Of a DNA stretch of 64,000 bases, positions 1-64,000 are shown one piece after another. The stretch covers positions 297,646 through 361,645 of the forward strand of contig JACRQF010000015.1 in NCBI GenBank assembly GCA_016222825.1, in the 5' to 3' direction. How positions within the stretch are numbered: the first letter of the stretch is position 1; each line of letters opens with the position of its first letter. The translations under genes were made by a program, and so were the position numbers. This DNA is from Verrucomicrobiota bacterium. Lineage in GTDB: Bacteria; Verrucomicrobiota; Verrucomicrobiia; CAIQCK01. Under the pieces are notes generated by a model, which worked only from the letters and a program-made list of their open reading frames with translations, ran no database searches and had not been told where the DNA came from.

Positions 1-864
1 AAGGGCATCCTGCCCGTGCACATCTGCGGCTATCCGTCCGACATGGAGCGCATCATGGAGATTGCCCGCAAGCACAAGCTCTTCGTCGTGGAAGACGCAT
101 GCCAGGCACACATGTCTGAGATCAATGGCAAGAAGATGGGCACGTTCGGCACGACGGGTTGTTTCAGCTTCCAGACCTCGAAGGTCATGCCGATCGGCGA
201 GGGCGGCGCGATCCTGACCGACGACCCCGCGCTGAAGGACAAGCTCTATTCGTATCACAACTACGGATTCAAGACGAACATCGCACCCGGTTCGGTGGAC
301 AACATCGCCGCGTTCATCCTGGGGAACAAGATCCGCATGGCCGAGTATCAGGCGGCTATCGGGTTGTGCCAGTTGAAGAAGCTGGAGGAGCAGACCAAGA
401 TCCGCAACGAGAACGCCCGCTACCTGACGCCGAAGCTGGCGGCCATTCCCGGCATCACGCCCGTCAAACCGTATCCGAACGTGACACAGTTGTCCTACTA
501 CATGTATCCGTTCATCTACGACGAGGCGCAGTTCAAGGGGCTGCCCCGCGCCGCGTTTCTCAAGGCGCTGTCGGCGGAGGGAGTCCCGGCGGGCACTGGG
601 TATCCCAATTGTCCGATCTATACGCAGGAGTTCATCCACCAGATGTTCCAGACGGAGGTTTACAAGAAGTTCTACCCCAGCGCCGATCTGAACTTCGACG
701 CTTACAAGCAGAAGAACCACTGCCCGAACCTGATCAAGACCTTCCACACCTCCGTTTGGCTCAGCTCGCAAGGCATCCTGCTCGGCTCGAAGTCTGACAT
801 GGACGACATCGTCCGCGCGGTCGAGAAAGTCCAGAAGAACGCGGAGAAGTTGAAGAAGGCGTAG
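1..864 (+). CDS. DegT/DnrJ/EryC1/StrS-family PLP-dependent aminotransferase, C-terminal fragment (5' end lies outside window)
   Basis: Frame 1 is open from position 1 to the stop at 862-864; translation (…LPVHICGYPSDMERIMEIARKHKLFVVEDACQAHMSEINGKKMGTFGTTGCFSFQTSKVMPIGEGGAILTDD…) matches the conserved core of sugar aminotransferases (EDxAQA, SFxxxK lysine motif). Confidence 0.8.
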   Translation, partial: KGILPVHICGYPSDMERIMEIARKHKLFVVEDACQAHMSEINGKKMGTFGTTGCFSFQTSKVMPIGEGGAILTDDPALKDKLYSYHNYGFKTNIAPGSVDNIAAFILGNKIRMAEYQAAIGLCQLKKLEEQTKIRNENARYLTPKLAAIPGITPVKPYPNVTQLSYYMYPFIYDEAQFKGLPRAAFLKALSAEGVPAGTGYPNCPIYTQEFIHQMFQTEVYKKFYPSADLNFDAYKQKNHCPNLIKTFHTSVWLSSQGILLGSKSDMDDIVRAVEKVQKNAEKLKKA

Positions 865-898
865 CCTGCAACGTGTGGCACCAAGGGACACCTCGAAT

Positions 899-2341
899 AT
901 GAACATGAACCGCCGATGCTTCTTGAAAACCACAGCCGCCGCGGCAGCCGGCTCGCGCTTGTTCTGCGCGCCGAGCATTTTCGCGGCCGGTTCGCCGAGT
1001 TCGAAGCTCGCTACCGCTGTGATCGGTTGTGGCGAACGCGGCGTGACCTTTCACGTTCCGGCCGCGACGGAAGAGCGGCTCGTTGCCCTCGCGGACACCG
1101 ACGACAAGCAATTCGCGGTCGTGACGCGGCCTCCGAAGTCGAAGCGGCCTGCTGGCGATGAGAAGAGAGTGGCAGGCGTTGATTTCTCCAAGGTGAAGAA
1201 GTTCACCGATTACCGGAGGATGTTCGACCAGATCGGCAAGGAGATTGACGCCGTGTTCATCGCGACGCCGAACCATCATCACGCGCCGGCGGCGCTGATG
1301 GCGATGCAACTCGGCAAGCACGTCTATTGCGAGAAGCCGCTCTGTCATGACATCTTCACAGCGCGCCGCATGGCGGAGTTCGCTGCGAAACACAAGGTCG
1401 CCACGCAGATGGGCAACCAGGGCCATTCGTGCGAAGGCGCGCGCCGCCTTTGCGAATACATCGCCGCGGGCGCCATTGGCAAGGTTACGGCGGTCTATGC
1501 GTGGAGCAACCGTGCCAACGGCAGCGTCGGCCCGCGTCCGCCGCAGGAACCGGTGCCGGCGGGCTTGCATTGGGACGAGTGGATCGGCCCCGCGCCGTAT
1601 CGCGATTATCACAAGGACCTCCATCCGCACGAATGGCACAACTGGCACGACTTCGGCAACGGCTCGCTTGGCAACATGGGTTGCCACATTCTGGACGGCG
1701 CGTTCTGGGCGCTGAAACTCGGCCACCCGACATCCGTCGAGGTGGAAGAAATGCTCGGCGGCAGCAAGGAGTGTTATCCGCTTGGCACGCGCATCCGCTG
1801 GGAGTTCCCCGCCCGCGACGAAATGCCGCCGCTGAAGGTCTATTGGTTCGACGGCAAGAAACGGAACGCGAAAGGCAGCGCCGCCGCCGACAACGACACC
1901 CCGGACAGCATCGGCAGCAGCGTCCAGAATCTCCCGCCGCTGGTCGAGGAACTGGAGAAGAAACACAAGATCAAGCTCGGCGGCAACGGCGCGCTTTACG
2001 TCGGCGACAAGGGTGTTTTGTGGAGCGACACCACCTGCGCCAGCGTTCGCATTATTCCCGAGAAGCAGCACAGGGCTACGCGTGTTCCTCCAGCCCGGAT
2101 CCCGCGCATCAAGGGCAGCCACGTGAGCGACTTCTACCGCGCCTGTCGCAGCGGCAAGCCCGCTTGCTCGAACTTCGAGTATGCCGCGCGGTTGACCGAG
2201 ATGATCCTGCTTGGCTCGCTGGCCTGCATTGCCGGTCCCGGCCGGAAGATCGAGTGGGACGGGCCGGGAATGAAATGCACCAACCTCTCGGAACTGGACC
2301 GCTGGGTGAAATGTCCCGTCCGCAAAGGCTGGGAAGTCTAG
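899..2341 (+). CDS. Gfo/Idh/MocA-family oxidoreductase with twin-arginine (TAT) signal
   Basis: ORF 875..2341; first ATG at 899 gives MNMNRRCFLKTTAAAAAG (RR-x-FLK TAT motif); NAD-binding GCGERG motif and typical Gfo/Idh/MocA core. Confidence 0.85.
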   Translation: MNMNRRCFLKTTAAAAAGSRLFCAPSIFAAGSPSSKLATAVIGCGERGVTFHVPAATEERLVALADTDDKQFAVVTRPPKSKRPAGDEKRVAGVDFSKVKKFTDYRRMFDQIGKEIDAVFIATPNHHHAPAALMAMQLGKHVYCEKPLCHDIFTARRMAEFAAKHKVATQMGNQGHSCEGARRLCEYIAAGAIGKVTAVYAWSNRANGSVGPRPPQEPVPAGLHWDEWIGPAPYRDYHKDLHPHEWHNWHDFGNGSLGNMGCHILDGAFWALKLGHPTSVEVEEMLGGSKECYPLGTRIRWEFPARDEMPPLKVYWFDGKKRNAKGSAAADNDTPDSIGSSVQNLPPLVEELEKKHKIKLGGNGALYVGDKGVLWSDTTCASVRIIPEKQHRATRVPPARIPRIKGSHVSDFYRACRSGKPACSNFEYAARLTEMILLGSLACIAGPGRKIEWDGPGMKCTNLSELDRWVKCPVRKGWEV

Positions 2342-2496
2342 CCAGCCTGCTGAATGAGTGTGCAAGGGACGGAAACCTGAAATCGAAGAGAAGTGATCCA
2401 GCAACGACAACCTTCAATGTATTTAGATTACGCTTGCCTCGGCCCGCGCGCGTGTTAGCGTGCGCGCTGTCGACAGCGAACTCGAAAGAACAACCG

Positions 2497-3876
2497 ATGA
2501 CGCAACTCACCTCCATGAAAACCATCATCACCTCCCTCATCGCATTGACCGTCACAATTCCGCTCCTGTCCGGCGCGGAGGCCAAAGACCCGTTCCTGCC
2601 GGCGAAGAAGCTCACCGCGCAGATGTATGACTCGAACTTCCGCGAGGGCCACGACACCTACAACGGCATGGGCACTGGCAGCGATGGTTGCATCTACTAC
2701 GTGCTCAGCACCGAGCCGCACGACCTCGGCGGCCGGATGTTCAAGTTCGACCCGAAAACCGGGAAGGTCACCTGCTGTGGCGACCTCACGGAAATCTGCG
2801 GCGAGAAGGACAAGAAGACCGTCGTGCAGGGCAAGAGCCACGTGAACTACGTCGAGGCCAACGGCAAGCTCTACTTCGCTACCCACATCGGCTACTACAG
2901 CATCGTGGACGGCATGGAGACGATGGGCATCCCGCCCGCCGGCTGGAGCAAGTATCCTGGCGGCCACCTGCTCTCCTACGACCTCAAGACCGGCAAGTTC
3001 GAGGACCTCGCCATCGCGCCCGGCGGCGAAGGCGTGCTCACGATGAGCATGGACACCAAACGCGGCCGCATCTTCTGCATGACGTGGCCGAAGGGCGAGT
3101 TCTTCCGCTTCGACCTCGCGACGAAGAACCTGAAGAACTTCGGCAAGCAGTGCGCCGAGGGCGAGAACGCCAAGGGCGAGAAATACCGCACCATCTGCCG
3201 CTCCATCGCGGTGGACCCGGAGGACGGCTCGGCGTATTTCAGCACCTCCGAGGGCACGATTCTCCAATACCGCGCCGGCACCGACGACGTCGTGAAGATC
3301 GAGGACGAGGACTTGAAGAAGGATTACTTCGGCCTCTACGAAGTCTCCAATCCCGGCCACATGGGCTACAACTGGCGGATGACCTTCTACCGGCCCAAAG
3401 ACAAGATGTTCTACGGCGTCCACGGCAATTCCGGCTACCTCTTCCGCTTCGACCCGCGCAAAAAGCGCATCCAAGTGCTCGACCGCATCACCTCCGACCC
3501 CTCCAAGGCCAGCGGCATGTTCGACCAGTTCAGCTACGGCTACCTTGGCTTCGCGCTCGGTCCCGACGGCGACACCATCTATTATCTAACGGGTGGCCCG
3601 ATCTACAAAGACGGCAAGCGCCTCAAGGGCAAGGACCGCATCGCGATGGGCGCGGCCAAGGGTCTCGAAGACCTCCACCTTGTCACCTACCACATCCCGA
3701 CCGGCCGCTGCAAAGACCAGGGTGCGATTTACTACAAGAACGGCGATCGTCCGCTCTACGTCAACTCCATCGCTGTCGGCAAGGATGGGAGCGTTTATTC
3801 GCTCGCCCGCGTGCCCGACAAGAGCCGCGTCCGCGCCGACCTCTTTTGCGTGAAGGGGCCGTTCAACGTAAAGTAG
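2497..3876 (+). CDS. secreted hypothetical protein, probable beta-propeller fold
   Basis: Long ORF 1429..3876; the upstream part is an Arg/Gly/Pro-rich high-GC artefact. ATG at 2497 begins MTQLTSMKTIITSLIALTVTIPLLSGAEA (signal peptide), followed by repeated blade-like segments. Confidence 0.65.
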   Translation: MTQLTSMKTIITSLIALTVTIPLLSGAEAKDPFLPAKKLTAQMYDSNFREGHDTYNGMGTGSDGCIYYVLSTEPHDLGGRMFKFDPKTGKVTCCGDLTEICGEKDKKTVVQGKSHVNYVEANGKLYFATHIGYYSIVDGMETMGIPPAGWSKYPGGHLLSYDLKTGKFEDLAIAPGGEGVLTMSMDTKRGRIFCMTWPKGEFFRFDLATKNLKNFGKQCAEGENAKGEKYRTICRSIAVDPEDGSAYFSTSEGTILQYRAGTDDVVKIEDEDLKKDYFGLYEVSNPGHMGYNWRMTFYRPKDKMFYGVHGNSGYLFRFDPRKKRIQVLDRITSDPSKASGMFDQFSYGYLGFALGPDGDTIYYLTGGPIYKDGKRLKGKDRIAMGAAKGLEDLHLVTYHIPTGRCKDQGAIYYKNGDRPLYVNSIAVGKDGSVYSLARVPDKSRVRADLFCVKGPFNVK

Positions 3877-3966
3877 TCATCACGTTCCGCGTGATGATTA
3901 TTGACCGGCTCTTCGGTGTTGTTTCCGCCGGCTCTCGCGCCTAGTATGCGCGACATCCGAGAAGCG

Positions 3967-4031
3967 TAGCCGCGTCACTCCGTGACGTGGTTGTGGATGG
4001 ACGACTCTCGCGTCGCGGAGTGACGCGGCTA
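3967..4031. other. long hairpin: perfect 16-bp inverted repeat (TAGCCGCGTCACTCCG / CGGAGTGACGCGGCTA) with ~33-nt spacer
   Basis: Read directly in the sequence between the stop of the 2497..3876 gene and the start of the 4052..5434 gene; no U-tract follows. Confidence 0.5.
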
Positions 4032-4051
4032 CTAAGAAAAACGGACGACTT

Positions 4052-5434
4052 ATGAAACGTTGCCTGCCGATCCTCCTGCTCGCTTGTTCCGCCGCCGTCG
4101 CCGCCGATTTCCAGGCCGGCGTCGCCAAGGTCAAGATCACGCCGCCGACGCCGTTCTGGATGTCGGGCTACTCCTCGCGCACGAACCAATCCGTCGGCGT
4201 CGTGCAAGACCTGTGGGCGAAGGCGCTGGCCGTGCGCGACCCGCAAGGCCACCGCGCTGTCATCGTCACGATGGACCTGATCGGCCTGCACAGTTCCGTC
4301 TCCGACGAGGTCTTCGCGCGGGCAAAAAAGCAGTTCAAGCTCAACCGCGCCGACGTGCTGCTGTGCTGTTCGCACACACACAGCGGGCCGGTCGTCGGGC
4401 TGAACCTGAACGTGATGTTCGACTTCAGTGCCGAGGACATGAAGCGGGTGCAGGCTTATACCGCTGATCTTGTGGACAAGCTGGTGAACGTCATCGGCGA
4501 TTCGCTGAAGGACCTGTCGCCCGCGCAACTCGCCAGCGGCCACGGCTCGGCTGGCTTCACCTCAAACCGCCGCAAGGTGCAACCCAAAGGCGTGACGATG
4601 GAGCCGAACGCCACCGGCCCGGTGGACCAGGACGTGCCGGTGCTCAAAGTGACCTCGCCGGACGGTAAGCTGCGTGCCATCTTCTTCGGCTACGCGTGCC
4701 ACAACACCACCATCAGCCCCCGCCCCGATCCCGAACTGGACTTCTACAAGATCTACGGCGACTACGCCGGCTTCGCGCAGTTGGCGGTCCAGAAGGCGCA
4801 TCCGGGTGCGGAGGCGATGTTCACGATCCTCTGCGGCGCCGACCAGAACCCGCAGCCTCGCGGCGCGCTCGATTACGCCCGGCAGCACGGCGAGGAACTC
4901 GCGGCGTCCGTGGAGAAGGTGCTGGGCGCCGAGATGAAGCCGCTCCGCGCGCCAATCCGCACGGCGTTCCAGGAGATCAAACTGGATTTCGCCAAGCACA
5001 CGCGCCAGACATTCGAGGACGAGATCAAGAAAGCCGAGGAGGCGAAGCGGCCCGATGGCAAGTTTCGCATCCGGCGCGCGAAGCAGATGCTGGCCGCCTA
5101 CGACAAAGGCCGCCCCATCCGCCAGACGCGCTACCCGGTGCAGGCGATCCGTTTCGGGAATGACTTCACCCTCATCGCGCTTGGCGGCGAAGTGGTGGTG
5201 GACTTCGCGTTGCGCAGCAAGCGCGAGTTTCCCAACGAGAACCTGATGGTGATCGGCTACGCCAACGACGTGATGTGCTACATCCCCTCGCTCCGCGTCC
5301 TGAAGGAAGGCGGCTACGAAGTGGACACAAGCATGGTCTATTACGGCCAGCCCGGGCTGTTCGCGGAGGACGTGGAGGAGAAGGTCTTTGAGGCCATCCA
5401 CCAAGTCATGGCGAAGGCCGGCGCAGGCAAGTAA
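4052..5434 (+). CDS. secreted hydrolase, neutral/alkaline ceramidase-like family (tentative)
   Basis: ORF with signal peptide MKRCLPILLLACSAAVAADF; motifs ITPPTPFWMSGY and CCSHTHSGP resemble the N-terminal domain of non-lysosomal ceramidases; family call from motif memory only. Confidence 0.65.
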   Translation: MKRCLPILLLACSAAVAADFQAGVAKVKITPPTPFWMSGYSSRTNQSVGVVQDLWAKALAVRDPQGHRAVIVTMDLIGLHSSVSDEVFARAKKQFKLNRADVLLCCSHTHSGPVVGLNLNVMFDFSAEDMKRVQAYTADLVDKLVNVIGDSLKDLSPAQLASGHGSAGFTSNRRKVQPKGVTMEPNATGPVDQDVPVLKVTSPDGKLRAIFFGYACHNTTISPRPDPELDFYKIYGDYAGFAQLAVQKAHPGAEAMFTILCGADQNPQPRGALDYARQHGEELAASVEKVLGAEMKPLRAPIRTAFQEIKLDFAKHTRQTFEDEIKKAEEAKRPDGKFRIRRAKQMLAAYDKGRPIRQTRYPVQAIRFGNDFTLIALGGEVVVDFALRSKREFPNENLMVIGYANDVMCYIPSLRVLKEGGYEVDTSMVYYGQPGLFAEDVEEKVFEAIHQVMAKAGAGK

Positions 5435-5452
5435 ACGCGCAAGCGTTTCGGC

Positions 5453-6724
5453 TCAGGCTTTCCGGATTGTGCGCGTCTTGGGGTCGTAGGTCGTGCGCCG
5501 GCCGAACTTGTAGGATTCCACCGCCATCAGACACGTGACGGAGTGCAGATAGCCCGCCTCGATCGGCGCGCGCGTCGGTTTGCCGGTGCGCATGCATTGC
5601 AGCCAGTCGAGGAAGTGGTCGGGCGTCTCGATCGGCTTCACGTCGTTGACGCCGCGGATGCCGCCGTCGCGCTTCGGCCCGCCCTCAGCGCTGTAGGTCG
5701 GCGCGCCCCAGTTGTCCATGATGAGCTGACCCTTCTCGCAGAAGTAACGGTGACGGTTGCCGCCGCCGTTGCCGAAGTTGCTTGAGTAGGCGACCATGAA
5801 GCCCTCCGGATAAACCCAGAGCGCCTCGACGTGGTCGGGGCAGGTGAACTTGTTCTCGTCCTTCCACGTGAAGACACCGCCGTTGCAGACGCAGCTCTTC
5901 GGGAACTGGACGCCGGTGATGTAGTTGTAGAGGTCAATGAAGTGGCAGCCGAGGTTCGCGACGGGGCCGTCGGTGTAGTCGAGGTAGCCATACCAGCCGG
6001 TATAGACCTCGGCGTCGAACGGCCGCTTCGGGGCGTTCATCAGGAACTCGCCCCAGTCCACGTCCTCTTTCCTTACCTGCGCGGACTTCGGGAGACTGGC
6101 TTTGACGTAGCCATACCAATACGGTTTCTCGCCGTTGCGGCATTGCTCGATGCGCGACACTTTGCCGAGAATGCCGGACTTCCACAACTCGCGGCAACCG
6201 GTGCTGGTGGGCAGGCTGCGGGTCTGCGTGCCGACTTGCACGACGATGCCCGCTGCTTTCACCGCGTCCACGGCGCGGCAAAGCTCTTCCATGCTCCGCG
6301 CCATCGGCTTTTCGACGTAGCAGTGTTTCCTGGCCTTGGCGGTGGCTTCGAGCTGGATCGCGTGATGATGGTCGGGCGAGGCGATCATGACGGCGTCAAT
6401 GTCCTCGCGCGCCAGCACGTCGCGGTAGCTGACAATCTGCTTCACGTCGGTGCCATACCACTTCTTGCACATCTCGGCGGCTTCCTCGCGCGCGAGCCGC
6501 CACGGGTCGGAGACGGCCACGAACTCGACGTTCTGCGCCTTGTCGTGCTTGTGAACGCCCTCCATGTGCGCTTTCCGGCCGCGACCGCCGCAACCGATCT
6601 GCGCGATGCGGATGCGGTCGTTCGCGCCCATGACGCGCGCGTAACTCTGCGCGGTCATGGAGGTGGCCGTCGTGGCGACGGCGGTGGTCTTGATGAAGTT
6701 TCTGCGGTTGACGTTCGTGTTCAT
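5453..6724 (-). CDS. Gfo/Idh/MocA-family oxidoreductase with TAT signal (paralog 1 of tandem pair)
   Basis: ORF 5453..6724; N-terminus MNTNVNRRNFIKTTAVATTA (TAT motif), GCGGRG dinucleotide-binding motif. Confidence 0.85.
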   Translation of the reverse strand: MNTNVNRRNFIKTTAVATTATSMTAQSYARVMGANDRIRIAQIGCGGRGRKAHMEGVHKHDKAQNVEFVAVSDPWRLAREEAAEMCKKWYGTDVKQIVSYRDVLAREDIDAVMIASPDHHHAIQLEATAKARKHCYVEKPMARSMEELCRAVDAVKAAGIVVQVGTQTRSLPTSTGCRELWKSGILGKVSRIEQCRNGEKPYWYGYVKASLPKSAQVRKEDVDWGEFLMNAPKRPFDAEVYTGWYGYLDYTDGPVANLGCHFIDLYNYITGVQFPKSCVCNGGVFTWKDENKFTCPDHVEALWVYPEGFMVAYSSNFGNGGGNRHRYFCEKGQLIMDNWGAPTYSAEGGPKRDGGIRGVNDVKPIETPDHFLDWLQCMRTGKPTRAPIEAGYLHSVTCLMAVESYKFGRRTTYDPKTRTIRKA

Positions 6725-6741
6725 GGTTGGTTGCTCCTTGT

Positions 6742-7995
6742 TCAGGCTTTCAGGATGGCGCGCTTGGCGTGGTCATAGGTCGTGCGGCGGCCAAACTTGA
6801 ACGATTCCACCGCCATCAGGCACACGACGGAATGCACATAGCCCGCCTCGATGGGCGCGCGCGTGGTCTTGCCGGAGCGCATACATTGCAGCCAATCGAG
6901 GAAGTGGTCGGGTGTCTCGATCGGCTTGACCGGCGTGATGCCGCGGATGCCGCCATCGCGTTTCGGGCCGCCCTCGGCGCTGTAGGTCGGGGCGCTCCAG
7001 TTGTCCATGATGAGCTGGCCCTTCTCGCAGAAGAATCGGTGGCGGCTGCCGCCGGAGTTCCCGAAGTTGCTCGAGTAGGCGACCATGAAGCCCTCCGGGT
7101 AAACCCAGAGCGCCTCGACGTGGTCGGGGCAGGTGAACTTGTGCTCGTCCTTCCACGTGAACACGCCGCCGTTGCAGACGCAGCTCGTCGGGAACGTCGC
7201 GCCGGTGATGTAGCTGTAGAGGTCAATGAAATGGCAGCCGAGGTTTGCGATCGGGCCGTCGGTGTAATCGAGATAGCCATACCAGCCGGAGATGAGGCTG
7301 GCGTCGAACGGCCGCTTCGGCGCGTTACCGAGGAATTCCGCCCAGTCCACGTCCTCCTTCTTGATGTCCTTGACGTAATGATACCAGTAGGGACGTTCGC
7401 CGTTGCGGCATTGTTCGATGCGCGACACCTTGCCGAGGATGCCCGACTTCCACAGTTCATTGCAGCCGGTACTGGTGGGCAGGCTGCGGATTTGAGTGCC
7501 GACCTGCACGACGATGCCCGCCGCTTTCACCGCGTCCACGGCGCTGCAAAGCTCCTTCATGTTGCGCGCCATCGGTTTCTCGACGTAGGCGTGCTTCTTC
7601 ACCTTCGCAGCGGCTTCCAGGTGCATGGAGTGATGATGGTCCGGCGAGGCGATGAGCACGGCGTCCACGTCCTTGCACGCCAGCACGTCGCGGTAGCTGG
7701 AGAACTGCTTCACGTTGGTGCCATACCATTCCTTGCATTGCGCCGCAGCCTGCTCGCGCGCGATGCGCCACGGGTCGCTCACCGCGACGTATTCGACGTT
7801 CTCGGCCTTGTCGTGTTTGTGGATGCCCATCTCCATGTGCGCCTTCCGGCCGCGCCCACCGCAACCGATCTGGCCGAGGCGGATGCGCTCGTTGGCGCCC
7901 ATAATACGGGCGTAGCTGCGCGCCGTCATGGCGGTGGCGGCGGTGCTGACGGCGGCGGTCTTGATGAAATCCCTGCGGTTGCAAACGGTGCTCAT
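6742..7995 (-). CDS. Gfo/Idh/MocA-family oxidoreductase with TAT signal (paralog 2 of tandem pair)
   Basis: ORF 6742..8352; upstream part is implausible (Pro/Ser/Thr-rich). Internal ATG at 7995 gives MSTVCNRRDFIKTAAVSTAA; by eye roughly 80% identical to the 5453..6724 protein. Confidence 0.85.
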   Translation of the reverse strand: MSTVCNRRDFIKTAAVSTAATAMTARSYARIMGANERIRLGQIGCGGRGRKAHMEMGIHKHDKAENVEYVAVSDPWRIAREQAAAQCKEWYGTNVKQFSSYRDVLACKDVDAVLIASPDHHHSMHLEAAAKVKKHAYVEKPMARNMKELCSAVDAVKAAGIVVQVGTQIRSLPTSTGCNELWKSGILGKVSRIEQCRNGERPYWYHYVKDIKKEDVDWAEFLGNAPKRPFDASLISGWYGYLDYTDGPIANLGCHFIDLYSYITGATFPTSCVCNGGVFTWKDEHKFTCPDHVEALWVYPEGFMVAYSSNFGNSGGSRHRFFCEKGQLIMDNWSAPTYSAEGGPKRDGGIRGITPVKPIETPDHFLDWLQCMRSGKTTRAPIEAGYVHSVVCLMAVESFKFGRRTTYDHAKRAILKA

Positions 7996-8152
7996 GGTGA
8001 GGTGGCTCCTGGTTGGCTGTTGAATAGGTGCTTCACAGTTCTGCCGATGGTTCGACTTTCGCGCGCATCCTACGCCCCGGCCTGTGAGTGCCGCTACATG
8101 GAAGCCGACGGTTGCTGGTATTTTTCCGACGCGCCTTCGCGACCCTTGTCGT

Positions 8153-9640
8153 TCAGCGTTTGGACTTCCCCTTCTTCGGTTGCTGCGGAGGCTTGGGCAC
8201 GACGGCGTCCATCTGCTTGCGCCACTCCAGCACGCGGGCGAACTCGGAGGCGTCGGCGGTGGAGGCGTTGTAGCGGGAGACATCCATGTCCTCGTAGAGC
8301 GCGCGATGGAGCGCGGCGTCGAACTTCGGATTCGGCGTGTTGGTCTGCACACCGGTCGCGTCGCGCCAAGCGGCCAGCTTGGCGCGGAGTTGCTTGACGC
8401 GCTCCGGCTGGCTTGCGGCGAGGTTGTTCAACTCGCTGGCGTCCCGAGCGAGGTTGAACAGCTCGATGCGGCCCTCGTAATACTCGATGAGCTTCCAGTC
8501 GCCGTCGCGCACAGCGCCGTCGGGCTGGCCGCCCTGGTTGTTGTAGTGCGGGAAGTGCCAGAACAGCGCCCGCCTCGGCGCGTCGCCGCCGGCCAGCAAC
8601 GGCGCGAGGCTCACGCCGTCGAGACCCGACGGCACGGGCAGGCCGCACATTTCCAGCAGCGTCGGCGCCCAGTCACTGTTTACCACGGGCGAGGTCACGA
8701 CGCGTCCCGCCGGCACGCGGCCGGGCCAGCGGACGATGAGCGGGATGCGCAGGCCGCCTTCGTGGAGGAAGCCCTTGCCGGCGCGATACGGCGTGTTGTG
8801 CGTGATCTTCTCGTGCTTCAGTTCGGGCACATGGAGGCCGCCGTTGTCGGAGGTGAAGATGACGAGGGTGTTCCCGGCGATGCCGAGCGCGTCGAGCGTG
8901 GCGAGCACCAAGCCGACGACGTCGTCCATCGTCTCGATGACGGCGGCATAGACCGGCTCGAACGCCTTGCGGTTCTTCGCGACGAGCGGCTCCTTGGCGG
9001 CGTAGGGAATGTGCGGGGTGTTGTGACCGAGGTAGAGGAAAAACGGCCGGCTGCGGTTCTCCTCGATGAACTTCAGCGCCTGCGCGGTGAGGTCGTATTC
9101 GCCTTTGCCGCCCTCGGTTTCGGACGGCGTGGTGTTGGGCCGGCCGGCATAAACCACGTCGAAGCCCTGCTCCGCCGGTCCGAAGCCTTTGCCGCCGAGA
9201 TGCCATTTGCCGATGCACGCGCTGACGTAGCCGGCGGGCTTCAGGTATTCCGCGAGCGTCTTCTCTTCCAGCGGCAACTGCTGGCGGATGACCGGGTGAA
9301 GCAGCTTTTGCGACGGACAATCCGGCCGGCCCGGCAGGTAGGTCGTCAGGTGCAGCCGCGCGGGATTTTTGCCCGTCATGATCGCCGCGCGCGACGGCGA
9401 GCAGATCGGCTGCGCGCAATAGGCCGACGTGAAGCGCATGCCCGCTGCCGCCATCGCGTCGAGGTGTGGCGTGTGGTGCTCGCGGCGCCCGTAGCAGCCA
9501 AGGTCGTTGATGCCGAGATCGTCGGCGAGAATGAAGACGATGTTCGGTTTTGGCGGAGACGATTCAGCGGCCAGACAGACGTTGGATGACACGAGTGCGG
9601 CAATAAGCCACATCCAGCCGGCGAGACGTTTGGCTCTCAT
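8153..9640 (-). CDS. sulfatase (arylsulfatase family)
   Basis: ORF 8153..9787; start placed at the ATG ending at 9640 (MRAKRLAGWMWLIAALVSSNVCLAAE signal peptide); formylglycine motif C-S-P-S-R (…YCAQPICSPSRAAIMTG…), plus LADDLG and GKWHLG sulfatase motifs. Confidence 0.9.
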   Translation of the reverse strand: MRAKRLAGWMWLIAALVSSNVCLAAESSPPKPNIVFILADDLGINDLGCYGRREHHTPHLDAMAAAGMRFTSAYCAQPICSPSRAAIMTGKNPARLHLTTYLPGRPDCPSQKLLHPVIRQQLPLEEKTLAEYLKPAGYVSACIGKWHLGGKGFGPAEQGFDVVYAGRPNTTPSETEGGKGEYDLTAQALKFIEENRSRPFFLYLGHNTPHIPYAAKEPLVAKNRKAFEPVYAAVIETMDDVVGLVLATLDALGIAGNTLVIFTSDNGGLHVPELKHEKITHNTPYRAGKGFLHEGGLRIPLIVRWPGRVPAGRVVTSPVVNSDWAPTLLEMCGLPVPSGLDGVSLAPLLAGGDAPRRALFWHFPHYNNQGGQPDGAVRDGDWKLIEYYEGRIELFNLARDASELNNLAASQPERVKQLRAKLAAWRDATGVQTNTPNPKFDAALHRALYEDMDVSRYNASTADASEFARVLEWRKQMDAVVPKPPQQPKKGKSKR

Positions 9641-9714
9641 GGCGCCGAGGGTATCGGATTGCCATGTCCCGCGCCACAGATTCTTAGTTTGGTCTGGCGA
9701 GAACCCGCCGGGCG

Positions 9715-10209
9715 TCACTGCAACTTGCCCAGCGCGGCCTTGATCTCGTCGAAGTTGGGAAGGTTGCCGGGATTGTCGCTGACCCACGCGTAGCGGACGA
9801 CGCCCGTCTTGTCCACGACGAACGCGCTGCGTTTCGGCACCCCGGACTGGCCGAGATTCTTTTCAGGCAGGAAGCTGTCGTAGGCGACGCCGTAGGAGCG
9901 GGCGACGCTGTGGTCGTAATCGGCTAGAAGCGGCACGGTGATTTTCTCTTTTTGTGCCCACGCTTCCTGCGCAAACGGATTGTCGCCGCTGATGCCATAG
10001 ACGGTGGCATTGAGGCCGGTGAAGGCGTTCAGGCCCTGACTGACATCGCACATTTCTTTCGTGCAAACTCCGGTGAACGCCATCGGAAAGAAGAGCAGAA
10101 CGGTGTTCTTCTTGCCGAGGTTATCGCCGAGCTTGATCCTCTTGGGACCTTCCGCGGTCTTGGTGGTCAGGTTGAAATCCGGTGCTTTGTCGCCGACGCC
10201 GATGCTCAT
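9715..10209 (-). CDS. peroxiredoxin (redoxin/AhpC-TSA superfamily)
   Basis: ORF 9715..10269; ATG at 10209 (MSIGVGDKAPDF) is preceded by AAGGAG about 7 nt upstream; FTGVCTKE active-site motif. Confidence 0.85.
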   Translation of the reverse strand: MSIGVGDKAPDFNLTTKTAEGPKRIKLGDNLGKKNTVLLFFPMAFTGVCTKEMCDVSQGLNAFTGLNATVYGISGDNPFAQEAWAQKEKITVPLLADYDHSVARSYGVAYDSFLPEKNLGQSGVPKRSAFVVDKTGVVRYAWVSDNPGNLPNFDEIKAALGKLQ

Positions 10210-10319
10210 GGTTGTCTCCTTCTGGTTTAGGTTGTTTCTCCCTGGACAGTAAATCCAGGGTCTAACCAAGCACGGCGGCGCGGAAAGTCAAACCCGGCAC
10301 ACGAACTCGCGAGCAATGG

Positions 10320-10532
10320 TTACGACTGGTCGAGCGTGAAGCCAATCTTGAGCGTCACTTGCCAGTGAGCAACCTTGCCGTCCTCGATTTGCCCGCGTGT
10401 TTCCACCACCTCGAACCAGCGCATGTTGTGCACCGTCTTCGCGGCTTTGGCGATGGCGTTCTGAATAGCCTCCTCGATGCTGCTCGGGGATGAGCCGACC
10501 AACTCGATCTTCTTGTAGATGTGATTGCTCAT
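10320..10532 (-). CDS. dodecin (small flavin-binding protein)
   Basis: ORF 10320..10622; [68 protein letters not shown] matches the dodecin fold signature. An alternative start 18 nt upstream (10550) has better GGAGG spacing. Confidence 0.75.
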
Positions 10533-10572
10533 GATGGCGCAATCTAGCATCACTCCTCCCCGTCGCAAGCGG

Positions 10573-11838
10573 TCACGGGTTCGCGAACTGAACCGTTGAA
10601 CTGACCATTGCGCCGCGGTCATCGGTGAGGCCGATGAGCCAGGTGTTGGCGTCGGCGGGCGGGCGCGGTGCGATGATGACGCCGTCGCTGATCCTGGCCG
10701 GCTGGCTCTGCCACTTGCGCTTGGAGCGGAGGCCGGTGTCGGTGGTGTAGTGAAGAGCGGCTTCTTTGAGGGTTGTGACGGACTTCACGGGCAGGCGGAT
10801 GTGGTCGCCCTCGACGACGGGTTTGCCGGGAATCGGCAGAGGTTGTCCCCCGATGCAATGCGAGTCAATGAACAAGCCGATCTCCTTCGGTGCCCAGCCC
10901 GACGGATGCCCGTGAGGCATGTTGACCTGGATGCGCATCTGTTTCAGCCCCGGCACGAGATCGAAGCTCTTCTGGTAGCTGTCGAGCGGGTAATGGACGT
11001 CGCATGTGCCGTTCACGAACAGGATCGGCACGTGGCAGCGCGGCAACAGGCTGGAAGGGTCGTAGGTCTTAACCCAAAGCTCGCGGCGGTCGCCCAACTT
11101 GTCTATGGAAGGCTTCTGCACCGACTCGCCCTCGTGCAGGAAGCCGCAACCATACACGGGAACGGCCGCTTTGAAGCGGTCGTCGAGCGAGGCCACAAGG
11201 CACGTCGTGTAGCCGCCCCAACTGATGCCCGTGACCGCTGTGCGATCGGCGTTCACTTCGGCAAACGAGCGCAGCAGCGAGTGCGCGCGAATCACGGACG
11301 CCGCCGCATGGAACGGCCAGTCGTCGCTCGCGTCGCCGCCGATGGTGTCGAACTTCTCCGGATGGCCCTGGTTCGGTCCGCCGTTCGGCAAGCGTGTGCG
11401 CGTCTCTTTCTTTGCCGCTTGGTTCAGCACCGGCGCGCTGGTCTTGGAATCGTAGATTGGGTTGGCGGGCCGGCAGCCTCCCAGGTCCATCGCGATAGCC
11501 GCGTAGCCGCGCTGCGCCCAGAGCCAGGCCCATTCGACGAATGCCGTGCCGCCGCCGCCGTGGATGAGCACCACGCCGGGAAACTTCGTCTTGCCGTCGC
11601 TGGCCTTGCCCAATGTCCGTGGCGACGCATAAAACGCAAAGACTTCCGTTGCGTGGCCCTGATAGTTCTCACCGGCGTAGAACAGCGAATACACCGGCCC
11701 CGACTGGTCCGCCCAACGCATCGTGGGAACCGTCCGCTTGAGCGCGCTGAGGTTCCACGGCCCGACTTTTTCGTCCTCGGCGCGAACGGGGGATGTGACG
11801 GCGAGTATCGTGAGAAAGAGAGCGATGAGATGTTTCAT
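10573..11838 (-). CDS. secreted alpha/beta-hydrolase (esterase/peptidase S9-like)
   Basis: ORF 10573..12030; ATG at 11838 gives signal peptide [20 protein letters not shown]; nucleophile elbow GISWGG and HGGGG motif. Confidence 0.75.
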
Positions 11839-11842
11839 GTTC

Positions 11843-13438
11843 TTATTGGATGTAGAGGGCGCTGAAACGAACCTTCGTGTTTTGTTCGCCTTCAAACGAC
11901 ACTTTGAGGCGGATACGGCCCGGCAGACCGACGATGGCGGTCTGGCCGTTCCACAAGATCGGCGTGTGGAAGCCGCTCTGGCGGACGATGGCGGCGGCTT
12001 TGCCGGAGAAGCCGGGCAACGGACGTTCACGGTCGTCCAGCAGTTCGACCTTCAGGTTTGCCTGCGCGCCGAGTCCGTCGGCGTTCAGATAGAAGCGATG
12101 GGCGATACCAGCTTTTGTCGGAACGGCCGCGGTGACGAACTCGCTTGTGATGACCGGCAATTGATAATCGCCGCTGCCTTTGCCCGCCTCCTCCACCACC
12201 AAGTCGCCGAAGCGGTCGCGCGGGAGCGTGGCGATGCCCACGCCGCCGCGTTCGGGCGTGTCTTGCCAGTGCCGCGGGTCCCACGCACCGTAGTAGATAA
12301 AGGTCTCGTCGCCAATGTTCTCGAAGCCCTGACCTTGTAGCACCCCGCCTTGGTCCCATGCGCCGTCTTCGCCGCGCTTGAGGAAGGTCCACTCGTGAGC
12401 CGGTTCGCGGAAGCTCACGCCGTCGTTGCTGACCACGAACCCGAGGTCAATCGTCACGTCCTTCCATTCCTTCCCGCCATGCCAGATGCCATACAGGCCG
12501 AGCAGCACGTTGCCGCGGTTCCAGACGCTGATGGCTTCGTGCGTCTGCTCGCCCTCACGGCTCCGGCCCGGGCCGAGGTATGTGTGCTGCGGCTCGCGAA
12601 CAAACGCGACGCTGCTGGTCTGCGACCAGTTCACGAAATCCGGCGAACGATACGTCCGCGCCACACGGCCCTGGTAGGGACGCGTCGCGTTCATGGCGTT
12701 CTGGCCGCAGACGTAATACATGCCATCCCATTTATACAGGCCGCCGCACGGCTCAAAGTGAACCGCGGGCAGCACGAGGTCTTCCTTGCGCAACTCCGCG
12801 TTCTTCGGCTTGGCTGGCGTGAGCAGTTTCCATCGCAACCCATCTGCGCTCGCAAACGGGGCCAGCGTGCCGAGGCGTCTGCTGTTCCGAAAATAAACGT
12901 GCGTGGAAATCTTGTAGCGTCGCGCCGGGTCCGGATCGTCGGGGTCACTCAGCACCTTGAGGTTGACGAAGCCCAGCGGCGCGGGATCGGTCAGGATGAG
13001 GTTGTTGTTCTTGTTACCGCGATACTCCACGAGACCGAGATTGGGTTTGGTCCAGTGCAAACCGTCCCGGCTCTCCGCGTAGGCCGCGCGCCACCGCGCC
13101 GAGGCCACCTTGTTCTCGGTGTCATCGTCAAAGGCGACATACCACATGCGGAACTTACCGCCCTCGCGAATGACCGAGCCATAGAACTGCACCCCAAAGG
13201 CGTCCGGCGTGCCCGGCTTGCCGCGCTGCACGACGGGATTGGCCGGATGCCGCGTCGGCGACCGCATTTCCAGCCGGAGGTTCTGCGAAAAAGGAATCGC
13301 CACCGAATCAAACGCAAACAACGTCACGCCCGCCGTCTCGTCGAAGTCTGCGTCCGCCGCAGCCAGTTGGCCCGCCGCGAAAGTGGAAACGCAAATCACT
13401 CCGAGCAAGGAGAACATGAGGACGCTGGGCTTGTTCAT
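11843..13438 (-). CDS. secreted glycoside hydrolase-like beta-propeller protein (GH43/GH32-type fold, tentative)
   Basis: ORF 11843..13543; ATG at 13438 gives MNKPSVLMFSLLGVICVSTFAAG signal peptide; propeller-blade repeats. The conserved 5' block (see findings) precedes the ATG. Confidence 0.6.
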   Translation of the reverse strand: MNKPSVLMFSLLGVICVSTFAAGQLAAADADFDETAGVTLFAFDSVAIPFSQNLRLEMRSPTRHPANPVVQRGKPGTPDAFGVQFYGSVIREGGKFRMWYVAFDDDTENKVASARWRAAYAESRDGLHWTKPNLGLVEYRGNKNNNLILTDPAPLGFVNLKVLSDPDDPDPARRYKISTHVYFRNSRRLGTLAPFASADGLRWKLLTPAKPKNAELRKEDLVLPAVHFEPCGGLYKWDGMYYVCGQNAMNATRPYQGRVARTYRSPDFVNWSQTSSVAFVREPQHTYLGPGRSREGEQTHEAISVWNRGNVLLGLYGIWHGGKEWKDVTIDLGFVVSNDGVSFREPAHEWTFLKRGEDGAWDQGGVLQGQGFENIGDETFIYYGAWDPRHWQDTPERGGVGIATLPRDRFGDLVVEEAGKGSGDYQLPVITSEFVTAAVPTKAGIAHRFYLNADGLGAQANLKVELLDDRERPLPGFSGKAAAIVRQSGFHTPILWNGQTAIVGLPGRIRLKVSFEGEQNTKVRFSALYIQ

Positions 13439-13487
13439 GACAAACCGCAGCCTGCCACTGTGCGCCGTGCGCGCGCCACAAGAAAAA
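13431..13487 (-). repeat. copy A of a ~56-nt conserved 5' block (…TTTTCTTGTGGCGCGCG…GTGGCAGGCTGCGG…ATGAACAAG in gene sense)
   Basis: About 49 of 56 positions identical to 16998..17053 by manual alignment; spans the ATG of the downstream gene. Confidence 0.7.
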
Positions 13488-13755
13488 TCTCGTGCGTGTT
13501 TCAGGCAGCAGCCACTCTCCGCGGACCAGGAGAAACAACACATGACGAAACAGGAAGCCCGCTGGGCCGCGTCTCAAACAAATCGCATCTCAGCGCGCAA
13601 GCTCATGGGAGGACCAGAATGCGCGGGCCGCGGCAAATGGAGAGAGCATCTATGTGCCAGTTCCGGTGTTATCAACCGCAGTATCTTTCAATCGAATATC
13701 CGATGTGGCCCGGAAACGTTGCCAGATAAGATGAAACGAAAACGAGGACAAGACC

Positions 13756-14763
13756 GTGAACACACACAACGAACAACTGACCCGCCGCGAGTTTGTGAAA
13801 AGGGTTACGCAGGTGGCTGCCGCCGCGCCGCTCGTCGCCCGCGCCGGTGAGGAAGCCCGGCCGCGTGGCTCGCGGATTTCCTATTACTGCAACGGCGAAA
13901 TTCACGTCGGTGTGCCCGGCCGGCCGGAAGGGAAGCCGCTCACGAACGGCCATTGGGATTTCAAGCCGTCGTGGTCGAAGACCGGCAACCACCTCGTCTG
14001 TTTCCGCAGGCTCAAAGACGATCCCGTCGTCGTCAACTGGAAGAGCGCGATCTTCATCATCAACGCGGACGGCACCGGGTTTCACACGTTGAGCGACGGC
14101 ACGCACACGGATTTCAATCCGACGTGGACGCGTGATGGCCGCAACACACCGATCTGGAACCGCAAGAACGCCAAAACCGCCGGCTTCCACGTGGTGCAGA
14201 GTAAGGTGGGCGCCAAGCCGGGCGAAGAGGTCGCCATCACCGACGAGAGTTTTCCCAACTGGGCGCACTCGTGCCTCATGGACGGAAGAATTGTGGTCGG
14301 CTCCCGGCACCCGACGCTGGGTTCAAGCCTGTTCTTGCTGACCCGCAGGGAAAGGGGAAAGCCACTCTACGAGCGCGTTCAATGCGAGTTAACTGCCAAG
14401 GGCAGCTTTGCCCGGCTCAGCGTTTCTCCCAGCGAAAAGAAGGTCTGCTTCGAGTTCATCCCGTTCGAGCGAGCGAGAGAAATCAAAGGCGGAGAAGCCG
14501 GCCACACGCTCTACGTCGCGGACCTCGATGCGCGCGCGCGCACGATCACGAACCTCAAGCCGTTCGCCAACGAGGCCGGGAAAAAGATTTGGTTCGCGTA
14601 TGCGCGCTGGATTGATGGCGAGTCGGCGGTGGTCTATCACTCCGGCGAGACCGGCAAGAACCAACTCTACGTTTATCGCTTGGAAGACGGCTCGACCAAG
14701 CGCGTGTCAACAAACCCAACTGCCGACTACCGCTATCCGCACGGCGAAGCCGCGCCTTGCTGA
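13756..14763 (+). CDS. TAT-signal protein, TolB-like beta-propeller (hypothetical)
   Basis: ORF with N-terminus MNTHNEQLTRREFVKRVTQVAAAAPLVARA (TAT motif); PD40-like repeats (…NPTWTRDGRN…). Confidence 0.7.
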   Translation: MNTHNEQLTRREFVKRVTQVAAAAPLVARAGEEARPRGSRISYYCNGEIHVGVPGRPEGKPLTNGHWDFKPSWSKTGNHLVCFRRLKDDPVVVNWKSAIFIINADGTGFHTLSDGTHTDFNPTWTRDGRNTPIWNRKNAKTAGFHVVQSKVGAKPGEEVAITDESFPNWAHSCLMDGRIVVGSRHPTLGSSLFLLTRRERGKPLYERVQCELTAKGSFARLSVSPSEKKVCFEFIPFERAREIKGGEAGHTLYVADLDARARTITNLKPFANEAGKKIWFAYARWIDGESAVVYHSGETGKNQLYVYRLEDGSTKRVSTNPTADYRYPHGEAAPC

Positions 14764-14799
14764 GGAAAGGCGGGGACGCGGCGACTGAATGGATACGGC

Positions 14800-15477
14800 T
14801 TAGCGGGACACGTCCTGCATTTCATCCTTCCACGAATCGTCGCGTTGCGCGCCCCAGAGGTCGGTTTGCGGGAGAAGAAGTTCGGGGATGTTGCCGCGTG
14901 ACAAACCATCGGGCAACAGATGGTGACGCGCGGGGACACCGTAGGCCAGCGTGTCGGGCGGCACGTCCTTGTTCACCAGCGAACCGGCGCCGATGACGGA
15001 GTTGCGGCCGATGGTGACGCCGGGGCAGACGGTGACGCCGCCGCCGATGCAGACGTGGTCTTCGATGTGCGCGCCGTCCACCGGTGCGGGGCGGCGCATG
15101 GGATACTTGTCGTTCAGGAAGGTCGTGCCCGGGCCGATGAAGACCATGTTGCCGATGACGGTGGTGCTGGGGATGTAAATGTGCGCCATGAGCTTCACGC
15201 CGTTGCCGATGCGGATGCGGCCTTCGAGCGTGCATTTGTGGTGGACCACGCAACGGTTGCCGATGGTCACCTCGGCGCGGATGAGGACGTGGTGACCGCA
15301 CTGGAACCGGTGGCCGATGGTGGTGTTGGCGTAGATGATCGTGCCGGAGCGGATGATGGCGTGGTCGCCGATGCGCGTGGGCCGCGAATCGCCCGGCCAG
15401 CGGTAGCCGAGGATCACGTCGGGGTCCACCTGCGCGTCGCGGCCGATCTCGTAGAAGGGTTCACTTGCCGTCTTCAT
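14800..15477 (-). CDS. hexapeptide-repeat (left-handed beta-helix) acyltransferase
   Basis: ORF 225 aa with repeated [LIV]-G-x-x-x-x hexapeptides (…IGNMVFIGPGTTFLND…VCIGGGVTVCPGVTIGRNSVIGAGSLV…). Confidence 0.85.
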   Translation of the reverse strand: MKTASEPFYEIGRDAQVDPDVILGYRWPGDSRPTRIGDHAIIRSGTIIYANTTIGHRFQCGHHVLIRAEVTIGNRCVVHHKCTLEGRIRIGNGVKLMAHIYIPSTTVIGNMVFIGPGTTFLNDKYPMRRPAPVDGAHIEDHVCIGGGVTVCPGVTIGRNSVIGAGSLVNKDVPPDTLAYGVPARHHLLPDGLSRGNIPELLLPQTDLWGAQRDDSWKDEMQDVSR

Positions 15478-17005
15478 GTTTCGCGAAACGGTTGAGGATC
15501 TCGATGCCTTTGTCGGCGAGGACGTCGCCGGCGGGTTTCTTGAACGGCGGGCGGAACTTGGTGTAGCGGTAATGCGCGCTCATGTATTCGCGGTCGCCGG
15601 TGTTCGGGCCGTCGGTGAGGTAGCCGTGGGAGACGTTGACGTAACCGCACGGGATCGCCAGCGGCAGCGGCGAGCGGCTGCGGATTTGCCGGCCGATTCC
15701 CTGGAACGGCTCGAAAGGCATGCCGACGATGCCGACATCGCCGAGCCGCAAGACTTGGATTTCCACTTCGAGATGCTTGGGCACCGTGTCGGCCTTGCCG
15801 GTCTGACGCAAATCGAGCGCCCATCGGCTCCACGGCAGGACGGCCTCGACCAGCTTGCCGCGATAGGCGGGCGTGAGTTCGGTCGGGAAGTTCAAGCCCA
15901 CACACGCCAACGTGTTCTGGTCGCCAGCCGCCGCGCGGCGGCTGAAGTCCTCCATCTCGGCGATCTCGGCCTTCAGCGTTTTCTTGGAGGGCAGCGGCCC
16001 CAGCGGTATCCGCGCTTTTTCCGCGGCGTAGTCCAGACCGTCGCGGCGGGACGGTTTGAGTTGGCCCAGCGCCTTGATGTAGCTCTCGCCGAGCATCCGC
16101 CCGTATTTCTCCGAGAGCGCGACATCACCGCGGAACATCCCTTTGGAATTCACCTCGCCGGCGCAGCCTTGCAGGAAGCTGACCGCCAACGGCTTCGTCG
16201 GCGAGAGATGGCTCGCCACGACATCGCACGCCACCTGCGGCCAATCACCGAAAACCACCGGCTTTTCCGGGTGGTAGCAGGTGCAGGGATGACTGGTGAA
16301 CTGCGCCAGCGCAGTGACCGGCTCGCCCCGCGTGTTCTTCAGCACGACGATGGGCGCCTGGCGGTCAATGTCGCCGTTGAAGTCCACGCCCATCAGGTCG
16401 CGGTCTTCCTCGCGCATGAGATAGGTCGAGCCGTCGGCGCGGCGGCCTTTGCGATTGTAGCTGATGCGGCCCTCCGCCCCCTCGGCCCACCACACCGTCA
16501 CGGGCTGGAGCATCGCGGGCAAGCGCCTGACGTGGCTGCGGAGTTTCGCTAGCAACTCTTCGCCAACCGGCAGCAGCTTCGCTTCCGGCACGCCTTCCGA
16601 CGGTGGGATGCGGTAGGTCTCGTAGGCTTCGATGTGGTTGCTGCTCACCTTCAGGTCGGTGTGATTGTGCGAGACGAACAGGATCACGTTCGCAACCGGC
16701 AACTTGAGGTCGTCGGCGAGCGTCCGGCGGAACATCGCGCTCACGTTTGCAGCCTTCGGCGAGTTCAGATGCGTCGTCACCAGACACAATCGCAGCCCGC
16801 CGTCCTCCAATAGCGTGACCGTGGTCTTCAACGGCCCGGCCACCTTCTGCACGACGGCCCCCGTCTTGCCAGCCGTCGGCCCGCCAGCTTCCGGCATGAT
16901 CGCGAATTCCAGCGAAGCCGCACGCAGTCGCGGATGCTCGACAGGCGCAGCCCCAGCCGCCATCGCGAAGCCGAGGAACAACAGCAGGCAAGTGAGCTTG
17001 TTCAT
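15461..17005 (-). CDS. secreted hydrolase, possibly distantly ceramidase-like (hypothetical)
   Basis: ORF 15461..17092; ATG at 17005 gives MNKLTCLLLFLGFAMAAGAAP signal peptide; C-terminal region resembles that of the 4052..5434 protein. Overlaps the start of the acyltransferase gene by 17 nt. Confidence 0.6.
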   Translation of the reverse strand: MNKLTCLLLFLGFAMAAGAAPVEHPRLRAASLEFAIMPEAGGPTAGKTGAVVQKVAGPLKTTVTLLEDGGLRLCLVTTHLNSPKAANVSAMFRRTLADDLKLPVANVILFVSHNHTDLKVSSNHIEAYETYRIPPSEGVPEAKLLPVGEELLAKLRSHVRRLPAMLQPVTVWWAEGAEGRISYNRKGRRADGSTYLMREEDRDLMGVDFNGDIDRQAPIVVLKNTRGEPVTALAQFTSHPCTCYHPEKPVVFGDWPQVACDVVASHLSPTKPLAVSFLQGCAGEVNSKGMFRGDVALSEKYGRMLGESYIKALGQLKPSRRDGLDYAAEKARIPLGPLPSKKTLKAEIAEMEDFSRRAAAGDQNTLACVGLNFPTELTPAYRGKLVEAVLPWSRWALDLRQTGKADTVPKHLEVEIQVLRLGDVGIVGMPFEPFQGIGRQIRSRSPLPLAIPCGYVNVSHGYLTDGPNTGDREYMSAHYRYTKFRPPFKKPAGDVLADKGIEILNRFAKHEDGK

Positions 17006-17053
17006 GGCAAGCCGCAGCCTGCCACCATCCGCTGTCCGCGCGCCACAAGAAAA
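16998..17053 (-). repeat. copy B of the ~56-nt conserved 5' block
   Basis: See copy A; located at the start of the 15461..17005 gene. Confidence 0.7.
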
Positions 17054-17189
17054 CACCACGCATAGCTGTGTTGGCACGCCTTGGGATTTCACTCGGTTGA
17101 CGCAAAGAAGTTTCTCGTCTATCTATCGAAACACATCACCCTGTCTGCGGTGGTGGAGAACAACAATTTTACTGAATCGCACCCGCCTC

Positions 17190-18011
17190 GTGAACATCCC
17201 ACTCGAAGACAATTTCAACGACGTTCTCGGCAAAGCCCTGCGCGGTTTGAAGCTTTTGCCCGCCCAACTCGCGTCCCGGGCCGGCGTTTCCGAATCGGAT
17301 GTGAAGAAAGCCCTCGCGGGTGAGTTCGATGAAGCCGTCGTCCGCAAACTCGCCCCCGTCCTCGGCCTCGGCGCGGAGCAGCTTGTCACGCTCGGCAGGA
17401 AAGCGTGGTATCCGCCGCCCCACGAAATCGCGGGGCTTGCTCTGTTCAACACGCCGTTCGCCGATTTCACGGTCAACGCCTATCTCACTTGGGACGTCAA
17501 GACCCGGCAAGCCGTCGCATTCGACACGGGCACTGATTGCGGCCCGATGTTGAGAACCGCGAAGGAGAACGGTCTCGACATCGTCCTCATTTTGATCACC
17601 CACATCCACGGCGATCACATCGCCGACCTGGCGCGGCTGAAGAAGGAAACGGGCGCGCGCGCTTTCGTCTCGGAATTGGAGCCAACGGAAGGCGCAGAGT
17701 TGTTCACGGCGGGCAGGGTGTTTCACGCCGGCGGCCTCGCGATTGAGTCGCGCCAGACCAGCGGCCACAGCAAAGGCGGCACGAGCTACATCGTCGCGGG
17801 TCTCGAAAAGACCCTGGCCGTCGTTGGCGACGCGATGTTCGCGGCCTCGATGGGTGGCGGACTGGTTTCCTACGAGGAAGCGCTCCGCACCAACCGTCAG
17901 CAGGTTCTTTCGCTGCCGGACGACACCATCCTGTGCCCCGGGCACGGGCCGCTGACGACGGTGGGCGAACAGAAGACGCATAACCCGTTTTTCCCGGAAT
18001 TCAACAAGTGA
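17190..18011 (+). CDS. helix-turn-helix domain fused to MBL-fold metallo-hydrolase
   Basis: ORF 16665..18011 with implausible upstream part; N-terminal HTH-like segment (LGKALRGLKLLPAQLASRAGVSESDVKKALAG) then HxHxDH motif (ITHIHGDHI). Start uncertain: GTG at 17190 chosen, no in-frame ATG nearby. Confidence 0.65.
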   Translation: MNIPLEDNFNDVLGKALRGLKLLPAQLASRAGVSESDVKKALAGEFDEAVVRKLAPVLGLGAEQLVTLGRKAWYPPPHEIAGLALFNTPFADFTVNAYLTWDVKTRQAVAFDTGTDCGPMLRTAKENGLDIVLILITHIHGDHIADLARLKKETGARAFVSELEPTEGAELFTAGRVFHAGGLAIESRQTSGHSKGGTSYIVAGLEKTLAVVGDAMFAASMGGGLVSYEEALRTNRQQVLSLPDDTILCPGHGPLTTVGEQKTHNPFFPEFNK

Positions 18012-18062
18012 ACCGGCGACACAGGCCTCGCTTGCGCGCTGAAGCACGTCAAGGAGAACATC

Positions 18063-18968
18063 ATGACCACTCGAATCGGCTTCGTCGGCGTTGGACGCAT
18101 GGGCGCGAACATGGCGCGACGGCTCAAGGAAGTCGGCTACCCCATCACCGCCGTCTGTGACGTGAATGCGCCCGCTGCGGAAGCCCTCGCGAAAGAACTG
18201 GGCTGCGCCGCCGCGAAAACATTCGCTGACGTTACTGCCGCCGCGGATGTCATCATCACTGTCGTGACCGATGACGCCGCGATGAAGAGAATCTTCGCAA
18301 CACGTGGTGACAGCCTCCTGGCAGGCGCGCGCGGCAAGGTTTTCGTCAACTGCGCGACCGTCTCACCGAAGGCGCACGTCGAAATCGAGAAGCGCGCCCG
18401 GAAGGTCGGTGCGGAAACGCTTGAAGGTTGCATGGCCTCCAGCATCACCCAAGCTCGCGCGGGCACGCTTTACCTCATGTGCGGCGGACAGCGATCCACG
18501 TTCAAGAAGGTGAAACCCATCCTCACCAAGCTCAGCGACGAGGGCAGACTGATGCGCTACATCGGTCCCGCAGGCAAGGCCGCGCAGGTCAAGGCGCTCG
18601 TCAACATGGTCATGAACATCAACACCGCCGGCCTCGCCGAAGGACTCGCCCTCGGCGACGCGCTCGGACTCGACCTCAAGATATTGATGGAAGTGTTCTC
18701 CCAGACTGGCGCGAACTCGCGAGTGCTGGCGACCGACGGCGGGGACATGATGAACCGCGAGCATTCCTGTTTCTTCTCCGCGGCGCACGCGGCGAAGGAC
18801 AGCGGTATCGCGCTGGACCTCGCCAAGCGCCAGCGGCTGAACCTCCCGCTGGCCGCCGCGACGTTCAGACAATACTCGCGCATGATCCGGGAGGGCCTCG
18901 GCGAACTCGACAAGTCGGGCGTCGCCGAACTGACCTTCAGAGGCCGGCATAAATCTCGAAAGAGGTAG
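18063..18968 (+). CDS. NAD(P)-dependent oxidoreductase, 3-hydroxyisobutyrate/6-phosphogluconate dehydrogenase-like
   Basis: N-terminal Rossmann motif MTTRIGFVGVGRMGANMARRL; AAGGAG about 6 nt upstream of ATG. Confidence 0.85.
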   Translation: MTTRIGFVGVGRMGANMARRLKEVGYPITAVCDVNAPAAEALAKELGCAAAKTFADVTAAADVIITVVTDDAAMKRIFATRGDSLLAGARGKVFVNCATVSPKAHVEIEKRARKVGAETLEGCMASSITQARAGTLYLMCGGQRSTFKKVKPILTKLSDEGRLMRYIGPAGKAAQVKALVNMVMNINTAGLAEGLALGDALGLDLKILMEVFSQTGANSRVLATDGGDMMNREHSCFFSAAHAAKDSGIALDLAKRQRLNLPLAAATFRQYSRMIREGLGELDKSGVAELTFRGRHKSRKR

Positions 18969-19011
18969 TTTCAGATCACCCAACCCAACCCACCAACAGA
19001 AGGAGATAGTC

Positions 19012-19452
19012 ATGAACAAAATAGCGCCCCTCATCAGTTCCGGCGTCGCAGGCCCGCTCGGTGTCCTGCATCTGCCCCGCCTCTGGCTTAAAGTTTCGCT
19101 TGCGGCCGCGGGCCGGCTCGCCGACGGCTACCCCGATTGCGGCAAAGGCTACGACATGATTACCCTCAACGCGCTCGGCCTGGACGCCGACGCCGCGTTG
19201 AAGTTCCTCCGCGAGAAGCACCCGACGTATCCGCAGTTCGAGGCGTGGGTTCGGCAGCAGCCGGGCGTGAAACTCGACAAGGCGACCATCGAGAAGCACA
19301 ACGCCGCCGTCCGCGGCTACAACCACGACGACGCCACGCGCAAGAGCATCCTCGACGCCAACGGCATTCCCGACGACGGCACGATCAAGGACGCCGTCAA
19401 CCTCAACAACCTCGACGACTGGAAGGAATTCCACGCCGCGTTATGGGGCTGA
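19012..19452 (+). CDS. hypothetical protein (conserved domain of unknown function)
   Basis: 146-aa ORF with AAGGAG 7 nt upstream of ATG; no family confidently recognised. Confidence 0.65.
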   Translation: MNKIAPLISSGVAGPLGVLHLPRLWLKVSLAAAGRLADGYPDCGKGYDMITLNALGLDADAALKFLREKHPTYPQFEAWVRQQPGVKLDKATIEKHNAAVRGYNHDDATRKSILDANGIPDDGTIKDAVNLNNLDDWKEFHAALWG

Positions 19453-19507
19453 GAATCCGCCCCGCCCGTCATTGACAGCCGCCGGTCGCCGATGGCGCGG
19501 CCCCCAT

Positions 19508-20743
19508 TCACCGACCAAACAAATTCACGAGTTCCGTGATGGCGATCCAACCGAAGAGTGCCAGCGCGACCACGAGCGCAATGTTGCGTGTCGCGTCGTT
19601 GCGCAACGAACCGATCCAATCGCGGCGGTTGTTGAGGTAAAGCAGCAACGCGGCCAGGAACGGCATGAAGAACGCCCCGATGACCGTGAAGAGCACCACC
19701 ATCGCCACCGGTTTCTCGGCAAACAGCAGCACCAGCGGCGGGCCGGCGAGAAAGAGCAGGTAGCCGCGATAGGCGCGCGTGGTCTTCAGGTCCACATCGC
19801 CCACGGCCGTGGCGCGCGAGCGTTGCGCCATGAAGTCGGCGAAGAGATACGGCACGCCCTGCCACACCGCGAGCATCGCGCCAAACACCGCGCACCAGAA
19901 GCCGATGAGAAACGCCCAGCGCCCCGCCGGCCCCAGCAACGCCTCCAGCCGCGACGCGACTTCCAGCGCCATGCCGCTGCCCTGCGTGACCGCCGCGCTG
20001 CAGCCCGCCGCGACCACGGTCAGCGCGAGTGCGAAGACCAGCGTTACCGCATACGCCAGCAACAGGTCTGCGCGCACGGTGCGCTGGCAGCCGACGCCGC
20101 TCCATGCGTTCTCGCGAATCCAGTAGCCGTAGCAAAGCATCGTCATACTGCCGCCGATTCCGCCGAAGATGCCGAGCACGGATTTGCCCGAGGCCGGCGG
20201 CAACTCAGGCCACGCGAGATGGCGCAGCAGTTCCCCGACATGCGGTTTCACCAACACCGCGCAGACCGCCACCGTCAACACCATCACGCCGACGAGCGCC
20301 TTCATCACACGCTCGAAGAACGTAAACCCACCCGCGAGCGCAAGCGCCGCCGCCGCTACAGAATGGATGATGCCCCACACCCACACAGGCCATTGCGGGA
20401 ACAGCGTGTGCCCGGCGAGGCCGCAGGCGTTGGTGAGCGAGCCGCCGACGAAGAACGTCCACAGCAGCAGGTAGAGGAAGAAGTAACCGCTCACCCATCG
20501 CGGCAGCCGTTGCGCGCACGCCTCGATGATCGTGCTGCCGGTGGCGAGCTGCCAGCGGGCCACGCCTTCGTTGAGGGCGAACTTCAACGCCACGCAGGCC
20601 GCCAGCGCCCAAGCGAGCCGCGTGCCGAACGTCGCTCCCGTCACCGTCGCCGTGATGACATCCCCCGCGCCGATGCCCGCCGCCGCCACGACCAAGCCCG
20701 GCCCCAAGGCCTTGAGCGGTGAGAGGAGGGTCAAGCGCGGCAT
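19508..20743 (-). CDS. polytopic membrane transporter, Nramp/MntH-like (tentative)
   Basis: 411-aa ORF with ~11 hydrophobic segments; N-terminal LGPGLVVAAAGIGAGDV resembles the Nramp signature region. Confidence 0.65.
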   Translation of the reverse strand: MPRLTLLSPLKALGPGLVVAAAGIGAGDVITATVTGATFGTRLAWALAACVALKFALNEGVARWQLATGSTIIEACAQRLPRWVSGYFFLYLLLWTFFVGGSLTNACGLAGHTLFPQWPVWVWGIIHSVAAAALALAGGFTFFERVMKALVGVMVLTVAVCAVLVKPHVGELLRHLAWPELPPASGKSVLGIFGGIGGSMTMLCYGYWIRENAWSGVGCQRTVRADLLLAYAVTLVFALALTVVAAGCSAAVTQGSGMALEVASRLEALLGPAGRWAFLIGFWCAVFGAMLAVWQGVPYLFADFMAQRSRATAVGDVDLKTTRAYRGYLLFLAGPPLVLLFAEKPVAMVVLFTVIGAFFMPFLAALLLYLNNRRDWIGSLRNDATRNIALVVALALFGWIAITELVNLFGR

Positions 20744-20992
20744 ATGATTTGTGTTCCGGCGTGTTTCGCGGAGCGAAGCTCAAGCTAGAGCGAGTTTTAG
20801 TTTCCGCGGCATTGTAGGCCGTCGTCGCCGCCACACAAGGGCGAAGTCCCCGCCGCCGCGTTGACGGCCGGGTTTGTTCTTGACGTGACTGCGCGGCGGG
20901 CGAGAATGGCGCGCGTTGACGGCCTTGATGAAGGCTAGGACTTGGACAGGCTTCTCATCGGCCTTCGGAACGTCAACAGAAGGAGCGCGAAC

Positions 20993-21694
20993 ATGTATAT
21001 GGGTCTTGCGGCGGCAATTATTCTTCTCCTGCTCGTGCCGGGGCTTTTGGGATGGATCATTCCCCTCGCGTTTGGGATCGGGCGCATCCGGAAAAAGACA
21101 GGCGGAGTGGTGCTGACGGTTGTGGGCGGAGTGTGGGGGCTGCTCGCCCTCTGTTTTGGCGGCTTGGTCGCGTGGTCCATCACGATGGGATTTCGCGCCA
21201 TGCAGGTCGAGGACTTCGACCCGGCGAAATTCCAGGGCAAGACCGGCAAGATCACCCTGGCCCACAAGGCGGAATCGGAGCTTGTTTTGATGAGCTTCGG
21301 CGGCATGGACACCAAACGGATGCGGTTCAAAACCCTCGACGGCGTCTTCTCGGTCCCCGAAGGGAAGTATTTTCCATTTGAGTTTGCGGCATTCGCTCGC
21401 GATCCGGCGGGCGCGAAGTGGAAGGCTACCTGCCAACTGTTCGGCGGGGCGAAGGATGAACTGTCTGTCAGCGCGGAGTCGTCGCAGGAACTCGCGGCCG
21501 GCCCTCCGTTCACGGCCAAGGTGAAGGTTTCCAAGCAGTCAGGAAATGAGGTCGCCTTTGACCTGAAGATCACGGGTCAAGGCGGCCACAATTATGCTTT
21601 TCAACGGACTGACGCGGCAGACACGCCACCAGGGTTTGAGGTCGTCGGTCCGGATGGCAAAGTGGTCCTGAAAGACAAGTTCCACTTTGGGTGA
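20993..21694 (+). CDS. membrane-anchored hypothetical protein
   Basis: ORF 20942..21694; ATG at 20993 is preceded by AGGAG 8 nt upstream; two N-terminal hydrophobic helices, then a soluble domain. Confidence 0.65.
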   Translation: MYMGLAAAIILLLLVPGLLGWIIPLAFGIGRIRKKTGGVVLTVVGGVWGLLALCFGGLVAWSITMGFRAMQVEDFDPAKFQGKTGKITLAHKAESELVLMSFGGMDTKRMRFKTLDGVFSVPEGKYFPFEFAAFARDPAGAKWKATCQLFGGAKDELSVSAESSQELAAGPPFTAKVKVSKQSGNEVAFDLKITGQGGHNYAFQRTDAADTPPGFEVVGPDGKVVLKDKFHFG

Positions 21695-21707
21695 GGGGGC
21701 ACATGCC

Positions 21708-21726
21708 GGTATTCCGGGCGAATACC
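21708..21726. terminator. short hairpin (GGTATTC-CGGGC-GAATACC) between convergent genes
   Basis: 7-bp perfect inverted repeat 14 nt after the stop of the 20993..21694 gene; no clear U-tract, so terminator function is uncertain. Confidence 0.3.
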
Positions 21727-21842
21727 AGAGAACGTCAAGGGCACGTTGGTCGCGCGGCCTGTGCTGGAGAAGAATCCGTTTCAAGTGACGATTGAAGAAA
21801 CGCGCTGGACCCAATGAACAACGAGGGAAAGGACTAGACAAC

Positions 21843-24800
21843 CTATCGCGGCAACGACGCGGTCCGCCGCGAGGCGCGCAAGGTCCGCAATCCCACAGCC
21901 GCTTGGTCCGCCACGAGCACGGCGGGATGCTCGTCGAGCACGCGGGTAAGCAGAGCTTCGATTCCCGGCGCGTGGGTTTCGGTCAGGCCGGCCAGCGCTC
22001 CAGTTCGCAGCCAGATGTTGTCGCTGGCCAACAGACGGCGCACTTCGGGATGCTCGATGTTTCGGGCGAGCCGGGCGATGGCCTTGGCTGCCGGATAGCC
22101 CAGCCCCATTCCCAACGGCCCGTGCATGCCGGGGAAGTTCTCCGCTTGGGCGTATCGCACCAGCGCCGGCAGCGCATCGGCCACGCCGCGTTGCGCAAGG
22201 GCCTCGCACGTCCAGTAAAACCCAACCGTCTCGGCGAGCTTGGCGTAGGCATCCAGTTTCTTTAGCAGCAGCGGATTCAAATCGGCGTGCTTGCCCGATA
22301 GCAGTTCCCGCAATGCGAGATAATTGGCAAACGGGTAAGGTGAATCAAGCAACCGCTGCAACATCGGCGGCGCAGCATCAGTATAGCGCGCCGACAACTC
22401 AACGACCGCGCGGTCTAGAGGGTGAATGCCAGTGACCATCATCCGCGTCGCGCCGGGCGCCTGGTTGTTCCCATTGTTCAGGTTGCGGTAGTGGTCCTTC
22501 TTGAGACCTTCGGCAATGTCGCGTTCGAGCGACGCGAGGCTTGGCGCTCCCGGCGATGCTCGATCCTGTCGCGTTTCCACGACTGGCCCCGGCCACTTCA
22601 GACCGCGCGGCGGATACCACGCTTCGTAGGGCATCGGCGGGGGCAGCTTGATTTCCGGCACGCGATGGCCGGCGATGCGCTGGGTTTGTTGGATGGACCG
22701 CAGCGACTCCAAAGCCTGGCGTCGCACCACGGAGATCGGGTCGCGAGTGGCGATCTCGACCAGCAGGTCAATCGCGTCGGTCTTGCCGCGGGTCCCGAGT
22801 CCCACCGCGAGTCCGTAGCGCACGTCGCGGTAGCGCGTTATTGGATCGGCGAATGTCCGCAACTGCGCCACGTCCGCTGCGTGCCGGGCGAGCGCCATGA
22901 CGAGGTAGCACTTGTCGCGGAAGTTCGTTTCGAACCGCCCTTTGCCGATGGACATGATCTCCTTGAAATCATAGGGCTTGGCAGCTTCCGTCCGCAGCGC
23001 CGCGGCGGTCTTGGGACCGAAACCGAGCCGGTGAAGGAGCACGGCCCCGTCAATCCGCTCCCGCCAATTCTTGCTGGCCAGACAGGGCGCGACCAGTTCG
23101 TCAGGCACTTCCGATTGCTCGACGGCGAGACAGCCCAAGAGCCAGAGCGCCTGCTCCGGCTCGATCCGCTTCACCACCGGGAACGGGTGGCCGTGTTCGC
23201 TAAACGGGCGCTCCAGATTGATGCCCTCGCGAAGTTTCACATAGAGCGGATCCTGCTCCGGCGCGGCGTCACCACGCAGCACGTCGGCCAGCAACGCGAC
23301 TGCGTGCCGCCGCAGCCCCGCACGTTCCAACAAGAGCCGCACCAGTAACACACGTTGCGACTCGGGCCGGAGGCGGTCCTCGTAGCGCGGCTTCTCCAGA
23401 AATGTGCCGGGCAACAAACCGATCAACAGCGGCACGTCCTTCAGCACGGGTTTCGCGCCAGCCAGAACGAGGCCATGCAACCAGGCGTATTCTTCCGGCC
23501 GCGGCCCGTGCTGGAAGTAGCGAGCCAAGTAGCTGGGCCGCTTGGGAACCATCTCGTGGACCATCCGCCACAACGCCTCGATTGCCTGCGGTGTTCCAAT
23601 GCAACCCAGCGCGAGCGCTGCTTCGAACGCGTGATCTTGATGCTCCGGCCGCGACAGCCACGGAATCAGCAGCGGCACTGACGACGCATCGCGCATCCAG
23701 CCCGCCGCGCGAACCGCGCCCAACGCGGGCGGACGACCCGCCATGTCATTTCGCTTCCCTTCCACCGGATCGAATTTGACAGGCGGCGGCATGGGAGCCT
23801 GCAACGCCGTGCGCACGACCTGCCGGGCCGAATCCAGCGCGGCTGTTCCCAAGCGCCCGACCGCTTCAAACCACCGGTCGTTCAGTTCGTCACCCGCCTT
23901 CTGCCCGTGGCCGCACAATGCCGTGGGGCCTTTGCCAATCAGCTTCGCCAGTCCCTCCGCGCCGCCTACATCCGCAAGCAGCTTCGCATAGAACTTCACT
24001 CCATCATGGAGTGGTACGCAGGCCGTGATCGTCTCCAACGCAGCCGCCGCATGGAACCGAACCTGCCAGTCCGAGTCTCCGAGAGCTTTGCAGAGCGCAA
24101 GCGCCGTCTCCGGCGTGCCGAGCCGTGTCAGCGCCAGCGCGGCGGCGCGACGCACCTCCACCGTCTCGTCCGCGAGCAACCGGGCGATGGCGCCGCCGTC
24201 TTGTCGCGCTCCATCCTCCATCGTCATCAGCGTCTCGCAGCCGAGCCGCCGCAATTCCGGGTCCGCGTTGCCCAACCACGGCCGATAAATGGACTCCTCA
24301 CCCACGCGGGCTTGGCAACGATATTCCTCAAGTTCGTTGCGGCGATAGAGAATGTCGGTCACGTCAAGCCCGACCTGGACAGGCTCGCGCACGACAGGTG
24401 AGTGCAAAGCCGTGTGCGCAGGCGCGTCGTCCTGCGGCGCGTGGCAGCCTTGGCACGACTTGGTCTCGCCGGGTCGCGACGTGACGTAGCTCATCTCCAT
24501 CACGTTCTGCCGCGAGCCGACGGGCGCCGACGTGACAGGGTAGTTCCAGTCGAACGCAATCCGCCGCTGTGCCGCGTCCAGCGGTTCCACGAACAAGCCC
24601 GTGTCCGCCGGCGCTTCAAAATACGCCGAGCCATCCGGGAGCACGGGCACGATGCCGAGACTGCGCGTCGCAAGGCTCGTGTGGCTCGCAGAAGTCACTG
24701 CGGTCGGCAACGCTTCGATCACGCGGTAGTAACGGACCTTGCCCAGCACCGCCGCGACGTGTGGATTGTCGGAGCGGCGCGCGTTGAAGATCGCCATGCG

Positions 24801-26051
24801 ACAGCGGCCGGTGACCTGCACGAGGCTGGAATCTTTCGCAGAATCCGAAAACCCGCCCTTTGGCGCGAGCATCGTCGGTCGGGGGCGCTCCAGCAAGATA
24901 GGCCGCGCATCAAACTCGACCGTGTCTGGCCGATTGAACACTAGTTTCACCTCGCGCGTTTTCGGATCGGCCACGTAGATGCCCAGATCGCGCGCGCCCG
25001 GCTGCGTCGCCGAGAACAGGAACCGCCCGTCCGGCAGCGGATACGGCGTGGTTCTCGATCCCAGCGGCGAGAGATGAACGCGATGGGTCGCACCGCCGAG
25101 TTGAATCGTGGTCGCGCATGGGAAGACCGGCGAGAGCGCCGCCGTCGGAGTGAGCCCGCGCCGCACGTCGAGGATACACGGCCCCAATTCCGACAGCACC
25201 AGCAACGTCCCGTCGGGCATCTCACCCGCCTGCGCGTAGGCCAGGCCGGAGTGCCGCTCGCGGTTGTAGAACCGATAGCCGCCGATGCCGAAATAGTGGC
25301 TCTCGTCGGTGCCGTCGGGCCGGATGGTCATCAGGTAGTTCTCGTGCTTGTCGAGCGGCGGGACGTTCAGATGAAACGTGTCCCACAGCGTGAACAGAAT
25401 ACGCCCGTCCCGCAGCACCGTCGGGTCGAACACCGTGCCGGGATTGAACGTGAGTTGCTGCATCCCCTTCCCGTCGCTGTCCATGATCCAGAGCGTCTCC
25501 GTCCGCTCCTCGTGGTATTCATCGAGATAGCCATTGCGGTCGCTGACGAAGACGATCCGCCCGTCCGGCAGATACACTCCCGAAACGTCGTTGAACGGCC
25601 CGTCGGTCAACTGCACGAGGTTCAGCCCGTCCGCGCCGATCTCGTAGAGATGAAACCAATCCTCTCCGTCGCGCCGCATGCTGAACAGAATCCTGCGCCC
25701 GTCATAGGACGGCTCCGGGTCGAAGACTTCACCCTCCGTCAAATGGGTGATGCGCCGCAGTGTGCCGTCCGGCTGCGCGGGGATGAGCGTGTAGAGATTG
25801 CGTCCGGACCGCGAAGGCGTCGTCGTCCGCTCCAACGGATGCAAAGTGGTCCCGCGGTGGAAAATGTAACCTTCCTTCCAATGCGCCGTCCCCGGCCGCC
25901 CTTCCCACAAATGATGCGGTCCCAGAATATCGTCCGACACAAAGACGATCCCCGGCAGCCGATCATCCGCCCGGCCGCAGATCGCGCAGGATAGCAACGC
26001 CACGAGCGCGAGAAATGCCTCGAACATGGCTCGTCTGGACATCGGCGGCAT
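21843..26051 (-). CDS. large multidomain protein: N-terminal beta-propeller, single c-type haem site (CxxCH), C-terminal HEAT repeats (PVC-type)
   Basis: ORF 21843..26099 (1418 aa); signal peptide from ATG at 26051 (or 26042); propeller-like repeats (YLPDGRIVFVSDRNG, RDGRILFTLWD); CQGCH haem-binding motif; multiple HEAT-like repeats (…EVRRAAALALTRLGTPETALALCKALGDSDWQVRFHAAAAL…). Confidence 0.8.
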   Translation of the reverse strand: MPPMSRRAMFEAFLALVALLSCAICGRADDRLPGIVFVSDDILGPHHLWEGRPGTAHWKEGYIFHRGTTLHPLERTTTPSRSGRNLYTLIPAQPDGTLRRITHLTEGEVFDPEPSYDGRRILFSMRRDGEDWFHLYEIGADGLNLVQLTDGPFNDVSGVYLPDGRIVFVSDRNGYLDEYHEERTETLWIMDSDGKGMQQLTFNPGTVFDPTVLRDGRILFTLWDTFHLNVPPLDKHENYLMTIRPDGTDESHYFGIGGYRFYNRERHSGLAYAQAGEMPDGTLLVLSELGPCILDVRRGLTPTAALSPVFPCATTIQLGGATHRVHLSPLGSRTTPYPLPDGRFLFSATQPGARDLGIYVADPKTREVKLVFNRPDTVEFDARPILLERPRPTMLAPKGGFSDSAKDSSLVQVTGRCRMAIFNARRSDNPHVAAVLGKVRYYRVIEALPTAVTSASHTSLATRSLGIVPVLPDGSAYFEAPADTGLFVEPLDAAQRRIAFDWNYPVTSAPVGSRQNVMEMSYVTSRPGETKSCQGCHAPQDDAPAHTALHSPVVREPVQVGLDVTDILYRRNELEEYRCQARVGEESIYRPWLGNADPELRRLGCETLMTMEDGARQDGGAIARLLADETVEVRRAAALALTRLGTPETALALCKALGDSDWQVRFHAAAALETITACVPLHDGVKFYAKLLADVGGAEGLAKLIGKGPTALCGHGQKAGDELNDRWFEAVGRLGTAALDSARQVVRTALQAPMPPPVKFDPVEGKRNDMAGRPPALGAVRAAGWMRDASSVPLLIPWLSRPEHQDHAFEAALALGCIGTPQAIEALWRMVHEMVPKRPSYLARYFQHGPRPEEYAWLHGLVLAGAKPVLKDVPLLIGLLPGTFLEKPRYEDRLRPESQRVLLVRLLLERAGLRRHAVALLADVLRGDAAPEQDPLYVKLREGINLERPFSEHGHPFPVVKRIEPEQALWLLGCLAVEQSEVPDELVAPCLASKNWRERIDGAVLLHRLGFGPKTAAALRTEAAKPYDFKEIMSIGKGRFETNFRDKCYLVMALARHAADVAQLRTFADPITRYRDVRYGLAVGLGTRGKTDAIDLLVEIATRDPISVVRRQALESLRSIQQTQRIAGHRVPEIKLPPPMPYEAWYPPRGLKWPGPVVETRQDRASPGAPSLASLERDIAEGLKKDHYRNLNNGNNQAPGATRMMVTGIHPLDRAVVELSARYTDAAPPMLQRLLDSPYPFANYLALRELLSGKHADLNPLLLKKLDAYAKLAETVGFYWTCEALAQRGVADALPALVRYAQAENFPGMHGPLGMGLGYPAAKAIARLARNIEHPEVRRLLASDNIWLRTGALAGLTETHAPGIEALLTRVLDEHPAVLVADQAAVGLRTLRASRRTASLPR

Positions 26052-26095
26052 TGTCGCTGCCTCTCCGCAGCGTGCAAGCGCAAAACCCTCTCCGA

Positions 26096-28042
26096 TCATT
26101 CTGACGCGGCGCCGGTGAGCGCAACTTGCGTCTTCAGTTTCAGCCGCTGCACCGGCTGGTCAGTGCGCAGGACGACGCACGCGTGCTGCGTGATCGTGTT
26201 GGGCGCGAGCGTCGCGTCGGGCATGGACTCGATGCGAGCCGCAACCGCTTGGTCTGCCAAGTAGGTGACTGACACGTCGCCAGCCGTGATCTGGCCCGCG
26301 CTGGCGCGACTTGGCGCTTCCGCCGGCACGCCGAGATGCCAGCGGAACTGCACGATGTCGGGCTGCTTCAACTCGACCTCGTCTTCGATGGTCACGGAGG
26401 TTTGGCTCCATTCCACGCGCCGCTTCCATTTGACGACTGACTCGTAGCAGCCGGACACGTCCACGGAAGCCGCACCGCCCGATTCGTCCATCCGCTCGAC
26501 GGTGATCGGAGCCACGCGCCGCTCCTTCGTGAGCACTTGGCCCGCTTGCTTCAACACGGCAGGCGTGAGCTTCTCCAGGGCGGCGTCGCCGACCTGCAAC
26601 ACGTTATGGCCGGCGATGCTGCGCAAGTGCGTGGCGTTGTTCGGCACGGCGTAGTTGAGCGTGCCGGCCTCGATCAGCAACGCGCGCCGGCCGATGATGA
26701 AGTTCACATGGCCGCGGTCCATGTGATCGTGAAAATCCGTCGCATGGCCGCCGCGCAGCCAGAGGCCGGCCGCCGTGTCGTCGTCCCAACTGCTGCGCCA
26801 GTTCAGCCGCGCCGCCTTCGCGTAGTTCGCAAACAGCGGCGGCGCGCCCGCCCGCGAGGCCGGCATGTTCGCGGCGAGAATCGCGTCGAGCGTTTCGCCG
26901 AACCTGGCGCGCGTGCGCAGTCCCCACAGTGCGTGCGGACTGCCAGTCACGAAAGCTGCGGTCGCGAGAAGGTTCCGGTCGCGCGTGAGGTTTCCCCTCG
27001 AGCTGCCCGGCGCGTCGAACGCGTTGATCAGAAATCCGCCGGGCTGGAAATGATGGACAAGCCACGTCGGGAACTTCTGTAGGAATGGATGCGCCAGCAG
27101 CCGATTGTCACTTGTCCGCGCCGTCGCGCGCGCGATGGAGTAGAGGCTCTCCAGTGACAGACCGGAATAACGCAGTCCTTCGACGAACTCGCCATCGCTG
27201 CCTTGCACATCCATGGACCGGAGCAGCCGCGCAATCCCGGCCTCGCAGGTTTCGCGATGCCGGTCCACGCCGAGAAACAGGCAGGCTCGGACGAGAGCTT
27301 CGTTCGGCAGAATCCACTGATTGCTGTGCGCGGCCTCGCTGCGGACATACCACGGCCGCTTCGTCGCCCAATCCTTCTCCATCAAGGCCAGTTCGTCGGC
27401 CAGCCGCGATTCCAGTGCCGCGCGCAGGTCCGGCGAAATCGTGCCGGGCGGGAGCAGATCCACCGTGTCCGCAATCACCCGCACCAGCCAGCCGGTGCCG
27501 AGCCACGCGCCGTCGTCGCCCTTGTAGTGGGGCTTCGCATTGTTCAACGACCAGCCGCGCCGTTCCAGCGGAGACCACGCCGCCAACTCGGCGAGTTGCG
27601 CGCGGACGCGCTCGAACAACGCCGCATCGCCCGTCAGCGTGGCCGCCGCCGCAAGACGCGGAAGCTCGACCTTGAGCAAAGCGCCCGCATAGTTGTCGCC
27701 CTGCGAGAGGCAGAATATCTCCCACTCCTTGTCGGGAAGCGCCGACATCTGCGGTGGGCGCGTCTTGTATTTCAGCGTCACCCGCCACTTCCGCAGCTCC
27801 TCAAGCGTTTGCGGCCGGCGGAGCACCGGCTTGGCCGCGTCGTGTCTTGCCCCCGCGATGAGCTTCGCGCGCGCGCCCGCAAGCGCGGAATTGGTGGCAA
27901 CTGCCGAGAGAAGCTGTCTCAGCGGCGCGCGAGCAAGCTCATCGGGGGCGCGGTTGTCCGCTCTCGCGCATGAGCAGAACGCGACCGCGAGCGCCAGCAG
28001 CGAGGATGGCGCCCGCGGCAGATTCAGTCTGGGGATTGTCAT
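26096..28042 (-). CDS. heparinase II/III-like protein (polysaccharide lyase-like)
   Basis: ORF 26096..28096; ATG at 28042 gives signal peptide MTIPRLNLPRAPSSLLALAVAFCSCARA; C-terminal GGHATDFHDHMDRGHVNFI segment is typical of the heparinase II/III C-terminal domain. Confidence 0.75.
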   Translation of the reverse strand: MTIPRLNLPRAPSSLLALAVAFCSCARADNRAPDELARAPLRQLLSAVATNSALAGARAKLIAGARHDAAKPVLRRPQTLEELRKWRVTLKYKTRPPQMSALPDKEWEIFCLSQGDNYAGALLKVELPRLAAAATLTGDAALFERVRAQLAELAAWSPLERRGWSLNNAKPHYKGDDGAWLGTGWLVRVIADTVDLLPPGTISPDLRAALESRLADELALMEKDWATKRPWYVRSEAAHSNQWILPNEALVRACLFLGVDRHRETCEAGIARLLRSMDVQGSDGEFVEGLRYSGLSLESLYSIARATARTSDNRLLAHPFLQKFPTWLVHHFQPGGFLINAFDAPGSSRGNLTRDRNLLATAAFVTGSPHALWGLRTRARFGETLDAILAANMPASRAGAPPLFANYAKAARLNWRSSWDDDTAAGLWLRGGHATDFHDHMDRGHVNFIIGRRALLIEAGTLNYAVPNNATHLRSIAGHNVLQVGDAALEKLTPAVLKQAGQVLTKERRVAPITVERMDESGGAASVDVSGCYESVVKWKRRVEWSQTSVTIEDEVELKQPDIVQFRWHLGVPAEAPSRASAGQITAGDVSVTYLADQAVAARIESMPDATLAPNTITQHACVVLRTDQPVQRLKLKTQVALTGAASE

Positions 28043-28332
28043 TGTTCCATTCCGTCTGCGTCGCCGGCAGGGCTGCGTCAAGGGCAGGAGAACCACGCGG
28101 CCGGCCAGTTCGCAGCCGGCTTGTGAACGCGGGTTGTTGGTTCGACGGCCATCATGCGCGGCACTTTAAGGTTTCGCGGCCGGAAAGACAACACCAGCGG
28201 CATTGGAGGGCGGGTTCGCGCCTGGAACAAATCGCAAGCCAAGACAGGGGCCGTGCTGTTCCACGTCCTCGGCGGCAACGACGTGGCAGGGAATCCAAAG
28301 ACCGTTTGAGAAGCTTCAGGACGGCTCGCCCA

Positions 28333-29250
28333 TCAAGCCACCGCGGTCTTGTTTCTGACCGTGGCGGTTGACTGTTCGGCAACGGCGATGTTTGGCGAAC
28401 GGCGCGCTTCTGGCAGACTGTCGAACCCTCCGACAGCACCGCAGGACTGCGCCGGCGCGTCGGGCGCAGCGCCGACGTGCAACGTCGGGTTGGGCGCGTC
28501 CTGCGAGGTGACGTGGACACGGACGTGGCGCGCGTCGGCGTTGTGGAGGGCGGCGGTCACGGCGCGGTGGGCCAGTTCGGGGCGGTTGCACTCGCGGCTG
28601 AGATGGCCGAGGAAGATGTGCCGCAGGCCGCCGCTTGCGAGCTGTGTGACGACTTCGGCGGCGGCCTCGTTGGATAGATGGCCGAAGCGTGAGAGAATGC
28701 GCTGCTTCAACGACCACGGGCGGCTGGCGTCCTGCAACATGCGCGGGTCGTGGTTGGTCTCCAGCATGAGGACGTTGGCGGGCCGAACGCGTTCGAGCAC
28801 CAGGCGCGTGCAGTGGCCCAAGTCGGTCAGCACACCGACGTTGCCGCACTCGTGCCGCAGCAGGAAACCGACCGGATCGTGCGCGTCGTGCGGCACGGTG
28901 AAGCTCTCCACCAGCACGTCGCCCAGTTCGAACGCGTGGCCGGTCTGAAACACGCGCCATTGTTTCAACTCCGGCATCTCCTCCTGCACGGCCTCGGCGG
29001 TGAGGCGGTTGGCATAGACGGGAATCTCGTAACGTTTGCAGAGCACGGGCAGTCCTTGCGTGTGGTCGTGGTGCTCGTGCGTCAGCAACACCGCGCTCAC
29101 CTCTTCGAGCTTGCGTCCGATGCTGGCGAGCCGCATCGCGATCTGTTTGCCGCTGAAGCCGGCATCAATGAGCAGCCGCAGCCGTGGCGTCTCGATGAAC
29201 GCGCAGTTGCCGGCCGACCCGCTGCCGAGGATGGTGATCGTTGCTGCCAC
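28333..29250 (-). CDS. MBL-fold metallo-hydrolase
   Basis: ORF 28333..30018; MBL core begins at GTG 29250 (MAATITILGSGSAGNC…LLTHEHHDHTQG…, HxHxDH motif). An alternative ATG start at 29364 would add 38 residues and lies inside the palindromic element. Confidence 0.7.
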   Translation of the reverse strand: MAATITILGSGSAGNCAFIETPRLRLLIDAGFSGKQIAMRLASIGRKLEEVSAVLLTHEHHDHTQGLPVLCKRYEIPVYANRLTAEAVQEEMPELKQWRVFQTGHAFELGDVLVESFTVPHDAHDPVGFLLRHECGNVGVLTDLGHCTRLVLERVRPANVLMLETNHDPRMLQDASRPWSLKQRILSRFGHLSNEAAAEVVTQLASGGLRHIFLGHLSRECNRPELAHRAVTAALHNADARHVRVHVTSQDAPNPTLHVGAAPDAPAQSCGAVGGFDSLPEARRSPNIAVAEQSTATVRNKTAVA

Positions 29251-29337
29251 AGCCGTTGAGCGTAGCGAGCCGAAGCGGCGGTCACAAGGAGGAAAGTGGA
29301 GGCGGAAAGAAGGTGACGCTTTGATGACGGATTTTTG

Positions 29338-29373
29338 GGGCAAAATCGTGATTTTGCCCTCCATGATTTTGCC
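29338..29373. promoter_or_regulatory. operator-like element: palindrome GGGCAAAATC-GT-GATTTTGCCC plus a third direct half-site GATTTTGCC
   Basis: Read directly: 10-bp perfect arms at 29338-29347 and 29350-29359, third half-site at 29365-29373; lies between the DUF4339 gene stop (29382) and the MBL hydrolase gene. Confidence 0.45.
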
Positions 29374-29381
29374 GTTCCCCG

Positions 29382-29897
29382 TTACTTCCCTTGCAACCGC
29401 CTCAGATACTCGTCGAGGAGTTGTTGCTGCGCGGCGGGGTCCAGACTTGCGACAAGCCAGATGTAGATAATGCTCAGCACACCCAGCAACAGCCCGGCGA
29501 AACCGAGGATGATGCCGCAGATTGCCAGCGCCCGGCCACGCTCGCGGCGCTGGCGGATTTGCGAGAGTGAGACAAAGCCACAAATGACGCATGGGATGGC
29601 AAAGGGAAAACAGCACAGGCCCAATTGCGCCAGCACGAAGCTCCAGATCGCCTGCGCGTTCACCGGCGGCCCAACCACTGGCGGCGCGCCCGCTTGAAAC
29701 CACGCCGCGAAAGCCGCGTCCAACTCGCGTCGCTCTCCCGCCGCGCGCCACTGGCTGTCCGACGACGACCAGACCATCGTCGCCTTCGTCAGGCGCGCCT
29801 CGCGGGTCCATCGCTCCAACGTGGCGATGTCCACGGGGCCGTATTCCCGCTCGTCGCCGCCGCAGACGCGGTAGGAAATAGAGAAAGGTTCGGTCAT
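29382..29897 (-). CDS. DUF4339 (GYF-like) domain membrane protein, tandem paralog 3
   Basis: ORF 29382..29921; ATG at 29897 gives MTEPFSISYRVCGGDEREYGPVDIATLERW… then two or three TM helices. Start overlaps upstream gene stop (ATGA). Confidence 0.7.
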   Translation of the reverse strand: MTEPFSISYRVCGGDEREYGPVDIATLERWTREARLTKATMVWSSSDSQWRAAGERRELDAAFAAWFQAGAPPVVGPPVNAQAIWSFVLAQLGLCCFPFAIPCVICGFVSLSQIRQRRERGRALAICGIILGFAGLLLGVLSIIYIWLVASLDPAAQQQLLDEYLRRLQGK

Positions 29898-30385
29898 GTG
29901 CCGAGGCCCTCCACGCGGCACCTGAACACGGTCCAGAACAATCCGAGAAGCAGGCTAAGCACGAGGGAGAAGATGCCGATGGCGATGCCGGCGATGGCCA
30001 GCCCGCGTCCGCCTTCACCGCGCGTGTTGATCTGCGACAGCGAGATGGCGCCGAGGATAATCGCCGGGACGGAGAGGCAACCGCAGCAGTTCAACCCGAA
30101 GACCGCCAGCGACAGGCTCCAGACCGCGAGTGTGTTTGTGCGCGGCACTGCGAAGGAGAGCGGCGGGATGACGGCGGGCGGCAACGGGGCGATTCCGAGG
30201 GCTTGGGCCAGTTCAGGGATTTGCACGGCGGGCTGCCAGTTGCCGGTGCGCGAGTCCCACACCTTTGTCGGGGCGGCGACGCGGCGCTGGCGGATCCACT
30301 CTTGAAGCGTGGCGAGGTCCACCGGGCCGTATTCCTGACCGTCGCCGCCGATGATGCGGAAGGTAACTGGTGTCGCGTCTGTCAT
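29894..30385 (-). CDS. DUF4339 (GYF-like) domain membrane protein, tandem paralog 2
   Basis: 163-aa ORF: MTDATPVTFRIIGGDGQEYGPVDLATLQEWIRQRRVAAPTKVWDSRTGNWQPAVQIPEL then hydrophobic C-terminus. Confidence 0.7.
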   Translation of the reverse strand: MTDATPVTFRIIGGDGQEYGPVDLATLQEWIRQRRVAAPTKVWDSRTGNWQPAVQIPELAQALGIAPLPPAVIPPLSFAVPRTNTLAVWSLSLAVFGLNCCGCLSVPAIILGAISLSQINTRGEGGRGLAIAGIAIGIFSLVLSLLLGLFWTVFRCRVEGLGT

Positions 30386-30415
30386 GGTTTCTGGGATGGC
30401 TCGGCGCCAAGCACG

Positions 30416-31393
30416 TCAGGTTTGCTGACCGAAAATGTTCTCGTAAGCGACCATGAACATGCAGAAGCACATGGGCAGAGTGAAAACGATCCCGACAATG
30501 CAGGCAAGCAAGCCGAGCATGGTCAGCAGTCCCACCACGAGACCGTATGCGAAAATGGCAAACCAATGCCTGGCCACAACGCGACGGCTGGTTTCCATCG
30601 CCGCCCAGAACTGCATCCGCCGGTCCGCGACCAACGGCAACGCGAACGAATAGCAGACGCCGAGATACAGCACTGGCACCATGATCAGGCCCACGCCCAG
30701 CACCACCAACGAAACGCCCAACATATTGCGCGAGTCGGCCAGGAGCGCGCCGATGCCCACGACAACTCCACCAGGCAGAGCCGCGGCGAGGATCAGCACC
30801 GTCATGATGAGGTTCACCAGGATGGCTTGGGCGAAGAACAGATTGAAGCCATCGAAGATGTTGCCGAAACTCACGGTTTGTCCGCGCCGTCGCTGCAACA
30901 GCACATACCACACGCCGCCGATGAGCACCGGCTGGACAACGAGGTTGAAGGCCAGTTGCACCACGGCGCCAAAACAGGGAATCATCCCGATGGCGCTGAC
31001 ACCGAAGGACATGCCGAAAACGATCCAGCACGCGCCGAGCGCGAAACCCATATTGGCCTTGAAGAAGTTCCATCCCTGATTGAGCCAGTCGCCGAAGGCG
31101 ACCGTGTAATCGCGTTGCAGAATCTGACCCGCCAATTCTGCGCCCGGCGCGGGGCCGGTGGGAGCGACGCCGGGCGCGGCGGCTGGCGCGGGCGGCGGCG
31201 CGCTGAAGGCAGCGGCCAGTTCCGCAATCTGCGCGGCGGGCTGCCATTGGCCGGTGCGCGAATCCCACACCTGCGTCTGGCCGGCGACGCGGCCCTCGCG
31301 CGCCCATTGTTGGATGGTGGCGAGGTCAATGGGGCCGTATTCCTTGCCGTCGCCGCCGACGATCTTGAACGTGGGTGATGCTGGTGTGCTCAT
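30416..31393 (-). CDS. DUF4339 (GYF-like) domain fused to polytopic membrane domain, tandem paralog 1
   Basis: ORF 30416..31501; ATG at 31393 gives MSTPASPTFKIVGGDGKEYGPIDLATIQQWAREGRVAGQTQVWDSRTGQWQPAAQIAEL, Pro/Ala-rich linker, then ~6 TM helices. Confidence 0.7.
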   Translation of the reverse strand: MSTPASPTFKIVGGDGKEYGPIDLATIQQWAREGRVAGQTQVWDSRTGQWQPAAQIAELAAAFSAPPPAPAAAPGVAPTGPAPGAELAGQILQRDYTVAFGDWLNQGWNFFKANMGFALGACWIVFGMSFGVSAIGMIPCFGAVVQLAFNLVVQPVLIGGVWYVLLQRRRGQTVSFGNIFDGFNLFFAQAILVNLIMTVLILAAALPGGVVVGIGALLADSRNMLGVSLVVLGVGLIMVPVLYLGVCYSFALPLVADRRMQFWAAMETSRRVVARHWFAIFAYGLVVGLLTMLGLLACIVGIVFTLPMCFCMFMVAYENIFGQQT

Positions 31394-31522
31394 GTGGGAC
31401 TCCTTGGTTGATTGATGGCCGACTATCTCCGTCTGGACGCAACCATTACCAGAAAGCCGCCGCCGCGTCGAGGGGCGAAAAACCGCTTGCGTTCGCGGCA
31501 AGCGCGGCTAGACTGCTGCGCA

Positions 31523-31576
31523 AATGAACAAGATGACGCAGCATTGGTGGTGGCATAGATCGGGCCTCAAGCCCTG
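31523..31576 (+). CDS. candidate attenuator leader peptide (17 aa, MNKMTQHWWWHRSGLKP)
   Basis: Short ORF read directly from sequence (ATG AAC AAG ATG ACG CAG CAT TGG TGG TGG CAT AGA TCG GGC CTC AAG CCC TGA); three consecutive Trp codons flanked by His codons, immediately upstream of hisF-hisI-trpE-trpG. Confidence 0.55.
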
Positions 31577-31609
31577 ATCGCGCTATCCCTGCGCTGCGCT
31601 TGAGGACCC
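31562..31609 (+). promoter_or_regulatory. candidate antiterminator stem (GGGCCUCAAGC pairs with GCUUGAGGaCCC)
   Basis: 11-bp pairing with one bulge between 31562-31572 and 31598-31609; its 3' arm shares CCC (31607-31609) with the terminator 5' arm, so the two structures are mutually exclusive. Confidence 0.45.
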
Positions 31610-31642
31610 GGTGATTTGAGAAAGTCATCGGGTTTTTTATTT
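31607..31642 (+). terminator. intrinsic terminator-like hairpin plus U-tract (CCCGGUGAU…8-nt loop…GUCAUCGGG then UUUUUUAUUU)
   Basis: 9-bp stem (two G-U pairs) followed directly by T6AT3; ends 10 nt before the hisF ATG at 31652. Confidence 0.55.
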
Positions 31643-31651
31643 CAACGAATC

Positions 31652-32419
31652 ATGTTAGCCAAACGCATCATACCGTGCCTGGATGTCACCGGCGGTCGCG
31701 TGGTGAAGGGAACCAAGTTCCTGAACCTGCGCGACGCGGGCGACCCTGTGGAGTGCGCCCGCGAATACGACCGCCAGGGCGCCGACGAACTGGTGTTTCT
31801 CGACATCACCGCCAGCAGCGACGGGCGGCCGACGATGGTTGACGTGGTGCAGCGCACGGCCAGCGAGTGTTTCATGCCGCTCACGGTTGGCGGTGGCATC
31901 CGCACCGTCGAGGACATCCGCGCGATGCTCAAGGCCGGCGCGGACAAGACCTCGCTGAACACGGCGGCGGTGCAGAACCCCGACGTCGTGCGCGCGGGCG
32001 CGGAGCGGTTCGGCAGCCAATGCATCGTGGTGGCGGTGGACGCGCGGCGCGTGTCCGGCTCGTCGCCGCAACGATGGGAGGTCTATACGCACGGCGGGCG
32101 CAAGCCGACGGGCATTGACGCCATCGAGTGGGTGCGGCGCGTCGAGTCGCTCGGCGCGGGCGAGATTCTGCTGACCTCGATGGACGCCGACGGCACGAAG
32201 GCCGGCTACGACATTGAGTTGAACCGCGCGGTGAGCGAGGCGGTGCGCATCCCGGTGATCGCCAGCGGCGGCGCGGGCACGCTGGAGCACATGGCAGACG
32301 TGTTGCAGCGCGGCAAGGCCGATGCCGTGTTGGCGGCTTCCATTTTTCACTTTGGCGAGTATCAGGTGGCGGACGTGAAACGGTTTTTGCAGAGCAAAGG
32401 AATTTGTGTGCGACTCTGA
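31652..32419 (+). CDS. hisF: imidazole glycerol phosphate synthase, cyclase subunit HisF
   Basis: ORF 31616..32419; canonical HisF N-terminus begins at ATG 31652 ([23 protein letters not shown]…), full-length TIM barrel. Confidence 0.95.
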
Positions 32420-32431
32420 AAGGAAAACAAA

Positions 32432-32827
32432 ATGGCTGAACCGACATTCGACAAACTGAAGTTCGACTCCAACGGACTGATCCCGGCTGTCATCCAGGAG
32501 AGCGGCACGGGCCGCGTCTTGATGGTGGCCTACATGAACGCGGCGTCGCTGGCGAAAACGCTGGAAACCGGCAAGACGTGGTTCTGGAGCCGCTCGCGGC
32601 AAAAATACTGGCTCAAGGGCGAGTCCAGCGGCCATGTCCAGACCGTCAAGCGCGTGACGACGGATTGCGACTGCGACACGGTGCTCATCGAGGTCGAACA
32701 GGTCGGTGCGGCGTGCCACGAGGGTTTCAAGAGTTGCTTCTACCGCGAACTGCGCGCCGACGGCAACCTGAGTGAGCCGATCGAGCAGCGGTTGTTCGAC
32801 CCGGCGAAGGTGTATGGAAAGAAATGA
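32432..32827 (+). CDS. hisI: phosphoribosyl-AMP cyclohydrolase HisI
   Basis: 131-aa ORF with HisI motifs (…[26 protein letters not shown]…[20 protein letters not shown]…DCDCDTVL…). Confidence 0.9.
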
Positions 32828-32830
32828 GTC

Positions 32831-33391
32831 ATGAGCGAACTCTACGCACCGCCATTCGGACTGGCCTACTGGGCCGGCGTGGCGTTGCTGTTGTTCGCGC
32901 GCGGGCTGGATTTCCTCAGCACGTGGATCGCGACGCCGAGTTTGTTGCTGGAGGCGAACCCGATCGCGCGGCGGCTGGGCTGGCAAGGCGGAATTGCGGT
33001 GAACCTGCTCGTCTGCCTGGTGGCGGCGATGATTCCGTTTGTGGCTGTGCTGATCAGCGTGACGAGCGTGCTGGTGGCGGCGCGGAATTTCCAGGCGGCG
33101 TGGGTGTCGCGGACGATGGGCGAGTATGAGTTCCGCGAGCATCTGGAGGAGCAGTTTGGCCGCGCCGACAAGCGGCTGGTGCTCGGCTGTGTCTGGGCGC
33201 AAGGACTGCTCTACAGCGCGGTCGGCGTGGCGGTGGTGGCGCTGACGAACGACCTGATGGCGCAGGCGGTCGGCGGCGGCATCGTGGGTTTTGGCGTGGC
33301 GATAGCGGTCCATTCAATACATTATTACCGAAGAGCAAGACATGTATTATCCGACAAAGAGCGAGTTTCGCAGTTTAGCGAGCCGCGGTAA
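32831..33391 (+). CDS. hypothetical integral membrane protein (about 4 TM helices)
   Basis: ORF starts 4 nt after the hisI stop and overlaps trpE by 50 nt; strongly hydrophobic; no recognised family. Could be a frame artefact. Confidence 0.4.
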   Translation: MSELYAPPFGLAYWAGVALLLFARGLDFLSTWIATPSLLLEANPIARRLGWQGGIAVNLLVCLVAAMIPFVAVLISVTSVLVAARNFQAAWVSRTMGEYEFREHLEEQFGRADKRLVLGCVWAQGLLYSAVGVAVVALTNDLMAQAVGGGIVGFGVAIAVHSIHYYRRARHVLSDKERVSQFSEPR

Positions 33392-34826
33392 CCTCATTCC
33401 GGTTTACTGCGAGCTGCTGGCCGACCTGGAGACGCCGGTGTCGGCCTACCAGAAACTTCGCGGCAAAGGCCCGGCGTTCCTGTTCGAGTCCGTCGAGGGC
33501 GGCGAGCACATCGGCCGCTATTCGTTCATCGGCGCGGACCCCGGCATCACGCTCGTGCAGGACGGCGGCACCGTCCTCGTGCGCGAGGGCCGCAAGAGCA
33601 CGCGCGTCAAGTTCAAGCGCGACCCGTTGGAGGTCGTGGAGAAGGTGATGGCGCGCTACCGGCCGGTGGCGCTGCCGGAACTGCCAAGGTTCAGCGGCGG
33701 CGCGGTCGGATTCCTCGGCTATGAGTTCATCCACCACGTCGAGCCGGTCGTGCCGCGTCCGAAACAGGACGATCTTGGCGTGCCGCCGATGTATCTGATG
33801 CTGACGGACACCATCGTCATTTTCGATCGCGTCCGCCAGACCATCAAGGTCGTTTCCAACGCTCACGTCAGCGGCAACGCCGCCGCCGCCTACGACAAAG
33901 CCTGCCGCCGCATCGCCGCCATCATCGAACGGTTGCGGCGACCGCTGCCCGCCCGGCACGTCGAGTTCCAGCGCGAGGCGACGCCGCTGACGATGGAGAG
34001 CAACATGCCGGTCGAGCGTTACCAGACGATGGTGCGCAAGGCGAAGGAATACATCAAATCCGGCGACATCATCCAGGTCGTGCTCAGTCAGCGGTTCTCC
34101 GCGAAGGTGCGCTCCAAGCCGCTCGACGTTTACCGCGCGCTTCGCAGCGTCAATCCCTCCCCCTACATGTTCATCCTCGAACTCGGCGATTTCTCGCTCG
34201 TCGGCGCGTCGCCGGAGGTCCACGTGCGTTGCGAGGACGGCAACGTGGAGATTCGCCCCATCGCCGGCACGCGCAAACGCGGCAAGACGCCCGCCGAGGA
34301 CCTCGCGCTCGAAAAAGACCTGCTCGCTGACGAGAAGGAGCGTGCTGAGCACCTGATGCTCGTGGACCTCGCCCGCAACGATATTGGCCGCGTGTGCGAC
34401 TTCGGCAGCGTGAAGGTCGAGGAATTCATGGTCATCGAGCGTTACAGCCACGTGATGCACATCGTCAGCCAGGTCGAAGGCAAGCTCCAGAAGGAGCGCA
34501 CCGTCTATGACCTGATGCGCGCGACGTTCCCGGCAGGCACGGTCAGCGGCGCGCCGAAGATTCGCGCAATGCAGATCATCTCGCAACAGGAGGCGACGCA
34601 GCGCGGCCCCTACGCCGGCGCGGTCGGCTACTTCAGCTTCAACGGCAACCTCGACTGCTGCATCACTCTGCGCACCGCGTTGCTCAAGGGCGGCCGCGCA
34701 TACGTGCAGGCAGGCGGCGGCATCGTTGACGACAGCACGCCGGAAAACGAGTTTCAGGAAACGGTGAACAAGTCCATGGCATTGAGAAAGGCCATTGCGG
34801 TGGCGGAAGGTTTTGGAAAGACGTGA
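33342..34826 (+). CDS. trpE: anthranilate synthase component I TrpE
   Basis: 494-aa ORF; chorismate-binding enzyme signature and TrpE N-terminal region (MYYPTKSEFRSLASRGNLIPVYCELLADLETPVSAYQKL). Confidence 0.95.
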   Translation: MYYPTKSEFRSLASRGNLIPVYCELLADLETPVSAYQKLRGKGPAFLFESVEGGEHIGRYSFIGADPGITLVQDGGTVLVREGRKSTRVKFKRDPLEVVEKVMARYRPVALPELPRFSGGAVGFLGYEFIHHVEPVVPRPKQDDLGVPPMYLMLTDTIVIFDRVRQTIKVVSNAHVSGNAAAAYDKACRRIAAIIERLRRPLPARHVEFQREATPLTMESNMPVERYQTMVRKAKEYIKSGDIIQVVLSQRFSAKVRSKPLDVYRALRSVNPSPYMFILELGDFSLVGASPEVHVRCEDGNVEIRPIAGTRKRGKTPAEDLALEKDLLADEKERAEHLMLVDLARNDIGRVCDFGSVKVEEFMVIERYSHVMHIVSQVEGKLQKERTVYDLMRATFPAGTVSGAPKIRAMQIISQQEATQRGPYAGAVGYFSFNGNLDCCITLRTALLKGGRAYVQAGGGIVDDSTPENEFQETVNKSMALRKAIAVAEGFGKT

Positions 34827-34915
34827 TTCGTAACTCGTGATCCGTGATTCGAGCCGCGTCACCAATCACGAATCACGGATCACGAGTTACGAGTCACGCA
34901 TTACGGATTACGAAC
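34827..34915. repeat. array of 7-nt repeats (TYACGRR and its complement) forming a 24-bp perfect inverted repeat
   Basis: Read directly: arms at about 34828-34851 and 34868-34891, ~16-nt spacer; about seven consecutive 7-mers (aatcacg/aatcacg/gatcacg/agttacg/agtcacg/cattacg/gattacg) run to 1 nt before the trpG ATG. Confidence 0.75.
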
Positions 34916-35482
34916 ATGCTCCTAGTCATAGACAACTACGACAGCTTCACCTACAACCTCGTCCAATACCTGGGCGAGATGGGCGTGGAGATGAAGATCG
35001 TCCGCAACAACGAGGTCACTCTCGACGATGTGCGGGCGTTGAAACCGGCGCGAATCCTCATATCGCCCGGCCCGTGTTCGCCGGCACAGGCGGGCATTTC
35101 GGTGGAGGTCATCCGCCAGCTTGGACCGAAGATTCCGCTCTTCGGCGTCTGCCTTGGCCACCAGAGCATCGGCTACGCGTTCGGCGGCGAGGTCATCCGC
35201 AACTACCGGATGATGCACGGCAAGACCTCGCCGATCCACCACGACGGCCGGTTCCTCTTCCAAGGTCTGGCGAATCCTTTCGAGGCGACACGTTACCATT
35301 CGCTCGTCGTCAAGCGCGAGACGCTGCCGGATTGCCTGGAGATCACCGCCGAGACGCGCCCTGAAGGCGAGATCATGGGCCTGCGCCACAAACAATTCCC
35401 GATCTGGGGCGTGCAGTTCCACCCGGAGAGTGTGCTGACCACCGAAGGCAAGAAACTGCTGAAAAACTTCCTGACACTCTGA
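34916..35482 (+). CDS. trpG: anthranilate synthase component II (glutamine amidotransferase) TrpG
   Basis: ORF 34844..35482; canonical start at ATG 34916 ([19 protein letters not shown]…), class-I GATase catalytic Cys (GVCLGHQ) and His (QFHPES). Confidence 0.9.
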
Positions 35483-35575
35483 GGCCGCAGGCCGGGAACA
35501 TGGTGTCGGCGGGTTCCAGCGACGAGCGGGGGACGGTCTTGCAGTTTCGGTTGAGAAGCTGATTGTTCAACCGTT

Positions 35576-35601
35576 GTCCGAAGAATTTGTCCGAAGAATT
35601 T
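35576..35601. repeat. perfect 13-bp tandem duplication (GTCCGAAGAATTT x2)
   Basis: Read directly in the trpG to oxidoreductase intergenic region. Confidence 0.6.
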
Positions 35602-35726
35602 CCCTTTTCGTCGTGAATGACTGGCGGTAGTATCCGTCCGCCGTTTGCTTTTGAGAAGTCACCATGACATCGAGCAACCAATACTCCTTGCCGCAGTCGC
35701 GGACCGAAACCAACCCCTCACTCACC

Positions 35727-37091
35727 ATGAAGACTGAATCATCCTCCAAACCTACGCCTCAACCCACGCGCCGCGAATTCCTCCAGTGGAGCGGCAAAGC
35801 CGTCGCCGCGTCTGCTCTTGCAGGCGTCGCGCTGCCCCAAGTCCACGCCGCAGGCACCAACGCCATCAAGCTCGCCCTCATCGGCTGCGGTGGCCGCGGC
35901 AGCGGCGCCGTCGTCAACGCCCTCGAATCCGCCAATGGCCCCGCCAAGCTCGTCGTCATGGCCGACCTCTTCGAGGACCGGCTCAAGCGCTCCCACAAGG
36001 CCCTCCACGACAAGTTCGGCGACAGTGTGGATGTGCCGGAGGACCGCCGCTTCGTCGGCTTCGACGCTTACAAGAAGGCGATTGATTCGCTGCGGCCGGG
36101 CGACGTAGCGATGCTGACCGGCTATGCCGGCTTCCGGCCGGGCCAGTTGGAATACGCCGTCGAGAAGGGCGTGAACGTCTTCATGGAGAAATCGTTTGCC
36201 GCCGATCCGCCGGGATGCCGTCGCGTCATCGCGGCGGGCGAGGCGGCGGAGAAGAAGGGGCTGAAGATCGCCGCGGGTCTCCAGTGCCGGCATTCGCGCA
36301 ACCGGCAGGAACTCATCCGCCGCATCCGCGATGGCGAGATGGGGCAGATCATGCTCATCCGCGCCTACCGTTGCGAGGGAAGCGGCTGGTTGAAGCCGCG
36401 CCCACCGGAGATCAAAGACCTGCACTATCAAATCCGCAACTTCACGAAGTTCCTGTGGGTTTCGGGCGGACTGTGGGCGGAGATGGACATCCACCAGATT
36501 GACGAGATCTGCTGGCTTAAAGGCGAGTATCCGGTGAGTGCGCACGGCATCGGCGGCCGGGTCGCGAACAGCAAGGATTGCAGCCAGAACCTCGACTCGT
36601 TCTCGGTGGAATGGACGTTCGCCGACGGGACGAAGGCCTACGACGTGGTGCGCTACATCCCGAAGTGCCTCTACCAGTTCGACACCTACGTCCACGGCAC
36701 CAAGTGCGCGGCGCAGTTCTCCGGGCCGATCCACGCGGGCATTGTGCATACCTACAAGGACCAGCGTTGCGCGCCGGACAACATCGCGTGGGAGGCGGAG
36801 AAGGAGCCGATCACGCCGTGGCAGGCGGAGTGGGACGCGTTGTTCGACGCGATTCGGAACAACAAGCCGCACAACGAGGCAAAGCGCGCGGCGATGAGCA
36901 ACCTGGCGGACATCATGGGCCGCGCGGCGGTTCACATGGGCCGGGTGATCACGTGGGAGGAAGCGATGAAGTCCGACTTCAAGTTCTGCCCGAACATTGA
37001 CAACCTCACCGACGACAGCGAGCCGCCGATCAAGGCCGATGCCAACGGCTGCTACCCCGTGCCGATCCCGGGACAGTGGACGGAAATCTAG
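35727..37091 (+). CDS. Gfo/Idh/MocA-family oxidoreductase with TAT signal (paralog 1 of second tandem pair)
   Basis: ORF 35664..37091; TAT motif TRREFLQWSG, GCGGRGSG motif. Start at ATG 35727 chosen (alternative ATG 35664). Confidence 0.85.
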   Translation: MKTESSSKPTPQPTRREFLQWSGKAVAASALAGVALPQVHAAGTNAIKLALIGCGGRGSGAVVNALESANGPAKLVVMADLFEDRLKRSHKALHDKFGDSVDVPEDRRFVGFDAYKKAIDSLRPGDVAMLTGYAGFRPGQLEYAVEKGVNVFMEKSFAADPPGCRRVIAAGEAAEKKGLKIAAGLQCRHSRNRQELIRRIRDGEMGQIMLIRAYRCEGSGWLKPRPPEIKDLHYQIRNFTKFLWVSGGLWAEMDIHQIDEICWLKGEYPVSAHGIGGRVANSKDCSQNLDSFSVEWTFADGTKAYDVVRYIPKCLYQFDTYVHGTKCAAQFSGPIHAGIVHTYKDQRCAPDNIAWEAEKEPITPWQAEWDALFDAIRNNKPHNEAKRAAMSNLADIMGRAAVHMGRVITWEEAMKSDFKFCPNIDNLTDDSEPPIKADANGCYPVPIPGQWTEI

Positions 37092-38446
37092 CGCCGTTGA
37101 ATTCTTCATCATCCACGCGCCGTGAGTTTGCCGGGTCGCGCGGAAAAGCGATGGCCGCTTCCGCGTTGGCGGGCGTGGCCGTTCCGCGAGTCCATGCCGC
37201 GGGCGACAACACCATCCGCCTTGCGCTCATCGGCTGCGGCGGGCGCGGCAGCGGTGCGGTGGTGGATGCGTCGCAATCGCCCTACGGCCCGGTGAAACTC
37301 TACGCGATGGCCGACCTGTTCGAGAAACGGCTCGCGTCTTCGCACAAGGTCCTCAGCGAGAAACTCGGCGGGCAGGTGGACGTGCCACCGGACCGGCGGT
37401 TTGTCGGCTTCGATGCTTACAAGAAGGCGATTGACCTCCTGCGCCCCGGCGATGTGGCGATGCTGACCGGTTACGCCGGCTGGCGGCCGATGCAACTGGA
37501 ATACGCCGTTGCCAAGGGCATCAACGTCTTCATGGAGAAATCGTTCGCCACCGATCCGCCCGGCGTGCGGCGCATCATCGCGGCGGGCGAGGTTGCGGAA
37601 AAGAAGGGGCTGAAGATCGCCGCTGGCCTGATGGCGCGCCACGCACCCAACCGGCAGGAACTCATCCGCCGTATCCGCGACGGCCAGCTCGGCGATATCC
37701 AGATCATCCGCGCCTTCCGGATGCAGCCTTGCGGAACGTTGCCGCCGCGAAAGCCGGAGGACAACGAGCTCCGATGGCAGATCAGCCGCTTCACACATTT
37801 CCTCTGGGTTTCCGGCGGACTCTGGGCCGAGATGAACATCCACCAAGTGGACGAGATTTGCTGGATCAAGGACGCCTGGCCGGTCTCCGCGCACGGCGTC
37901 GGCGGACGGATTGCCGGCAGCCGGGACTGCGGGCAGAACCTCGACTCGCTCTCCGTCGAATGGACCTTCGCCGACGGGACGAAGGCGTATCACGTCACGC
38001 GCTGGCTGCCGAAGTGCCACGCCGAGTTCAACACCTACATGCACGGAACCAAATGTGCGGGCGTCTTCCCGTGGCTGAGCGGTCATCGCGACGACCTCAC
38101 GCGAATCTACAGGGACCAACGCTGCGCGCCCGACAACATCGCATGGCAGGCCGAGGAGGGGCTGTTCACTTACTACCAAGCCGAGTGGAACGTCCTGCTC
38201 GACGCCATCCACAACAACAAGCCGCATAACGAAGCGAAGCGCGCGGCGTTCTCGAACCTTGCCGACATCATGGGCCGGGCCGCCGTCCACATGGGTCGCG
38301 TCATCACGTGGGACGAAGCGATGAAGTCCGACTTCCGCTTCTGCCCAAACATCGAGAGTCTCACCGACGCCAGCGAGCCGCCGTTGAAAGCCGGCGCCGA
38401 CGGACGCTACCCCGTGCCGATTCCCGGCCAGTGGACGGAAATCTGA
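37076..38446 (+). CDS. Gfo/Idh/MocA-family oxidoreductase with TAT signal (paralog 2 of second tandem pair)
   Basis: ORF 37076..38446; TAT motif TRREFAGSRG; by eye roughly 80% identical to the 35727..37091 protein. No ATG upstream of the TAT motif, so start is GTG 37076 (overlapping the upstream gene) or TTG 37097. Confidence 0.8.
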   Translation: MDGNLAPLNSSSSTRREFAGSRGKAMAASALAGVAVPRVHAAGDNTIRLALIGCGGRGSGAVVDASQSPYGPVKLYAMADLFEKRLASSHKVLSEKLGGQVDVPPDRRFVGFDAYKKAIDLLRPGDVAMLTGYAGWRPMQLEYAVAKGINVFMEKSFATDPPGVRRIIAAGEVAEKKGLKIAAGLMARHAPNRQELIRRIRDGQLGDIQIIRAFRMQPCGTLPPRKPEDNELRWQISRFTHFLWVSGGLWAEMNIHQVDEICWIKDAWPVSAHGVGGRIAGSRDCGQNLDSLSVEWTFADGTKAYHVTRWLPKCHAEFNTYMHGTKCAGVFPWLSGHRDDLTRIYRDQRCAPDNIAWQAEEGLFTYYQAEWNVLLDAIHNNKPHNEAKRAAFSNLADIMGRAAVHMGRVITWDEAMKSDFRFCPNIESLTDASEPPLKAGADGRYPVPIPGQWTEI

Positions 38447-38504
38447 GCGGAGCCGCGGCGAGCTTGCGGCGCGCGCCCATTCTGACTAAAACAATCCGCG
38501 CGAT

Positions 38505-38837
38505 ATGAAGAACGAAGCTCAGAGACAGACTTTGATCGAAGAGAATCCGATACCGGAAGTGTATCGGCAGATCATCCACGACCATAATTTTACCTGCGTC
38601 TTCTCCTGCAAGGTTGGAAGACGCGCCTCTACCGGGCAGATGGGGATCACCTCGTCCAACCTCGACCCTCAGACTTTCAAGGACGCTGAACAAAAAGCGA
38701 TCGTCCGGGGCGACCCGGAACTGGTGCTCAAGCGCGGCGCCGCCACGTTCGTTTATCGGCTCATCACCAAGACCGCCTCGGCGCGGCTCTACAGGGTGGC
38801 GGCCCATCTGGCGGATTTCGCGCGAGGGAAATACTAA
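38505..38837 (+). CDS. hypothetical small protein (lower GC than surroundings)
   Basis: 110-aa ORF, no recognised family; 5' half appears markedly lower in GC than neighbouring genes (by eye, not computed). Confidence 0.5.
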   Translation: MKNEAQRQTLIEENPIPEVYRQIIHDHNFTCVFSCKVGRRASTGQMGITSSNLDPQTFKDAEQKAIVRGDPELVLKRGAATFVYRLITKTASARLYRVAAHLADFARGKY

Positions 38838-38932
38838 CCCGTCCATCGCGGCCTTGGGCGTGATGTGAAAATGCTTGTTTGGAGCGGACTGGCTGGCGTA
38901 GCGTGCGCGCGGTTTCTGCGGAGGAATAAACT

Positions 38933-39775
38933 ATGATGACAAGGCGAGAGTTCCTGAAACATAGCGCCGTCAGCGCGGCGGCGGCGTGGGCGGCGGGTTG
39001 CGCGACCGGTTCGGGTCGGGCGGGTGGAAAGATTCCGATTGCGCTGGAACTTTACTCGGTGCGCAAGGAATGCGCCCAAGACACCGCAGGCACGATTCAA
39101 GCCGTCGCAAAGATGGGCTACCAAGGCGTCGAGTTCGCCGGCTTCTACAACAAGGACGCGAAGACGCTCCGCAAGATCCTCGACGACTGCGGCCTCAAGT
39201 GCTGCGGCAGCCACACACCGCTGCCCGACCTGCTCGGCGACAAACTCCAGAAGACCATCGAGTTCAACCAGACGCTCGGCAACAAGTTCCTCATCGTGCC
39301 CGGCCTGCCGAAAGACCGCACCGCGTCGCGCCAGGCGTGGCTCGACACGGCCAAGCTCTTCAATGAGCTTTCCGACAAGGTCGCTCCGCAAGGCATGCGC
39401 GTCGGCTATCACAACCACACCATCGAGTTCAAACCGCTCGACGGCGAACTGCCGTGGGACACATTCTTCGGCAACACGAAGAAGGAGGTCATCATGCAGT
39501 TCGACACCGGCAACGCCATGCACGGCGGCGGCGACGCGACGGTTTATCTGAAGAAGTATCCCGGCCGCGCCGTGACGGTCCATTGCAAGCCGTTTTCCCA
39601 CGCCAAGCCCGACGCGCTCATCGGCGAGGATGAACTGCCGTGGAAGGATATCTTCCACCTCTGTGAAACCATCGGCAACACCGAGTGGTATATCGTTGAA
39701 TACGAGCGTCCGAACGTGCCCGCGTTGGAGGCCGTCGAGAAGTGTCTGCAAGCAATGAAGCAGATGGGCAAGTAA
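38933..39775 (+). CDS. sugar phosphate isomerase/epimerase (xylose isomerase-like TIM barrel) with TAT signal
   Basis: GGAGG 8 nt upstream of ATG; N-terminus MMTRREFLKHSAVSAAAAWAAG (TAT); TIM-barrel motifs. Confidence 0.85.
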   Translation: MMTRREFLKHSAVSAAAAWAAGCATGSGRAGGKIPIALELYSVRKECAQDTAGTIQAVAKMGYQGVEFAGFYNKDAKTLRKILDDCGLKCCGSHTPLPDLLGDKLQKTIEFNQTLGNKFLIVPGLPKDRTASRQAWLDTAKLFNELSDKVAPQGMRVGYHNHTIEFKPLDGELPWDTFFGNTKKEVIMQFDTGNAMHGGGDATVYLKKYPGRAVTVHCKPFSHAKPDALIGEDELPWKDIFHLCETIGNTEWYIVEYERPNVPALEAVEKCLQAMKQMGK

Positions 39776-39793
39776 CCAAACCGCCGGGATGCC

Positions 39794-40690
39794 ATGATTG
39801 ACACACTGCAAACCAAATTCGGGATTCCGGGGGCGGTCGCGGTCACGGCGGGCAACAACGGCCTGCCGCGCGTGACGCTCTCGCACCGCTCCGGCGCGAG
39901 CGCGGAGATTTACCTGCACGGCGCGCACGTCACGTCGTGGCGGAACGCGAAGGGCGAAGAGCTTTTCTTCCTGAGCCGATCCTCCAACTGGGCCGCCGAC
40001 AAGCCGATTCGCGGCGGCATCCCGATTTGCTTTCCGCAGTTCAGTAATCACGGTCCGTTGCCGCTGCACGGTTTCGCGCGCATCAGCGAGTGGACGCTGG
40101 CGCAAACCGAACGGCTTGGCTCCGGCGAGGTTGTGGCCGCGTTCCAACTCAGCGACTCCGACGCCACGCTCGCGCTCTGGCCGCACCGGTTCACCTTCGA
40201 GCTGCGCGTGACGCTTGCGGAGACGGTGCTGACACTGGCAGTGCAAGTGAAGAACAACGGTGACAAGCCGTTCGACTTCGAACTGGCGCTCCACACCTAC
40301 TTCGGTGTCGGCGAAATCCAGCGCGCGGCTGTCTGCGGGCTGGAGGGCGTCACGTTTAGCGATTCGCTGCGGAACAATGTCCACGAGGTTGAGACGCGGC
40401 AGGAAATCCGCTTCGATCAGGAAACCGATCGCATTTACATCAACACGCCGGATTGTGTGCGCATCCGCGACGAAGCCCGCAACCGCGTCATCGCCGTCCA
40501 GAAGAGCGGTATGGCCGACGCCGTCGTGTGGAATCCGTGGATCGCAAAATCGCAGCGCATGCCCGACTTCGGCGACGACGAGTATCTGCGCATGGTTTGC
40601 GTCGAGACCGGCAACATGGCCAGCCGCATCAACCTCGCCCCGCGCGGCCAGTGGCACGGCTCGACCGTCCTCTCCGTGCTGCCCGCCTGA
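39794..40690 (+). CDS. aldose 1-epimerase family protein (D-hexose-6-phosphate mutarotase-like)
   Basis: 298-aa ORF; …IRGGIPICFPQFSNHGPLPLHGFAR… motif typical of the glucose-6-phosphate 1-epimerase subfamily. Confidence 0.8.
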   Translation: MIDTLQTKFGIPGAVAVTAGNNGLPRVTLSHRSGASAEIYLHGAHVTSWRNAKGEELFFLSRSSNWAADKPIRGGIPICFPQFSNHGPLPLHGFARISEWTLAQTERLGSGEVVAAFQLSDSDATLALWPHRFTFELRVTLAETVLTLAVQVKNNGDKPFDFELALHTYFGVGEIQRAAVCGLEGVTFSDSLRNNVHEVETRQEIRFDQETDRIYINTPDCVRIRDEARNRVIAVQKSGMADAVVWNPWIAKSQRMPDFGDDEYLRMVCVETGNMASRINLAPRGQWHGSTVLSVLPA

Positions 40691-40696
40691 CCGAAA

Positions 40697-41578
40697 TCAG
40701 TCCCGCACGGCTTTCGCGTAGCAGTCGAGCATGTATTGCCGCGACTTCGCTGCCGCCGCCGTCATCTCGTCCGGCTCCGGTTCGCCGTGCATGAATGGGT
40801 TCACATAGCGCGCGTAGCCGATCTTCGCCAACGCCGCCAGCCACGGCGTGAAATCGGTCGGGCCGTGGCCGGGCAGTTGCTCGAGTCCTTTGCCGTGCTG
40901 CCAGGCGTAGAAGAAAAACAGTTGCTTGCCGCACGCCGCGATGGCGTCCTCCACGGACATCTTCCCCGCCTGGATGTGATACGGCGCCAGCGCGATGCCG
41001 AGGTGTGGATGCTTGTTGAGGTCCGTGAACGCCTTGAGCGAATCAATCGAGTCGAGCAGCGCGTTGCCGTGGTTCTCAATGGCGAGATACGAGTTGTTCT
41101 TCCCCGCCAGATCGGCAAACGGCTTGAGCCGCTCCAGGAAGTCTTTCATCTTCGCCGTGAGTTCCTCCGGCTTGCAGGGCCGCTCGCTGCCGCGGATCGC
41201 CACGCCGCCGCCTGCCGCGCCGAGCATCGTGACATATTTCTGGTAGTCGCCGCGATAGAGCGAGAAGGCGCAGAGCTTCAGCTTGTGTTTCGCCAGCAAC
41301 TCTTTCAGCCCGCTGGCGCCGAGCCGGGCCTCGATGTCCTCCAGATGGGTGCATTTGAACAGCGGCCCCCAGATGTCCACCGCCTCGAAACCGAGCTTCG
41401 CGGCGCGCTCGCAGAACTGCTCGATGGACAGCTTCACGAACATGACCGACGACGTCGAGAGGCGCATCTTCCAGCGCGCTTCCGCCGCGCCTGCCAGCGT
41501 CGCCGCCAACCCGGCGCTCGCGGCGATGAATTGCCGCCGGCTTAGCTTCGTTTCCGTTGCTTGATGGCTCGTCTCCAT
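40697..41578 (-). CDS. sugar phosphate isomerase/epimerase (xylose isomerase-like TIM barrel) with TAT signal
   Basis: 293-aa ORF; N-terminus …LSRRQFIAASAGLAATLAGAA (TAT); starts 4 nt after the stop of the upstream gene. Confidence 0.8.
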   Translation of the reverse strand: METSHQATETKLSRRQFIAASAGLAATLAGAAEARWKMRLSTSSVMFVKLSIEQFCERAAKLGFEAVDIWGPLFKCTHLEDIEARLGASGLKELLAKHKLKLCAFSLYRGDYQKYVTMLGAAGGGVAIRGSERPCKPEELTAKMKDFLERLKPFADLAGKNNSYLAIENHGNALLDSIDSLKAFTDLNKHPHLGIALAPYHIQAGKMSVEDAIAACGKQLFFFYAWQHGKGLEQLPGHGPTDFTPWLAALAKIGYARYVNPFMHGEPEPDEMTAAAAKSRQYMLDCYAKAVRD

Positions 41579-41582
41579 GGCT

Positions 41583-42635
41583 TCATTCCTTTCGTGCAGC
41601 CTCGCGGCGCAGCTTCCTGAACCACGCGTCGAGGATCTTGTTGCTCCGACAGAAAACCACCGTCCCGGCTAGCATCCGATTCACGTCGCCTTGCGCGACC
41701 ATGATGCGTTTGTCGGGATCGAGCACGTCGTCGCTGCGGCGCAGCAACGCGAGCGTCTTCAGCCCGATGAAAATCGGCCAGAGGCACGCGAGCCGCAGCC
41801 GGCCGCACGAGCGGGGAATCGCCAGTGTGTAGCGCCACGCGGCGTCGTAATGATCGAGCGCCAGGTCGAGATGCCGGTCGTAAACCTCCCGGAACCGGCT
41901 CATCGTTGCCGGCGAGAGCAAGTCTTCCGGCTTCAGTCCCGCTTCTGCTAATCGCTGGCGCGGCACGTAGCAACGGGCGATGCGCAAGTCCTTCGGGATG
42001 TCGCGGAGAATGTTCGTGAGCTGGAGCGCTTTGCCAAAGCGGATGCCGAGCGCCGTCATCTCGGCGGGATTCCATCCGTGCAACGCCCGCAGATGCGCCG
42101 CGCACATCTCCGTCCAGAACTTCCCGACGCAACCGGCGACGGCGTAGGTGTAATCGTCAAGTTGCTGGTCGGTGTCGAACGCCGCGAGTTCCTTCTCCGT
42201 CTCGCCCGGAAACTGCACGAGGTCGTCCTCCTGCCCGCGCGTGATGACGCCGAGCAACTCGCCGATGCGCCGACGGTCGTCCTCCGGCAGCGACGCGAGC
42301 ATGGCGAAACAGTCGTCGAGCCGCTCCAGCAGCAGCTTTTCCGCCGGCAGACTTTGGTATTGCGCGAGGTCGGCCCGGATGAGCGCCGTCTCACCTGAGT
42401 CGTGGCGATGCTCGAACTGCTGGCGGAAGAGGACAAGGTGGGCGCGGCGTTTGTCGCGCGGGACGACCTTCGTGTCGGCGATGGTGTCGCTGGCGCGTGC
42501 CAGCAGGTAACCGAGCGAGATCGCCGGTCGCAACGCCTTCGGCAGCACGCGCAACGTCAGATAAAACGAGCGCGACACGTCGCGCAGCAGCGGGCCAATG
42601 AGTTGGTCGCGTTCTTGTTGGATCACGCGGCGCAT
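41583..42635 (-). CDS. squalene/phytoene synthase-family protein (HpnC/HpnD-like)
   Basis: ORF 41583..42662; ATG at 42635 (MRRVIQQERDQLIGPLLRDVSRSFYLTLRVLP…); substrate-binding motifs (…YTYAVAGCVGKFW…, …LQLTNILRDIPKD…). Confidence 0.8.
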   Translation of the reverse strand: MRRVIQQERDQLIGPLLRDVSRSFYLTLRVLPKALRPAISLGYLLARASDTIADTKVVPRDKRRAHLVLFRQQFEHRHDSGETALIRADLAQYQSLPAEKLLLERLDDCFAMLASLPEDDRRRIGELLGVITRGQEDDLVQFPGETEKELAAFDTDQQLDDYTYAVAGCVGKFWTEMCAAHLRALHGWNPAEMTALGIRFGKALQLTNILRDIPKDLRIARCYVPRQRLAEAGLKPEDLLSPATMSRFREVYDRHLDLALDHYDAAWRYTLAIPRSCGRLRLACLWPIFIGLKTLALLRRSDDVLDPDKRIMVAQGDVNRMLAGTVVFCRSNKILDAWFRKLRREAARKE

Positions 42636-42686
42636 CGTAGGCGCGGCCCGCGGCGGGCGCAAGTCTGCGCGTAACGGCCGCCATGC

Positions 42687-43199
42687 TTACTGTTCCGGCG
42701 GCTTGAGGATCGCCAGCACCTTGAAGCCGCTGCTGGTCTTTCGGAAGACGAAGATGCGCCGGACCGGCTCGCCGTTGTCGCGCAGGTCCGCCACCACGAC
42801 AGTGTCGCTGGCCGTCAGCACGTCGTCAGCCTCCGGCGGTAGGCCGGCCTCGCGCGCGGTTGTTTGCACGGCGCTTTCCACGGCGAACGCATGCGGTTTC
42901 TCGACGGCCTTCTGGATGAAATCGGCGAGCGACTGCTCGTCTTCGATCTTCTTGCCTTCGAGGTAGAACGGCACGGTGAACTGCTCCCGCAGTTTGGCCG
43001 CGTCGTCCTTGTTGAGGAGCGAGATGAGGTCTTCCAGGGCAGCGGTGGCGTCGCGTTGCAAGGGCGCGCCGGCGGGCCGCGGCGGGGTTTTGGCTCTGGC
43101 TTCGGCGCGCTCGCCGCCCTTCCTCCCGCCGAGCGCGAACAAGCCCAGCACAACACCCAACACCACCAACACCACAACGGGTCGAGAAATACGGTTCAT
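42687..43199 (-). CDS. hypothetical membrane-anchored protein
   Basis: 170-aa ORF with N-terminal hydrophobic anchor (MNRISRPVVVLVVLGVVLGLFALG); no recognised family. Confidence 0.6.
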   Translation of the reverse strand: MNRISRPVVVLVVLGVVLGLFALGGRKGGERAEARAKTPPRPAGAPLQRDATAALEDLISLLNKDDAAKLREQFTVPFYLEGKKIEDEQSLADFIQKAVEKPHAFAVESAVQTTAREAGLPPEADDVLTASDTVVVADLRDNGEPVRRIFVFRKTSSGFKVLAILKPPEQ

Positions 43200-43308
43200 G
43201 TGTTTTCCTAAGCTCTGCTCTAGTCATACCGCCAGCCGGGGAAAAGGTTACATGCCGCAGGCAATTCAGTCTTGAATTACCCGCGCCAATCAGGAGAAAT
43301 TCGCGTTC

Positions 43309-44520
43309 ATGTTCAGAGCACTCATCCTTTCGAGCACGATCGTCAGTCTGTTGGCTTCCGCTCTTCGCGCCGACGACTGGCCGCATTGGCGCGGGCCGGC
43401 GCGTAACGGCCACTCTGCCGAGACGGCGTGGAGCGATCAGTGGCCCGCGGAGGGGCCACGCGTCGCATGGAAGGCGAACGTCGGCCTCGGCTTCTCGACG
43501 TTCGTCGTCGCCAAAGGCCGAGTGCTCACCACCGGCCACGCCGGCGGCAAAGACACGGTCTTCTGTTTCGACGCCGACGGCGGCAAGCTACTCTGGAAAC
43601 ATTCCTACGCCGCCGAGCTTGGCGACAAATACTTCGAGGGCGGTGCGACCGGCACGCCGACGATTGACGGCGACCGCGTCTATCAACTCAGCCGCTGGGG
43701 TGATCTCTTTTGTCTCGACGCGGCGACGGGCAGCGTCGTCTGGTCCAAAAACCTCCAGCAAGAGCCGGGCGTGCGGATTCCCGACTGGGGTTTCAGTGGC
43801 GCGCCGCTCGTGCTCGGCAATCTGCTCATCCTCAATGCCGGCGACGCCGGCATGGCGCTCGACAAGACCAGCGGCAAGGTTGTCTGGCAGTCGCAGAACA
43901 AGGAAGCCGCCTACTCGACGCCGCTGCCGGTCAAACGCGGCAACGAGACGCTCGTGTTGCTCGGCTCGCGGCAGAGCTATGTCGCTGTGGATGCGCAGAC
44001 CGGGAAAGAGGCCTGGCGTCATCGCTGGCTCACGCAATACGGCGTCAACGCCGCCGACCCGATCGTGCAGGGCGACCTCGTTTTCATCAGCACCGGCTAC
44101 GGCAAGGGCGCGGCGATGCTCAAGCTCGGCGCGGGACAGCCGCAGGAGCTTTGGAAGAGCAAGGCGCTCCGCACGCAGATGAATCCGGCTGTGTTGGTAG
44201 ATGGCCACCTCTACGGCATTGATGGCGACACCACTTCGTCGGCGTCGCTCAAGTGTCTTGAGTTCGTCTCCGGCGTCGAGAAGTGGGAGCATCCGAACGT
44301 CGGCTCCGGCGCGCTCATCACGGCGGGCGGGCGCTTGATCGTGCTGAGCGGCACTGGTGAACTGATGGTCGCGCCAGCTTCGCCTGCCGGCTTCAAGCCG
44401 ACGGCACGCGCCCAAGTTCTTAGAGGCAAGTGCTGGACCTCGCCCGTGCTGGCCAACGGCCGGATCTACTGCCGCAGCGTTGCCGGCGATGTCGTCTGCC
44501 TCGACGTGCACAAGCCATGA
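43309..44520 (+). CDS. PQQ-like beta-propeller repeat protein
   Basis: 403-aa ORF; signal peptide then DWPHWRGPARNG start typical of PQQ-repeat propellers; stop overlaps the start of the next gene (ATGA). Confidence 0.8.
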   Translation: MFRALILSSTIVSLLASALRADDWPHWRGPARNGHSAETAWSDQWPAEGPRVAWKANVGLGFSTFVVAKGRVLTTGHAGGKDTVFCFDADGGKLLWKHSYAAELGDKYFEGGATGTPTIDGDRVYQLSRWGDLFCLDAATGSVVWSKNLQQEPGVRIPDWGFSGAPLVLGNLLILNAGDAGMALDKTSGKVVWQSQNKEAAYSTPLPVKRGNETLVLLGSRQSYVAVDAQTGKEAWRHRWLTQYGVNAADPIVQGDLVFISTGYGKGAAMLKLGAGQPQELWKSKALRTQMNPAVLVDGHLYGIDGDTTSSASLKCLEFVSGVEKWEHPNVGSGALITAGGRLIVLSGTGELMVAPASPAGFKPTARAQVLRGKCWTSPVLANGRIYCRSVAGDVVCLDVHKP

Positions 44521-45833
44521 AACTAACCCGCCGTCATTTCCTGCGCACCGCCGCCGTTGCGGGATTCGCAGCGCCGTTTACGATGCGCGGCGCTGACGCG
44601 GGGCGCAAGTTCCGCACCGCGCTCATCGGCGCGGGTTGGTGGGGCAAGAACATCCTCAAGGAAGCGTTGGCGTCCGGCCGCTGCGAGATCAGCGCGCTCT
44701 GCGACGTGGACGCGATGGGCCTCGAAGTCGCCGCCGAACAAGTCAGCGACCTCAGCGGCAAGCAACCGAAGACCTACAAGGATTTCCGCGAGCTTCTCAA
44801 AAAGGACCGCCCGGAGATCGTCATCATCGCCACGCCGGACCACTGGCACGCGCTACAGACCATCGCCGCGCTCAAGGCCGGCGCGCACGTGTTCGTTGAG
44901 AAGCCCACCGGCCACACCGTCAACGAAAGCCGCGCGATGGTGAAGGTCGCGCGCGACGCGGGCCGCGTCGTGCAGGTCGGCCTCCATCGCCGCGTCGGGC
45001 CGCATCACGCCAGCGCGATGAAGTTCCTCCAGTCCGGCGCGGTCGGCGAGATCGGCATGGTGCGCGTGTTTGCACACAGCGGCGGCGGGCAGGAAAAACC
45101 GGCGCCGAACAGCGAGCCGCCGGACGGGATGGACTGGGATTTCTGGTGCGGCCCCGCGCCGAAGCGGCCCTTCAACAGCAAGCTCCATCCCGGCGGTTGG
45201 CGCAACTTCCTCGACTACGCCAACGGTCAGATCGGCGACTGGGGCGTGCATTGGCTCGACCAAGTGCTGTGGTGGAACGGCGGCGAATACCCCCGTCGCG
45301 TCTTCAGCACCGCCGGCCGCGCTATCCGCGGTCCCGCCGTGCTCAACGGTTGGGAGCAGACCACCGACGCGCCCGATCATCAGGTCGCCACGTTCGAGTT
45401 TCCGAAGTTCACCTGCGTCTGGGAGAACCGCCAGTTCGCCGGCAACGAGGCCGAGAAGCACCGCATCGGCGCTTACTTCTTCGGAACGAAGGGCACGCTC
45501 CATATCGGCTGGCGCGACGGTTGGACGTTCTATCCGGCGAACAAGAAGGAGAAGCCGCTGCACGAGGACGCGCAGTTGCAGGAACCCGACGGCCACAACC
45601 TCAAGCTGCTCTGGGCCGACCTCCTCGGCGCAATCGAGAGCCGCAAGCCCGCCGCCGCGCGAATCGAACTGGCGCACCGCTCGTCGGTGCTGCCGATGCT
45701 GGCGATGATCTCCTGGCGCACGGGCCGCAGCCTCCAATGGGACGGAGCGAAGGAGGAGATCGTCGGCGACGCGGAAGCGAGCAAGTTACTCCGCCGCCCC
45801 TATCGCGCGCCGTGGGTTTATCCTGCAGCCTAG
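44517..45833 (+). CDS. Gfo/Idh/MocA-family oxidoreductase with TAT signal
   Basis: ORF 44430..45833; ATG at 44517 gives MKLTRRHFLRTAAVAGFAAP (TAT); IGAGWWGKN NAD-binding motif. Confidence 0.85.
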   Translation: MKLTRRHFLRTAAVAGFAAPFTMRGADAGRKFRTALIGAGWWGKNILKEALASGRCEISALCDVDAMGLEVAAEQVSDLSGKQPKTYKDFRELLKKDRPEIVIIATPDHWHALQTIAALKAGAHVFVEKPTGHTVNESRAMVKVARDAGRVVQVGLHRRVGPHHASAMKFLQSGAVGEIGMVRVFAHSGGGQEKPAPNSEPPDGMDWDFWCGPAPKRPFNSKLHPGGWRNFLDYANGQIGDWGVHWLDQVLWWNGGEYPRRVFSTAGRAIRGPAVLNGWEQTTDAPDHQVATFEFPKFTCVWENRQFAGNEAEKHRIGAYFFGTKGTLHIGWRDGWTFYPANKKEKPLHEDAQLQEPDGHNLKLLWADLLGAIESRKPAAARIELAHRSSVLPMLAMISWRTGRSLQWDGAKEEIVGDAEASKLLRRPYRAPWVYPAA

Positions 45834-46597
45834 CGGGCTACTTCCAGCGGCACCTGCATGGCGATGTTCATGATCGGCGTCGTCTCGGCGAAAACGGCGG
45901 CGACGGCCTGCACAAGCTCGTGGCCGGTCATGCCGCGGACTTCCTTCTCCGGGAACGGATAGTAAATCTGGAAGCCGACCCAGTCGCGCCTGCCGACTTT
46001 CTTCAGCGCATCGCGCACTTGCGCGACCGATCGGAAGTTCTTCGTGTCGAAGACCTGCATCCGTTCCCAGTCGCCGATCTGCGCGACGAACTCGTCCTGC
46101 CGTATCAGCCGCAACAACTCTCGCTCCAGCGCGCTGCCCGCTCGCAGGCCGGCGACGAGGCGGTGCCAGTCCCAGTCGGGCTTCAGCACGCAGCCGGGAA
46201 ATTCCTCCGGCCCTTCCGCCGGGCCGCGCTCGATCTGCGCGCCGGCCTTGAAGACGCGCTCGTCCTGGTCCACCGAAATGAAGAACTTCGCGCAGCTCCA
46301 GTTCACGTTGTTGCTGAAGGGTTTGGCGTCGCGGTTCTTGCGCGGCACCCAACAAATCCACTGCCAGAACACGCCACGGCCCCAGCGGTCGCACGTGAAC
46401 GGCTGCCGGTAACGCTGTTCGAGGTGATACTTGAAGATCTGCGTGACGCGCTCGTGCGGTTCGAGGTTGCCGACGCGGATGCCGTTCTCGAAATCAATCC
46501 ACTCCGACCGGAACGCCGCGCCCGTCGGCAACTCGCCCGCCGGCTGCGCGCCCCGCGCCAACGGCAACCATGATTTGATCGAAGCAGCCTTCTTCAT
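45830..46597 (-). CDS. hypothetical protein
   Basis: 255-aa ORF with protein-like composition; no family recognised. Confidence 0.55.
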   Translation of the reverse strand: MKKAASIKSWLPLARGAQPAGELPTGAAFRSEWIDFENGIRVGNLEPHERVTQIFKYHLEQRYRQPFTCDRWGRGVFWQWICWVPRKNRDAKPFSNNVNWSCAKFFISVDQDERVFKAGAQIERGPAEGPEEFPGCVLKPDWDWHRLVAGLRAGSALERELLRLIRQDEFVAQIGDWERMQVFDTKNFRSVAQVRDALKKVGRRDWVGFQIYYPFPEKEVRGMTGHELVQAVAAVFAETTPIMNIAMQVPLEVAR

Positions 46598-46607
46598 CGA
46601 TGGATTC

Positions 46608-48008
46608 CTATTCTCGTGGAAAGATAACGCGCGCTGCTTCCCCGCGCATCGCGTCGTAGAAATACATGCCGACGTCCTTGGTGCCCGGCGGATATTTCGA
46701 GTCGCCGTAGCTCCAGAGCAACTGGAAGTCGCCCGGCCCGCGCTGGTGTCCGAAGACGACCTTCACGCAGTTGTGACTCAGCGGCGAAGCGCGCGTGACG
46801 TGCTTCGTGTTGGCCCATGTCTTGCCGCTGTCGGTTGAGCGCCATTCCTCGATATCGCCGCCGTCCTCCTGTGCTTGCGTCGCCGTTGTTGGCGCATAGA
46901 CGCGAAAATCGTCCGCGGCGCGGATCACCAAGCCGCCGTCGTCATACATGTGATCGCTCGCGACCACGTCGGTGATCGCCCAGCGCCCGGCGGCGTGACG
47001 CGCGAACTTCCACGCGCTCGCGTAGGTCGCCACGTCAGCGTCAATGAAAAGGATGCAGGGGTTGCCTTGCGGATCGATCTGGATGTCCTTCAGCCACACG
47101 CCGTGCTCGCCGCAGTCGTAGATCTTCTCCGCGGCTGCCTCGGTGATCGGCAGCGTGTAACGCGAACCGTCCGAGCGTTTCCAGGTCGCGCCGCCGTCGT
47201 CGGAGCAGGCGTAATAGACGTTGTAGCGCCGCGCCCAGAGATGCTTGGTCTTCTGTTCCTCGGGCGTGCCGCCGCCGAGCCGCGACCACGCGATGTGGAG
47301 CTTGCGCGGATACGCGCCTTCCCCGGCGATGGTGACGGCATAGGCTGTGGCGCCCGCAAGCCTGATGAGATCGGTCGCGGGTTGCCAGGTCGCGCCGCCG
47401 TCGTGCGAAATGGTGAACCGCCAGCCGGGAGCCTGGCCTTCCAAGCTTTTGGGATCGCGCACCGCCGACAACGGCTGGCCGCGCCACGAGACGAAAAGCT
47501 CGCCCGCTTTGAGCTGCCACGGCTGCGGGTAGGTCGTCTTCGCGTCCGGCAGGTCGGGCTTCCGCTCCCATGCGGCGATGTCGTAGGGCGCGCGTGACTT
47601 CACGACGCGGGTCGGATGTCCGTGCGCGCCGTAGAAGACGTAGAGATGACCGTCCTCGGCGACGTGCAGCGTCGGATTGCGGTGCGCGTCGCCGTCGGGA
47701 TTGTTGCCGAGAACCACCGGTTTGGCGAAGACGCGCCGCGCATGGTCGTAGAAGCTGATGGTCGGCGCGTTGGTGGCGTTGCCATAGACGAAGAAAGTTC
47801 TGTTCACCGCCGGCGCGAACACCGCCATCGGTCGGTGCCAGACGCAGTAGGTCGCCATCGGCCCGGAATAAACGTAGTGGTGCCCCGGCAGCGTATTCAC
47901 CGTGCCGCAGCCATACCACACGCCGCGGTGTTCGGGCGGCGTCTCGGCCGCAAGAACGCAGGCTGATGACAGCAGCGACACAATGACTACCAGCGCGATT
48001 GTTTTCAT
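46608..48008 (-). CDS. BNR/Asp-box repeat protein (sialidase-like glycosidase)
   Basis: ORF 46608..48038; ATG at 48008 gives signal peptide MKTIALVVIVSLLSSACVLA; three Asp-box motifs (SHDGGATW, SDDGGATW, STDSGKTW). Confidence 0.8.
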   Translation of the reverse strand: MKTIALVVIVSLLSSACVLAAETPPEHRGVWYGCGTVNTLPGHHYVYSGPMATYCVWHRPMAVFAPAVNRTFFVYGNATNAPTISFYDHARRVFAKPVVLGNNPDGDAHRNPTLHVAEDGHLYVFYGAHGHPTRVVKSRAPYDIAAWERKPDLPDAKTTYPQPWQLKAGELFVSWRGQPLSAVRDPKSLEGQAPGWRFTISHDGGATWQPATDLIRLAGATAYAVTIAGEGAYPRKLHIAWSRLGGGTPEEQKTKHLWARRYNVYYACSDDGGATWKRSDGSRYTLPITEAAAEKIYDCGEHGVWLKDIQIDPQGNPCILFIDADVATYASAWKFARHAAGRWAITDVVASDHMYDDGGLVIRAADDFRVYAPTTATQAQEDGGDIEEWRSTDSGKTWANTKHVTRASPLSHNCVKVVFGHQRGPGDFQLLWSYGDSKYPPGTKDVGMYFYDAMRGEAARVIFPRE

Positions 48009-49339
48009 GAAGCCGGCTCCGTTGCGCGATACACCCACAGATAACGGCGGTCGTAGATGATGACCTCCTTCACGCCGTCGCCGTCCCAGTCCACGATCTT
48101 CGTCGCGAAACCGTAGCCGAGGTCATCGGCGCGCGCTTTCGGCGGTAACTCGTGCTCGGGCTGGCGCGAGTTCGGCGGCAGTGCGAACTCCAGCGTGATG
48201 TTGCCGTCGCCGTCCATGCCCCACGGCCAGCCGCCGTCAGTGTAGATGATGTAGTCCTTCGTGGGCTTGCCGGCGCGCGGGATGGGAAATGGCTTGATGG
48301 GGCCGTTGCGGTGAAACACGCGGCCCTCGCACGCTCTCGGGCAACCGAGCGGCCAGCGGCGCGGCGACGGCCGCTGCCAGAGTTCCTTGCCGTGGGCGTC
48401 GTAGAGGACGATCGGGCCGTTGGGGGCGTTATAGACGGCAACCTGAAACTCCGAGTCGTCGCGGAACCGGCCCAGCGCACTGCACTGCACGTGAGGACCG
48501 GGGTGCGCGAACAACGTCCGCCCGCCGCGCTCGACGAGGTAGGACTTGTCGGAGCCGGCGAACGCGAGCATCAGTTTGCCGGAAGCGAGCCGCAACACGT
48601 CGGTGTAGTCCACGTGCTGTTTGCCTGCGTCGAGCTTCGCCGGGTCAATCGCGTCCACCGTCCACGCGATCTTGCCGGACGGTTTCACCGCGCAATAGCC
48701 GATGAGGAACTCGCTGCCTTTCTCGCCGTCGAGGTCGAGCGTGAGGATGTGATGACCTGCGCCGGGAATCGCGACGGGTCCCCAGACGGGTTTGAGTTTT
48801 GCGTCGAGCGCGATGAGCGGCTCGCCGTAGCGCCACTTGCCATAGCCGCCCTCGCCGTTCTTCACGACGACGGCTGCTTCGCCGGGCGCAGTCCGCTCGC
48901 CGAGCACCTGCACGATGTAGAAGTTGTCCTCCGGCATCTCGGCTTCGGCGCGCACACGGCCGGTGAGGCCGTCGAGCAAATGGATTTTGCGCCCATCGGC
49001 CAGCGCGACTTCCACGCGCCCGTCGCCATCCACGTCGCCCGCCGCAACGCACGATTCGAAAGCGTGACTCGTGTAGGGACGGTCGGTTGGGTTCGGCGTG
49101 CCCCAGGTCCACAAGCGCGTTCCGTCCTGCCGGAACGCGATCAGGCAGGTGGACTTTGGCAGCGCCGGTTTCACTTGCGGCCAGCTCGAATACAATGCCG
49201 AGCCGAAGACAGCCGGCCCTTGATACGCGAGCACTTCGGGCCGGCCGTCGTGGTCGAGGTCGGCAAAGAAAAGTTCCGCGCCACCGAACGCAGCGACGGA
49301 GAGTTCCTGAAGGAGCTTGAGGCAGATGGAGGCACTCAT
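48005..49339 (-). CDS. FG-GAP/VCBS repeat beta-propeller protein
   Basis: ORF 48005..49357; FG-GAP-like calcium-binding repeats (DLDHDGRPEV, GDVDGDGRVEV, DWDGDGVKEV); stop overlaps start of the BNR gene. Confidence 0.75.
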   Translation of the reverse strand: MSASICLKLLQELSVAAFGGAELFFADLDHDGRPEVLAYQGPAVFGSALYSSWPQVKPALPKSTCLIAFRQDGTRLWTWGTPNPTDRPYTSHAFESCVAAGDVDGDGRVEVALADGRKIHLLDGLTGRVRAEAEMPEDNFYIVQVLGERTAPGEAAVVVKNGEGGYGKWRYGEPLIALDAKLKPVWGPVAIPGAGHHILTLDLDGEKGSEFLIGYCAVKPSGKIAWTVDAIDPAKLDAGKQHVDYTDVLRLASGKLMLAFAGSDKSYLVERGGRTLFAHPGPHVQCSALGRFRDDSEFQVAVYNAPNGPIVLYDAHGKELWQRPSPRRWPLGCPRACEGRVFHRNGPIKPFPIPRAGKPTKDYIIYTDGGWPWGMDGDGNITLEFALPPNSRQPEHELPPKARADDLGYGFATKIVDWDGDGVKEVIIYDRRYLWVYRATEPAS

Positions 49340-49429
49340 GACAACGGGAGAATCCACCTCCGCGTGCCAAGAGCCAAGCCCGAAGTGAGATGGCGAACCG
49401 GACAGGAGTGTCCGGCTTGCGATGAGACC

Positions 49430-49687
49430 TCAGTCCGGCAGCATGTCAATGTCGTGGGCGATGTCGAGAAACTCGTTTTTCGAAACCTCTTCGAGCGTCT
49501 TGCCGCGCTGCTTGAGCTTCTCGTTGAACTTGATCGCCTTCTCGGTCATGTGGTCGTGCGTCTCTTCGCTGCCGCCGAGCAGCAGGAAATTCTCGCCTTT
49601 CGTAACCCGCTTGTGGTGGTCCTTGTTGTCCAGCCCCAGACCGAGCAGGAGGGCTTTCTTTGACTTGGCTTTTTTTCGAGGCTTCAT
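49430..49687 (-). CDS. hypothetical small charged protein
   Basis: ORF 49430..49702; ATG at 49687 (MKPRKKAKSKKALLLGLGLDNKDHHKR…); no recognised family. Confidence 0.5.
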   Translation of the reverse strand: MKPRKKAKSKKALLLGLGLDNKDHHKRVTKGENFLLLGGSEETHDHMTEKAIKFNEKLKQRGKTLEEVSKNEFLDIAHDIDMLPD

Positions 49688-49745
49688 CTGTAAGGATCGC
49701 AACTACGAAGAAAGTTATCCGGAAACCAGCGGTTGTCGCGGGGCA

Positions 49746-50099
49746 TCATTTGCGGGGTCGAGCGCTGAAGAGGAGCACCCCGCCTGCCGCCACCGTCAAC
49801 AGACTGATGCCACAGAGCGCGAGCTTCACCCGGTAATTGGTTCGCGTCAGCAGGATCGTGCCGGTGGCAAAACCCTTCGTTACTCCAAACACCTGCTGGC
49901 TGTTGCTGGCGATCTTCGGCCAGTTGCTTTCCAGTTGCTGAAGATTCCGCTGGGCTTGCTCCAATTGTTCCGCGCTCTTGAGCGTGGCAAATCCCGCGTA
50001 GAGCAACATCACCGCGCCGACTACGAAGCAAACAAGGCCCATGACCAGCGGCAGCTTTGCCGTGGTTGTCGGCGCGGTTGACGGGTTTTTCATGCTCAT
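49746..50099 (-). CDS. hypothetical small membrane protein
   Basis: 117-aa ORF with two hydrophobic helices flanking a soluble segment. Confidence 0.5.
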   Translation of the reverse strand: MSMKNPSTAPTTTAKLPLVMGLVCFVVGAVMLLYAGFATLKSAEQLEQAQRNLQQLESNWPKIASNSQQVFGVTKGFATGTILLTRTNYRVKLALCGISLLTVAAGGVLLFSARPRK

Positions 50100-50147
50100 G
50101 GCCGGCTAGCCTATTCGCGGACAGGTCGTTTTCAAGGGGATTCTCGG

Positions 50148-51212
50148 CTACTTCAGATCTATCACGGAGATCGTGTAGAGCTTGCTCGATTTGTGCGGGC
50201 CGTAGGCGAGATTGATGTTCGAGACGTAGAGCTTGTTGCCGCGCACGATGCACTCCGATGGCGAGTGGAGGCTGCCGTCGGCGCCGTCGCTCTCGCCGTT
50301 CTTGGCAACGACCGTCACCGCGCCGGACTTGGAATCAATCCGCACGACGGCGTTGCCGAGAAAGTCGGCCACCCAGAGGTTGCCGGCGGCGTCGCAATGA
50401 AGGCCGTCGGTGCTCTCCATGCCGTTGTCCTTCGCGAGCACGGCCTGTGACTGAACCTTGCCGGCGGCATCGAAGACCACCTTGATGACCTCGCGGTCGC
50501 CGAAGTTGCAGACATACATGTTGCCGGCGGCGTCGAAGTCGAGGCCGTTCGCGCCGACGGGATGCTCCTTGTTTTGCGTGGAGAGCTTCACGACCAGACG
50601 CGGGTCGCCGAGGCCGGTCACCTTCAAAGGATTCTTCGCGTCCAGTTCGGCGATGGCGAAGCGATAGACGCCGCTGGCCATGGGTGTCTCTTTGTTGAGC
50701 GTCGTGTCGCAGACGTAGATGCAGTCGCCTTTCGCCGCCACGCCATTGGCCATGTTGAGGCCGACCGCCACCACGTCACAGCCGGTCGCCTTGCCGTCCT
50801 TCATGTTCACGCGCAACAGCCGCGACTTTGCCGGCTCCTTCGTGCAGAACGCCTGGCAGTCGGCGACGTAGAGGTTGCCGTCGGAGCCGAACGCGACGCC
50901 GAGCGGGCTGGCGAGCTTGGTGTCGGGTTGCGGCGGCAGCGTGATGACTTCCTCCAACTGGTCGTCAGGCGTGATGCGCAGAATTTTCGCCGGATGTTGC
51001 TGAAGCACGACGTTGTTCATGGCGAGGTAGATGCAGCCGTCCTTGCCGAGGGTCATGCCGTCGGGGCTGTTGTATTTCTCCGGCAGCATAAAACCGACGC
51101 GCGGCTTCATGAGGCCGGCCTTTCCGCATTCGCACTCGCAGCCGCAGCCGCCGAGGAACCAGCACAATCCCAAAACTGCCATCAAGCTCGCTACTCTTGT
51201 CATCGTTCGCAT
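50148..51212 (-). CDS. SMP-30/gluconolactonase/LRE-like beta-propeller lipoprotein
   Basis: 354-aa ORF; lipobox-type signal (…LGLCWFLGGCGC…); NHL/SMP-30-like blade repeats (GNLYVAD, GNMYVCN, GNLWVAD). Confidence 0.75.
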   Translation of the reverse strand: MRTMTRVASLMAVLGLCWFLGGCGCECECGKAGLMKPRVGFMLPEKYNSPDGMTLGKDGCIYLAMNNVVLQQHPAKILRITPDDQLEEVITLPPQPDTKLASPLGVAFGSDGNLYVADCQAFCTKEPAKSRLLRVNMKDGKATGCDVVAVGLNMANGVAAKGDCIYVCDTTLNKETPMASGVYRFAIAELDAKNPLKVTGLGDPRLVVKLSTQNKEHPVGANGLDFDAAGNMYVCNFGDREVIKVVFDAAGKVQSQAVLAKDNGMESTDGLHCDAAGNLWVADFLGNAVVRIDSKSGAVTVVAKNGESDGADGSLHSPSECIVRGNKLYVSNINLAYGPHKSSKLYTISVIDLK

Positions 51213-51239
51213 GTCTTTCTCCTTTGGCTGATCGCGAGG

Positions 51240-52733
51240 CTACCACTTCGTCCAGACGTTCTCCAAAGACTGGATGACTTCCAGATACCTCGCATACTTC
51301 GCTGCATACAAATCCTTCATCGCCGGGTCCGGCTCCTGCCGCCGCGCGACGCGGGTCATCGCCGCCACCGCCTGCGGATAGCCTGCGTAGCAGCCGCTCG
51401 CAACCGCCGCGGCGATGGCCGCGCCGAGCGCGCCGAGTTCCGTGCCGGCGGGAATCTCCACCGGAATCTGGAAGCAGTCGGCGAACATCCGCACCCATAC
51501 GTCGCTGCGCGCCGCGCCGCCAGTGAAACGGATCGCCTCCGGCGGCGGGCGGAATTGCAGCAGCCGGCGCACGTGCCAGTGGTGGGCGAAGACGATGCCT
51601 TCATAAACCGCGCGCAAGATGTGGGCGCGCGTGTGACGGCCTTCGAGACCGATCAAGCATGACTTCGCTGCCGGATGCGCATTGGAGCCGTAAAGGAACG
51701 GCAGGAACACGAGCCGCGAGTCACGCGCATCCACCGAAGCGACCAGTTCGTTGCAAAGTTCGTAAGCGGACCCGCGTTGCTCCGGGCCGAGAAATTCGGC
51801 GATGAACCACTCGAGGTTGCCGGCGGAGGTCGGGCTGCCTTCCAGCATCAGATGCCAACCCGGCACCGCGTAGCAGGTGGTCATGAAGAGGTCTTTGTCT
51901 ATGAGCGGCTCGCGGGCGACGTAGAGGTTGCAGCCCCACGTGCCGGCCACCACTGACATCAGCCGCTCGTCCACCATGCCCGCCGCCAGACCGCACGCAT
52001 CAATGTCGAACAACCCGCCCGCGACCGGCGTGCCCGCGACCAGGCCCGTCTCGGCGGCGGCTTGCGCAGTGACCTTGCCGCAGAGGTCGGCGCTCCCGAC
52101 CAGCGGCGGCAGCAGGCGCTTCATGTCCGCGATGCCGAACAGTTCCAGCACGCTGTCGTCGTAGCCGGCGGTGACGACGTTCATCAAGCTCGTGCCGGAC
52201 ATGTCGGTCAGTTCGGCACCAACCTCGCCCGTGAGCCGGAAGCGGATGTAGTCCTTGCACATCAACGCCCACCGTGATTGGGCAAGCGTCTCAGGCTCAT
52301 GATCGCGCAGCCACGCCAGCAAAGCGTTCGGCTGGCCGGGCCAGAGGCATTGCGCAGTCTTCGGCAGCGCCTGCTCGCCGACGCCCGCCGCGCGCCACCG
52401 CGTGACGATGTCCAGAGCGCGAGAGTCGGTGGAATAGATGCCGTTCCGCGCGGGGCGGCCGTCCTTGTCTATGAGGTAGAGGCCGTTGCCGTGGCCCGCG
52501 CAGGCGACGCAGAGAATGTCGCGCGGATTGACGCCGGACTTCGCCAGCACTTCGCGGATCGCCTCGGCCGTGCTGCGCCAGAGCGCGTCCGCGTCGCGCT
52601 CGGCGTGGCCCGGCTTCGGCTCCAGCGACGGCAGTTTTCGCCCTGCGACGGCGACCTCGTCGCCGTTAAGCGTGAACAACGCGGCCTTCGAGACCGTGCC
52701 GCCGTTGTCAATGCCGAGCAGATAGCGCGACAT
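51240..52733 (-). CDS. FGGY-family carbohydrate kinase (xylulokinase-like)
   Basis: 497-aa ORF; N-terminal LGIDNGGTVSKAALF phosphate-1 motif and typical FGGY N- and C-domains. Confidence 0.9.
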   Translation of the reverse strand: MSRYLLGIDNGGTVSKAALFTLNGDEVAVAGRKLPSLEPKPGHAERDADALWRSTAEAIREVLAKSGVNPRDILCVACAGHGNGLYLIDKDGRPARNGIYSTDSRALDIVTRWRAAGVGEQALPKTAQCLWPGQPNALLAWLRDHEPETLAQSRWALMCKDYIRFRLTGEVGAELTDMSGTSLMNVVTAGYDDSVLELFGIADMKRLLPPLVGSADLCGKVTAQAAAETGLVAGTPVAGGLFDIDACGLAAGMVDERLMSVVAGTWGCNLYVAREPLIDKDLFMTTCYAVPGWHLMLEGSPTSAGNLEWFIAEFLGPEQRGSAYELCNELVASVDARDSRLVFLPFLYGSNAHPAAKSCLIGLEGRHTRAHILRAVYEGIVFAHHWHVRRLLQFRPPPEAIRFTGGAARSDVWVRMFADCFQIPVEIPAGTELGALGAAIAAAVASGCYAGYPQAVAAMTRVARRQEPDPAMKDLYAAKYARYLEVIQSLENVWTKW

Positions 52734-52741
52734 GCGAGCGT

Positions 52742-53431
52742 TTACTTCACATCCTTCAGGAAGAAGTCGTTCATCGCCTTGTCGAGATGACGCACGCCGG
52801 CGTTGGTGTGGACGTTGGCCACCTCGGTGATGATCGCGCCTTCGGGGCCGGCCATCTGCCAGTGATGCGCGCCCTCGCGGTTGAGCGGAACGAAATCGCC
52901 GGGCTTCGCGGCGACCTCGTGCTCGACGGTGACTTTGCCGCCGTTGTGGATGGTCGGCACCTTCACCGTCAGGTTCGGCTCGCCCTCACCGACGATGTGC
53001 GAGAGACCGTAACGCACCAGCCAGCCTTCGAGCTTGGAAGGATTCTCCTTCGCGGCTTGGTGCCAGTGCTCCGGCAACATCTGGTTCGGCATCAGGTAGA
53101 TGTCCATGAGCATGTAGCGGTCCTTCTCGTTGTTGTTCCACATCACCGCCGCGAGCCCGACCTCGGTGAAATGGCCGAGGCCGTAGTCGGAAACCCAAAT
53201 CTTCTCGCGGATGCCGGGATAGACCGGATAGCCGTGGTATTTCATCAGCGCCATGACGGCGTCCTTGCCTTTCTCCTCGTCGAACTTGCCGTCCTTGTAG
53301 AAGAAATTGTTGTCGAACTTGATCTTCACTTTCTTGGCTCCTTGTGCGTCGCAGGCGCCCGGCATCGCGACCGCCAGCAACATCATGCCCGCGCAAACCG
53401 CGCGGAGGGTTTGGTTCAGCTTTAGGTTCAT
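52742..53431 (-). CDS. cupin-domain protein, D-lyxose/D-mannose isomerase-like (tentative), with signal peptide
   Basis: ORF 52742..54544, upstream part implausible; ATG at 53431 gives MNLKLNQTLRAVCAGMMLLAVAMPGACDAQG; cupin His cluster (…PEHWHQ…). Specific isomerase assignment is tentative. Confidence 0.6.
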   Translation of the reverse strand: MNLKLNQTLRAVCAGMMLLAVAMPGACDAQGAKKVKIKFDNNFFYKDGKFDEEKGKDAVMALMKYHGYPVYPGIREKIWVSDYGLGHFTEVGLAAVMWNNNEKDRYMLMDIYLMPNQMLPEHWHQAAKENPSKLEGWLVRYGLSHIVGEGEPNLTVKVPTIHNGGKVTVEHEVAAKPGDFVPLNREGAHHWQMAGPEGAIITEVANVHTNAGVRHLDKAMNDFFLKDVK

Positions 53432-53472
53432 GTGGCTCCTCGTCTTGGTTGGTTGTCTTGGTTGAAACTCGA

Positions 53473-54771
53473 TTACACGATCTCTTCCTTCACCGGATCC
53501 CAGCGCACCTGACGGCGCTTCAGATAGGACTCGACGGACATCAGCGACGTCGCGATCTCCACGAACGCTTCGTCCACGCCGCACTTCGGCGTGCCGCGGC
53601 TGCGGATGCAGTTGAAGAAATCCTCCATGTGGTTCGGCTGGCGCGGCGTCTTGCCGCGAATGTAGCCCTTCGGCAGGTCCTTCTTCTCGTTGTGGCCTTC
53701 GGGCGTGATGGTGAAGTTCGTCGCGTCGTGCGCGATGCCGTCGAAGCGCAGCAGCGCGTCCTTGCCGCAGAACTCCACCGGCTGGCCGACGCCGGTGTTC
53801 ATGCTCGCGGTGAACGTGACCGTGCGGCCGAGCTTGATGAACTGATACGTCGCCGCCCACGTGTCGGGCACCTCGCGGTCGTCCTTGAGCAGCGCGTTGA
53901 GACCGGCGCAGATGCAGGTGTCGGGAATGCCGTGGCCGAGGATGTATTGGACGAAGTCCAGCTCGTGCGAGAGCAGGTCGCCCGCCTGGCCGGTGCCGTA
54001 GCGCCAGTAACAACGCCAGTGCCAGAAGTGCCGCTCGTTGAACGGAATCTTCGGCGACTCGCCTAGCCAGAGCTTCCAGTCCACGTCCTTGACGACCTTC
54101 GCGGGATCGGGACGCTCCCATTGGCCGTAGTAACCATACCAGCGCCAGATCGGATGGGCCGGCTCGGTGTTGCCGTAGCGGCCGGTGCGCACGAGCGTGA
54201 TCGGGCCGAGCGCGCCGGTGGCGATGAGTTCCTTGGCTTGCAACGCGCACGCGCTCTGCCGCGCCTGGTGGCCGAGCTGGAACACGACCTTGCTCTTCTT
54301 GAGCGCGGCGCGCATCAGCTTCGCCTCCTTGAGCGTGCGCGAGAAACCCTTCTCGCAATAGATGTCTTTGCCGGCCTTCACCGCATCGAGAACCATCTGG
54401 CAATGCCAGTGGTCCGGCGTGCCGATGACGACCGCATCCACGTTCTTGTCGGCAAGCAGCTCGTGGTAATCCACGTAAGCCTTCACGTCGGGGTTCTTGC
54501 TGCGCTCGACGCCTTTCTGGCGGTGCGGTCCATACACGTCGCACACCGCCGTCATCTTCACGCCGTCGCAGTTGACCGCCCCGTTGATGAGATCGCCGCC
54601 GCGCGTGCCGAGGCCGATGCAGCCGACGCCGATGGTCGCGTTCGGCGATTTGGCACTGAGGATGGCTGGCGCGAAAGCCGAAGCCGCGGCGAGCGTTGTC
54701 GCGGTCCTGCCGGTGGTGCTGAGAAACTCCCGTCGGGTGAAGTGGGTCTGCTCGTTCATGTTGGTTTCCAT
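53473..54771 (-). CDS. Gfo/Idh/MocA-family oxidoreductase with TAT signal
   Basis: ORF 53473..54831; start at ATG 54771 (METNMNEQTHFTRREFLSTTG) or 54759; GCIGLGTRG NAD-binding motif. Confidence 0.85.
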   Translation of the reverse strand: METNMNEQTHFTRREFLSTTGRTATTLAAASAFAPAILSAKSPNATIGVGCIGLGTRGGDLINGAVNCDGVKMTAVCDVYGPHRQKGVERSKNPDVKAYVDYHELLADKNVDAVVIGTPDHWHCQMVLDAVKAGKDIYCEKGFSRTLKEAKLMRAALKKSKVVFQLGHQARQSACALQAKELIATGALGPITLVRTGRYGNTEPAHPIWRWYGYYGQWERPDPAKVVKDVDWKLWLGESPKIPFNERHFWHWRCYWRYGTGQAGDLLSHELDFVQYILGHGIPDTCICAGLNALLKDDREVPDTWAATYQFIKLGRTVTFTASMNTGVGQPVEFCGKDALLRFDGIAHDATNFTITPEGHNEKKDLPKGYIRGKTPRQPNHMEDFFNCIRSRGTPKCGVDEAFVEIATSLMSVESYLKRRQVRWDPVKEEIV

Positions 54772-54895
54772 GTTTGACTGCCGCCTGTCTGGGCGCGCAG
54801 AAAACACTACTTTCCGGCGAAGTGCAAGCATTCTGAGGTTTTGTTCCCGACCGCGTGGTTAACTTTCCGCGCCGACCGTATTAGCTGGAGGCATC

Positions 54896-55120
54896 ATGAT
54901 GCCACGGTCACGGTGGAACAAGCGCAGGCGCAATGGGAGGGGGTTCTTTGCCGTCTCCAAACACGGCAAGACTGTCGGCTTCTTTATCTCCTTGGACCGT
55001 ATGGAGGCGCTGCTGGAAACTATTGAGATCATGGGAAATCCAAAGGCGATGAAAGCCATACGTGACTATCAAGCGGGCAAGATGAAGTTCCGCGATATTG
55101 ACCGCTTGCATGAAAACTAA
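54896..55120 (+). CDS. Phd/YefM-like antitoxin-domain protein (solitary; no cognate toxin recognised)
   Basis: 74-aa ORF with GGAGG 4 nt upstream of ATG; C-terminal two-thirds (…FFAVSKHGKTVGFFISLDRMEALLETIEIMGNPKAMKAIRD…) resembles Phd/YefM antitoxins; N-terminus atypical (see findings). Confidence 0.55.
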   Translation: MMPRSRWNKRRRNGRGFFAVSKHGKTVGFFISLDRMEALLETIEIMGNPKAMKAIRDYQAGKMKFRDIDRLHEN

Positions 55121-55233
55121 TGGATCGCACAGCTAGCCGTCGCCGCGCTTCGGGCAAGGACAAGTCAAGAGGGCGGCTACCACTCGGAACCGGGGGTCTC
55201 TTTCGTTGGATTCCGCAGCAGCGGAAGGGCTGG

Positions 55234-55803
55234 TCAGGCTTGCGGCGGAGGCGCTGCCTTGGCGCGGGAAGCTTCGCGCGGAACCAAAGCGGCCGGGACC
55301 ACGCGCGCCGCCGATGGCGCTTCGGTCTTGACGTTCGGGACGCAACTGTCGCAGTAGCGAAGAACGTAGTAACGGACGATCTGGTGGAAGGCGCGGTTCA
55401 GTTGCTCGAAGACGTCGAACCATTCCTCTGGCGCCGCTTCGAGGCGCGAGTGGATCCAGCGGCGCACGACGCTCTCGCCGACCAGAAACACCTCGATGCC
55501 CTGGCAGAGCGTCAGTTTCCAGACGCTCATCGGGCCGAGTCGGCAGAGGGATTGGGAGGCGGGCGGCTGGGCGGGGAGTTTACCCTCGATGATGCGGACG
55601 ACATCGCGCAGCAACAGCTTCAACGGCTCCTGCGGCGCTTCGGCGAGGTTGATGCTCGCCAGCACGGCATCTTCGTTCAGCCGGCGCATCCAGCCGGCGC
55701 AAAGCTGTTCTTCATCGCGGGTGAGCAACTCGATCAGTTGCTTCTTGATCGTGCGCGCCGCGCCATCGCTCTTGCGCTTAACGAGATTGTCTTTGGAATC
55801 CAT
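55234..55803 (-). CDS. hypothetical protein
   Basis: ORF 55234..55872; ATG at 55803 (MDSKDNLVKRKSDGAARTIKKQLIELL…); protein-like composition, unlike the overlapping plus-strand ORF. Confidence 0.5.
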   Translation of the reverse strand: MDSKDNLVKRKSDGAARTIKKQLIELLTRDEEQLCAGWMRRLNEDAVLASINLAEAPQEPLKLLLRDVVRIIEGKLPAQPPASQSLCRLGPMSVWKLTLCQGIEVFLVGESVVRRWIHSRLEAAPEEWFDVFEQLNRAFHQIVRYYVLRYCDSCVPNVKTEAPSAARVVPAALVPREASRAKAAPPPQA

Positions 55804-55970
55804 GTGTGCCGTCGAGGCTGGCTGCGGCCCGATTTGCGAACGGCTCCAGACGGCCAGCTTCCTACAGTGCATCCTAGGAGAACGGGAGCGAGCCAGCTAC
55901 ACCATGCTTGGCTTTCTTTTTGCAGCCATTGCACGAGCCACGGTGGCGAGCGACCGCCAAAGAATCCGCG

Positions 55971-57320
55971 CTATTTGCCGGCAGGCGTTATCGGCTTTTT
56001 CGAGACGATGTCGTCGGCAGGAATGTCCACGAAGATGCCGGGCGCGGTCTCGAAATGAACGGTGCCGTCGTTCTCGACGCGGTTGATCAGGCCGCGCAGG
56101 GTGCGACCATCCTTGACTACTATAATGGTGTCGGGAAGGAAGAGGCGCTTGAGTTGGACGTTGCTGATCGTCGTGGTCTGGCCGTCCTGGATGCTGGCCA
56201 CGACCTGGACGTCGGCGCAGCCGGGCCTGACAAACTTCACGATGCGCTGGCCTTGCGGCACGTTGGAGATGATCAGCGGGACCGAGTAGGCTTGGTTGGG
56301 CGGCGCCTGGGTGACGCCACGCGGGTCGTTGTCCACAAACACCTGCACGCCGGCCGGGATCGTCGTCACTTGAAGGATGCCGAAAAGTTTCGCGAACGGT
56401 ATCTTCAGGTCCAAGTCCGCCCCTTTCTTCAGTGTGACCTTTCTCTCGACGGGGTCGAAGCCGTGCTTGGTGATCTTGATGGCGTATTCGCCTTCGTGGA
56501 GCCGGTCGAGGATGACCGGGGCCTTGCCACGCGCTTCGCTGTTAAGAAACACCTCGCCGCCGGTCGGATCGGTGTCCACCTTGATGCGACCGAGTTTCTC
56601 CTTGAGCAGGGCGTCGACGTTAAATTCCTTCATGCTTTTGACTTCGGCTTCCTGCTCGAACGGTTCATAGCCATCGAGTTCGACGCGGACCTGGTGTTTG
56701 CCGGCAAGGACGTTTTGGATGCTTTGCGGCGAATCACCCACGTAGGAACCGTCAAGGTAAACCTTGGCCTTCTCAGGCGTGGAAATGACCTTGATGGCGG
56801 TGAGCAGCGAGCGCAGTTCGAGCGAAATCAGCTTCGGCTGGCGGTCGCCTTCGTTCTGGATGTTCAGCACCGTTTCCTTGGACTCGTAGCCGTCCTTCTT
56901 GATGACGATGCGATGCTGGCCGGCGGGCAGGTCGGTCAACAGCACCGGCGTCTTGCCGCGGAACACATTGTTCACGAGCACTTCGGATTCCGCGGGGAAC
57001 GATTCGGCGAGGACCAGGCCGAACAACGGCCGCAGCGACAGGTCGAACCGCGTGGTTCCTTCCGGCAGCACGTTGACGGTGGCGCGCGTCTCCAGGAAAC
57101 CGTCGCGCGTGGCCACAACCAGATGTTGTCCCGGCGCAACCTTTAGCTTGATGGGCGAGTCGCCCTGGTAAACACCATCCAGTTCGATGCGCGCGCCGGA
57201 TGGCGACGTGCGCAGTTCGAGCAGGCTGCCGGGTTGTTCAACACAGCCGGCGGCCAGCAGTGCTGCCAGTATCAAGGCACTCAGTCCGCAACGTGCGATG
57301 GCAATCGTAGGGTTCATCGG
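55971..57320 (-). CDS. PEGA-domain lipoprotein (several PEGA repeats)
   Basis: ORF 55971..57437; ATG at 57320 gives lipoprotein-type signal MNPTIAIARCGLSALILAALLAAGC; repeated PEGA-like modules (…GKTPVLLTDLPAGQHRIVIKKDGYE…, …GKAPVILDRLHEGEYAIKITKHGFD…). Confidence 0.8.
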   Translation of the reverse strand, partial: PMNPTIAIARCGLSALILAALLAAGCVEQPGSLLELRTSPSGARIELDGVYQGDSPIKLKVAPGQHLVVATRDGFLETRATVNVLPEGTTRFDLSLRPLFGLVLAESFPAESEVLVNNVFRGKTPVLLTDLPAGQHRIVIKKDGYESKETVLNIQNEGDRQPKLISLELRSLLTAIKVISTPEKAKVYLDGSYVGDSPQSIQNVLAGKHQVRVELDGYEPFEQEAEVKSMKEFNVDALLKEKLGRIKVDTDPTGGEVFLNSEARGKAPVILDRLHEGEYAIKITKHGFDPVERKVTLKKGADLDLKIPFAKLFGILQVTTIPAGVQVFVDNDPRGVTQAPPNQAYSVPLIISNVPQGQRIVKFVRPGCADVQVVASIQDGQTTTISNVQLKRLFLPDTIIVVKDGRTLRGLINRVENDGTVHFETAPGIFVDIPADDIVSKKPITPAGK

Positions 57321-58744
57321 CGTGGCAGATGTCGTTGCACACCAATCAGTTTCCGGTCGGCCTCCTTGTAACGCTCGTCCTCGCGGTCGGGAACGCGCGC
57401 CAGGATCTCCGACAGGCATGTCTGCGCCTTGGCCCACTCGCCGAGCTTCATGGCTTGCTCGGCGTTGAAGCGCAAGCTGTTGATCTTTTCCTTGAGCATG
57501 TCCTTCGCCAGCGTCTCGTTCTGGACCGCCGCGGCGAAGTTGGCCGGTTTCGGCTCGATGATCTCCAGGTCAATCTGGACAAGCTGGAATGCCTTGATGG
57601 CGTTGTAGAGGTTGGGATAGTCCACGTCGCGCTGCTCGAAGAGCTGCTTGCCGCGCAGGTAGGCCTCGTCCGCTTCCCTGATCAACTCCTCGCGGGAGCG
57701 GTTGATCGCGGCGATGCCCAGTTCGTTCTGGGCGAAATCCTCCAGCACTTTCTGCGCGTTGACGAATGCGTCGGGGGCGATGGTGTTTTCGATCTCGACC
57801 CGCTTCACGCGCGCGCCGCGGGTCAGTTCGATGACCGCCATTTCCTGCTTGTCAGCAGGGAAGCCGCCGTATTTGGGTTTCTCCAACTTGTCGAAGCCGC
57901 CGTTCTCGATCTGACGGACCAGTTCTATGATGAGGCCCTCGCCCACCTTCTTCTCGCGCTGGACGTGGCGGCGCTGTTTGAGGTCATCCACGTTCAACGT
58001 CACTTTGTCGCCGCTGAGGCGTAGCGCGAACCGGAAGATGTTCTGCGTGCTCGCCTCGACCTTCTCGTAAAACAGGTCTGGCCGCCGCGTCTCGCCGCCC
58101 ATGCTCGACACCACTTGTGGCATGGAGCGCTGGACTTCCTTCCAAACGTAGAGTCCGCCGCCGATGGCCACGATTGTCAGGAGGGCCGTCAGCCCCAACG
58201 ACATCAGGCGGCGGCCGATGGGAGCGGCGGGCTTCTTCTTCGCGGGGCGTTTGGGCTTGCCGCCGAAGGTCAGTTCGGCCGGAGCCTCTTCGCCGGTTTC
58301 CCCGGCTTCTTCAACCTCTTCCTCCTTCCTTCGGGGCTGCTCCTCTTCCGCCGTCTCCTCCTCGGCTTCTTCCACGGCGGGCTTTGTGACCACGGGAAGC
58401 TTCTCGGTCGCCGGGCCGCGCTTGGGCGGCTCGCTCTCGCGGACGGGGCGCGCGGCTTCCTCAATGACCTCGAAGAGGGTGCTGCCGATGGAAATCTCGT
58501 CGCCGGGCTTCAGGACGCTCTCGTCAATGGACTGGCCGTTGACCTCGGTGCCGTTGACCGATTCGAGGTCGCGGATGACCATCTGGCCGTGCTCATCCAT
58601 GCGCACGTCGGCGTGTTCGGAGGAAACGAGCTGGTCGTCGGGAATGACGATGTCGCACTGCGCCGCGCGGCCGATGGTCACGGGGTTTTTGCCAACCGAG
58701 TATTCCCGGCCGCGGCGTCTGCCTTGTAGGATGCGAAGTTTCAT
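57314..58744 (-). CDS. FHA-domain membrane protein
   Basis: 476-aa ORF; N-terminal FHA domain (…YSVGKNPVTIGRAAQCDIVIPDDQLVSSEHADVRMDEHGQMVIRDLESVNGTEVNG…), Glu-rich linker, one TM helix, C-terminal domain. Confidence 0.85.
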   Translation of the reverse strand: MKLRILQGRRRGREYSVGKNPVTIGRAAQCDIVIPDDQLVSSEHADVRMDEHGQMVIRDLESVNGTEVNGQSIDESVLKPGDEISIGSTLFEVIEEAARPVRESEPPKRGPATEKLPVVTKPAVEEAEEETAEEEQPRRKEEEVEEAGETGEEAPAELTFGGKPKRPAKKKPAAPIGRRLMSLGLTALLTIVAIGGGLYVWKEVQRSMPQVVSSMGGETRRPDLFYEKVEASTQNIFRFALRLSGDKVTLNVDDLKQRRHVQREKKVGEGLIIELVRQIENGGFDKLEKPKYGGFPADKQEMAVIELTRGARVKRVEIENTIAPDAFVNAQKVLEDFAQNELGIAAINRSREELIREADEAYLRGKQLFEQRDVDYPNLYNAIKAFQLVQIDLEIIEPKPANFAAAVQNETLAKDMLKEKINSLRFNAEQAMKLGEWAKAQTCLSEILARVPDREDERYKEADRKLIGVQRHLPRR

Positions 58745-58763
58745 CCGCTTTGTGGTCTTCTCA

Positions 58764-59114
58764 CTACGCTACAACAAATTCAAGCTGGTCGCCCGGCTGC
58801 GAGTGGCTGCGGGCAATGGCGCCCACGGGCAACTCCAGCACACCCGCCGCGCCCAACGCGCCGCAGAACAGCCTCCAAGGAGCGAGCGCCGGCACCATTT
58901 TCACTATCGTCAGTCGCTTGTCAAAGAATATCACGTCAAGCGGCATCCGCATGAAACACATGTGGATGGCGTTGGCCGGCCGCAGCATCATGCCGTCGAA
59001 CCCCTCGAACCGCTGGAACATCAGCCCCAGCGTGCGGCTCCAGAGGGTCACGGCGGGCCGGGCGTTCCCGGCCAGCGTCGTGCCGCGGGTTGTGTTGCGG
59101 ATGATCATCGGCAA
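58764..59114 (-). CDS. DUF192-family protein
   Basis: 116-aa ORF; …RTLGLMFQRFEGFDGMMLRPANAIHMCFMRMPLDVIFFDKRLTIV… matches DUF192/COG1430 pattern. Confidence 0.7.
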   Translation of the reverse strand: MPMIIRNTTRGTTLAGNARPAVTLWSRTLGLMFQRFEGFDGMMLRPANAIHMCFMRMPLDVIFFDKRLTIVKMVPALAPWRLFCGALGAAGVLELPVGAIARSHSQPGDQLEFVVA

Positions 59115-59128
59115 CGAGTCGAGGCGGC

Positions 59129-60070
59129 TCAGAACGCGCTCCGGAACGCCTGCGCGAGGATCGGGCCGAGCAGGAACAGCATCACCGCCGGGAAAATCAG
59201 CAGCAGCAGCGGGCCGAGCATTTTCACCGGCGCCTCATAAGCGAGCTTCTCGGCGCGCTGGAACCGCTTCACGCGCATCTGGTCGGCCATGATGCGGAGG
59301 ATGGTGCCGAGGCTGACGCCGAGTTCGTCGGCCTGGACGAGCGCGGAGACGACGGAACTGAGGTCGGGCTGGTCCGCCCGCAAGCCCATGTCCCGCAGCG
59401 CCTGTCGGCGCGTCTTGCCGACCTGGATTTCATGGAACACGCGCAGCAGTTCCTCGCCGAGCGGGTCCATCGCGCGCTTCTCGATGATCTTGCGGATGGC
59501 GGTCATGAAATCGAGGCCGGCCTCCACTGAGAGCGTCATCAGGTCGAGCACGTAGGGCAGCGCCTTCTGCATGCTGCGGTGCCGGGCGTTGCGGGTCTGT
59601 TTCAGCCAACTCGTCGGGTAGATCAGGCTGTAGCCGATCATCAGGATCATCCCCACATTCCAAAAGCGGCCAACACCGGGCAGATCCTCCAATGCCGGCT
59701 TCATGCCGAAGCTGAGCGGCACGGCCACGATGAACAGCAGGACCTGGATGGACATGAACTCCTCCGCGCTCAGCAGCCCTTCATAGCCCGCGGAAATCAG
59801 CCGCCCGTCGAGCTTGGCGCGGTAGTTGTCCAGTTTCTTGTGCCGGAACAACGGCGCGACGTTGGGCACAAACGGCAGCAACAGCCGGAACAGCAGCGGC
59901 AGTTTTCTCATCTGCTGCCGGCCGTCGGCCAACCGCACGTATTTCACCTCACTCGCCGACATCCCGACATACCACGCCGCGGCAAACGCAAAGACCATCC
60001 ACATCAACGGCGCGATGATCTCCTGCGGCGTGATCTGCGTGACATACGGCACGATTCGCTCTGGTTCCAT
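59129..60070 (-). CDS. tadC: type II secretion system F-family protein, TadC-like (Flp pilus assembly)
   Basis: 313-aa ORF with GspF/TadC-type domain (…ALPYVLDLMTLSVEAGLDFMTAIRKI…) and flanking TM helices. Confidence 0.85.
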   Translation of the reverse strand: MEPERIVPYVTQITPQEIIAPLMWMVFAFAAAWYVGMSASEVKYVRLADGRQQMRKLPLLFRLLLPFVPNVAPLFRHKKLDNYRAKLDGRLISAGYEGLLSAEEFMSIQVLLFIVAVPLSFGMKPALEDLPGVGRFWNVGMILMIGYSLIYPTSWLKQTRNARHRSMQKALPYVLDLMTLSVEAGLDFMTAIRKIIEKRAMDPLGEELLRVFHEIQVGKTRRQALRDMGLRADQPDLSSVVSALVQADELGVSLGTILRIMADQMRVKRFQRAEKLAYEAPVKMLGPLLLLIFPAVMLFLLGPILAQAFRSAF

Positions 60071-60169
60071 TGCTTGTTGTCCTGCTCGTTAAAAAGTTGT
60101 GTCTCTGCGTTGTTGCGCTCCCGGATGCCGCTGGCTTAAACTGTGCCGGCAAAGAAACCGGAGCGCGTC

Positions 60170-60997
60170 ATGAAATTGTTACTGCTCATCATCTGCTTCG
60201 CTGCAAGCGTTATTCAGGCCGCCGACAAGCCTGTGCGCATCAAGTTCAAGGACAAGTCTGAACTGGAGGGCATCGTCAGCACCAGCATCAGCGATACCCA
60301 AGGGTTCACGCTCAAAACCAAGTTTGGCGAAACTCATTACAACTGGAACCAGATTGACATCAACGACCTGCGCCAATCCAACCCGGAACTCTACCAGTTC
60401 TACGTCCAACAAAGTCATGGCCGCTCGGTCAATGCCAGCCTGCTCAAAATCAAGCTCCGCGACGGCACTGTGCTCGAAGGTTCCGTTACCACGTCGCAGA
60501 CCGACACGCGAGGCTTCACGTTTCGATCCCAGTTTGGCAGCCGCTATTACGAATGGACTCAGATTGACCTCGAACATCTGAAACAGTCCAAGCCGGAGCT
60601 TTACCAGTTCTATCTCCAGCAGTCCCAGATTGACGACATCAAGACCGACGAACAGATCATCCAGTTCGTGAAGGGCAAGTTCGTCTTTCGCTCCGAGGCC
60701 AATGTCATCCTCAAGAACTACGGCCGCGTCCTCGACCAGGTGACCGCCGCGATGCGCATCAGACAGGTGTCCCAGCGCAACCAGCAGCTCGCCACCATTG
60801 TCAGCAACAGCCGGCCCGTGCTGCAAGCCGTCATCCAAAAATGCCAGGTGTTCTACGGCGCCACGCGCAGCCGCCCGCTCCAGTCGTTGCTGCTCAGCTA
60901 TCGCAACGCCTACGACGCCCTGGTCCGCACCGACTACGCGAGCTTCGCCTACAACCACAAGTTCGTCCAGGAGGCGCTCGCCGGGATGCAGCAGTAG
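60170..60997 (+). CDS. secreted hypothetical protein with internal tandem ~45-aa repeat
   Basis: ORF 60143..60997; ATG at 60170 with GGAG 8 nt upstream; signal peptide MKLLLLIICFAASVIQA; two repeat modules (DTQGFTLKTKFGETHYNWNQIDINDLRQSNPELYQFYVQQS and DTRGFTFRSQFGSRYYEWTQIDLEHLKQSKPELYQFYLQQS); GC appears lower than neighbours. Confidence 0.65.
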   Translation: MKLLLLIICFAASVIQAADKPVRIKFKDKSELEGIVSTSISDTQGFTLKTKFGETHYNWNQIDINDLRQSNPELYQFYVQQSHGRSVNASLLKIKLRDGTVLEGSVTTSQTDTRGFTFRSQFGSRYYEWTQIDLEHLKQSKPELYQFYLQQSQIDDIKTDEQIIQFVKGKFVFRSEANVILKNYGRVLDQVTAAMRIRQVSQRNQQLATIVSNSRPVLQAVIQKCQVFYGATRSRPLQSLLLSYRNAYDALVRTDYASFAYNHKFVQEALAGMQQ

Positions 60998-61019
60998 CCG
61001 GCCGCGGCAGCTTTCTTTT

Positions 61020-61916
61020 TCAAATATCAATGTTCACGATTTTGCGGATGATCAGGTAGCCGCAGATCTCAAAGCCGAGCGCCAGCACGATGATCATCAC
61101 ACCCACCGTGGAGAAAATGAAGCCCGTCATCATCGCCGGGCTGATGAAATACATCGCCGTCGCCAGCAGCAGCGGCATGAACCCGACGATGATCGCCTGA
61201 AGCCGCCCCTGCGCCGTCAGCGAGCGGATCTTGCCCTCCACCCGCATCCGTTCGCGGATGACCGTGGCGAGCTGATCGAACACTTCTGTCAGGTTGCCGC
61301 CGGTCTGGCGCGAAATCTCGATGGCGGTGATCATCAGGTCGAGGTCCTGGCTGCCGACGCGCTTGCTGAGGCTGTCCATCGCCTCCTCGAATTTCACGCC
61401 CAGCCGGTGCTGGTGCAGGAACAGCCCGAACTCCTCGCTGATCGGCCGGCGGTTTTCTTTCACCACCATGTCGAAGGCCTGCAACACGCTGAAGCCGGCG
61501 CGCAGCGAGTTGCTCATCGTCTGCATCGCCTCCACCAGTTGCTCGTTGAACAGCTCCAGCCGCTTTTGCCGCATCCGCCGGATCACCCAGCGCGGAATCA
61601 TGAAACCGATGGCGCCAAAGATCAGCGAGAACGCCGCCGTGCCGGCGAGGTGCAGCGTGTCCTCGAAGCTGCCCACCAGCGCGAACATGATCAGCGCGAA
61701 CGACACTCCCGTGATCTGCGCCAGCATCACCACCTGCTGCGGGTTGAGCGACAGGAACATGTCGTCCAGATGCCGGCCGGTCTCCTCGATATAGACCTCG
61801 CGATACGTCCGGGACATTTCCGCCATCCACTCGCCGAGCGCCCAGACGATGCCGGCCGCCGACAGGAAATAGAGCAGCGGCACCAAGTAACTGACGCTGA
61901 GGTCGTAAAAGGTCAT
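61020..61916 (-). CDS. tadB: type II secretion system F-family protein, TadB-like (Flp pilus assembly)
   Basis: 298-aa ORF, GspF-type domain with TM helices (…SNSLRAGFSVLQAFDMVVKE…). Confidence 0.85.
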   Translation of the reverse strand: MTFYDLSVSYLVPLLYFLSAAGIVWALGEWMAEMSRTYREVYIEETGRHLDDMFLSLNPQQVVMLAQITGVSFALIMFALVGSFEDTLHLAGTAAFSLIFGAIGFMIPRWVIRRMRQKRLELFNEQLVEAMQTMSNSLRAGFSVLQAFDMVVKENRRPISEEFGLFLHQHRLGVKFEEAMDSLSKRVGSQDLDLMITAIEISRQTGGNLTEVFDQLATVIRERMRVEGKIRSLTAQGRLQAIIVGFMPLLLATAMYFISPAMMTGFIFSTVGVMIIVLALGFEICGYLIIRKIVNIDI

Positions 61917-63640
61917 GGCATCGGCTCAGTCTGCTGGGTGAAAACACTGCGGTCCAGTTGCAGACCGCGGATCCGCACCTCGTCAATGAACGTCGGCACC
62001 GAGCCGGTGGCGGTGAAGTAGCCGAGCACCTTGCCCCTCGGATCCAGCCCGGTCTGCTTGAAGATGAACATGTCCTGCATCACGATCACATCCTTCTCCA
62101 TGCCGGTGACCTCGGAGATTTTCGTGACGCGCCGCGTGCCGTCGCTGAGCCGGTCGGTGTGGCAGATGATGTCCACCGCGGCGGCAATCTGCTCGCGGAT
62201 GGCGCGGCTGGGCAGGTCCATGCCCGCCATCAGCACCATCGTCTCCATGCGGCTGATGGTGTCGCGCGGCGAGTTGGAGTGGACGGTCGTGAGCGAGCCG
62301 TCGTGGCCGGTGTTCATCGCTTGGAGCATGTCGAGCGACTCGCCGCCGCGGCACTCGCCGACAACAATGCGGTCGGGCCTCATGCGCAAGGCGTTGCGGA
62401 CGAGGTCGCGGATGGTGACGGCGCCGCGGCCCTCGATGTTCGCCGGGCGCGCCTCCAGGCTGACGACGTGCGGCTGGTTCAGGCGCAACTCGGCGGTGTC
62501 CTCGATGGTGACGATGCGCTCGTCCTTCGGGAGATAGTTGGAGAGCACGTTCAGCAGCGTGGTCTTGCCGGAACCGGTGCCGCCGGAGATGATGATGTTC
62601 TTGCGCAGCAGCACGCAGATGCGCATGAAGTCAGCGATCTGGTCGGTCATCGTGCCGAACCGGACCAAGTCTGGCACGGTGGACGGCGTCTTGGCGAACT
62701 TGCGGATGGTGATGGTCGGGCCTTTGAGCGAGAGCGGGGCGATGATGGCGTTGACGCGGCTGCCGTCGGCCAGGCGCGCGTCCACATAGGGCGAGCTTTC
62801 GTCAATGCGCTTGCCGATCGGCGCGACGATGCGCTCGATGATGGCCAGCACCTGCGCGTCGTCCACGAACGAGCGCTCCGTCAGTTGTATCTTGCCGCGA
62901 CGCTCCACGTAAACCTTGTCGGGGCCGTTGACCATGATTTCGGTGACCTCGTTGTCTTCCAGCAGGTCGTCGAGCGGGCCGAGGCCGATGGCTTCCTGGA
63001 TGATCTCGCGCGTCAGCACCGCGGGCGCGATGGAGGCCGGAAGCTGGTCTTTGATCTCGTTGACGATGGACGCGACGGTGGCGCGGACCTTTTCCTGCAA
63101 CGACTTCGTCGCGGCCGTGTTGGTGCCCACCAGCCGTTTCAGGTCGAGCCGCTTCAGCAATTCGGCGTGAATCTGCGCCTTGAACTTCCGCATCAGCGCG
63201 CGCGCGGGATCGCCGCCGGCGGGCGGCGACGGTTCGGCTTCGCGCGGCGCGGGCTGTTTGGACAGGTAATCGAGTTCCGGGGCGCGTTCCGCTTGGGCGC
63301 GCTGTCCCGGCGCGGCGTCGTCCTTCGGGTAGTCCAGCCAGATGACGCAGGCGCCGATGATCACGCGCTGGCCGACGTTGATGCGGACGCGGCGCTTGAT
63401 GCGGACGCCCTCCACGAAGGTGCCGTTGGTGCTGCCAAGGTCTTCGATCTGGATGTCGTCCGGTTGGTAAAGAAGCCGGGCGTGCTGGCGGGAGACGCCG
63501 CTGTTGCTGACGCAGATGGCGCAGGCCGGATCGCTGCCGATGGAATACTCGGCCGGATGCAGGCGCTGGCGAATCCTGCGTTTCTGGCCGTCCTCGGTCA
63601 CTTCCACGACGAGGTCGAGTTGGTCGGTGGTCTTCGGCAT
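61913..63640 (-). CDS. cpaF: CpaF/TadA-family secretion ATPase with N-terminal FHA domain
   Basis: 575-aa ORF; N-terminal FHA (…SRQHARLLYQPDDIQIEDLGSTNGTFVEG…); Walker A GGTGSGKTTLLN; VirB11/CpaF core. Confidence 0.9.
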   Translation of the reverse strand: MPKTTDQLDLVVEVTEDGQKRRIRQRLHPAEYSIGSDPACAICVSNSGVSRQHARLLYQPDDIQIEDLGSTNGTFVEGVRIKRRVRINVGQRVIIGACVIWLDYPKDDAAPGQRAQAERAPELDYLSKQPAPREAEPSPPAGGDPARALMRKFKAQIHAELLKRLDLKRLVGTNTAATKSLQEKVRATVASIVNEIKDQLPASIAPAVLTREIIQEAIGLGPLDDLLEDNEVTEIMVNGPDKVYVERRGKIQLTERSFVDDAQVLAIIERIVAPIGKRIDESSPYVDARLADGSRVNAIIAPLSLKGPTITIRKFAKTPSTVPDLVRFGTMTDQIADFMRICVLLRKNIIISGGTGSGKTTLLNVLSNYLPKDERIVTIEDTAELRLNQPHVVSLEARPANIEGRGAVTIRDLVRNALRMRPDRIVVGECRGGESLDMLQAMNTGHDGSLTTVHSNSPRDTISRMETMVLMAGMDLPSRAIREQIAAAVDIICHTDRLSDGTRRVTKISEVTGMEKDVIVMQDMFIFKQTGLDPRGKVLGYFTATGSVPTFIDEVRIRGLQLDRSVFTQQTEPMP

Positions 63641-63672
63641 GTCAGGGGGTCGCTTGGAACGGTGTGGTGGTT

Positions 63673-64000
63673 TCAGCGGCCCAGCGTCGGCAACGGCGTG
63701 GTCCTCGGAACGGCCGTCGCCGGCACGGGCGACGACGGTGAAAGCAACTGCGGGTGCAACCGTTGCTGGCGGACCCGGTTCAGCTCGTTGAAGTTCTTCT
63801 CCAGCTTCTGGAAATCCACGTTCTCCAGTTGCTGCTCCACCGAAACATCCTCACGGTTGCGCAACGAGAGCGCGAGGCGGCCTTTCTGGTGCGCGAACAC
63901 CAGCATCTCCGCCTCGCGTGGTGTCACACCCACCGTTACGGAGGAATACTGGCTGCCGAAACGGTCGGCTCCTCCCTGCGTCTCCGTCGCGCGCCGGCTC
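63673..64000 (-). CDS. cpaB: Flp pilus assembly protein CpaB/RcpC-like, C-terminal fragment (5' end outside window)
   Basis: Reading frame open from the window edge to the stop at 63673; …VTVGVTPREAEMLVFAHQKGRLALSLRNRED… resembles the conserved C-terminal region of CpaB. Confidence 0.55.
   Translation of the reverse strand, partial: SRRATETQGGADRFGSQYSSVTVGVTPREAEMLVFAHQKGRLALSLRNREDVSVEQQLENVDFQKLEKNFNELNRVRQQRLHPQLLSPSSPVPATAVPRTTPLPTLGR

Follow-up and report, generated by a model that had tools for sequence, protein, structure and literature searches.

A solitary Phd/YefM-like antitoxin gene in a Verrucomicrobia genome bin is probably the remnant of an eroded type II toxin-antitoxin cassette

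What does a Phd/YefM-like antitoxin gene represent when it has an atypical amino-terminus and no toxin gene beside it? In a preliminary description of the locus studied here, an orphan regulator, a decayed toxin-antitoxin module and an indel in a homopolymer were all considered. The gene, ORF74, is an open reading frame of 74 codons on the forward strand (54896..55120) of a 64-kb window, which is the whole stretch of DNA analysed and forms part of a contig of 584,697 bp. According to the open reading frame listing of the window, it translates to MMPRSRWNKRRRNGRGFFAVSKHGKTVGFFISLDRMEALLETIEIMGNPKAMKAIRDYQAGKMKFRDIDRLHEN, and it is deposited in GenBank, from a Verrucomicrobia genome bin, as MBI5687132.1 with the name 'hypothetical protein'. 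As had been described, a GGAGG sequence (54887-54891) precedes the first ATG by 4 nt and a second one by 7 nt, and a run of five guanines is present inside the gene at 54939-54943. Over 54892-54948, the adjacent frame reads ...HHDATVTVEQAQAQWEGVL...

A search of a large protein collection with ORF74 yielded four proteins (P0001-P0004), the first being ORF74 itself, from a Logan assembly. P0002 is an intact antitoxin of 83 amino acids, to which residues 17-74 of ORF74 are 95% identical (56/58). P0003 is a second intact homologue of 83 amino acids, with 74% identity to ORF74 over the shared part; the amino-terminus of these two proteins is MNATVTLEQAQAQLPRLLRRARRE / MNATVTLEQAQAQLPRLLRRARREGFFAVS... 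The intact 83-residue antitoxins come from Verrucomicrobia-like metagenomes. P0004, from a Verrucomicrobiae genome bin, is related through the C-terminal 43 residues only. The Pfam family PhdYeFM_antitox (PF02604) matches ORF74 weakly, with an E-value of 0.01, and at profile positions 27-66 only. The score of 16.1 bits is below the curated cut-off of 29.8 bits; intact P0002 scores 28.7 bits, and 29/29 aligned antitoxin relatives match the profile at E<=0.01, the best with an E-value of 1e-14. When 29 intact antitoxins were used to build an HMM for the family, ORF74 scored 101 bits over positions 21-82. The identities to P0002 and P0003 and this score place ORF74 among the Phd/YefM proteins by descent, and the resemblance that had been noted for its C-terminal region, weak by Pfam, is unambiguous when compared with the gene's own family. 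NCBIfam yielded nothing beyond chance-level matches, to YafN and FbpB, which were discarded.

The relatives also reveal what happened to the amino-terminus. The adjacent frame encodes, over 54898-54934, the ancestral amino-terminal residues, DATVTVEQAQAQ in the window and MNATVTLEQAQAQ in the relatives. By tblastn, residues 2-20 of P0002 match window positions 54898..54954 in this second frame, and in an alignment of the window DNA with three relatives that have intact antitoxins (L001, L012 and L013), nucleotides 54901-54934 match the intact genes column for column. The part of ORF74 that is out of frame is a patch of about 15 codons, MPRSRWNKRRRNGRG, at 54899..54943 (+), recognised in the DNA alignment, as the second tblastn segment and at positions 3-15 of the family HMM. 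Its borders are the lost A of ATGAATG (between 54899 and 54900) on one side and the G5 run on the other; in the ancestral frame, the patch reads (N)ATVTVEQAQAQ-WEG. The suspicion that the atypical first codons conceal a better antitoxin amino-terminus in the adjacent frame, and that the two frames meet at the guanine run, was therefore correct. Generic profiles did not detect this: with Pfam and NCBIfam profiles applied to the alternative frame and to fused constructs, no score was gained from the alternative-frame amino-terminus, whereas the family-specific HMM matches it over positions 3-15 with about 6-7 bits. It is the comparison with close relatives that proves the point, and not the profile search of both frames that had been proposed as a check. 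By itself, the generic search would have wrongly dismissed the alternative frame, and close homologues were needed. The annotated frame does not align end to end with the family, nor is the other frame devoid of similarity.

Three small lesions can be distinguished. One A is missing right behind the start codon, between 54899 and 54900, changing ATGAATGCC to ATGATGCC. After GCGCAAT (54934), a net 26 nt are missing compared with the intact loci, which is best read as an in-frame deletion of 27 nt between two direct repeats of 8 bp (GGCGCAAY), together with a G gained in 54939-54943. The window has a single copy of the repeat, GGCGCAAT, at 54927..54934 (+), directly preceding GGGAGGG, with the deletion junction at 54934/54935. 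L012 has GGCGCAAC at gene position 33 and again at 60, a spacing of 27 nt, while L001 contains GGCGCAAT and GGCGCGGC at these two positions. Most of helix 1 was removed with the deletion, at about residues 14-23 of the ancestral protein (LPRLLRRARR). The G5 run (54939..54943, +) exceeds the ancestral GAG GGN TTC by one G; in that sequence, the third base of the glycine codon differs among the relatives. At this run, the patch rejoins the ancestral frame. The lesions (-1, -27 and +1) add up to a net loss of 27 nt, so ORF74 is exactly nine codons shorter than its relatives, and the ancestral start and stop codons share one frame with about 15 codons out of frame between them. The proposed indel in the G run is thus real in the sense that an extra G shifts the frame, but a single slip does not suffice, as the 27-nt deletion and a separate, compensating 1-nt deletion are present as well. 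Programmed frameshifting was considered and rejected: the intact relatives are all single-frame and the lesions are unique to the window sequence.

If both 1-nt indels were sequencing or assembly errors, the true gene would be an in-frame antitoxin of 74 amino acids, MNATVTVEQAQAQWEGFFAVS..., with the 27-nt deletion only. One of the two indels is indeed located in a homopolymer, and the corrected sequence scores slightly higher than ORF74 on the family HMM (106.8 vs 101 bits), with a single gap of nine residues. However, the second site is only an AA dinucleotide, two errors that cancel exactly would be a coincidence, and the Logan assembly of SRR12113394, a run that possibly shares the window's reads, is 100% identical to window positions 54584-55939 (1356 nt), both lesion sites included. 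We consider this explanation very unlikely. The 27-nt deletion and the deletion of the toxin gene (see below) are not homopolymer slips and therefore stand even if the length of the G run were wrong.

In the YefM/Phd fold, the N-terminal strand 1 and helix 1 make up the dimeric DNA-binding core, while the C-terminal part wraps around the toxin. AlphaFold models of P0002 and ORF74 are of low confidence (pLDDT 61 and 51) and were used for the order of secondary structure elements only. For P0002, strand 1 (residues 3-6), helix 1 (7-24), strands 2-3 (26-40), helix 2 (42-55) and C-terminal helices (58-81) are predicted, the order expected for Phd/YefM proteins. In the ORF74 model, residues 1-16 have no structure and residues 1-28 are below pLDDT 50; strands 2-3, helix 2 and the next helix are kept. 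Codons 17-74 (54944..55117, +), in the ancestral frame, would comprise strands 2-3, helix 2 and the C-terminal helices, the latter presumed to be the toxin-binding part. The sequence of this presumed toxin-binding segment, ETIEIMGNPKAMKAIRDYQAGK..., is present and conserved, with the conserved LDE(D/N) end changed to LHEN. Codons 2-16, on the other hand, encode nonsense, and neither strand 1 nor helix 1 is left, their residues being encoded in the other frame and 9-10 residues of helix 1 being deleted. ORF74 therefore lacks what a repressor needs, and the part that is kept works only together with a toxin. From this, we infer that ORF74, if translated at all, yields a protein unable to bind an operator as a repressor and left without a partner to neutralise in cis, most likely a non-functional relic. 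The orphan regulator of the preliminary description, a Phd/YefM-like protein binding DNA without a toxin, agrees with the solitary position of ORF74 and with the conserved leader upstream of it. Nevertheless, the dimeric core such a protein would bind DNA with is deleted or out of frame and PF02604 is matched only from position 27 onwards, which makes a regulator extremely improbable.

In intact loci, a gene for a RelE/ParE-superfamily toxin of about 98 amino acids is located directly downstream of the antitoxin gene, its ATG usually overlapping the antitoxin stop codon. What is left of it in the window is a stub, ATGAAAACTAA, at 55110..55120 (+), containing the toxin ATG plus 11 nt overlapping the antitoxin stop, as identified from the alignments and the toxin starts in L001 and L013. 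Homology to the toxin does not extend past the antitoxin stop codon (55120/55121); the frame of the stub continues for eight codons, up to a TAG at 55134-55136. In L001 and L013, the sequence past the antitoxin stop continues as toxin, MRTKVQVGDRVEVFLKSLAPEPRR... These alignments show the toxin gene of the window genome to be deleted from its fourth codon onward. In its place, an unrelated spacer (55121..55233) extends up to the stop of a converging gene for a 212-residue protein, without a toxin match by HMM or tblastn. The adjacent, co-oriented cognate toxin gene of a type II module is absent from the window: a tblastn search of the 64 kb with four toxins gave a best E-value of 0.37, and an HMM of 55 toxins, run with filters off at E<=10 against the six-frame translation, gave nothing. 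The statement that no RelE/ParE/YoeB-like toxin is encoded on either side of ORF74 can thus be extended to all frames of the 64 kb. A decayed toxin-antitoxin module, the second of the possibilities raised before, is supported, with the toxin gene severed precisely at the antitoxin stop. The spacer shows no similarity to the flanks of the closest intact copies of the cassette, L001 and L012-L014, and the window flanks show none to these loci beyond the cassette, neither as DNA nor as protein. As synteny ends with the cassette, there is no orthologous site on which to map the toxin deletion. A repeat search around the locus found nothing marking the boundary of a mobile element.

The identity of the ancestral cassette follows from profile comparisons with solved structures. 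The antitoxin profile matches Mycobacterium tuberculosis RelB (9g12; 5e-11), Escherichia coli YefM (2a6q; 6e-6), Rv2865 (9e-5) and Staphylococcus aureus YefM, and the toxin profile matches an archaeal RelE (1wmi; 2e-5), E. coli RelE (1e-4), M. tuberculosis RelE and YoeB. These matches identify the cassette as a Phd/YefM-fold antitoxin with a RelE/ParE-superfamily toxin. Its intact members thereby resemble the YefM-fold antitoxins that pair with RelE-family toxins, such as M. tuberculosis RelB/RelE (9g12) and RelBE2 (Rv2865-Rv2866; 3g5o) and E. coli YefM-YoeB (2a6q), both by profile and in gene order, with the antitoxin first and the toxin start overlapping its stop. They differ in that their toxin subfamily is divergent, with 7/18 toxins reaching PF05016 (ParE_toxin) at E<=0.01. 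ORF74 itself differs further from these systems, lacking about the first 26 profile positions and the toxin partner.

Genome and metagenome collections were scanned for the cassette, and 88 further loci were found; from one Verrucomicrobia-like genome to another, the genomic context of the cassette differs. Among the 66 non-redundant related loci in which the antitoxin is followed by 330 nt or more, the toxin is full and overlaps the antitoxin stop in 52, partial in five and absent in nine, so that an intact toxin is missing in 14/66, about one fifth. L012, with 215 nt downstream, was left out of this count; in this locus, an intact antitoxin stands beside a remnant of the toxin C-terminus. 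In two other lineages, with independent remnants, the antitoxin is truncated at its N-terminus and the toxin is damaged as well. In L002, antitoxin homology is present from VDRMEALLE onward only, and a toxin stub of about 14 codons remains; in L057/L058, antitoxin homology starts at ARHGR, without a start codon, and the toxin is cut after residue 67. In the sampled loci, a damaged antitoxin is always accompanied by a damaged toxin. In two further loci, L006 and L010 (6001-6524; from bins labelled Akkermansia and Verrucomicrobiaceae), the antitoxin is intact; the toxin frame matches the HMM from position 13 only in L006, and from position 1 in L010, where no plausible start codon is found at the usual place. 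Loss of the start codon or use of an alternative start could be involved in these two.

The homology of the window to the intact relatives starts upstream of the antitoxin gene, as seen from the DNA alignments and blastn boundaries, with a leader of 41 nt (54855..54895, +) that is a putative promoter/operator region. It contains four window-specific substitutions at positions invariant in L001, L012 and L013: at 54861 (TTGACT to TTAACT), 54869, 54884 (TATTAAC to TATTAGC) and 54888 (CTGAAGG to CTGGAGG). The last of these creates the GGAGG at 54887-54891, where the three intact relatives carry GAAGG, GAAGA or GAAGC; the strong Shine-Dalgarno sequence is therefore a derived feature of the window copy. 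A promoter scan of the locus detected no sigma-70-like site, and the one terminator-like hairpin found, inside ORF74, is not meaningful. An Rfam scan of 54000-56000 returned only a sub-threshold match to an archaeal snoRNA, taken as chance.

Substitutions in the coding sequence were polarised with L001 as sister and L012 and L013 as outgroups. On the window branch, the 58 in-frame codons contain five synonymous changes and one non-synonymous change (P = 0.002 under neutrality), the latter turning D into H at 55109, within the conserved LDE(D/N) end. In the out-of-frame stretch, one base in 34 differs from the consensus of the relatives. These counts agree with lesions that arose recently in a gene under constraint along most of the branch, and could also mean that the C-terminal part of ORF74 is still in use. 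Anti-addiction orphan antitoxins are known, for example the chromosomal ccd of Erwinia chrysanthemi, where a chromosomal antitoxin-like gene, with no need of a toxin of its own, could counteract a related toxin brought in by a mobile element. ORF74 is antitoxin-like as well, but its folded N-terminal domain is destroyed.

In line with such a role, ORF74 might be a functional orphan, with a toxin-neutralising C-terminal part behind a new, arginine-rich amino-terminus, kept against a cognate RelE-like toxin encoded in the genome or on mobile elements, for anti-addiction or cross-protection. Compensating indels restored the frame, the start codon is kept, the Shine-Dalgarno sequence has become stronger, and the five-to-one ratio in the C-terminal part and the open C-terminal half of the same gene in L002 can be added to this; orphan antitoxins have also been proposed as anti-addiction modules (PMC7192599). 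However, this form of the gene is seen in one genome only, so selection after the lesions is not measurable. The folded core is missing strand 1 and helix 1, and the low-confidence model is below pLDDT 50 for residues 1-28; the sole non-synonymous change strikes a conserved motif; promoter-like positions of the leader are mutated; and the toxin is not found within 64 kb. In L002, a hand count from the alignment gives similar numbers of non-synonymous and synonymous changes, which points to relaxed constraint there. We regard a functional orphan as unlikely, and it is likewise unlikely that the compensated double frameshift gave rise to a still-translated orphan peptide with an arginine-rich amino-terminus, kept as immunity against a cognate RelE-like toxin of incoming mobile elements or of the genome. 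The observations that could mean continued use of the C-terminal part (the open reading frame, the change from GAAGG to GGAGG and the ratio of substitutions) are each also expected if the lesions are recent.

The explanation we prefer, with a probability of roughly 85%, is that ORF74 is the remnant of a two-gene type II toxin-antitoxin cassette from which the toxin gene was deleted and in which the antitoxin gene acquired three small lesions, leaving a non-functional relic. The ancestral cassette would have encoded a Phd/YefM-fold antitoxin of about 83 amino acids and, overlapping with it, a RelE/ParE-superfamily toxin of about 98 amino acids. Loss of the toxin would have been the first step, because losing the antitoxin first would kill the cell or arrest growth. 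Later, a repeat-mediated deletion of 27 nt, the slip adding one G and the loss of one A would have affected the antitoxin gene. The +1 and -1 changes cancel, keeping the reading frame open from the ancestral ATG to the ancestral stop. The antitoxin gene would now be decaying neutrally, with lesions that are probably recent; that it is still open is due to chance or to recency. ORF74 thus carries the disabling lesions of a pseudogene (-1 nt, -27 nt plus 1 G), and its partner gene is deleted.

The locus is a case of ordinary, two-step toxin-antitoxin erosion. In eroded chromosomal toxin-antitoxin systems, the toxin gene is the first to be lost or truncated, and decay of the antitoxin gene follows (Belot et al. 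2026, PMC13617665), and orphan antitoxins are abundant (Horesh et al. 2020, PMC7192599). The ORF74 remnant is like these systems in still being called as an open reading frame. It is unlike them in that its lesions compensate each other, so that the start and stop codons of the ancestral gene still delimit one open frame; for annotation pipelines, it is therefore a 'hypothetical protein' and not a pseudogene. Compensating indels can thus hide a pseudogene from gene callers, and the deposited 'hypothetical protein' can be annotated as a remnant of a Phd/YefM-RelE/ParE cassette. With a deletion between 8-bp repeats, a homopolymer slip and a precise toxin loss, the locus provides a fully resolved example for the two-step erosion model. 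It also belongs to a toxin-antitoxin subfamily that occurs widely in metagenomes and in genome bins (those with a label being Verrucomicrobia) and has lost the toxin in one fifth of the sampled loci. ORF74 would deserve greater weight only if its truncated product proved to be an active anti-toxin.

The neighbours of ORF74 are ordinary chromosomal genes, as judged from Pfam. Upstream, a Tat-signal Gfo/Idh/MocA oxidoreductase is encoded on the reverse strand (53473..54831, -; Pfam). Downstream, the converging gene (55234..55872, -) encodes the 212-residue protein, for which no Pfam family was found at E<=0.001 and which has 189 residues in the Logan contig. It is followed by genes for a PEGA-domain protein (55971-57437, -) and an FHA-domain protein (57314-58744, -), both given as longest open reading frames. 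These two overlap by about 120 nt, and the true start of the PEGA gene is probably further downstream. L002 also contains a Gfo/Idh/MocA gene, which matches window positions 37116-38154 and not the neighbour of ORF74. Tandem Gfo/Idh/MocA paralogues are present in the window at about 35767-36805 and 37116-38154. The second paralogue is 80% identical, at the DNA level, to a gene on JAOACV010000558.1, from the Verrucomicrobiae bin GCA_026417675.1; this contig has its own, independently eroded antitoxin remnant beside an RraA-like gene.

A hairpin-forming motif of 24 nt (GTAGYC...CRYTCCGYG...) was found three times in one intergenic region of the window, at 3873-3896 (+), 3966-3989 (+) and 4009-4032 (-), against a chance expectation of 0.01 copies. 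It is also present twice in L012 (583-607 and 617-643), about 290-350 nt upstream of the intact antitoxin. These copies look like REP-like palindromic elements common to related genomes.

What the first reader, a model, noticed from the sequence alone, without database searches (positions are those of the whole stretch)
60170..60997. Lower-GC, opposite-strand gene for a secreted tandem-repeat protein embedded between tadB and tadC
All flanking tad genes are on the minus strand, but this gene is on the plus strand and exactly fills the tadB-tadC gap. It has a signal peptide, an internal duplication of a ~45-residue module (…D-T-Q/R-G-F-T…Y-x-W-x-Q-I-D…K/R-Q-S-x-P-E-L-Y-Q-F-Y…) and visibly lower GC than its neighbours, suggesting later insertion or a distinct origin. 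Its position suggests a secreted substrate or accessory factor of the Tad-like machine, or an inserted cargo gene.
Basis: partly seen in the sequence, partly recalled or inferred. Interest (0 to 1): 0.55.

Follow-up and report, generated by a model that had tools for sequence, protein, structure and literature searches.

The report
Orphan exported protein inside Tad operon
A small clade of uncultured Verrucomicrobia carries a previously undescribed exported protein gene, on the opposite strand, between the two membrane-platform genes of its Tad pilus operon; it is a real, old, vertically inherited addition whose function is unknown but most likely tied to the pilus machine.

Summary
Window 60170..60997 (+) encodes a 275-aa protein with an N-terminal Sec-type signal peptide. 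It has two tandem modules (70-aa period, 56% identical) and a helical C-terminal domain. It sits 99 bp from the tadC start and 22 bp from the tadB stop, both on the minus strand.

Its GC (0.570) is the lowest of 51 genes called in the window. That comes only from codon positions 1 and 2. GC3 (0.81) and codon adaptation are native, so there is no compositional sign of recent foreign origin.

Comparison with other genomes shows a real but old insertion:
- About 15 distinct related loci all have the gene in this position and orientation, down to 43% identity.
- Five of five nearest outgroup Tad operons (TadB 48-53% identical) have tadB and tadC directly adjacent, with no such gene and no DUF192.

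The gene is under purifying selection (dN/dS 0.20-0.27) but evolves 2-3 times faster than the machine genes. Module number varies from 1 to 3.

The module is a generic small beta-barrel (Sm/SH3-like) followed by two helices. The C-terminal domain has no detectable relatives.

Best reading, by inference only: a clade-specific periplasmic accessory factor of a Kil-like, FHA-regulated Tad machine. Interest is modest.

The parts
60170..60997 (+). CDS of the orphan exported protein ('X'), 275 aa plus stop
   Evidence: ORF. GC3 0.81 against 0.55 for the antisense frame. 100% match to MAG Verrucomicrobia hypothetical protein HZC54_18865, plus 19 homologue clusters. dN/dS 0.20-0.27.
60170..60220 (+). 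Sec-type (SPase I) signal peptide, residues 1-17, MKLLLLIICFAASVIQA|AD
   Evidence: Only hydrophobic segment in the protein. Conserved n/h/c pattern with A-x-A in all homologues. AF2 pLDDT below 50 for residues 1-18. No canonical lipobox and no prepilin G/xxxxE motif, by reading the sequence.
60224..60427 (+). Module 1 (residues 19-86): four beta-strands plus two helices; the optional, N-terminal copy
   Evidence: BLASTP against module 2: 56% identity, E=1e-26. AF2 secondary structure. Absent from the 1-module homologues P0022-P0024 and loci L011, L012.
60431..60625 (+). Module 2 (residues 88-152): small beta-barrel plus helical hairpin; the constant copy, present in every family member
60626..60994 (+). 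C-terminal helical domain (residues 153-275), including the highly conserved DDIxTDxQIxxFxxGKFxFRSEANxxLKNYG segment
60071..60169 (.). Divergent tadC|X intergenic region. Contains -35-like TTGCGC (60113-60118), -10-like TAAACT (60137-60142) and SD GGAG (60160-60163) for X, and an AGGA SD for tadC on the minus strand.
   Evidence: Length conserved at 93-111 bp, with these blocks conserved across 11 loci. The consensus promoter scan found nothing, so the promoter assignment is inference.
60998..61019 (.). Convergent X|tadB gap (22 bp), T-rich on the + strand
   Evidence: Gap is 19-102 bp in homologous loci. No terminator-like hairpin detected here.
59129..60070 (-). tadC-like platform gene (T2SSF)
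   Evidence: Pfam PF00482, E=3.8e-16. 73-94% identical in X-bearing loci.
61020..61916 (-). tadB-like platform gene (T2SSF)
   Evidence: Pfam PF00482, E=2e-17. Named 'tight adherence protein B' by JGI for homologues.
61913..63640 (-). CpaF/TadA-type ATPase with N-terminal FHA domain
   Evidence: Pfam T2SSE 6.8e-63 plus FHA 2.1e-18.
58764..59114 (-). DUF192 gene, the second clade-specific addition to the operon
   Evidence: Pfam PF02643, 7.1e-15. Present in all X-bearing loci long enough to show it and absent from the outgroup loci.

Best explanation
X is a Sec-exported, soluble, basic protein of about 30 kDa. It is most likely periplasmic. It is a lineage-specific accessory component of a PVC-type, FHA-regulated Tad/Flp pilus machine.

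Shown:
- It was inserted once, in the ancestor of one Verrucomicrobiia clade, into the otherwise universally contiguous tadB-tadC junction.
- It has been co-inherited with the operon ever since.
- It is kept by purifying selection, yet diverges 2-3 times faster than the machine core.
- The constant unit is one small beta-barrel/helical-hairpin module plus an orphan C-terminal helical domain. Zero to two extra N-terminal modules have been added by tandem duplication.

Inferred:
- The C-terminal domain docks or oligomerises on a periplasmic part of the machine (RcpC/CpaB conduit, platform loops, pseudopilins or the PEGA protein).
- The barrel modules are binding surfaces for protein, glycan or peptidoglycan.
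- The gene is transcribed from its own promoter in the 99-bp region shared divergently with tadC. This uncouples tadC from the tadB-tadC translational coupling seen in outgroups.
For: Position and orientation are identical in every locus found. These are 9 GTDB species genomes, 3 places found by exact-protein look-up and 7 metagenome loci. That makes about 15 distinct loci with no exceptions, while X identity falls to 43% and TadB/TadC/CpaF stay at 71-94%.

All five nearest outgroup operons (L015-L019, TadB 48-53% identical) keep the same gene order. In them tadB-tadC overlap or lie within 149 bp. A profile search of their six-frame translations finds no X.

dN/dS of X is 0.20-0.27 against 0.08-0.15 for TadB, TadC and CpaF, with equal dS. 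GC3 and CAI are native.

The signal peptide is conserved family-wide, and no other hydrophobic segment exists.

An exhaustive HMM search of 1.84 billion representatives finds only 11 clusters. The C-terminal domain occurs only in proteins from loci whose context, where seen, is Tad.

The locus is a true Tad locus. In the window: CpaF, TadB, TadC and a partial RcpC. In the orthologous locus L001: Flp, TadE-like, TadG-like (PF13400) and RcpC.

Literature: tadB and tadC are a fission pair that is normally contiguous (PMC6668835).
Against: There is no direct functional evidence. A gene wedged between two essential operon genes can keep its position passively, so synteny alone does not prove a functional link.

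Neither sequence nor fold similarity to any known Tad, T4P or T2SS component reaches significance.

TadB and TadC lengths do not differ between the X clade and the outgroup. No new docking domain is therefore visible on them.

Distant module-only relatives (P0026, P0027) sit on short contigs with no visible tad genes.

The opposite-strand orientation means X is not co-transcribed with the machine.
Confidence: 0.5

Rival explanations
1. Passenger gene. X is an exported protein with a function unrelated to the pilus. It happened to insert between tadB and tadC and is positionally locked there, because any rearrangement would damage the operon.
For: No similarity to any Tad component. Opposite strand with apparently its own promoter. 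Faster evolution than the machine. The barrel module also occurs in proteins with no visible tad neighbours.
Against: X has been retained without a single loss or relocation across about 15 loci, down to 43% identity, under purifying selection. The C-terminal domain is never seen outside this position. A second gene (DUF192) was added around the same tadC gene in the same clade, which suggests remodelling of the system rather than a random hit.
Confidence: 0.25
2. Secreted substrate or surface adhesin. X crosses the inner membrane through Sec and is then exported or displayed by the Tad-like machine, as in a T2SS. Fast evolution and the variable module number would reflect exposure to the environment.
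For: Sec leader, as in T2SS substrates. Fastest-evolving gene of the locus, with variable repeat number. Kil-type Tad-like machines are suspected of delivering unknown factors (PMC8460266).
Against: No secretin is encoded in the operon or among the neighbours checked in the window. No adhesin, toxin or enzyme domain is present. To my knowledge Tad systems are not known to secrete Sec-dependent soluble proteins. X has no prepilin-type leader, so it is not a pilin-like substrate.
Confidence: 0.1
3. Mainly regulatory architecture. The important consequence of the insertion would be convergent transcription against cpaF-tadB, together with a new divergent promoter region for tadC. This would decouple or tune the TadB:TadC stoichiometry, with the protein product being secondary.
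For: Outgroups have overlapping or abutting tadB-tadC. In the X clade tadC has its own SD and a conserved 93-111-bp upstream region. The X stop is only 19-32 bp from the tadB stop in most loci.
Against: The protein sequence is clearly under purifying selection, with conserved motifs. No terminator or RNA family was detected. A purely regulatory role would not need a 275-372-aa conserved ORF.
Confidence: 0.1
4. Recently acquired foreign cargo gene, as the low GC suggested to the first reader.
For: Lowest total GC of 51 genes (0.570, z=-2.4).
Against: GC3 0.811 (z=-0.28) and CAI 0.721 (z=+0.39) are native. dS equals that of the neighbours. Orthologues occupy the same site in all relatives. No flanking repeats.
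Confidence: 0.03

Closest known systems
Myxococcus xanthus Kil Tad-like apparatus (PMC8460266)
   Same: The Tad-like core has the CpaF ATPase fused to an N-terminal FHA domain. There are additional FHA-domain proteins, many locus genes of unknown function, and no TadD, RcpB or TadZ-like set.
   Different: Kil has a secretin (KilC) and a prepilin peptidase in its clusters; none is seen in this operon. No Kil protein is known to resemble X. The phylum differs, and a predatory role is not implied here.
Canonical Tad/Flp pilus loci (Aggregatibacter tad, Caulobacter cpa; organisation reviewed in PMC6668835)
   Same: Flp-type pilins, TadE/TadG-like pseudopilins, RcpC/CpaB, CpaF, TadB and TadC in one operon.
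   Different: In canonical loci tadB and tadC are contiguous, as a fission pair. Here an opposite-strand exported-protein gene separates them, and DUF192 follows tadC. The operon also ends with FHA and PEGA proteins.
Small beta-barrel domains of the Sm/Hfq / SH3 / Tudor class
   Different: X is exported, has no Sm1/Sm2 motifs, and carries a C-terminal two-helix extension with the family-specific W-x-Q-[IV]-D...L...P-x-L-Y motif. The scores are at the level of a generic fold and do not indicate homology.
PulS/OutS pilotins of T2SS secretins
   Same: A 25-residue stretch of the module helices aligns to PulS residues 48-72 (WANIDANLLSQRSAQLYQQLQQ), E=0.012-0.02. Both are exported proteins of type IV filament systems.
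   Different: PulS is a lipoprotein four-helix bundle. X has no lipobox, has a beta-barrel plus two helices, and no secretin partner is visible in the locus. The match is marginal and was not tested further.
Pfam DUF6982 (PF22478)
   Same: Residues 20-48 hit the model at 22.9 bits. One homologue (P0013) carries the precomputed annotation, and 6 of 37 modules hit weakly.
   Different: The score is below the gathering threshold (24.5). Only about 30 of 134 model positions are matched. The family itself has no known function and no literature.

Membership tests
Tad/Flp (type IVc) pilus locus (the context) | CpaF/TadA ATPase plus paired single-T2SSF platform proteins TadB and TadC | tested here: met
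   Pfam T2SSE 6.8e-63; T2SSF 2e-17 and 3.8e-16.
Tad/Flp (type IVc) pilus locus (the context) | Flp pilins, TadE/TadG-type pseudopilins, RcpC/CpaB | tested here: met
   Seen in the orthologous locus L001; the window ends inside RcpC. Flp_Fap is weak at 6e-4, TadE 5.6e-4, Tad PF13400 3.5e-8, RcpC/SAF precomputed. G/xxxxE[YF] leaders are readable in the two small ORFs.
Tad/Flp (type IVc) pilus locus (the context) | Secretin RcpA/CpaC, TadZ/CpaE and prepilin peptidase TadV in the locus | tested here: not met
   No such Pfam families on any gene of the operon in L001 or L015-L019, nor on 10 large neighbouring genes of the window. They may be encoded elsewhere in the genome.
Known Tad periplasmic/OM accessory proteins (TadD, RcpB, CpaD, TadG) | Sequence membership (Pfam/NCBIfam) or a lipoprotein/TPR architecture | tested here: not met
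   No Pfam or NCBIfam family reaches its cut-off for X. No lipobox, by reading the sequence. AF2 shows barrels plus a helix bundle, not TPR.
Type IV pilin-like substrates | Class III (prepilin) signal peptide with G/xxxxE and a hydrophobic N-terminal helix retained in the mature protein | tested here: not met
   The leader is MK plus a 13-residue hydrophobic core plus A-x-A, and there is no G-xxxx-E.
Sm/Hfq family | Sm1/Sm2 motifs, cytoplasmic ring-forming RNA binder | tested here: not met
PulS/OutS pilotin | Lipoprotein four-helix bundle that binds a secretin S-domain | tested here: not met
   Only a 25-residue match at E=0.012. No lipobox, a different predicted fold and no secretin in the locus. 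Binding is not testable here.
Pfam DUF6982 (PF22478) | Score at or above the gathering threshold of 24.5 bits | tested here: not met
   22.9 bits, partial match to model positions 78-108 of 134.
Recently horizontally acquired island gene | Atypical synonymous-site composition or codon usage, patchy presence among close relatives, mobile-element scars | tested here: not met
   GC3 z=-0.28 and CAI z=+0.39. Present in all relatives at the same site. dS equals that of the neighbours. No flanking repeats.

The most novel reading that the evidence does not exclude
X (possibly together with the co-acquired DUF192) is a previously unknown structural or adaptor subunit of a secretin-less-operon, FHA-controlled Tad machine in PVC bacteria. 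Its orphan C-terminal domain would dock on the platform/RcpC assembly. Its 1-3 small-barrel modules would set the reach across the periplasm or the binding to the wall. Alternatively, X is the machine's exported cargo, which would make this Tad variant a protein-secretion device.
Probability: 0.15. Interest if true: 0.6.

Novelty: new variant of a known kind. Interest (0 to 1): 0.3.

Why it matters
tadB and tadC are the two halves of an ancient split gene and are almost always neighbours. A clade in which an exported protein gene has sat between them for a long time, under selection, marks a lineage-specific remodelling of the Tad machine. The operon type involved (FHA-fused ATPase, extra FHA and PEGA proteins, no secretin in the operon) is itself barely studied. 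If X binds the machine, it would add a new periplasmic part to the type IV filament toolkit and define a new protein family with an orphan domain. If it does not, it is simply a well-documented case of a passenger gene fixed inside an operon. Either way, the low GC is explained by amino-acid composition and is not evidence of foreign DNA.

Tried and rejected
- Foreign origin judged from GC: rejected, because GC3 and CAI are native.
- The afdb50 library was unavailable.
- Similarity of the module to the C-terminus of the neighbouring PEGA protein (IIVVKDGRTLRG...): hhalign probability 2%, rejected.
- Other copies of the module in the window: none.
- Sigma-70 promoter, intrinsic terminator and Rfam scans around the gene: nothing significant. 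A sigma-54-like GG-N10-GC in the window sequence is not conserved in the homologous loci and was rejected.
- Inverted or direct repeats flanking the gene as mobile-element scars: none. The only repeat found is the internal duplication.
- Profile of the C-terminal domain against PDB sequences and Pfam: no credible hit.
- Literature searches for DUF6982, for DUF192 in pilus contexts, and for PEGA/FHA Tad loci in Verrucomicrobia: nothing relevant beyond the Kil paper and the type IV filament survey.
- PEGA dN/dS values are an alignment-register artefact of my script and are not used.
- Context of the distant module-only relatives P0026 and P0027: the contigs are too short to decide.

Full report
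**1. What is there**

The window is high-GC DNA (63.4%). The target protein is 100% identical to a hypothetical protein (HZC54_18865) of a Verrucomicrobia MAG.

The ORF at 60143..60997 (+) is real. Its GC3 is 0.81, against 0.55 for the overlapping antisense ORF. The supported start is ATG 60170. All homologues start MK at this point, and a GGAG lies 7 nt upstream.

The neighbouring genes are all on the minus strand (Pfam):
- PEGA-repeat protein 55971..57437
- FHA-domain protein 57314..58744
- DUF192 58764..59114
- tadC-like T2SSF 59129..60070
- tadB-like T2SSF 61020..61916
- CpaF-type ATPase with an N-terminal FHA domain 61913..63640
- the start of an RcpC/CpaB gene at the window edge

The gene lies 99 bp from the tadC start (divergent) and 22 bp from the tadB stop (convergent).

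**2. The protein**

The N-terminus (MKLLLLIICFAASVIQA|AD) is the only hydrophobic stretch. It has the n/h/c layout of an SPase I signal peptide, and this is conserved in every homologue. It has no canonical lipobox and no prepilin motif. The mature protein is 258 aa, pI 9.4 and rich in glutamine.

Residues 21-82 and 91-152 are 56% identical (BLASTP E=1e-26). At the DNA level there is a 76-nt direct repeat of 75% identity with 210-nt spacing.

AlphaFold2 with the family alignment (mean pLDDT 80) predicts the following:
- each module: four beta-strands followed by two helices
- residues 153-275: a helical domain with pLDDT 88-97

**3. Composition**

I compared the gene with 50 other ORF-called genes of the window.

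| Measure | Target | z against the other genes |
|---|---|---|
| Total GC | 0.570 (lowest of all) | -2.4 |
| GC2 | 0.347 (lowest of all) | -2.39 |
| GC3 | 0.811 | -0.28 |
| CAI | 0.721 | +0.39 |

The low GC is an effect of amino-acid composition. It is not a signature of foreign DNA.

**4. Distribution and synteny**

The family is tiny:
- 20 clusters at 90% identity in 5.8 billion proteins
- 11 representative clusters in an exhaustive HMM search of 1.84 billion. One is spurious, and two share only the module.

I examined these loci:
- places found by exact-protein look-up
- nine GTDB species genomes
- seven JGI metagenome contigs

Together they are about 15 distinct loci. All have the same arrangement: ...FHA - DUF192 - tadC (-) | X (+) | tadB - cpaF (-)... 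There are no exceptions.

X evolves faster than the machine core:

| Locus | X identity | Core identity |
|---|---|---|
| L011, L012 | 43-44% | TadB, TadC, CpaF 71-74% |
| L001 | 55% | TadB 92% |

TadB homologues show a gap between at least 71% identity (the X clade) and at most 53%. Five loci from just below the gap (L015-L019) keep the whole operon order: flp, flp, tadE-like, a large pseudopilin-like gene, two unknown genes, rcpC, FHA-cpaF, tadB, tadC, FHA protein, PEGA protein. In them tadB and tadC overlap or lie within 149 bp. A profile and tblastn search of their DNA finds neither X nor DUF192.

X is therefore a clade-specific insertion into an older PVC-type Tad operon. DUF192 was added around the same tadC gene in the same clade.

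Denise et al. (PMC6668835) describe tadB and tadC as products of a gene fission that are contiguous even in the archaeal relatives. The junction X occupies is an unusually stable one.

**5. Selection**

Pairwise Nei-Gojobori estimates against five orthologous loci:
- X: dN/dS 0.20-0.27
- TadB, TadC and CpaF: dN/dS 0.08-0.15
- dS of X (0.36-0.68) is like that of its neighbours

X is a functional, vertically co-inherited gene under weaker constraint than the machine core.

Module number varies by lineage:
- one in L011, L012 and P0022-P0024
- two in the window clade
- three in L001, L003, L010 and P0018-P0021

The module next to the C-terminal domain, and residues 153-195 (DDIxTDxQIxxFxxGKFxFRSEANxxLKNYG), are present in every family member and are as conserved as any region, whereas residues 196-275 are the least conserved.

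**6. Fold and homology**

A model of one module (pLDDT 88) matches only generic small beta-barrels:
- designed SH3-like barrels

Foldseek agrees, with Hfq at TM 0.6-0.7 but E around 0.1. Weak profile hits to LSm and Sm D1 sequences fit the same fold class.

Two leads remain unproven:
- a sub-threshold hit to Pfam DUF6982 (22.9 bits against a cut-off of 24.5)
- a 25-residue match of the module helices to the T2SS pilotin PulS (E=0.012)

**7. Expression signals**

The tadC|X spacer keeps its length (93-111 bp) across loci. It carries conserved blocks consistent with a weak sigma-70-type promoter for X:
- TTGCGC at 60113-60118
- an 18-nt spacer
- TAAACT at 60137-60142, which fits TAnAnT in all loci
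- GGAG at 60160-60163

There is also an AGGA Shine-Dalgarno for tadC on the other strand.

The consensus scans and Rfam found nothing, so this is inference. One consequence can be read directly from the sequences: the tadB-tadC overlap seen in outgroups is broken in this clade.

**8. Interpretation**

Shown:
- a real exported-protein gene
- a true internal duplication
- a clade-specific, ancient insertion at the tadB-tadC junction
- strict co-location with the operon
- purifying selection with fast divergence
- an orphan C-terminal domain

Inferred:
- periplasmic location
- a role as an accessory or adaptor of the Tad machine

The operon type resembles the Myxococcus Kil apparatus in having an FHA-fused ATPase and extra FHA proteins (PMC8460266). 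No secretin, TadZ or TadV is visible in the operon or among the neighbours checked.

Rival readings:
- a positionally locked passenger gene
- a secreted substrate or adhesin
- a mainly transcriptional effect of the insertion
- a recent foreign cargo gene; this one is refuted

**9. Verdict**

'Insertion' is right, but it is old, native in codon usage, and not shown by GC. 'Tad accessory' is plausible but untested. This is an undescribed small protein family in an uncultured lineage: a new variant of a known kind of system, of modest interest.

Noticed in passing
window 58764-59114 (-): The DUF192 gene between tadC and the FHA gene is, like X, present in all X-clade loci and absent from all five outgroup Tad operons. 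The two genes flank tadC and may have been acquired together. It has no obvious signal peptide.
   Followed up: partly
window 61913-63640 (-) and 57314-58744 (-): The CpaF ATPase carries an N-terminal FHA domain, and a second 476-aa FHA protein follows in the operon. This is the same peculiarity reported for KilF and the FHA proteins of the Myxococcus Kil Tad-like killing apparatus (PMC8460266).
   Followed up: partly
window 55971-57437 (-); loci L001, L015, L018, L019: The operon ends with a protein of five PEGA repeats, conserved also in the outgroup operons. No secretin, TadZ or prepilin peptidase is encoded in the operon or in the 10 large neighbouring genes checked. How the pilus would cross the outer membrane is therefore unclear.
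   Followed up: partly
window 57314-57437: With the longest (GTG) start, the PEGA ORF overlaps the end of the FHA gene by 124 bp. The true start is probably further downstream.
   Followed up: no
L013 1-4570: The contig carrying the 5-module distant relative P0026 switches from 65% GC (a Pro/Thr/Ala-rich ORF region, 1-2900) to 37% GC (the P0026 gene, 2975-4522). It is either a chimeric assembly or a strikingly AT-rich gene.
   Followed up: no
L016 11001-12236 (+): In one outgroup operon the gene after tadC is a 411-aa protein with a PEP-CTERM motif in place of the FHA protein. The downstream end of these operons is variable.
   Followed up: no
L001 16607-16873 and 16955-17116 (-): There are two Flp-type pilin genes with GQ(A/T)MTE(F/Y) processing motifs at the head of the orthologous operon. 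One is unusually long (88 aa).
   Followed up: no
window 41583-54831: Genes downstream of the operon are typical Verrucomicrobia carbohydrate and isoprenoid genes: FGGY kinase, Gfo/Idh/MocA oxidoreductases, BNR and FG-GAP proteins, squalene/phytoene synthase. They appear unrelated to the pilus locus.
   Followed up: no
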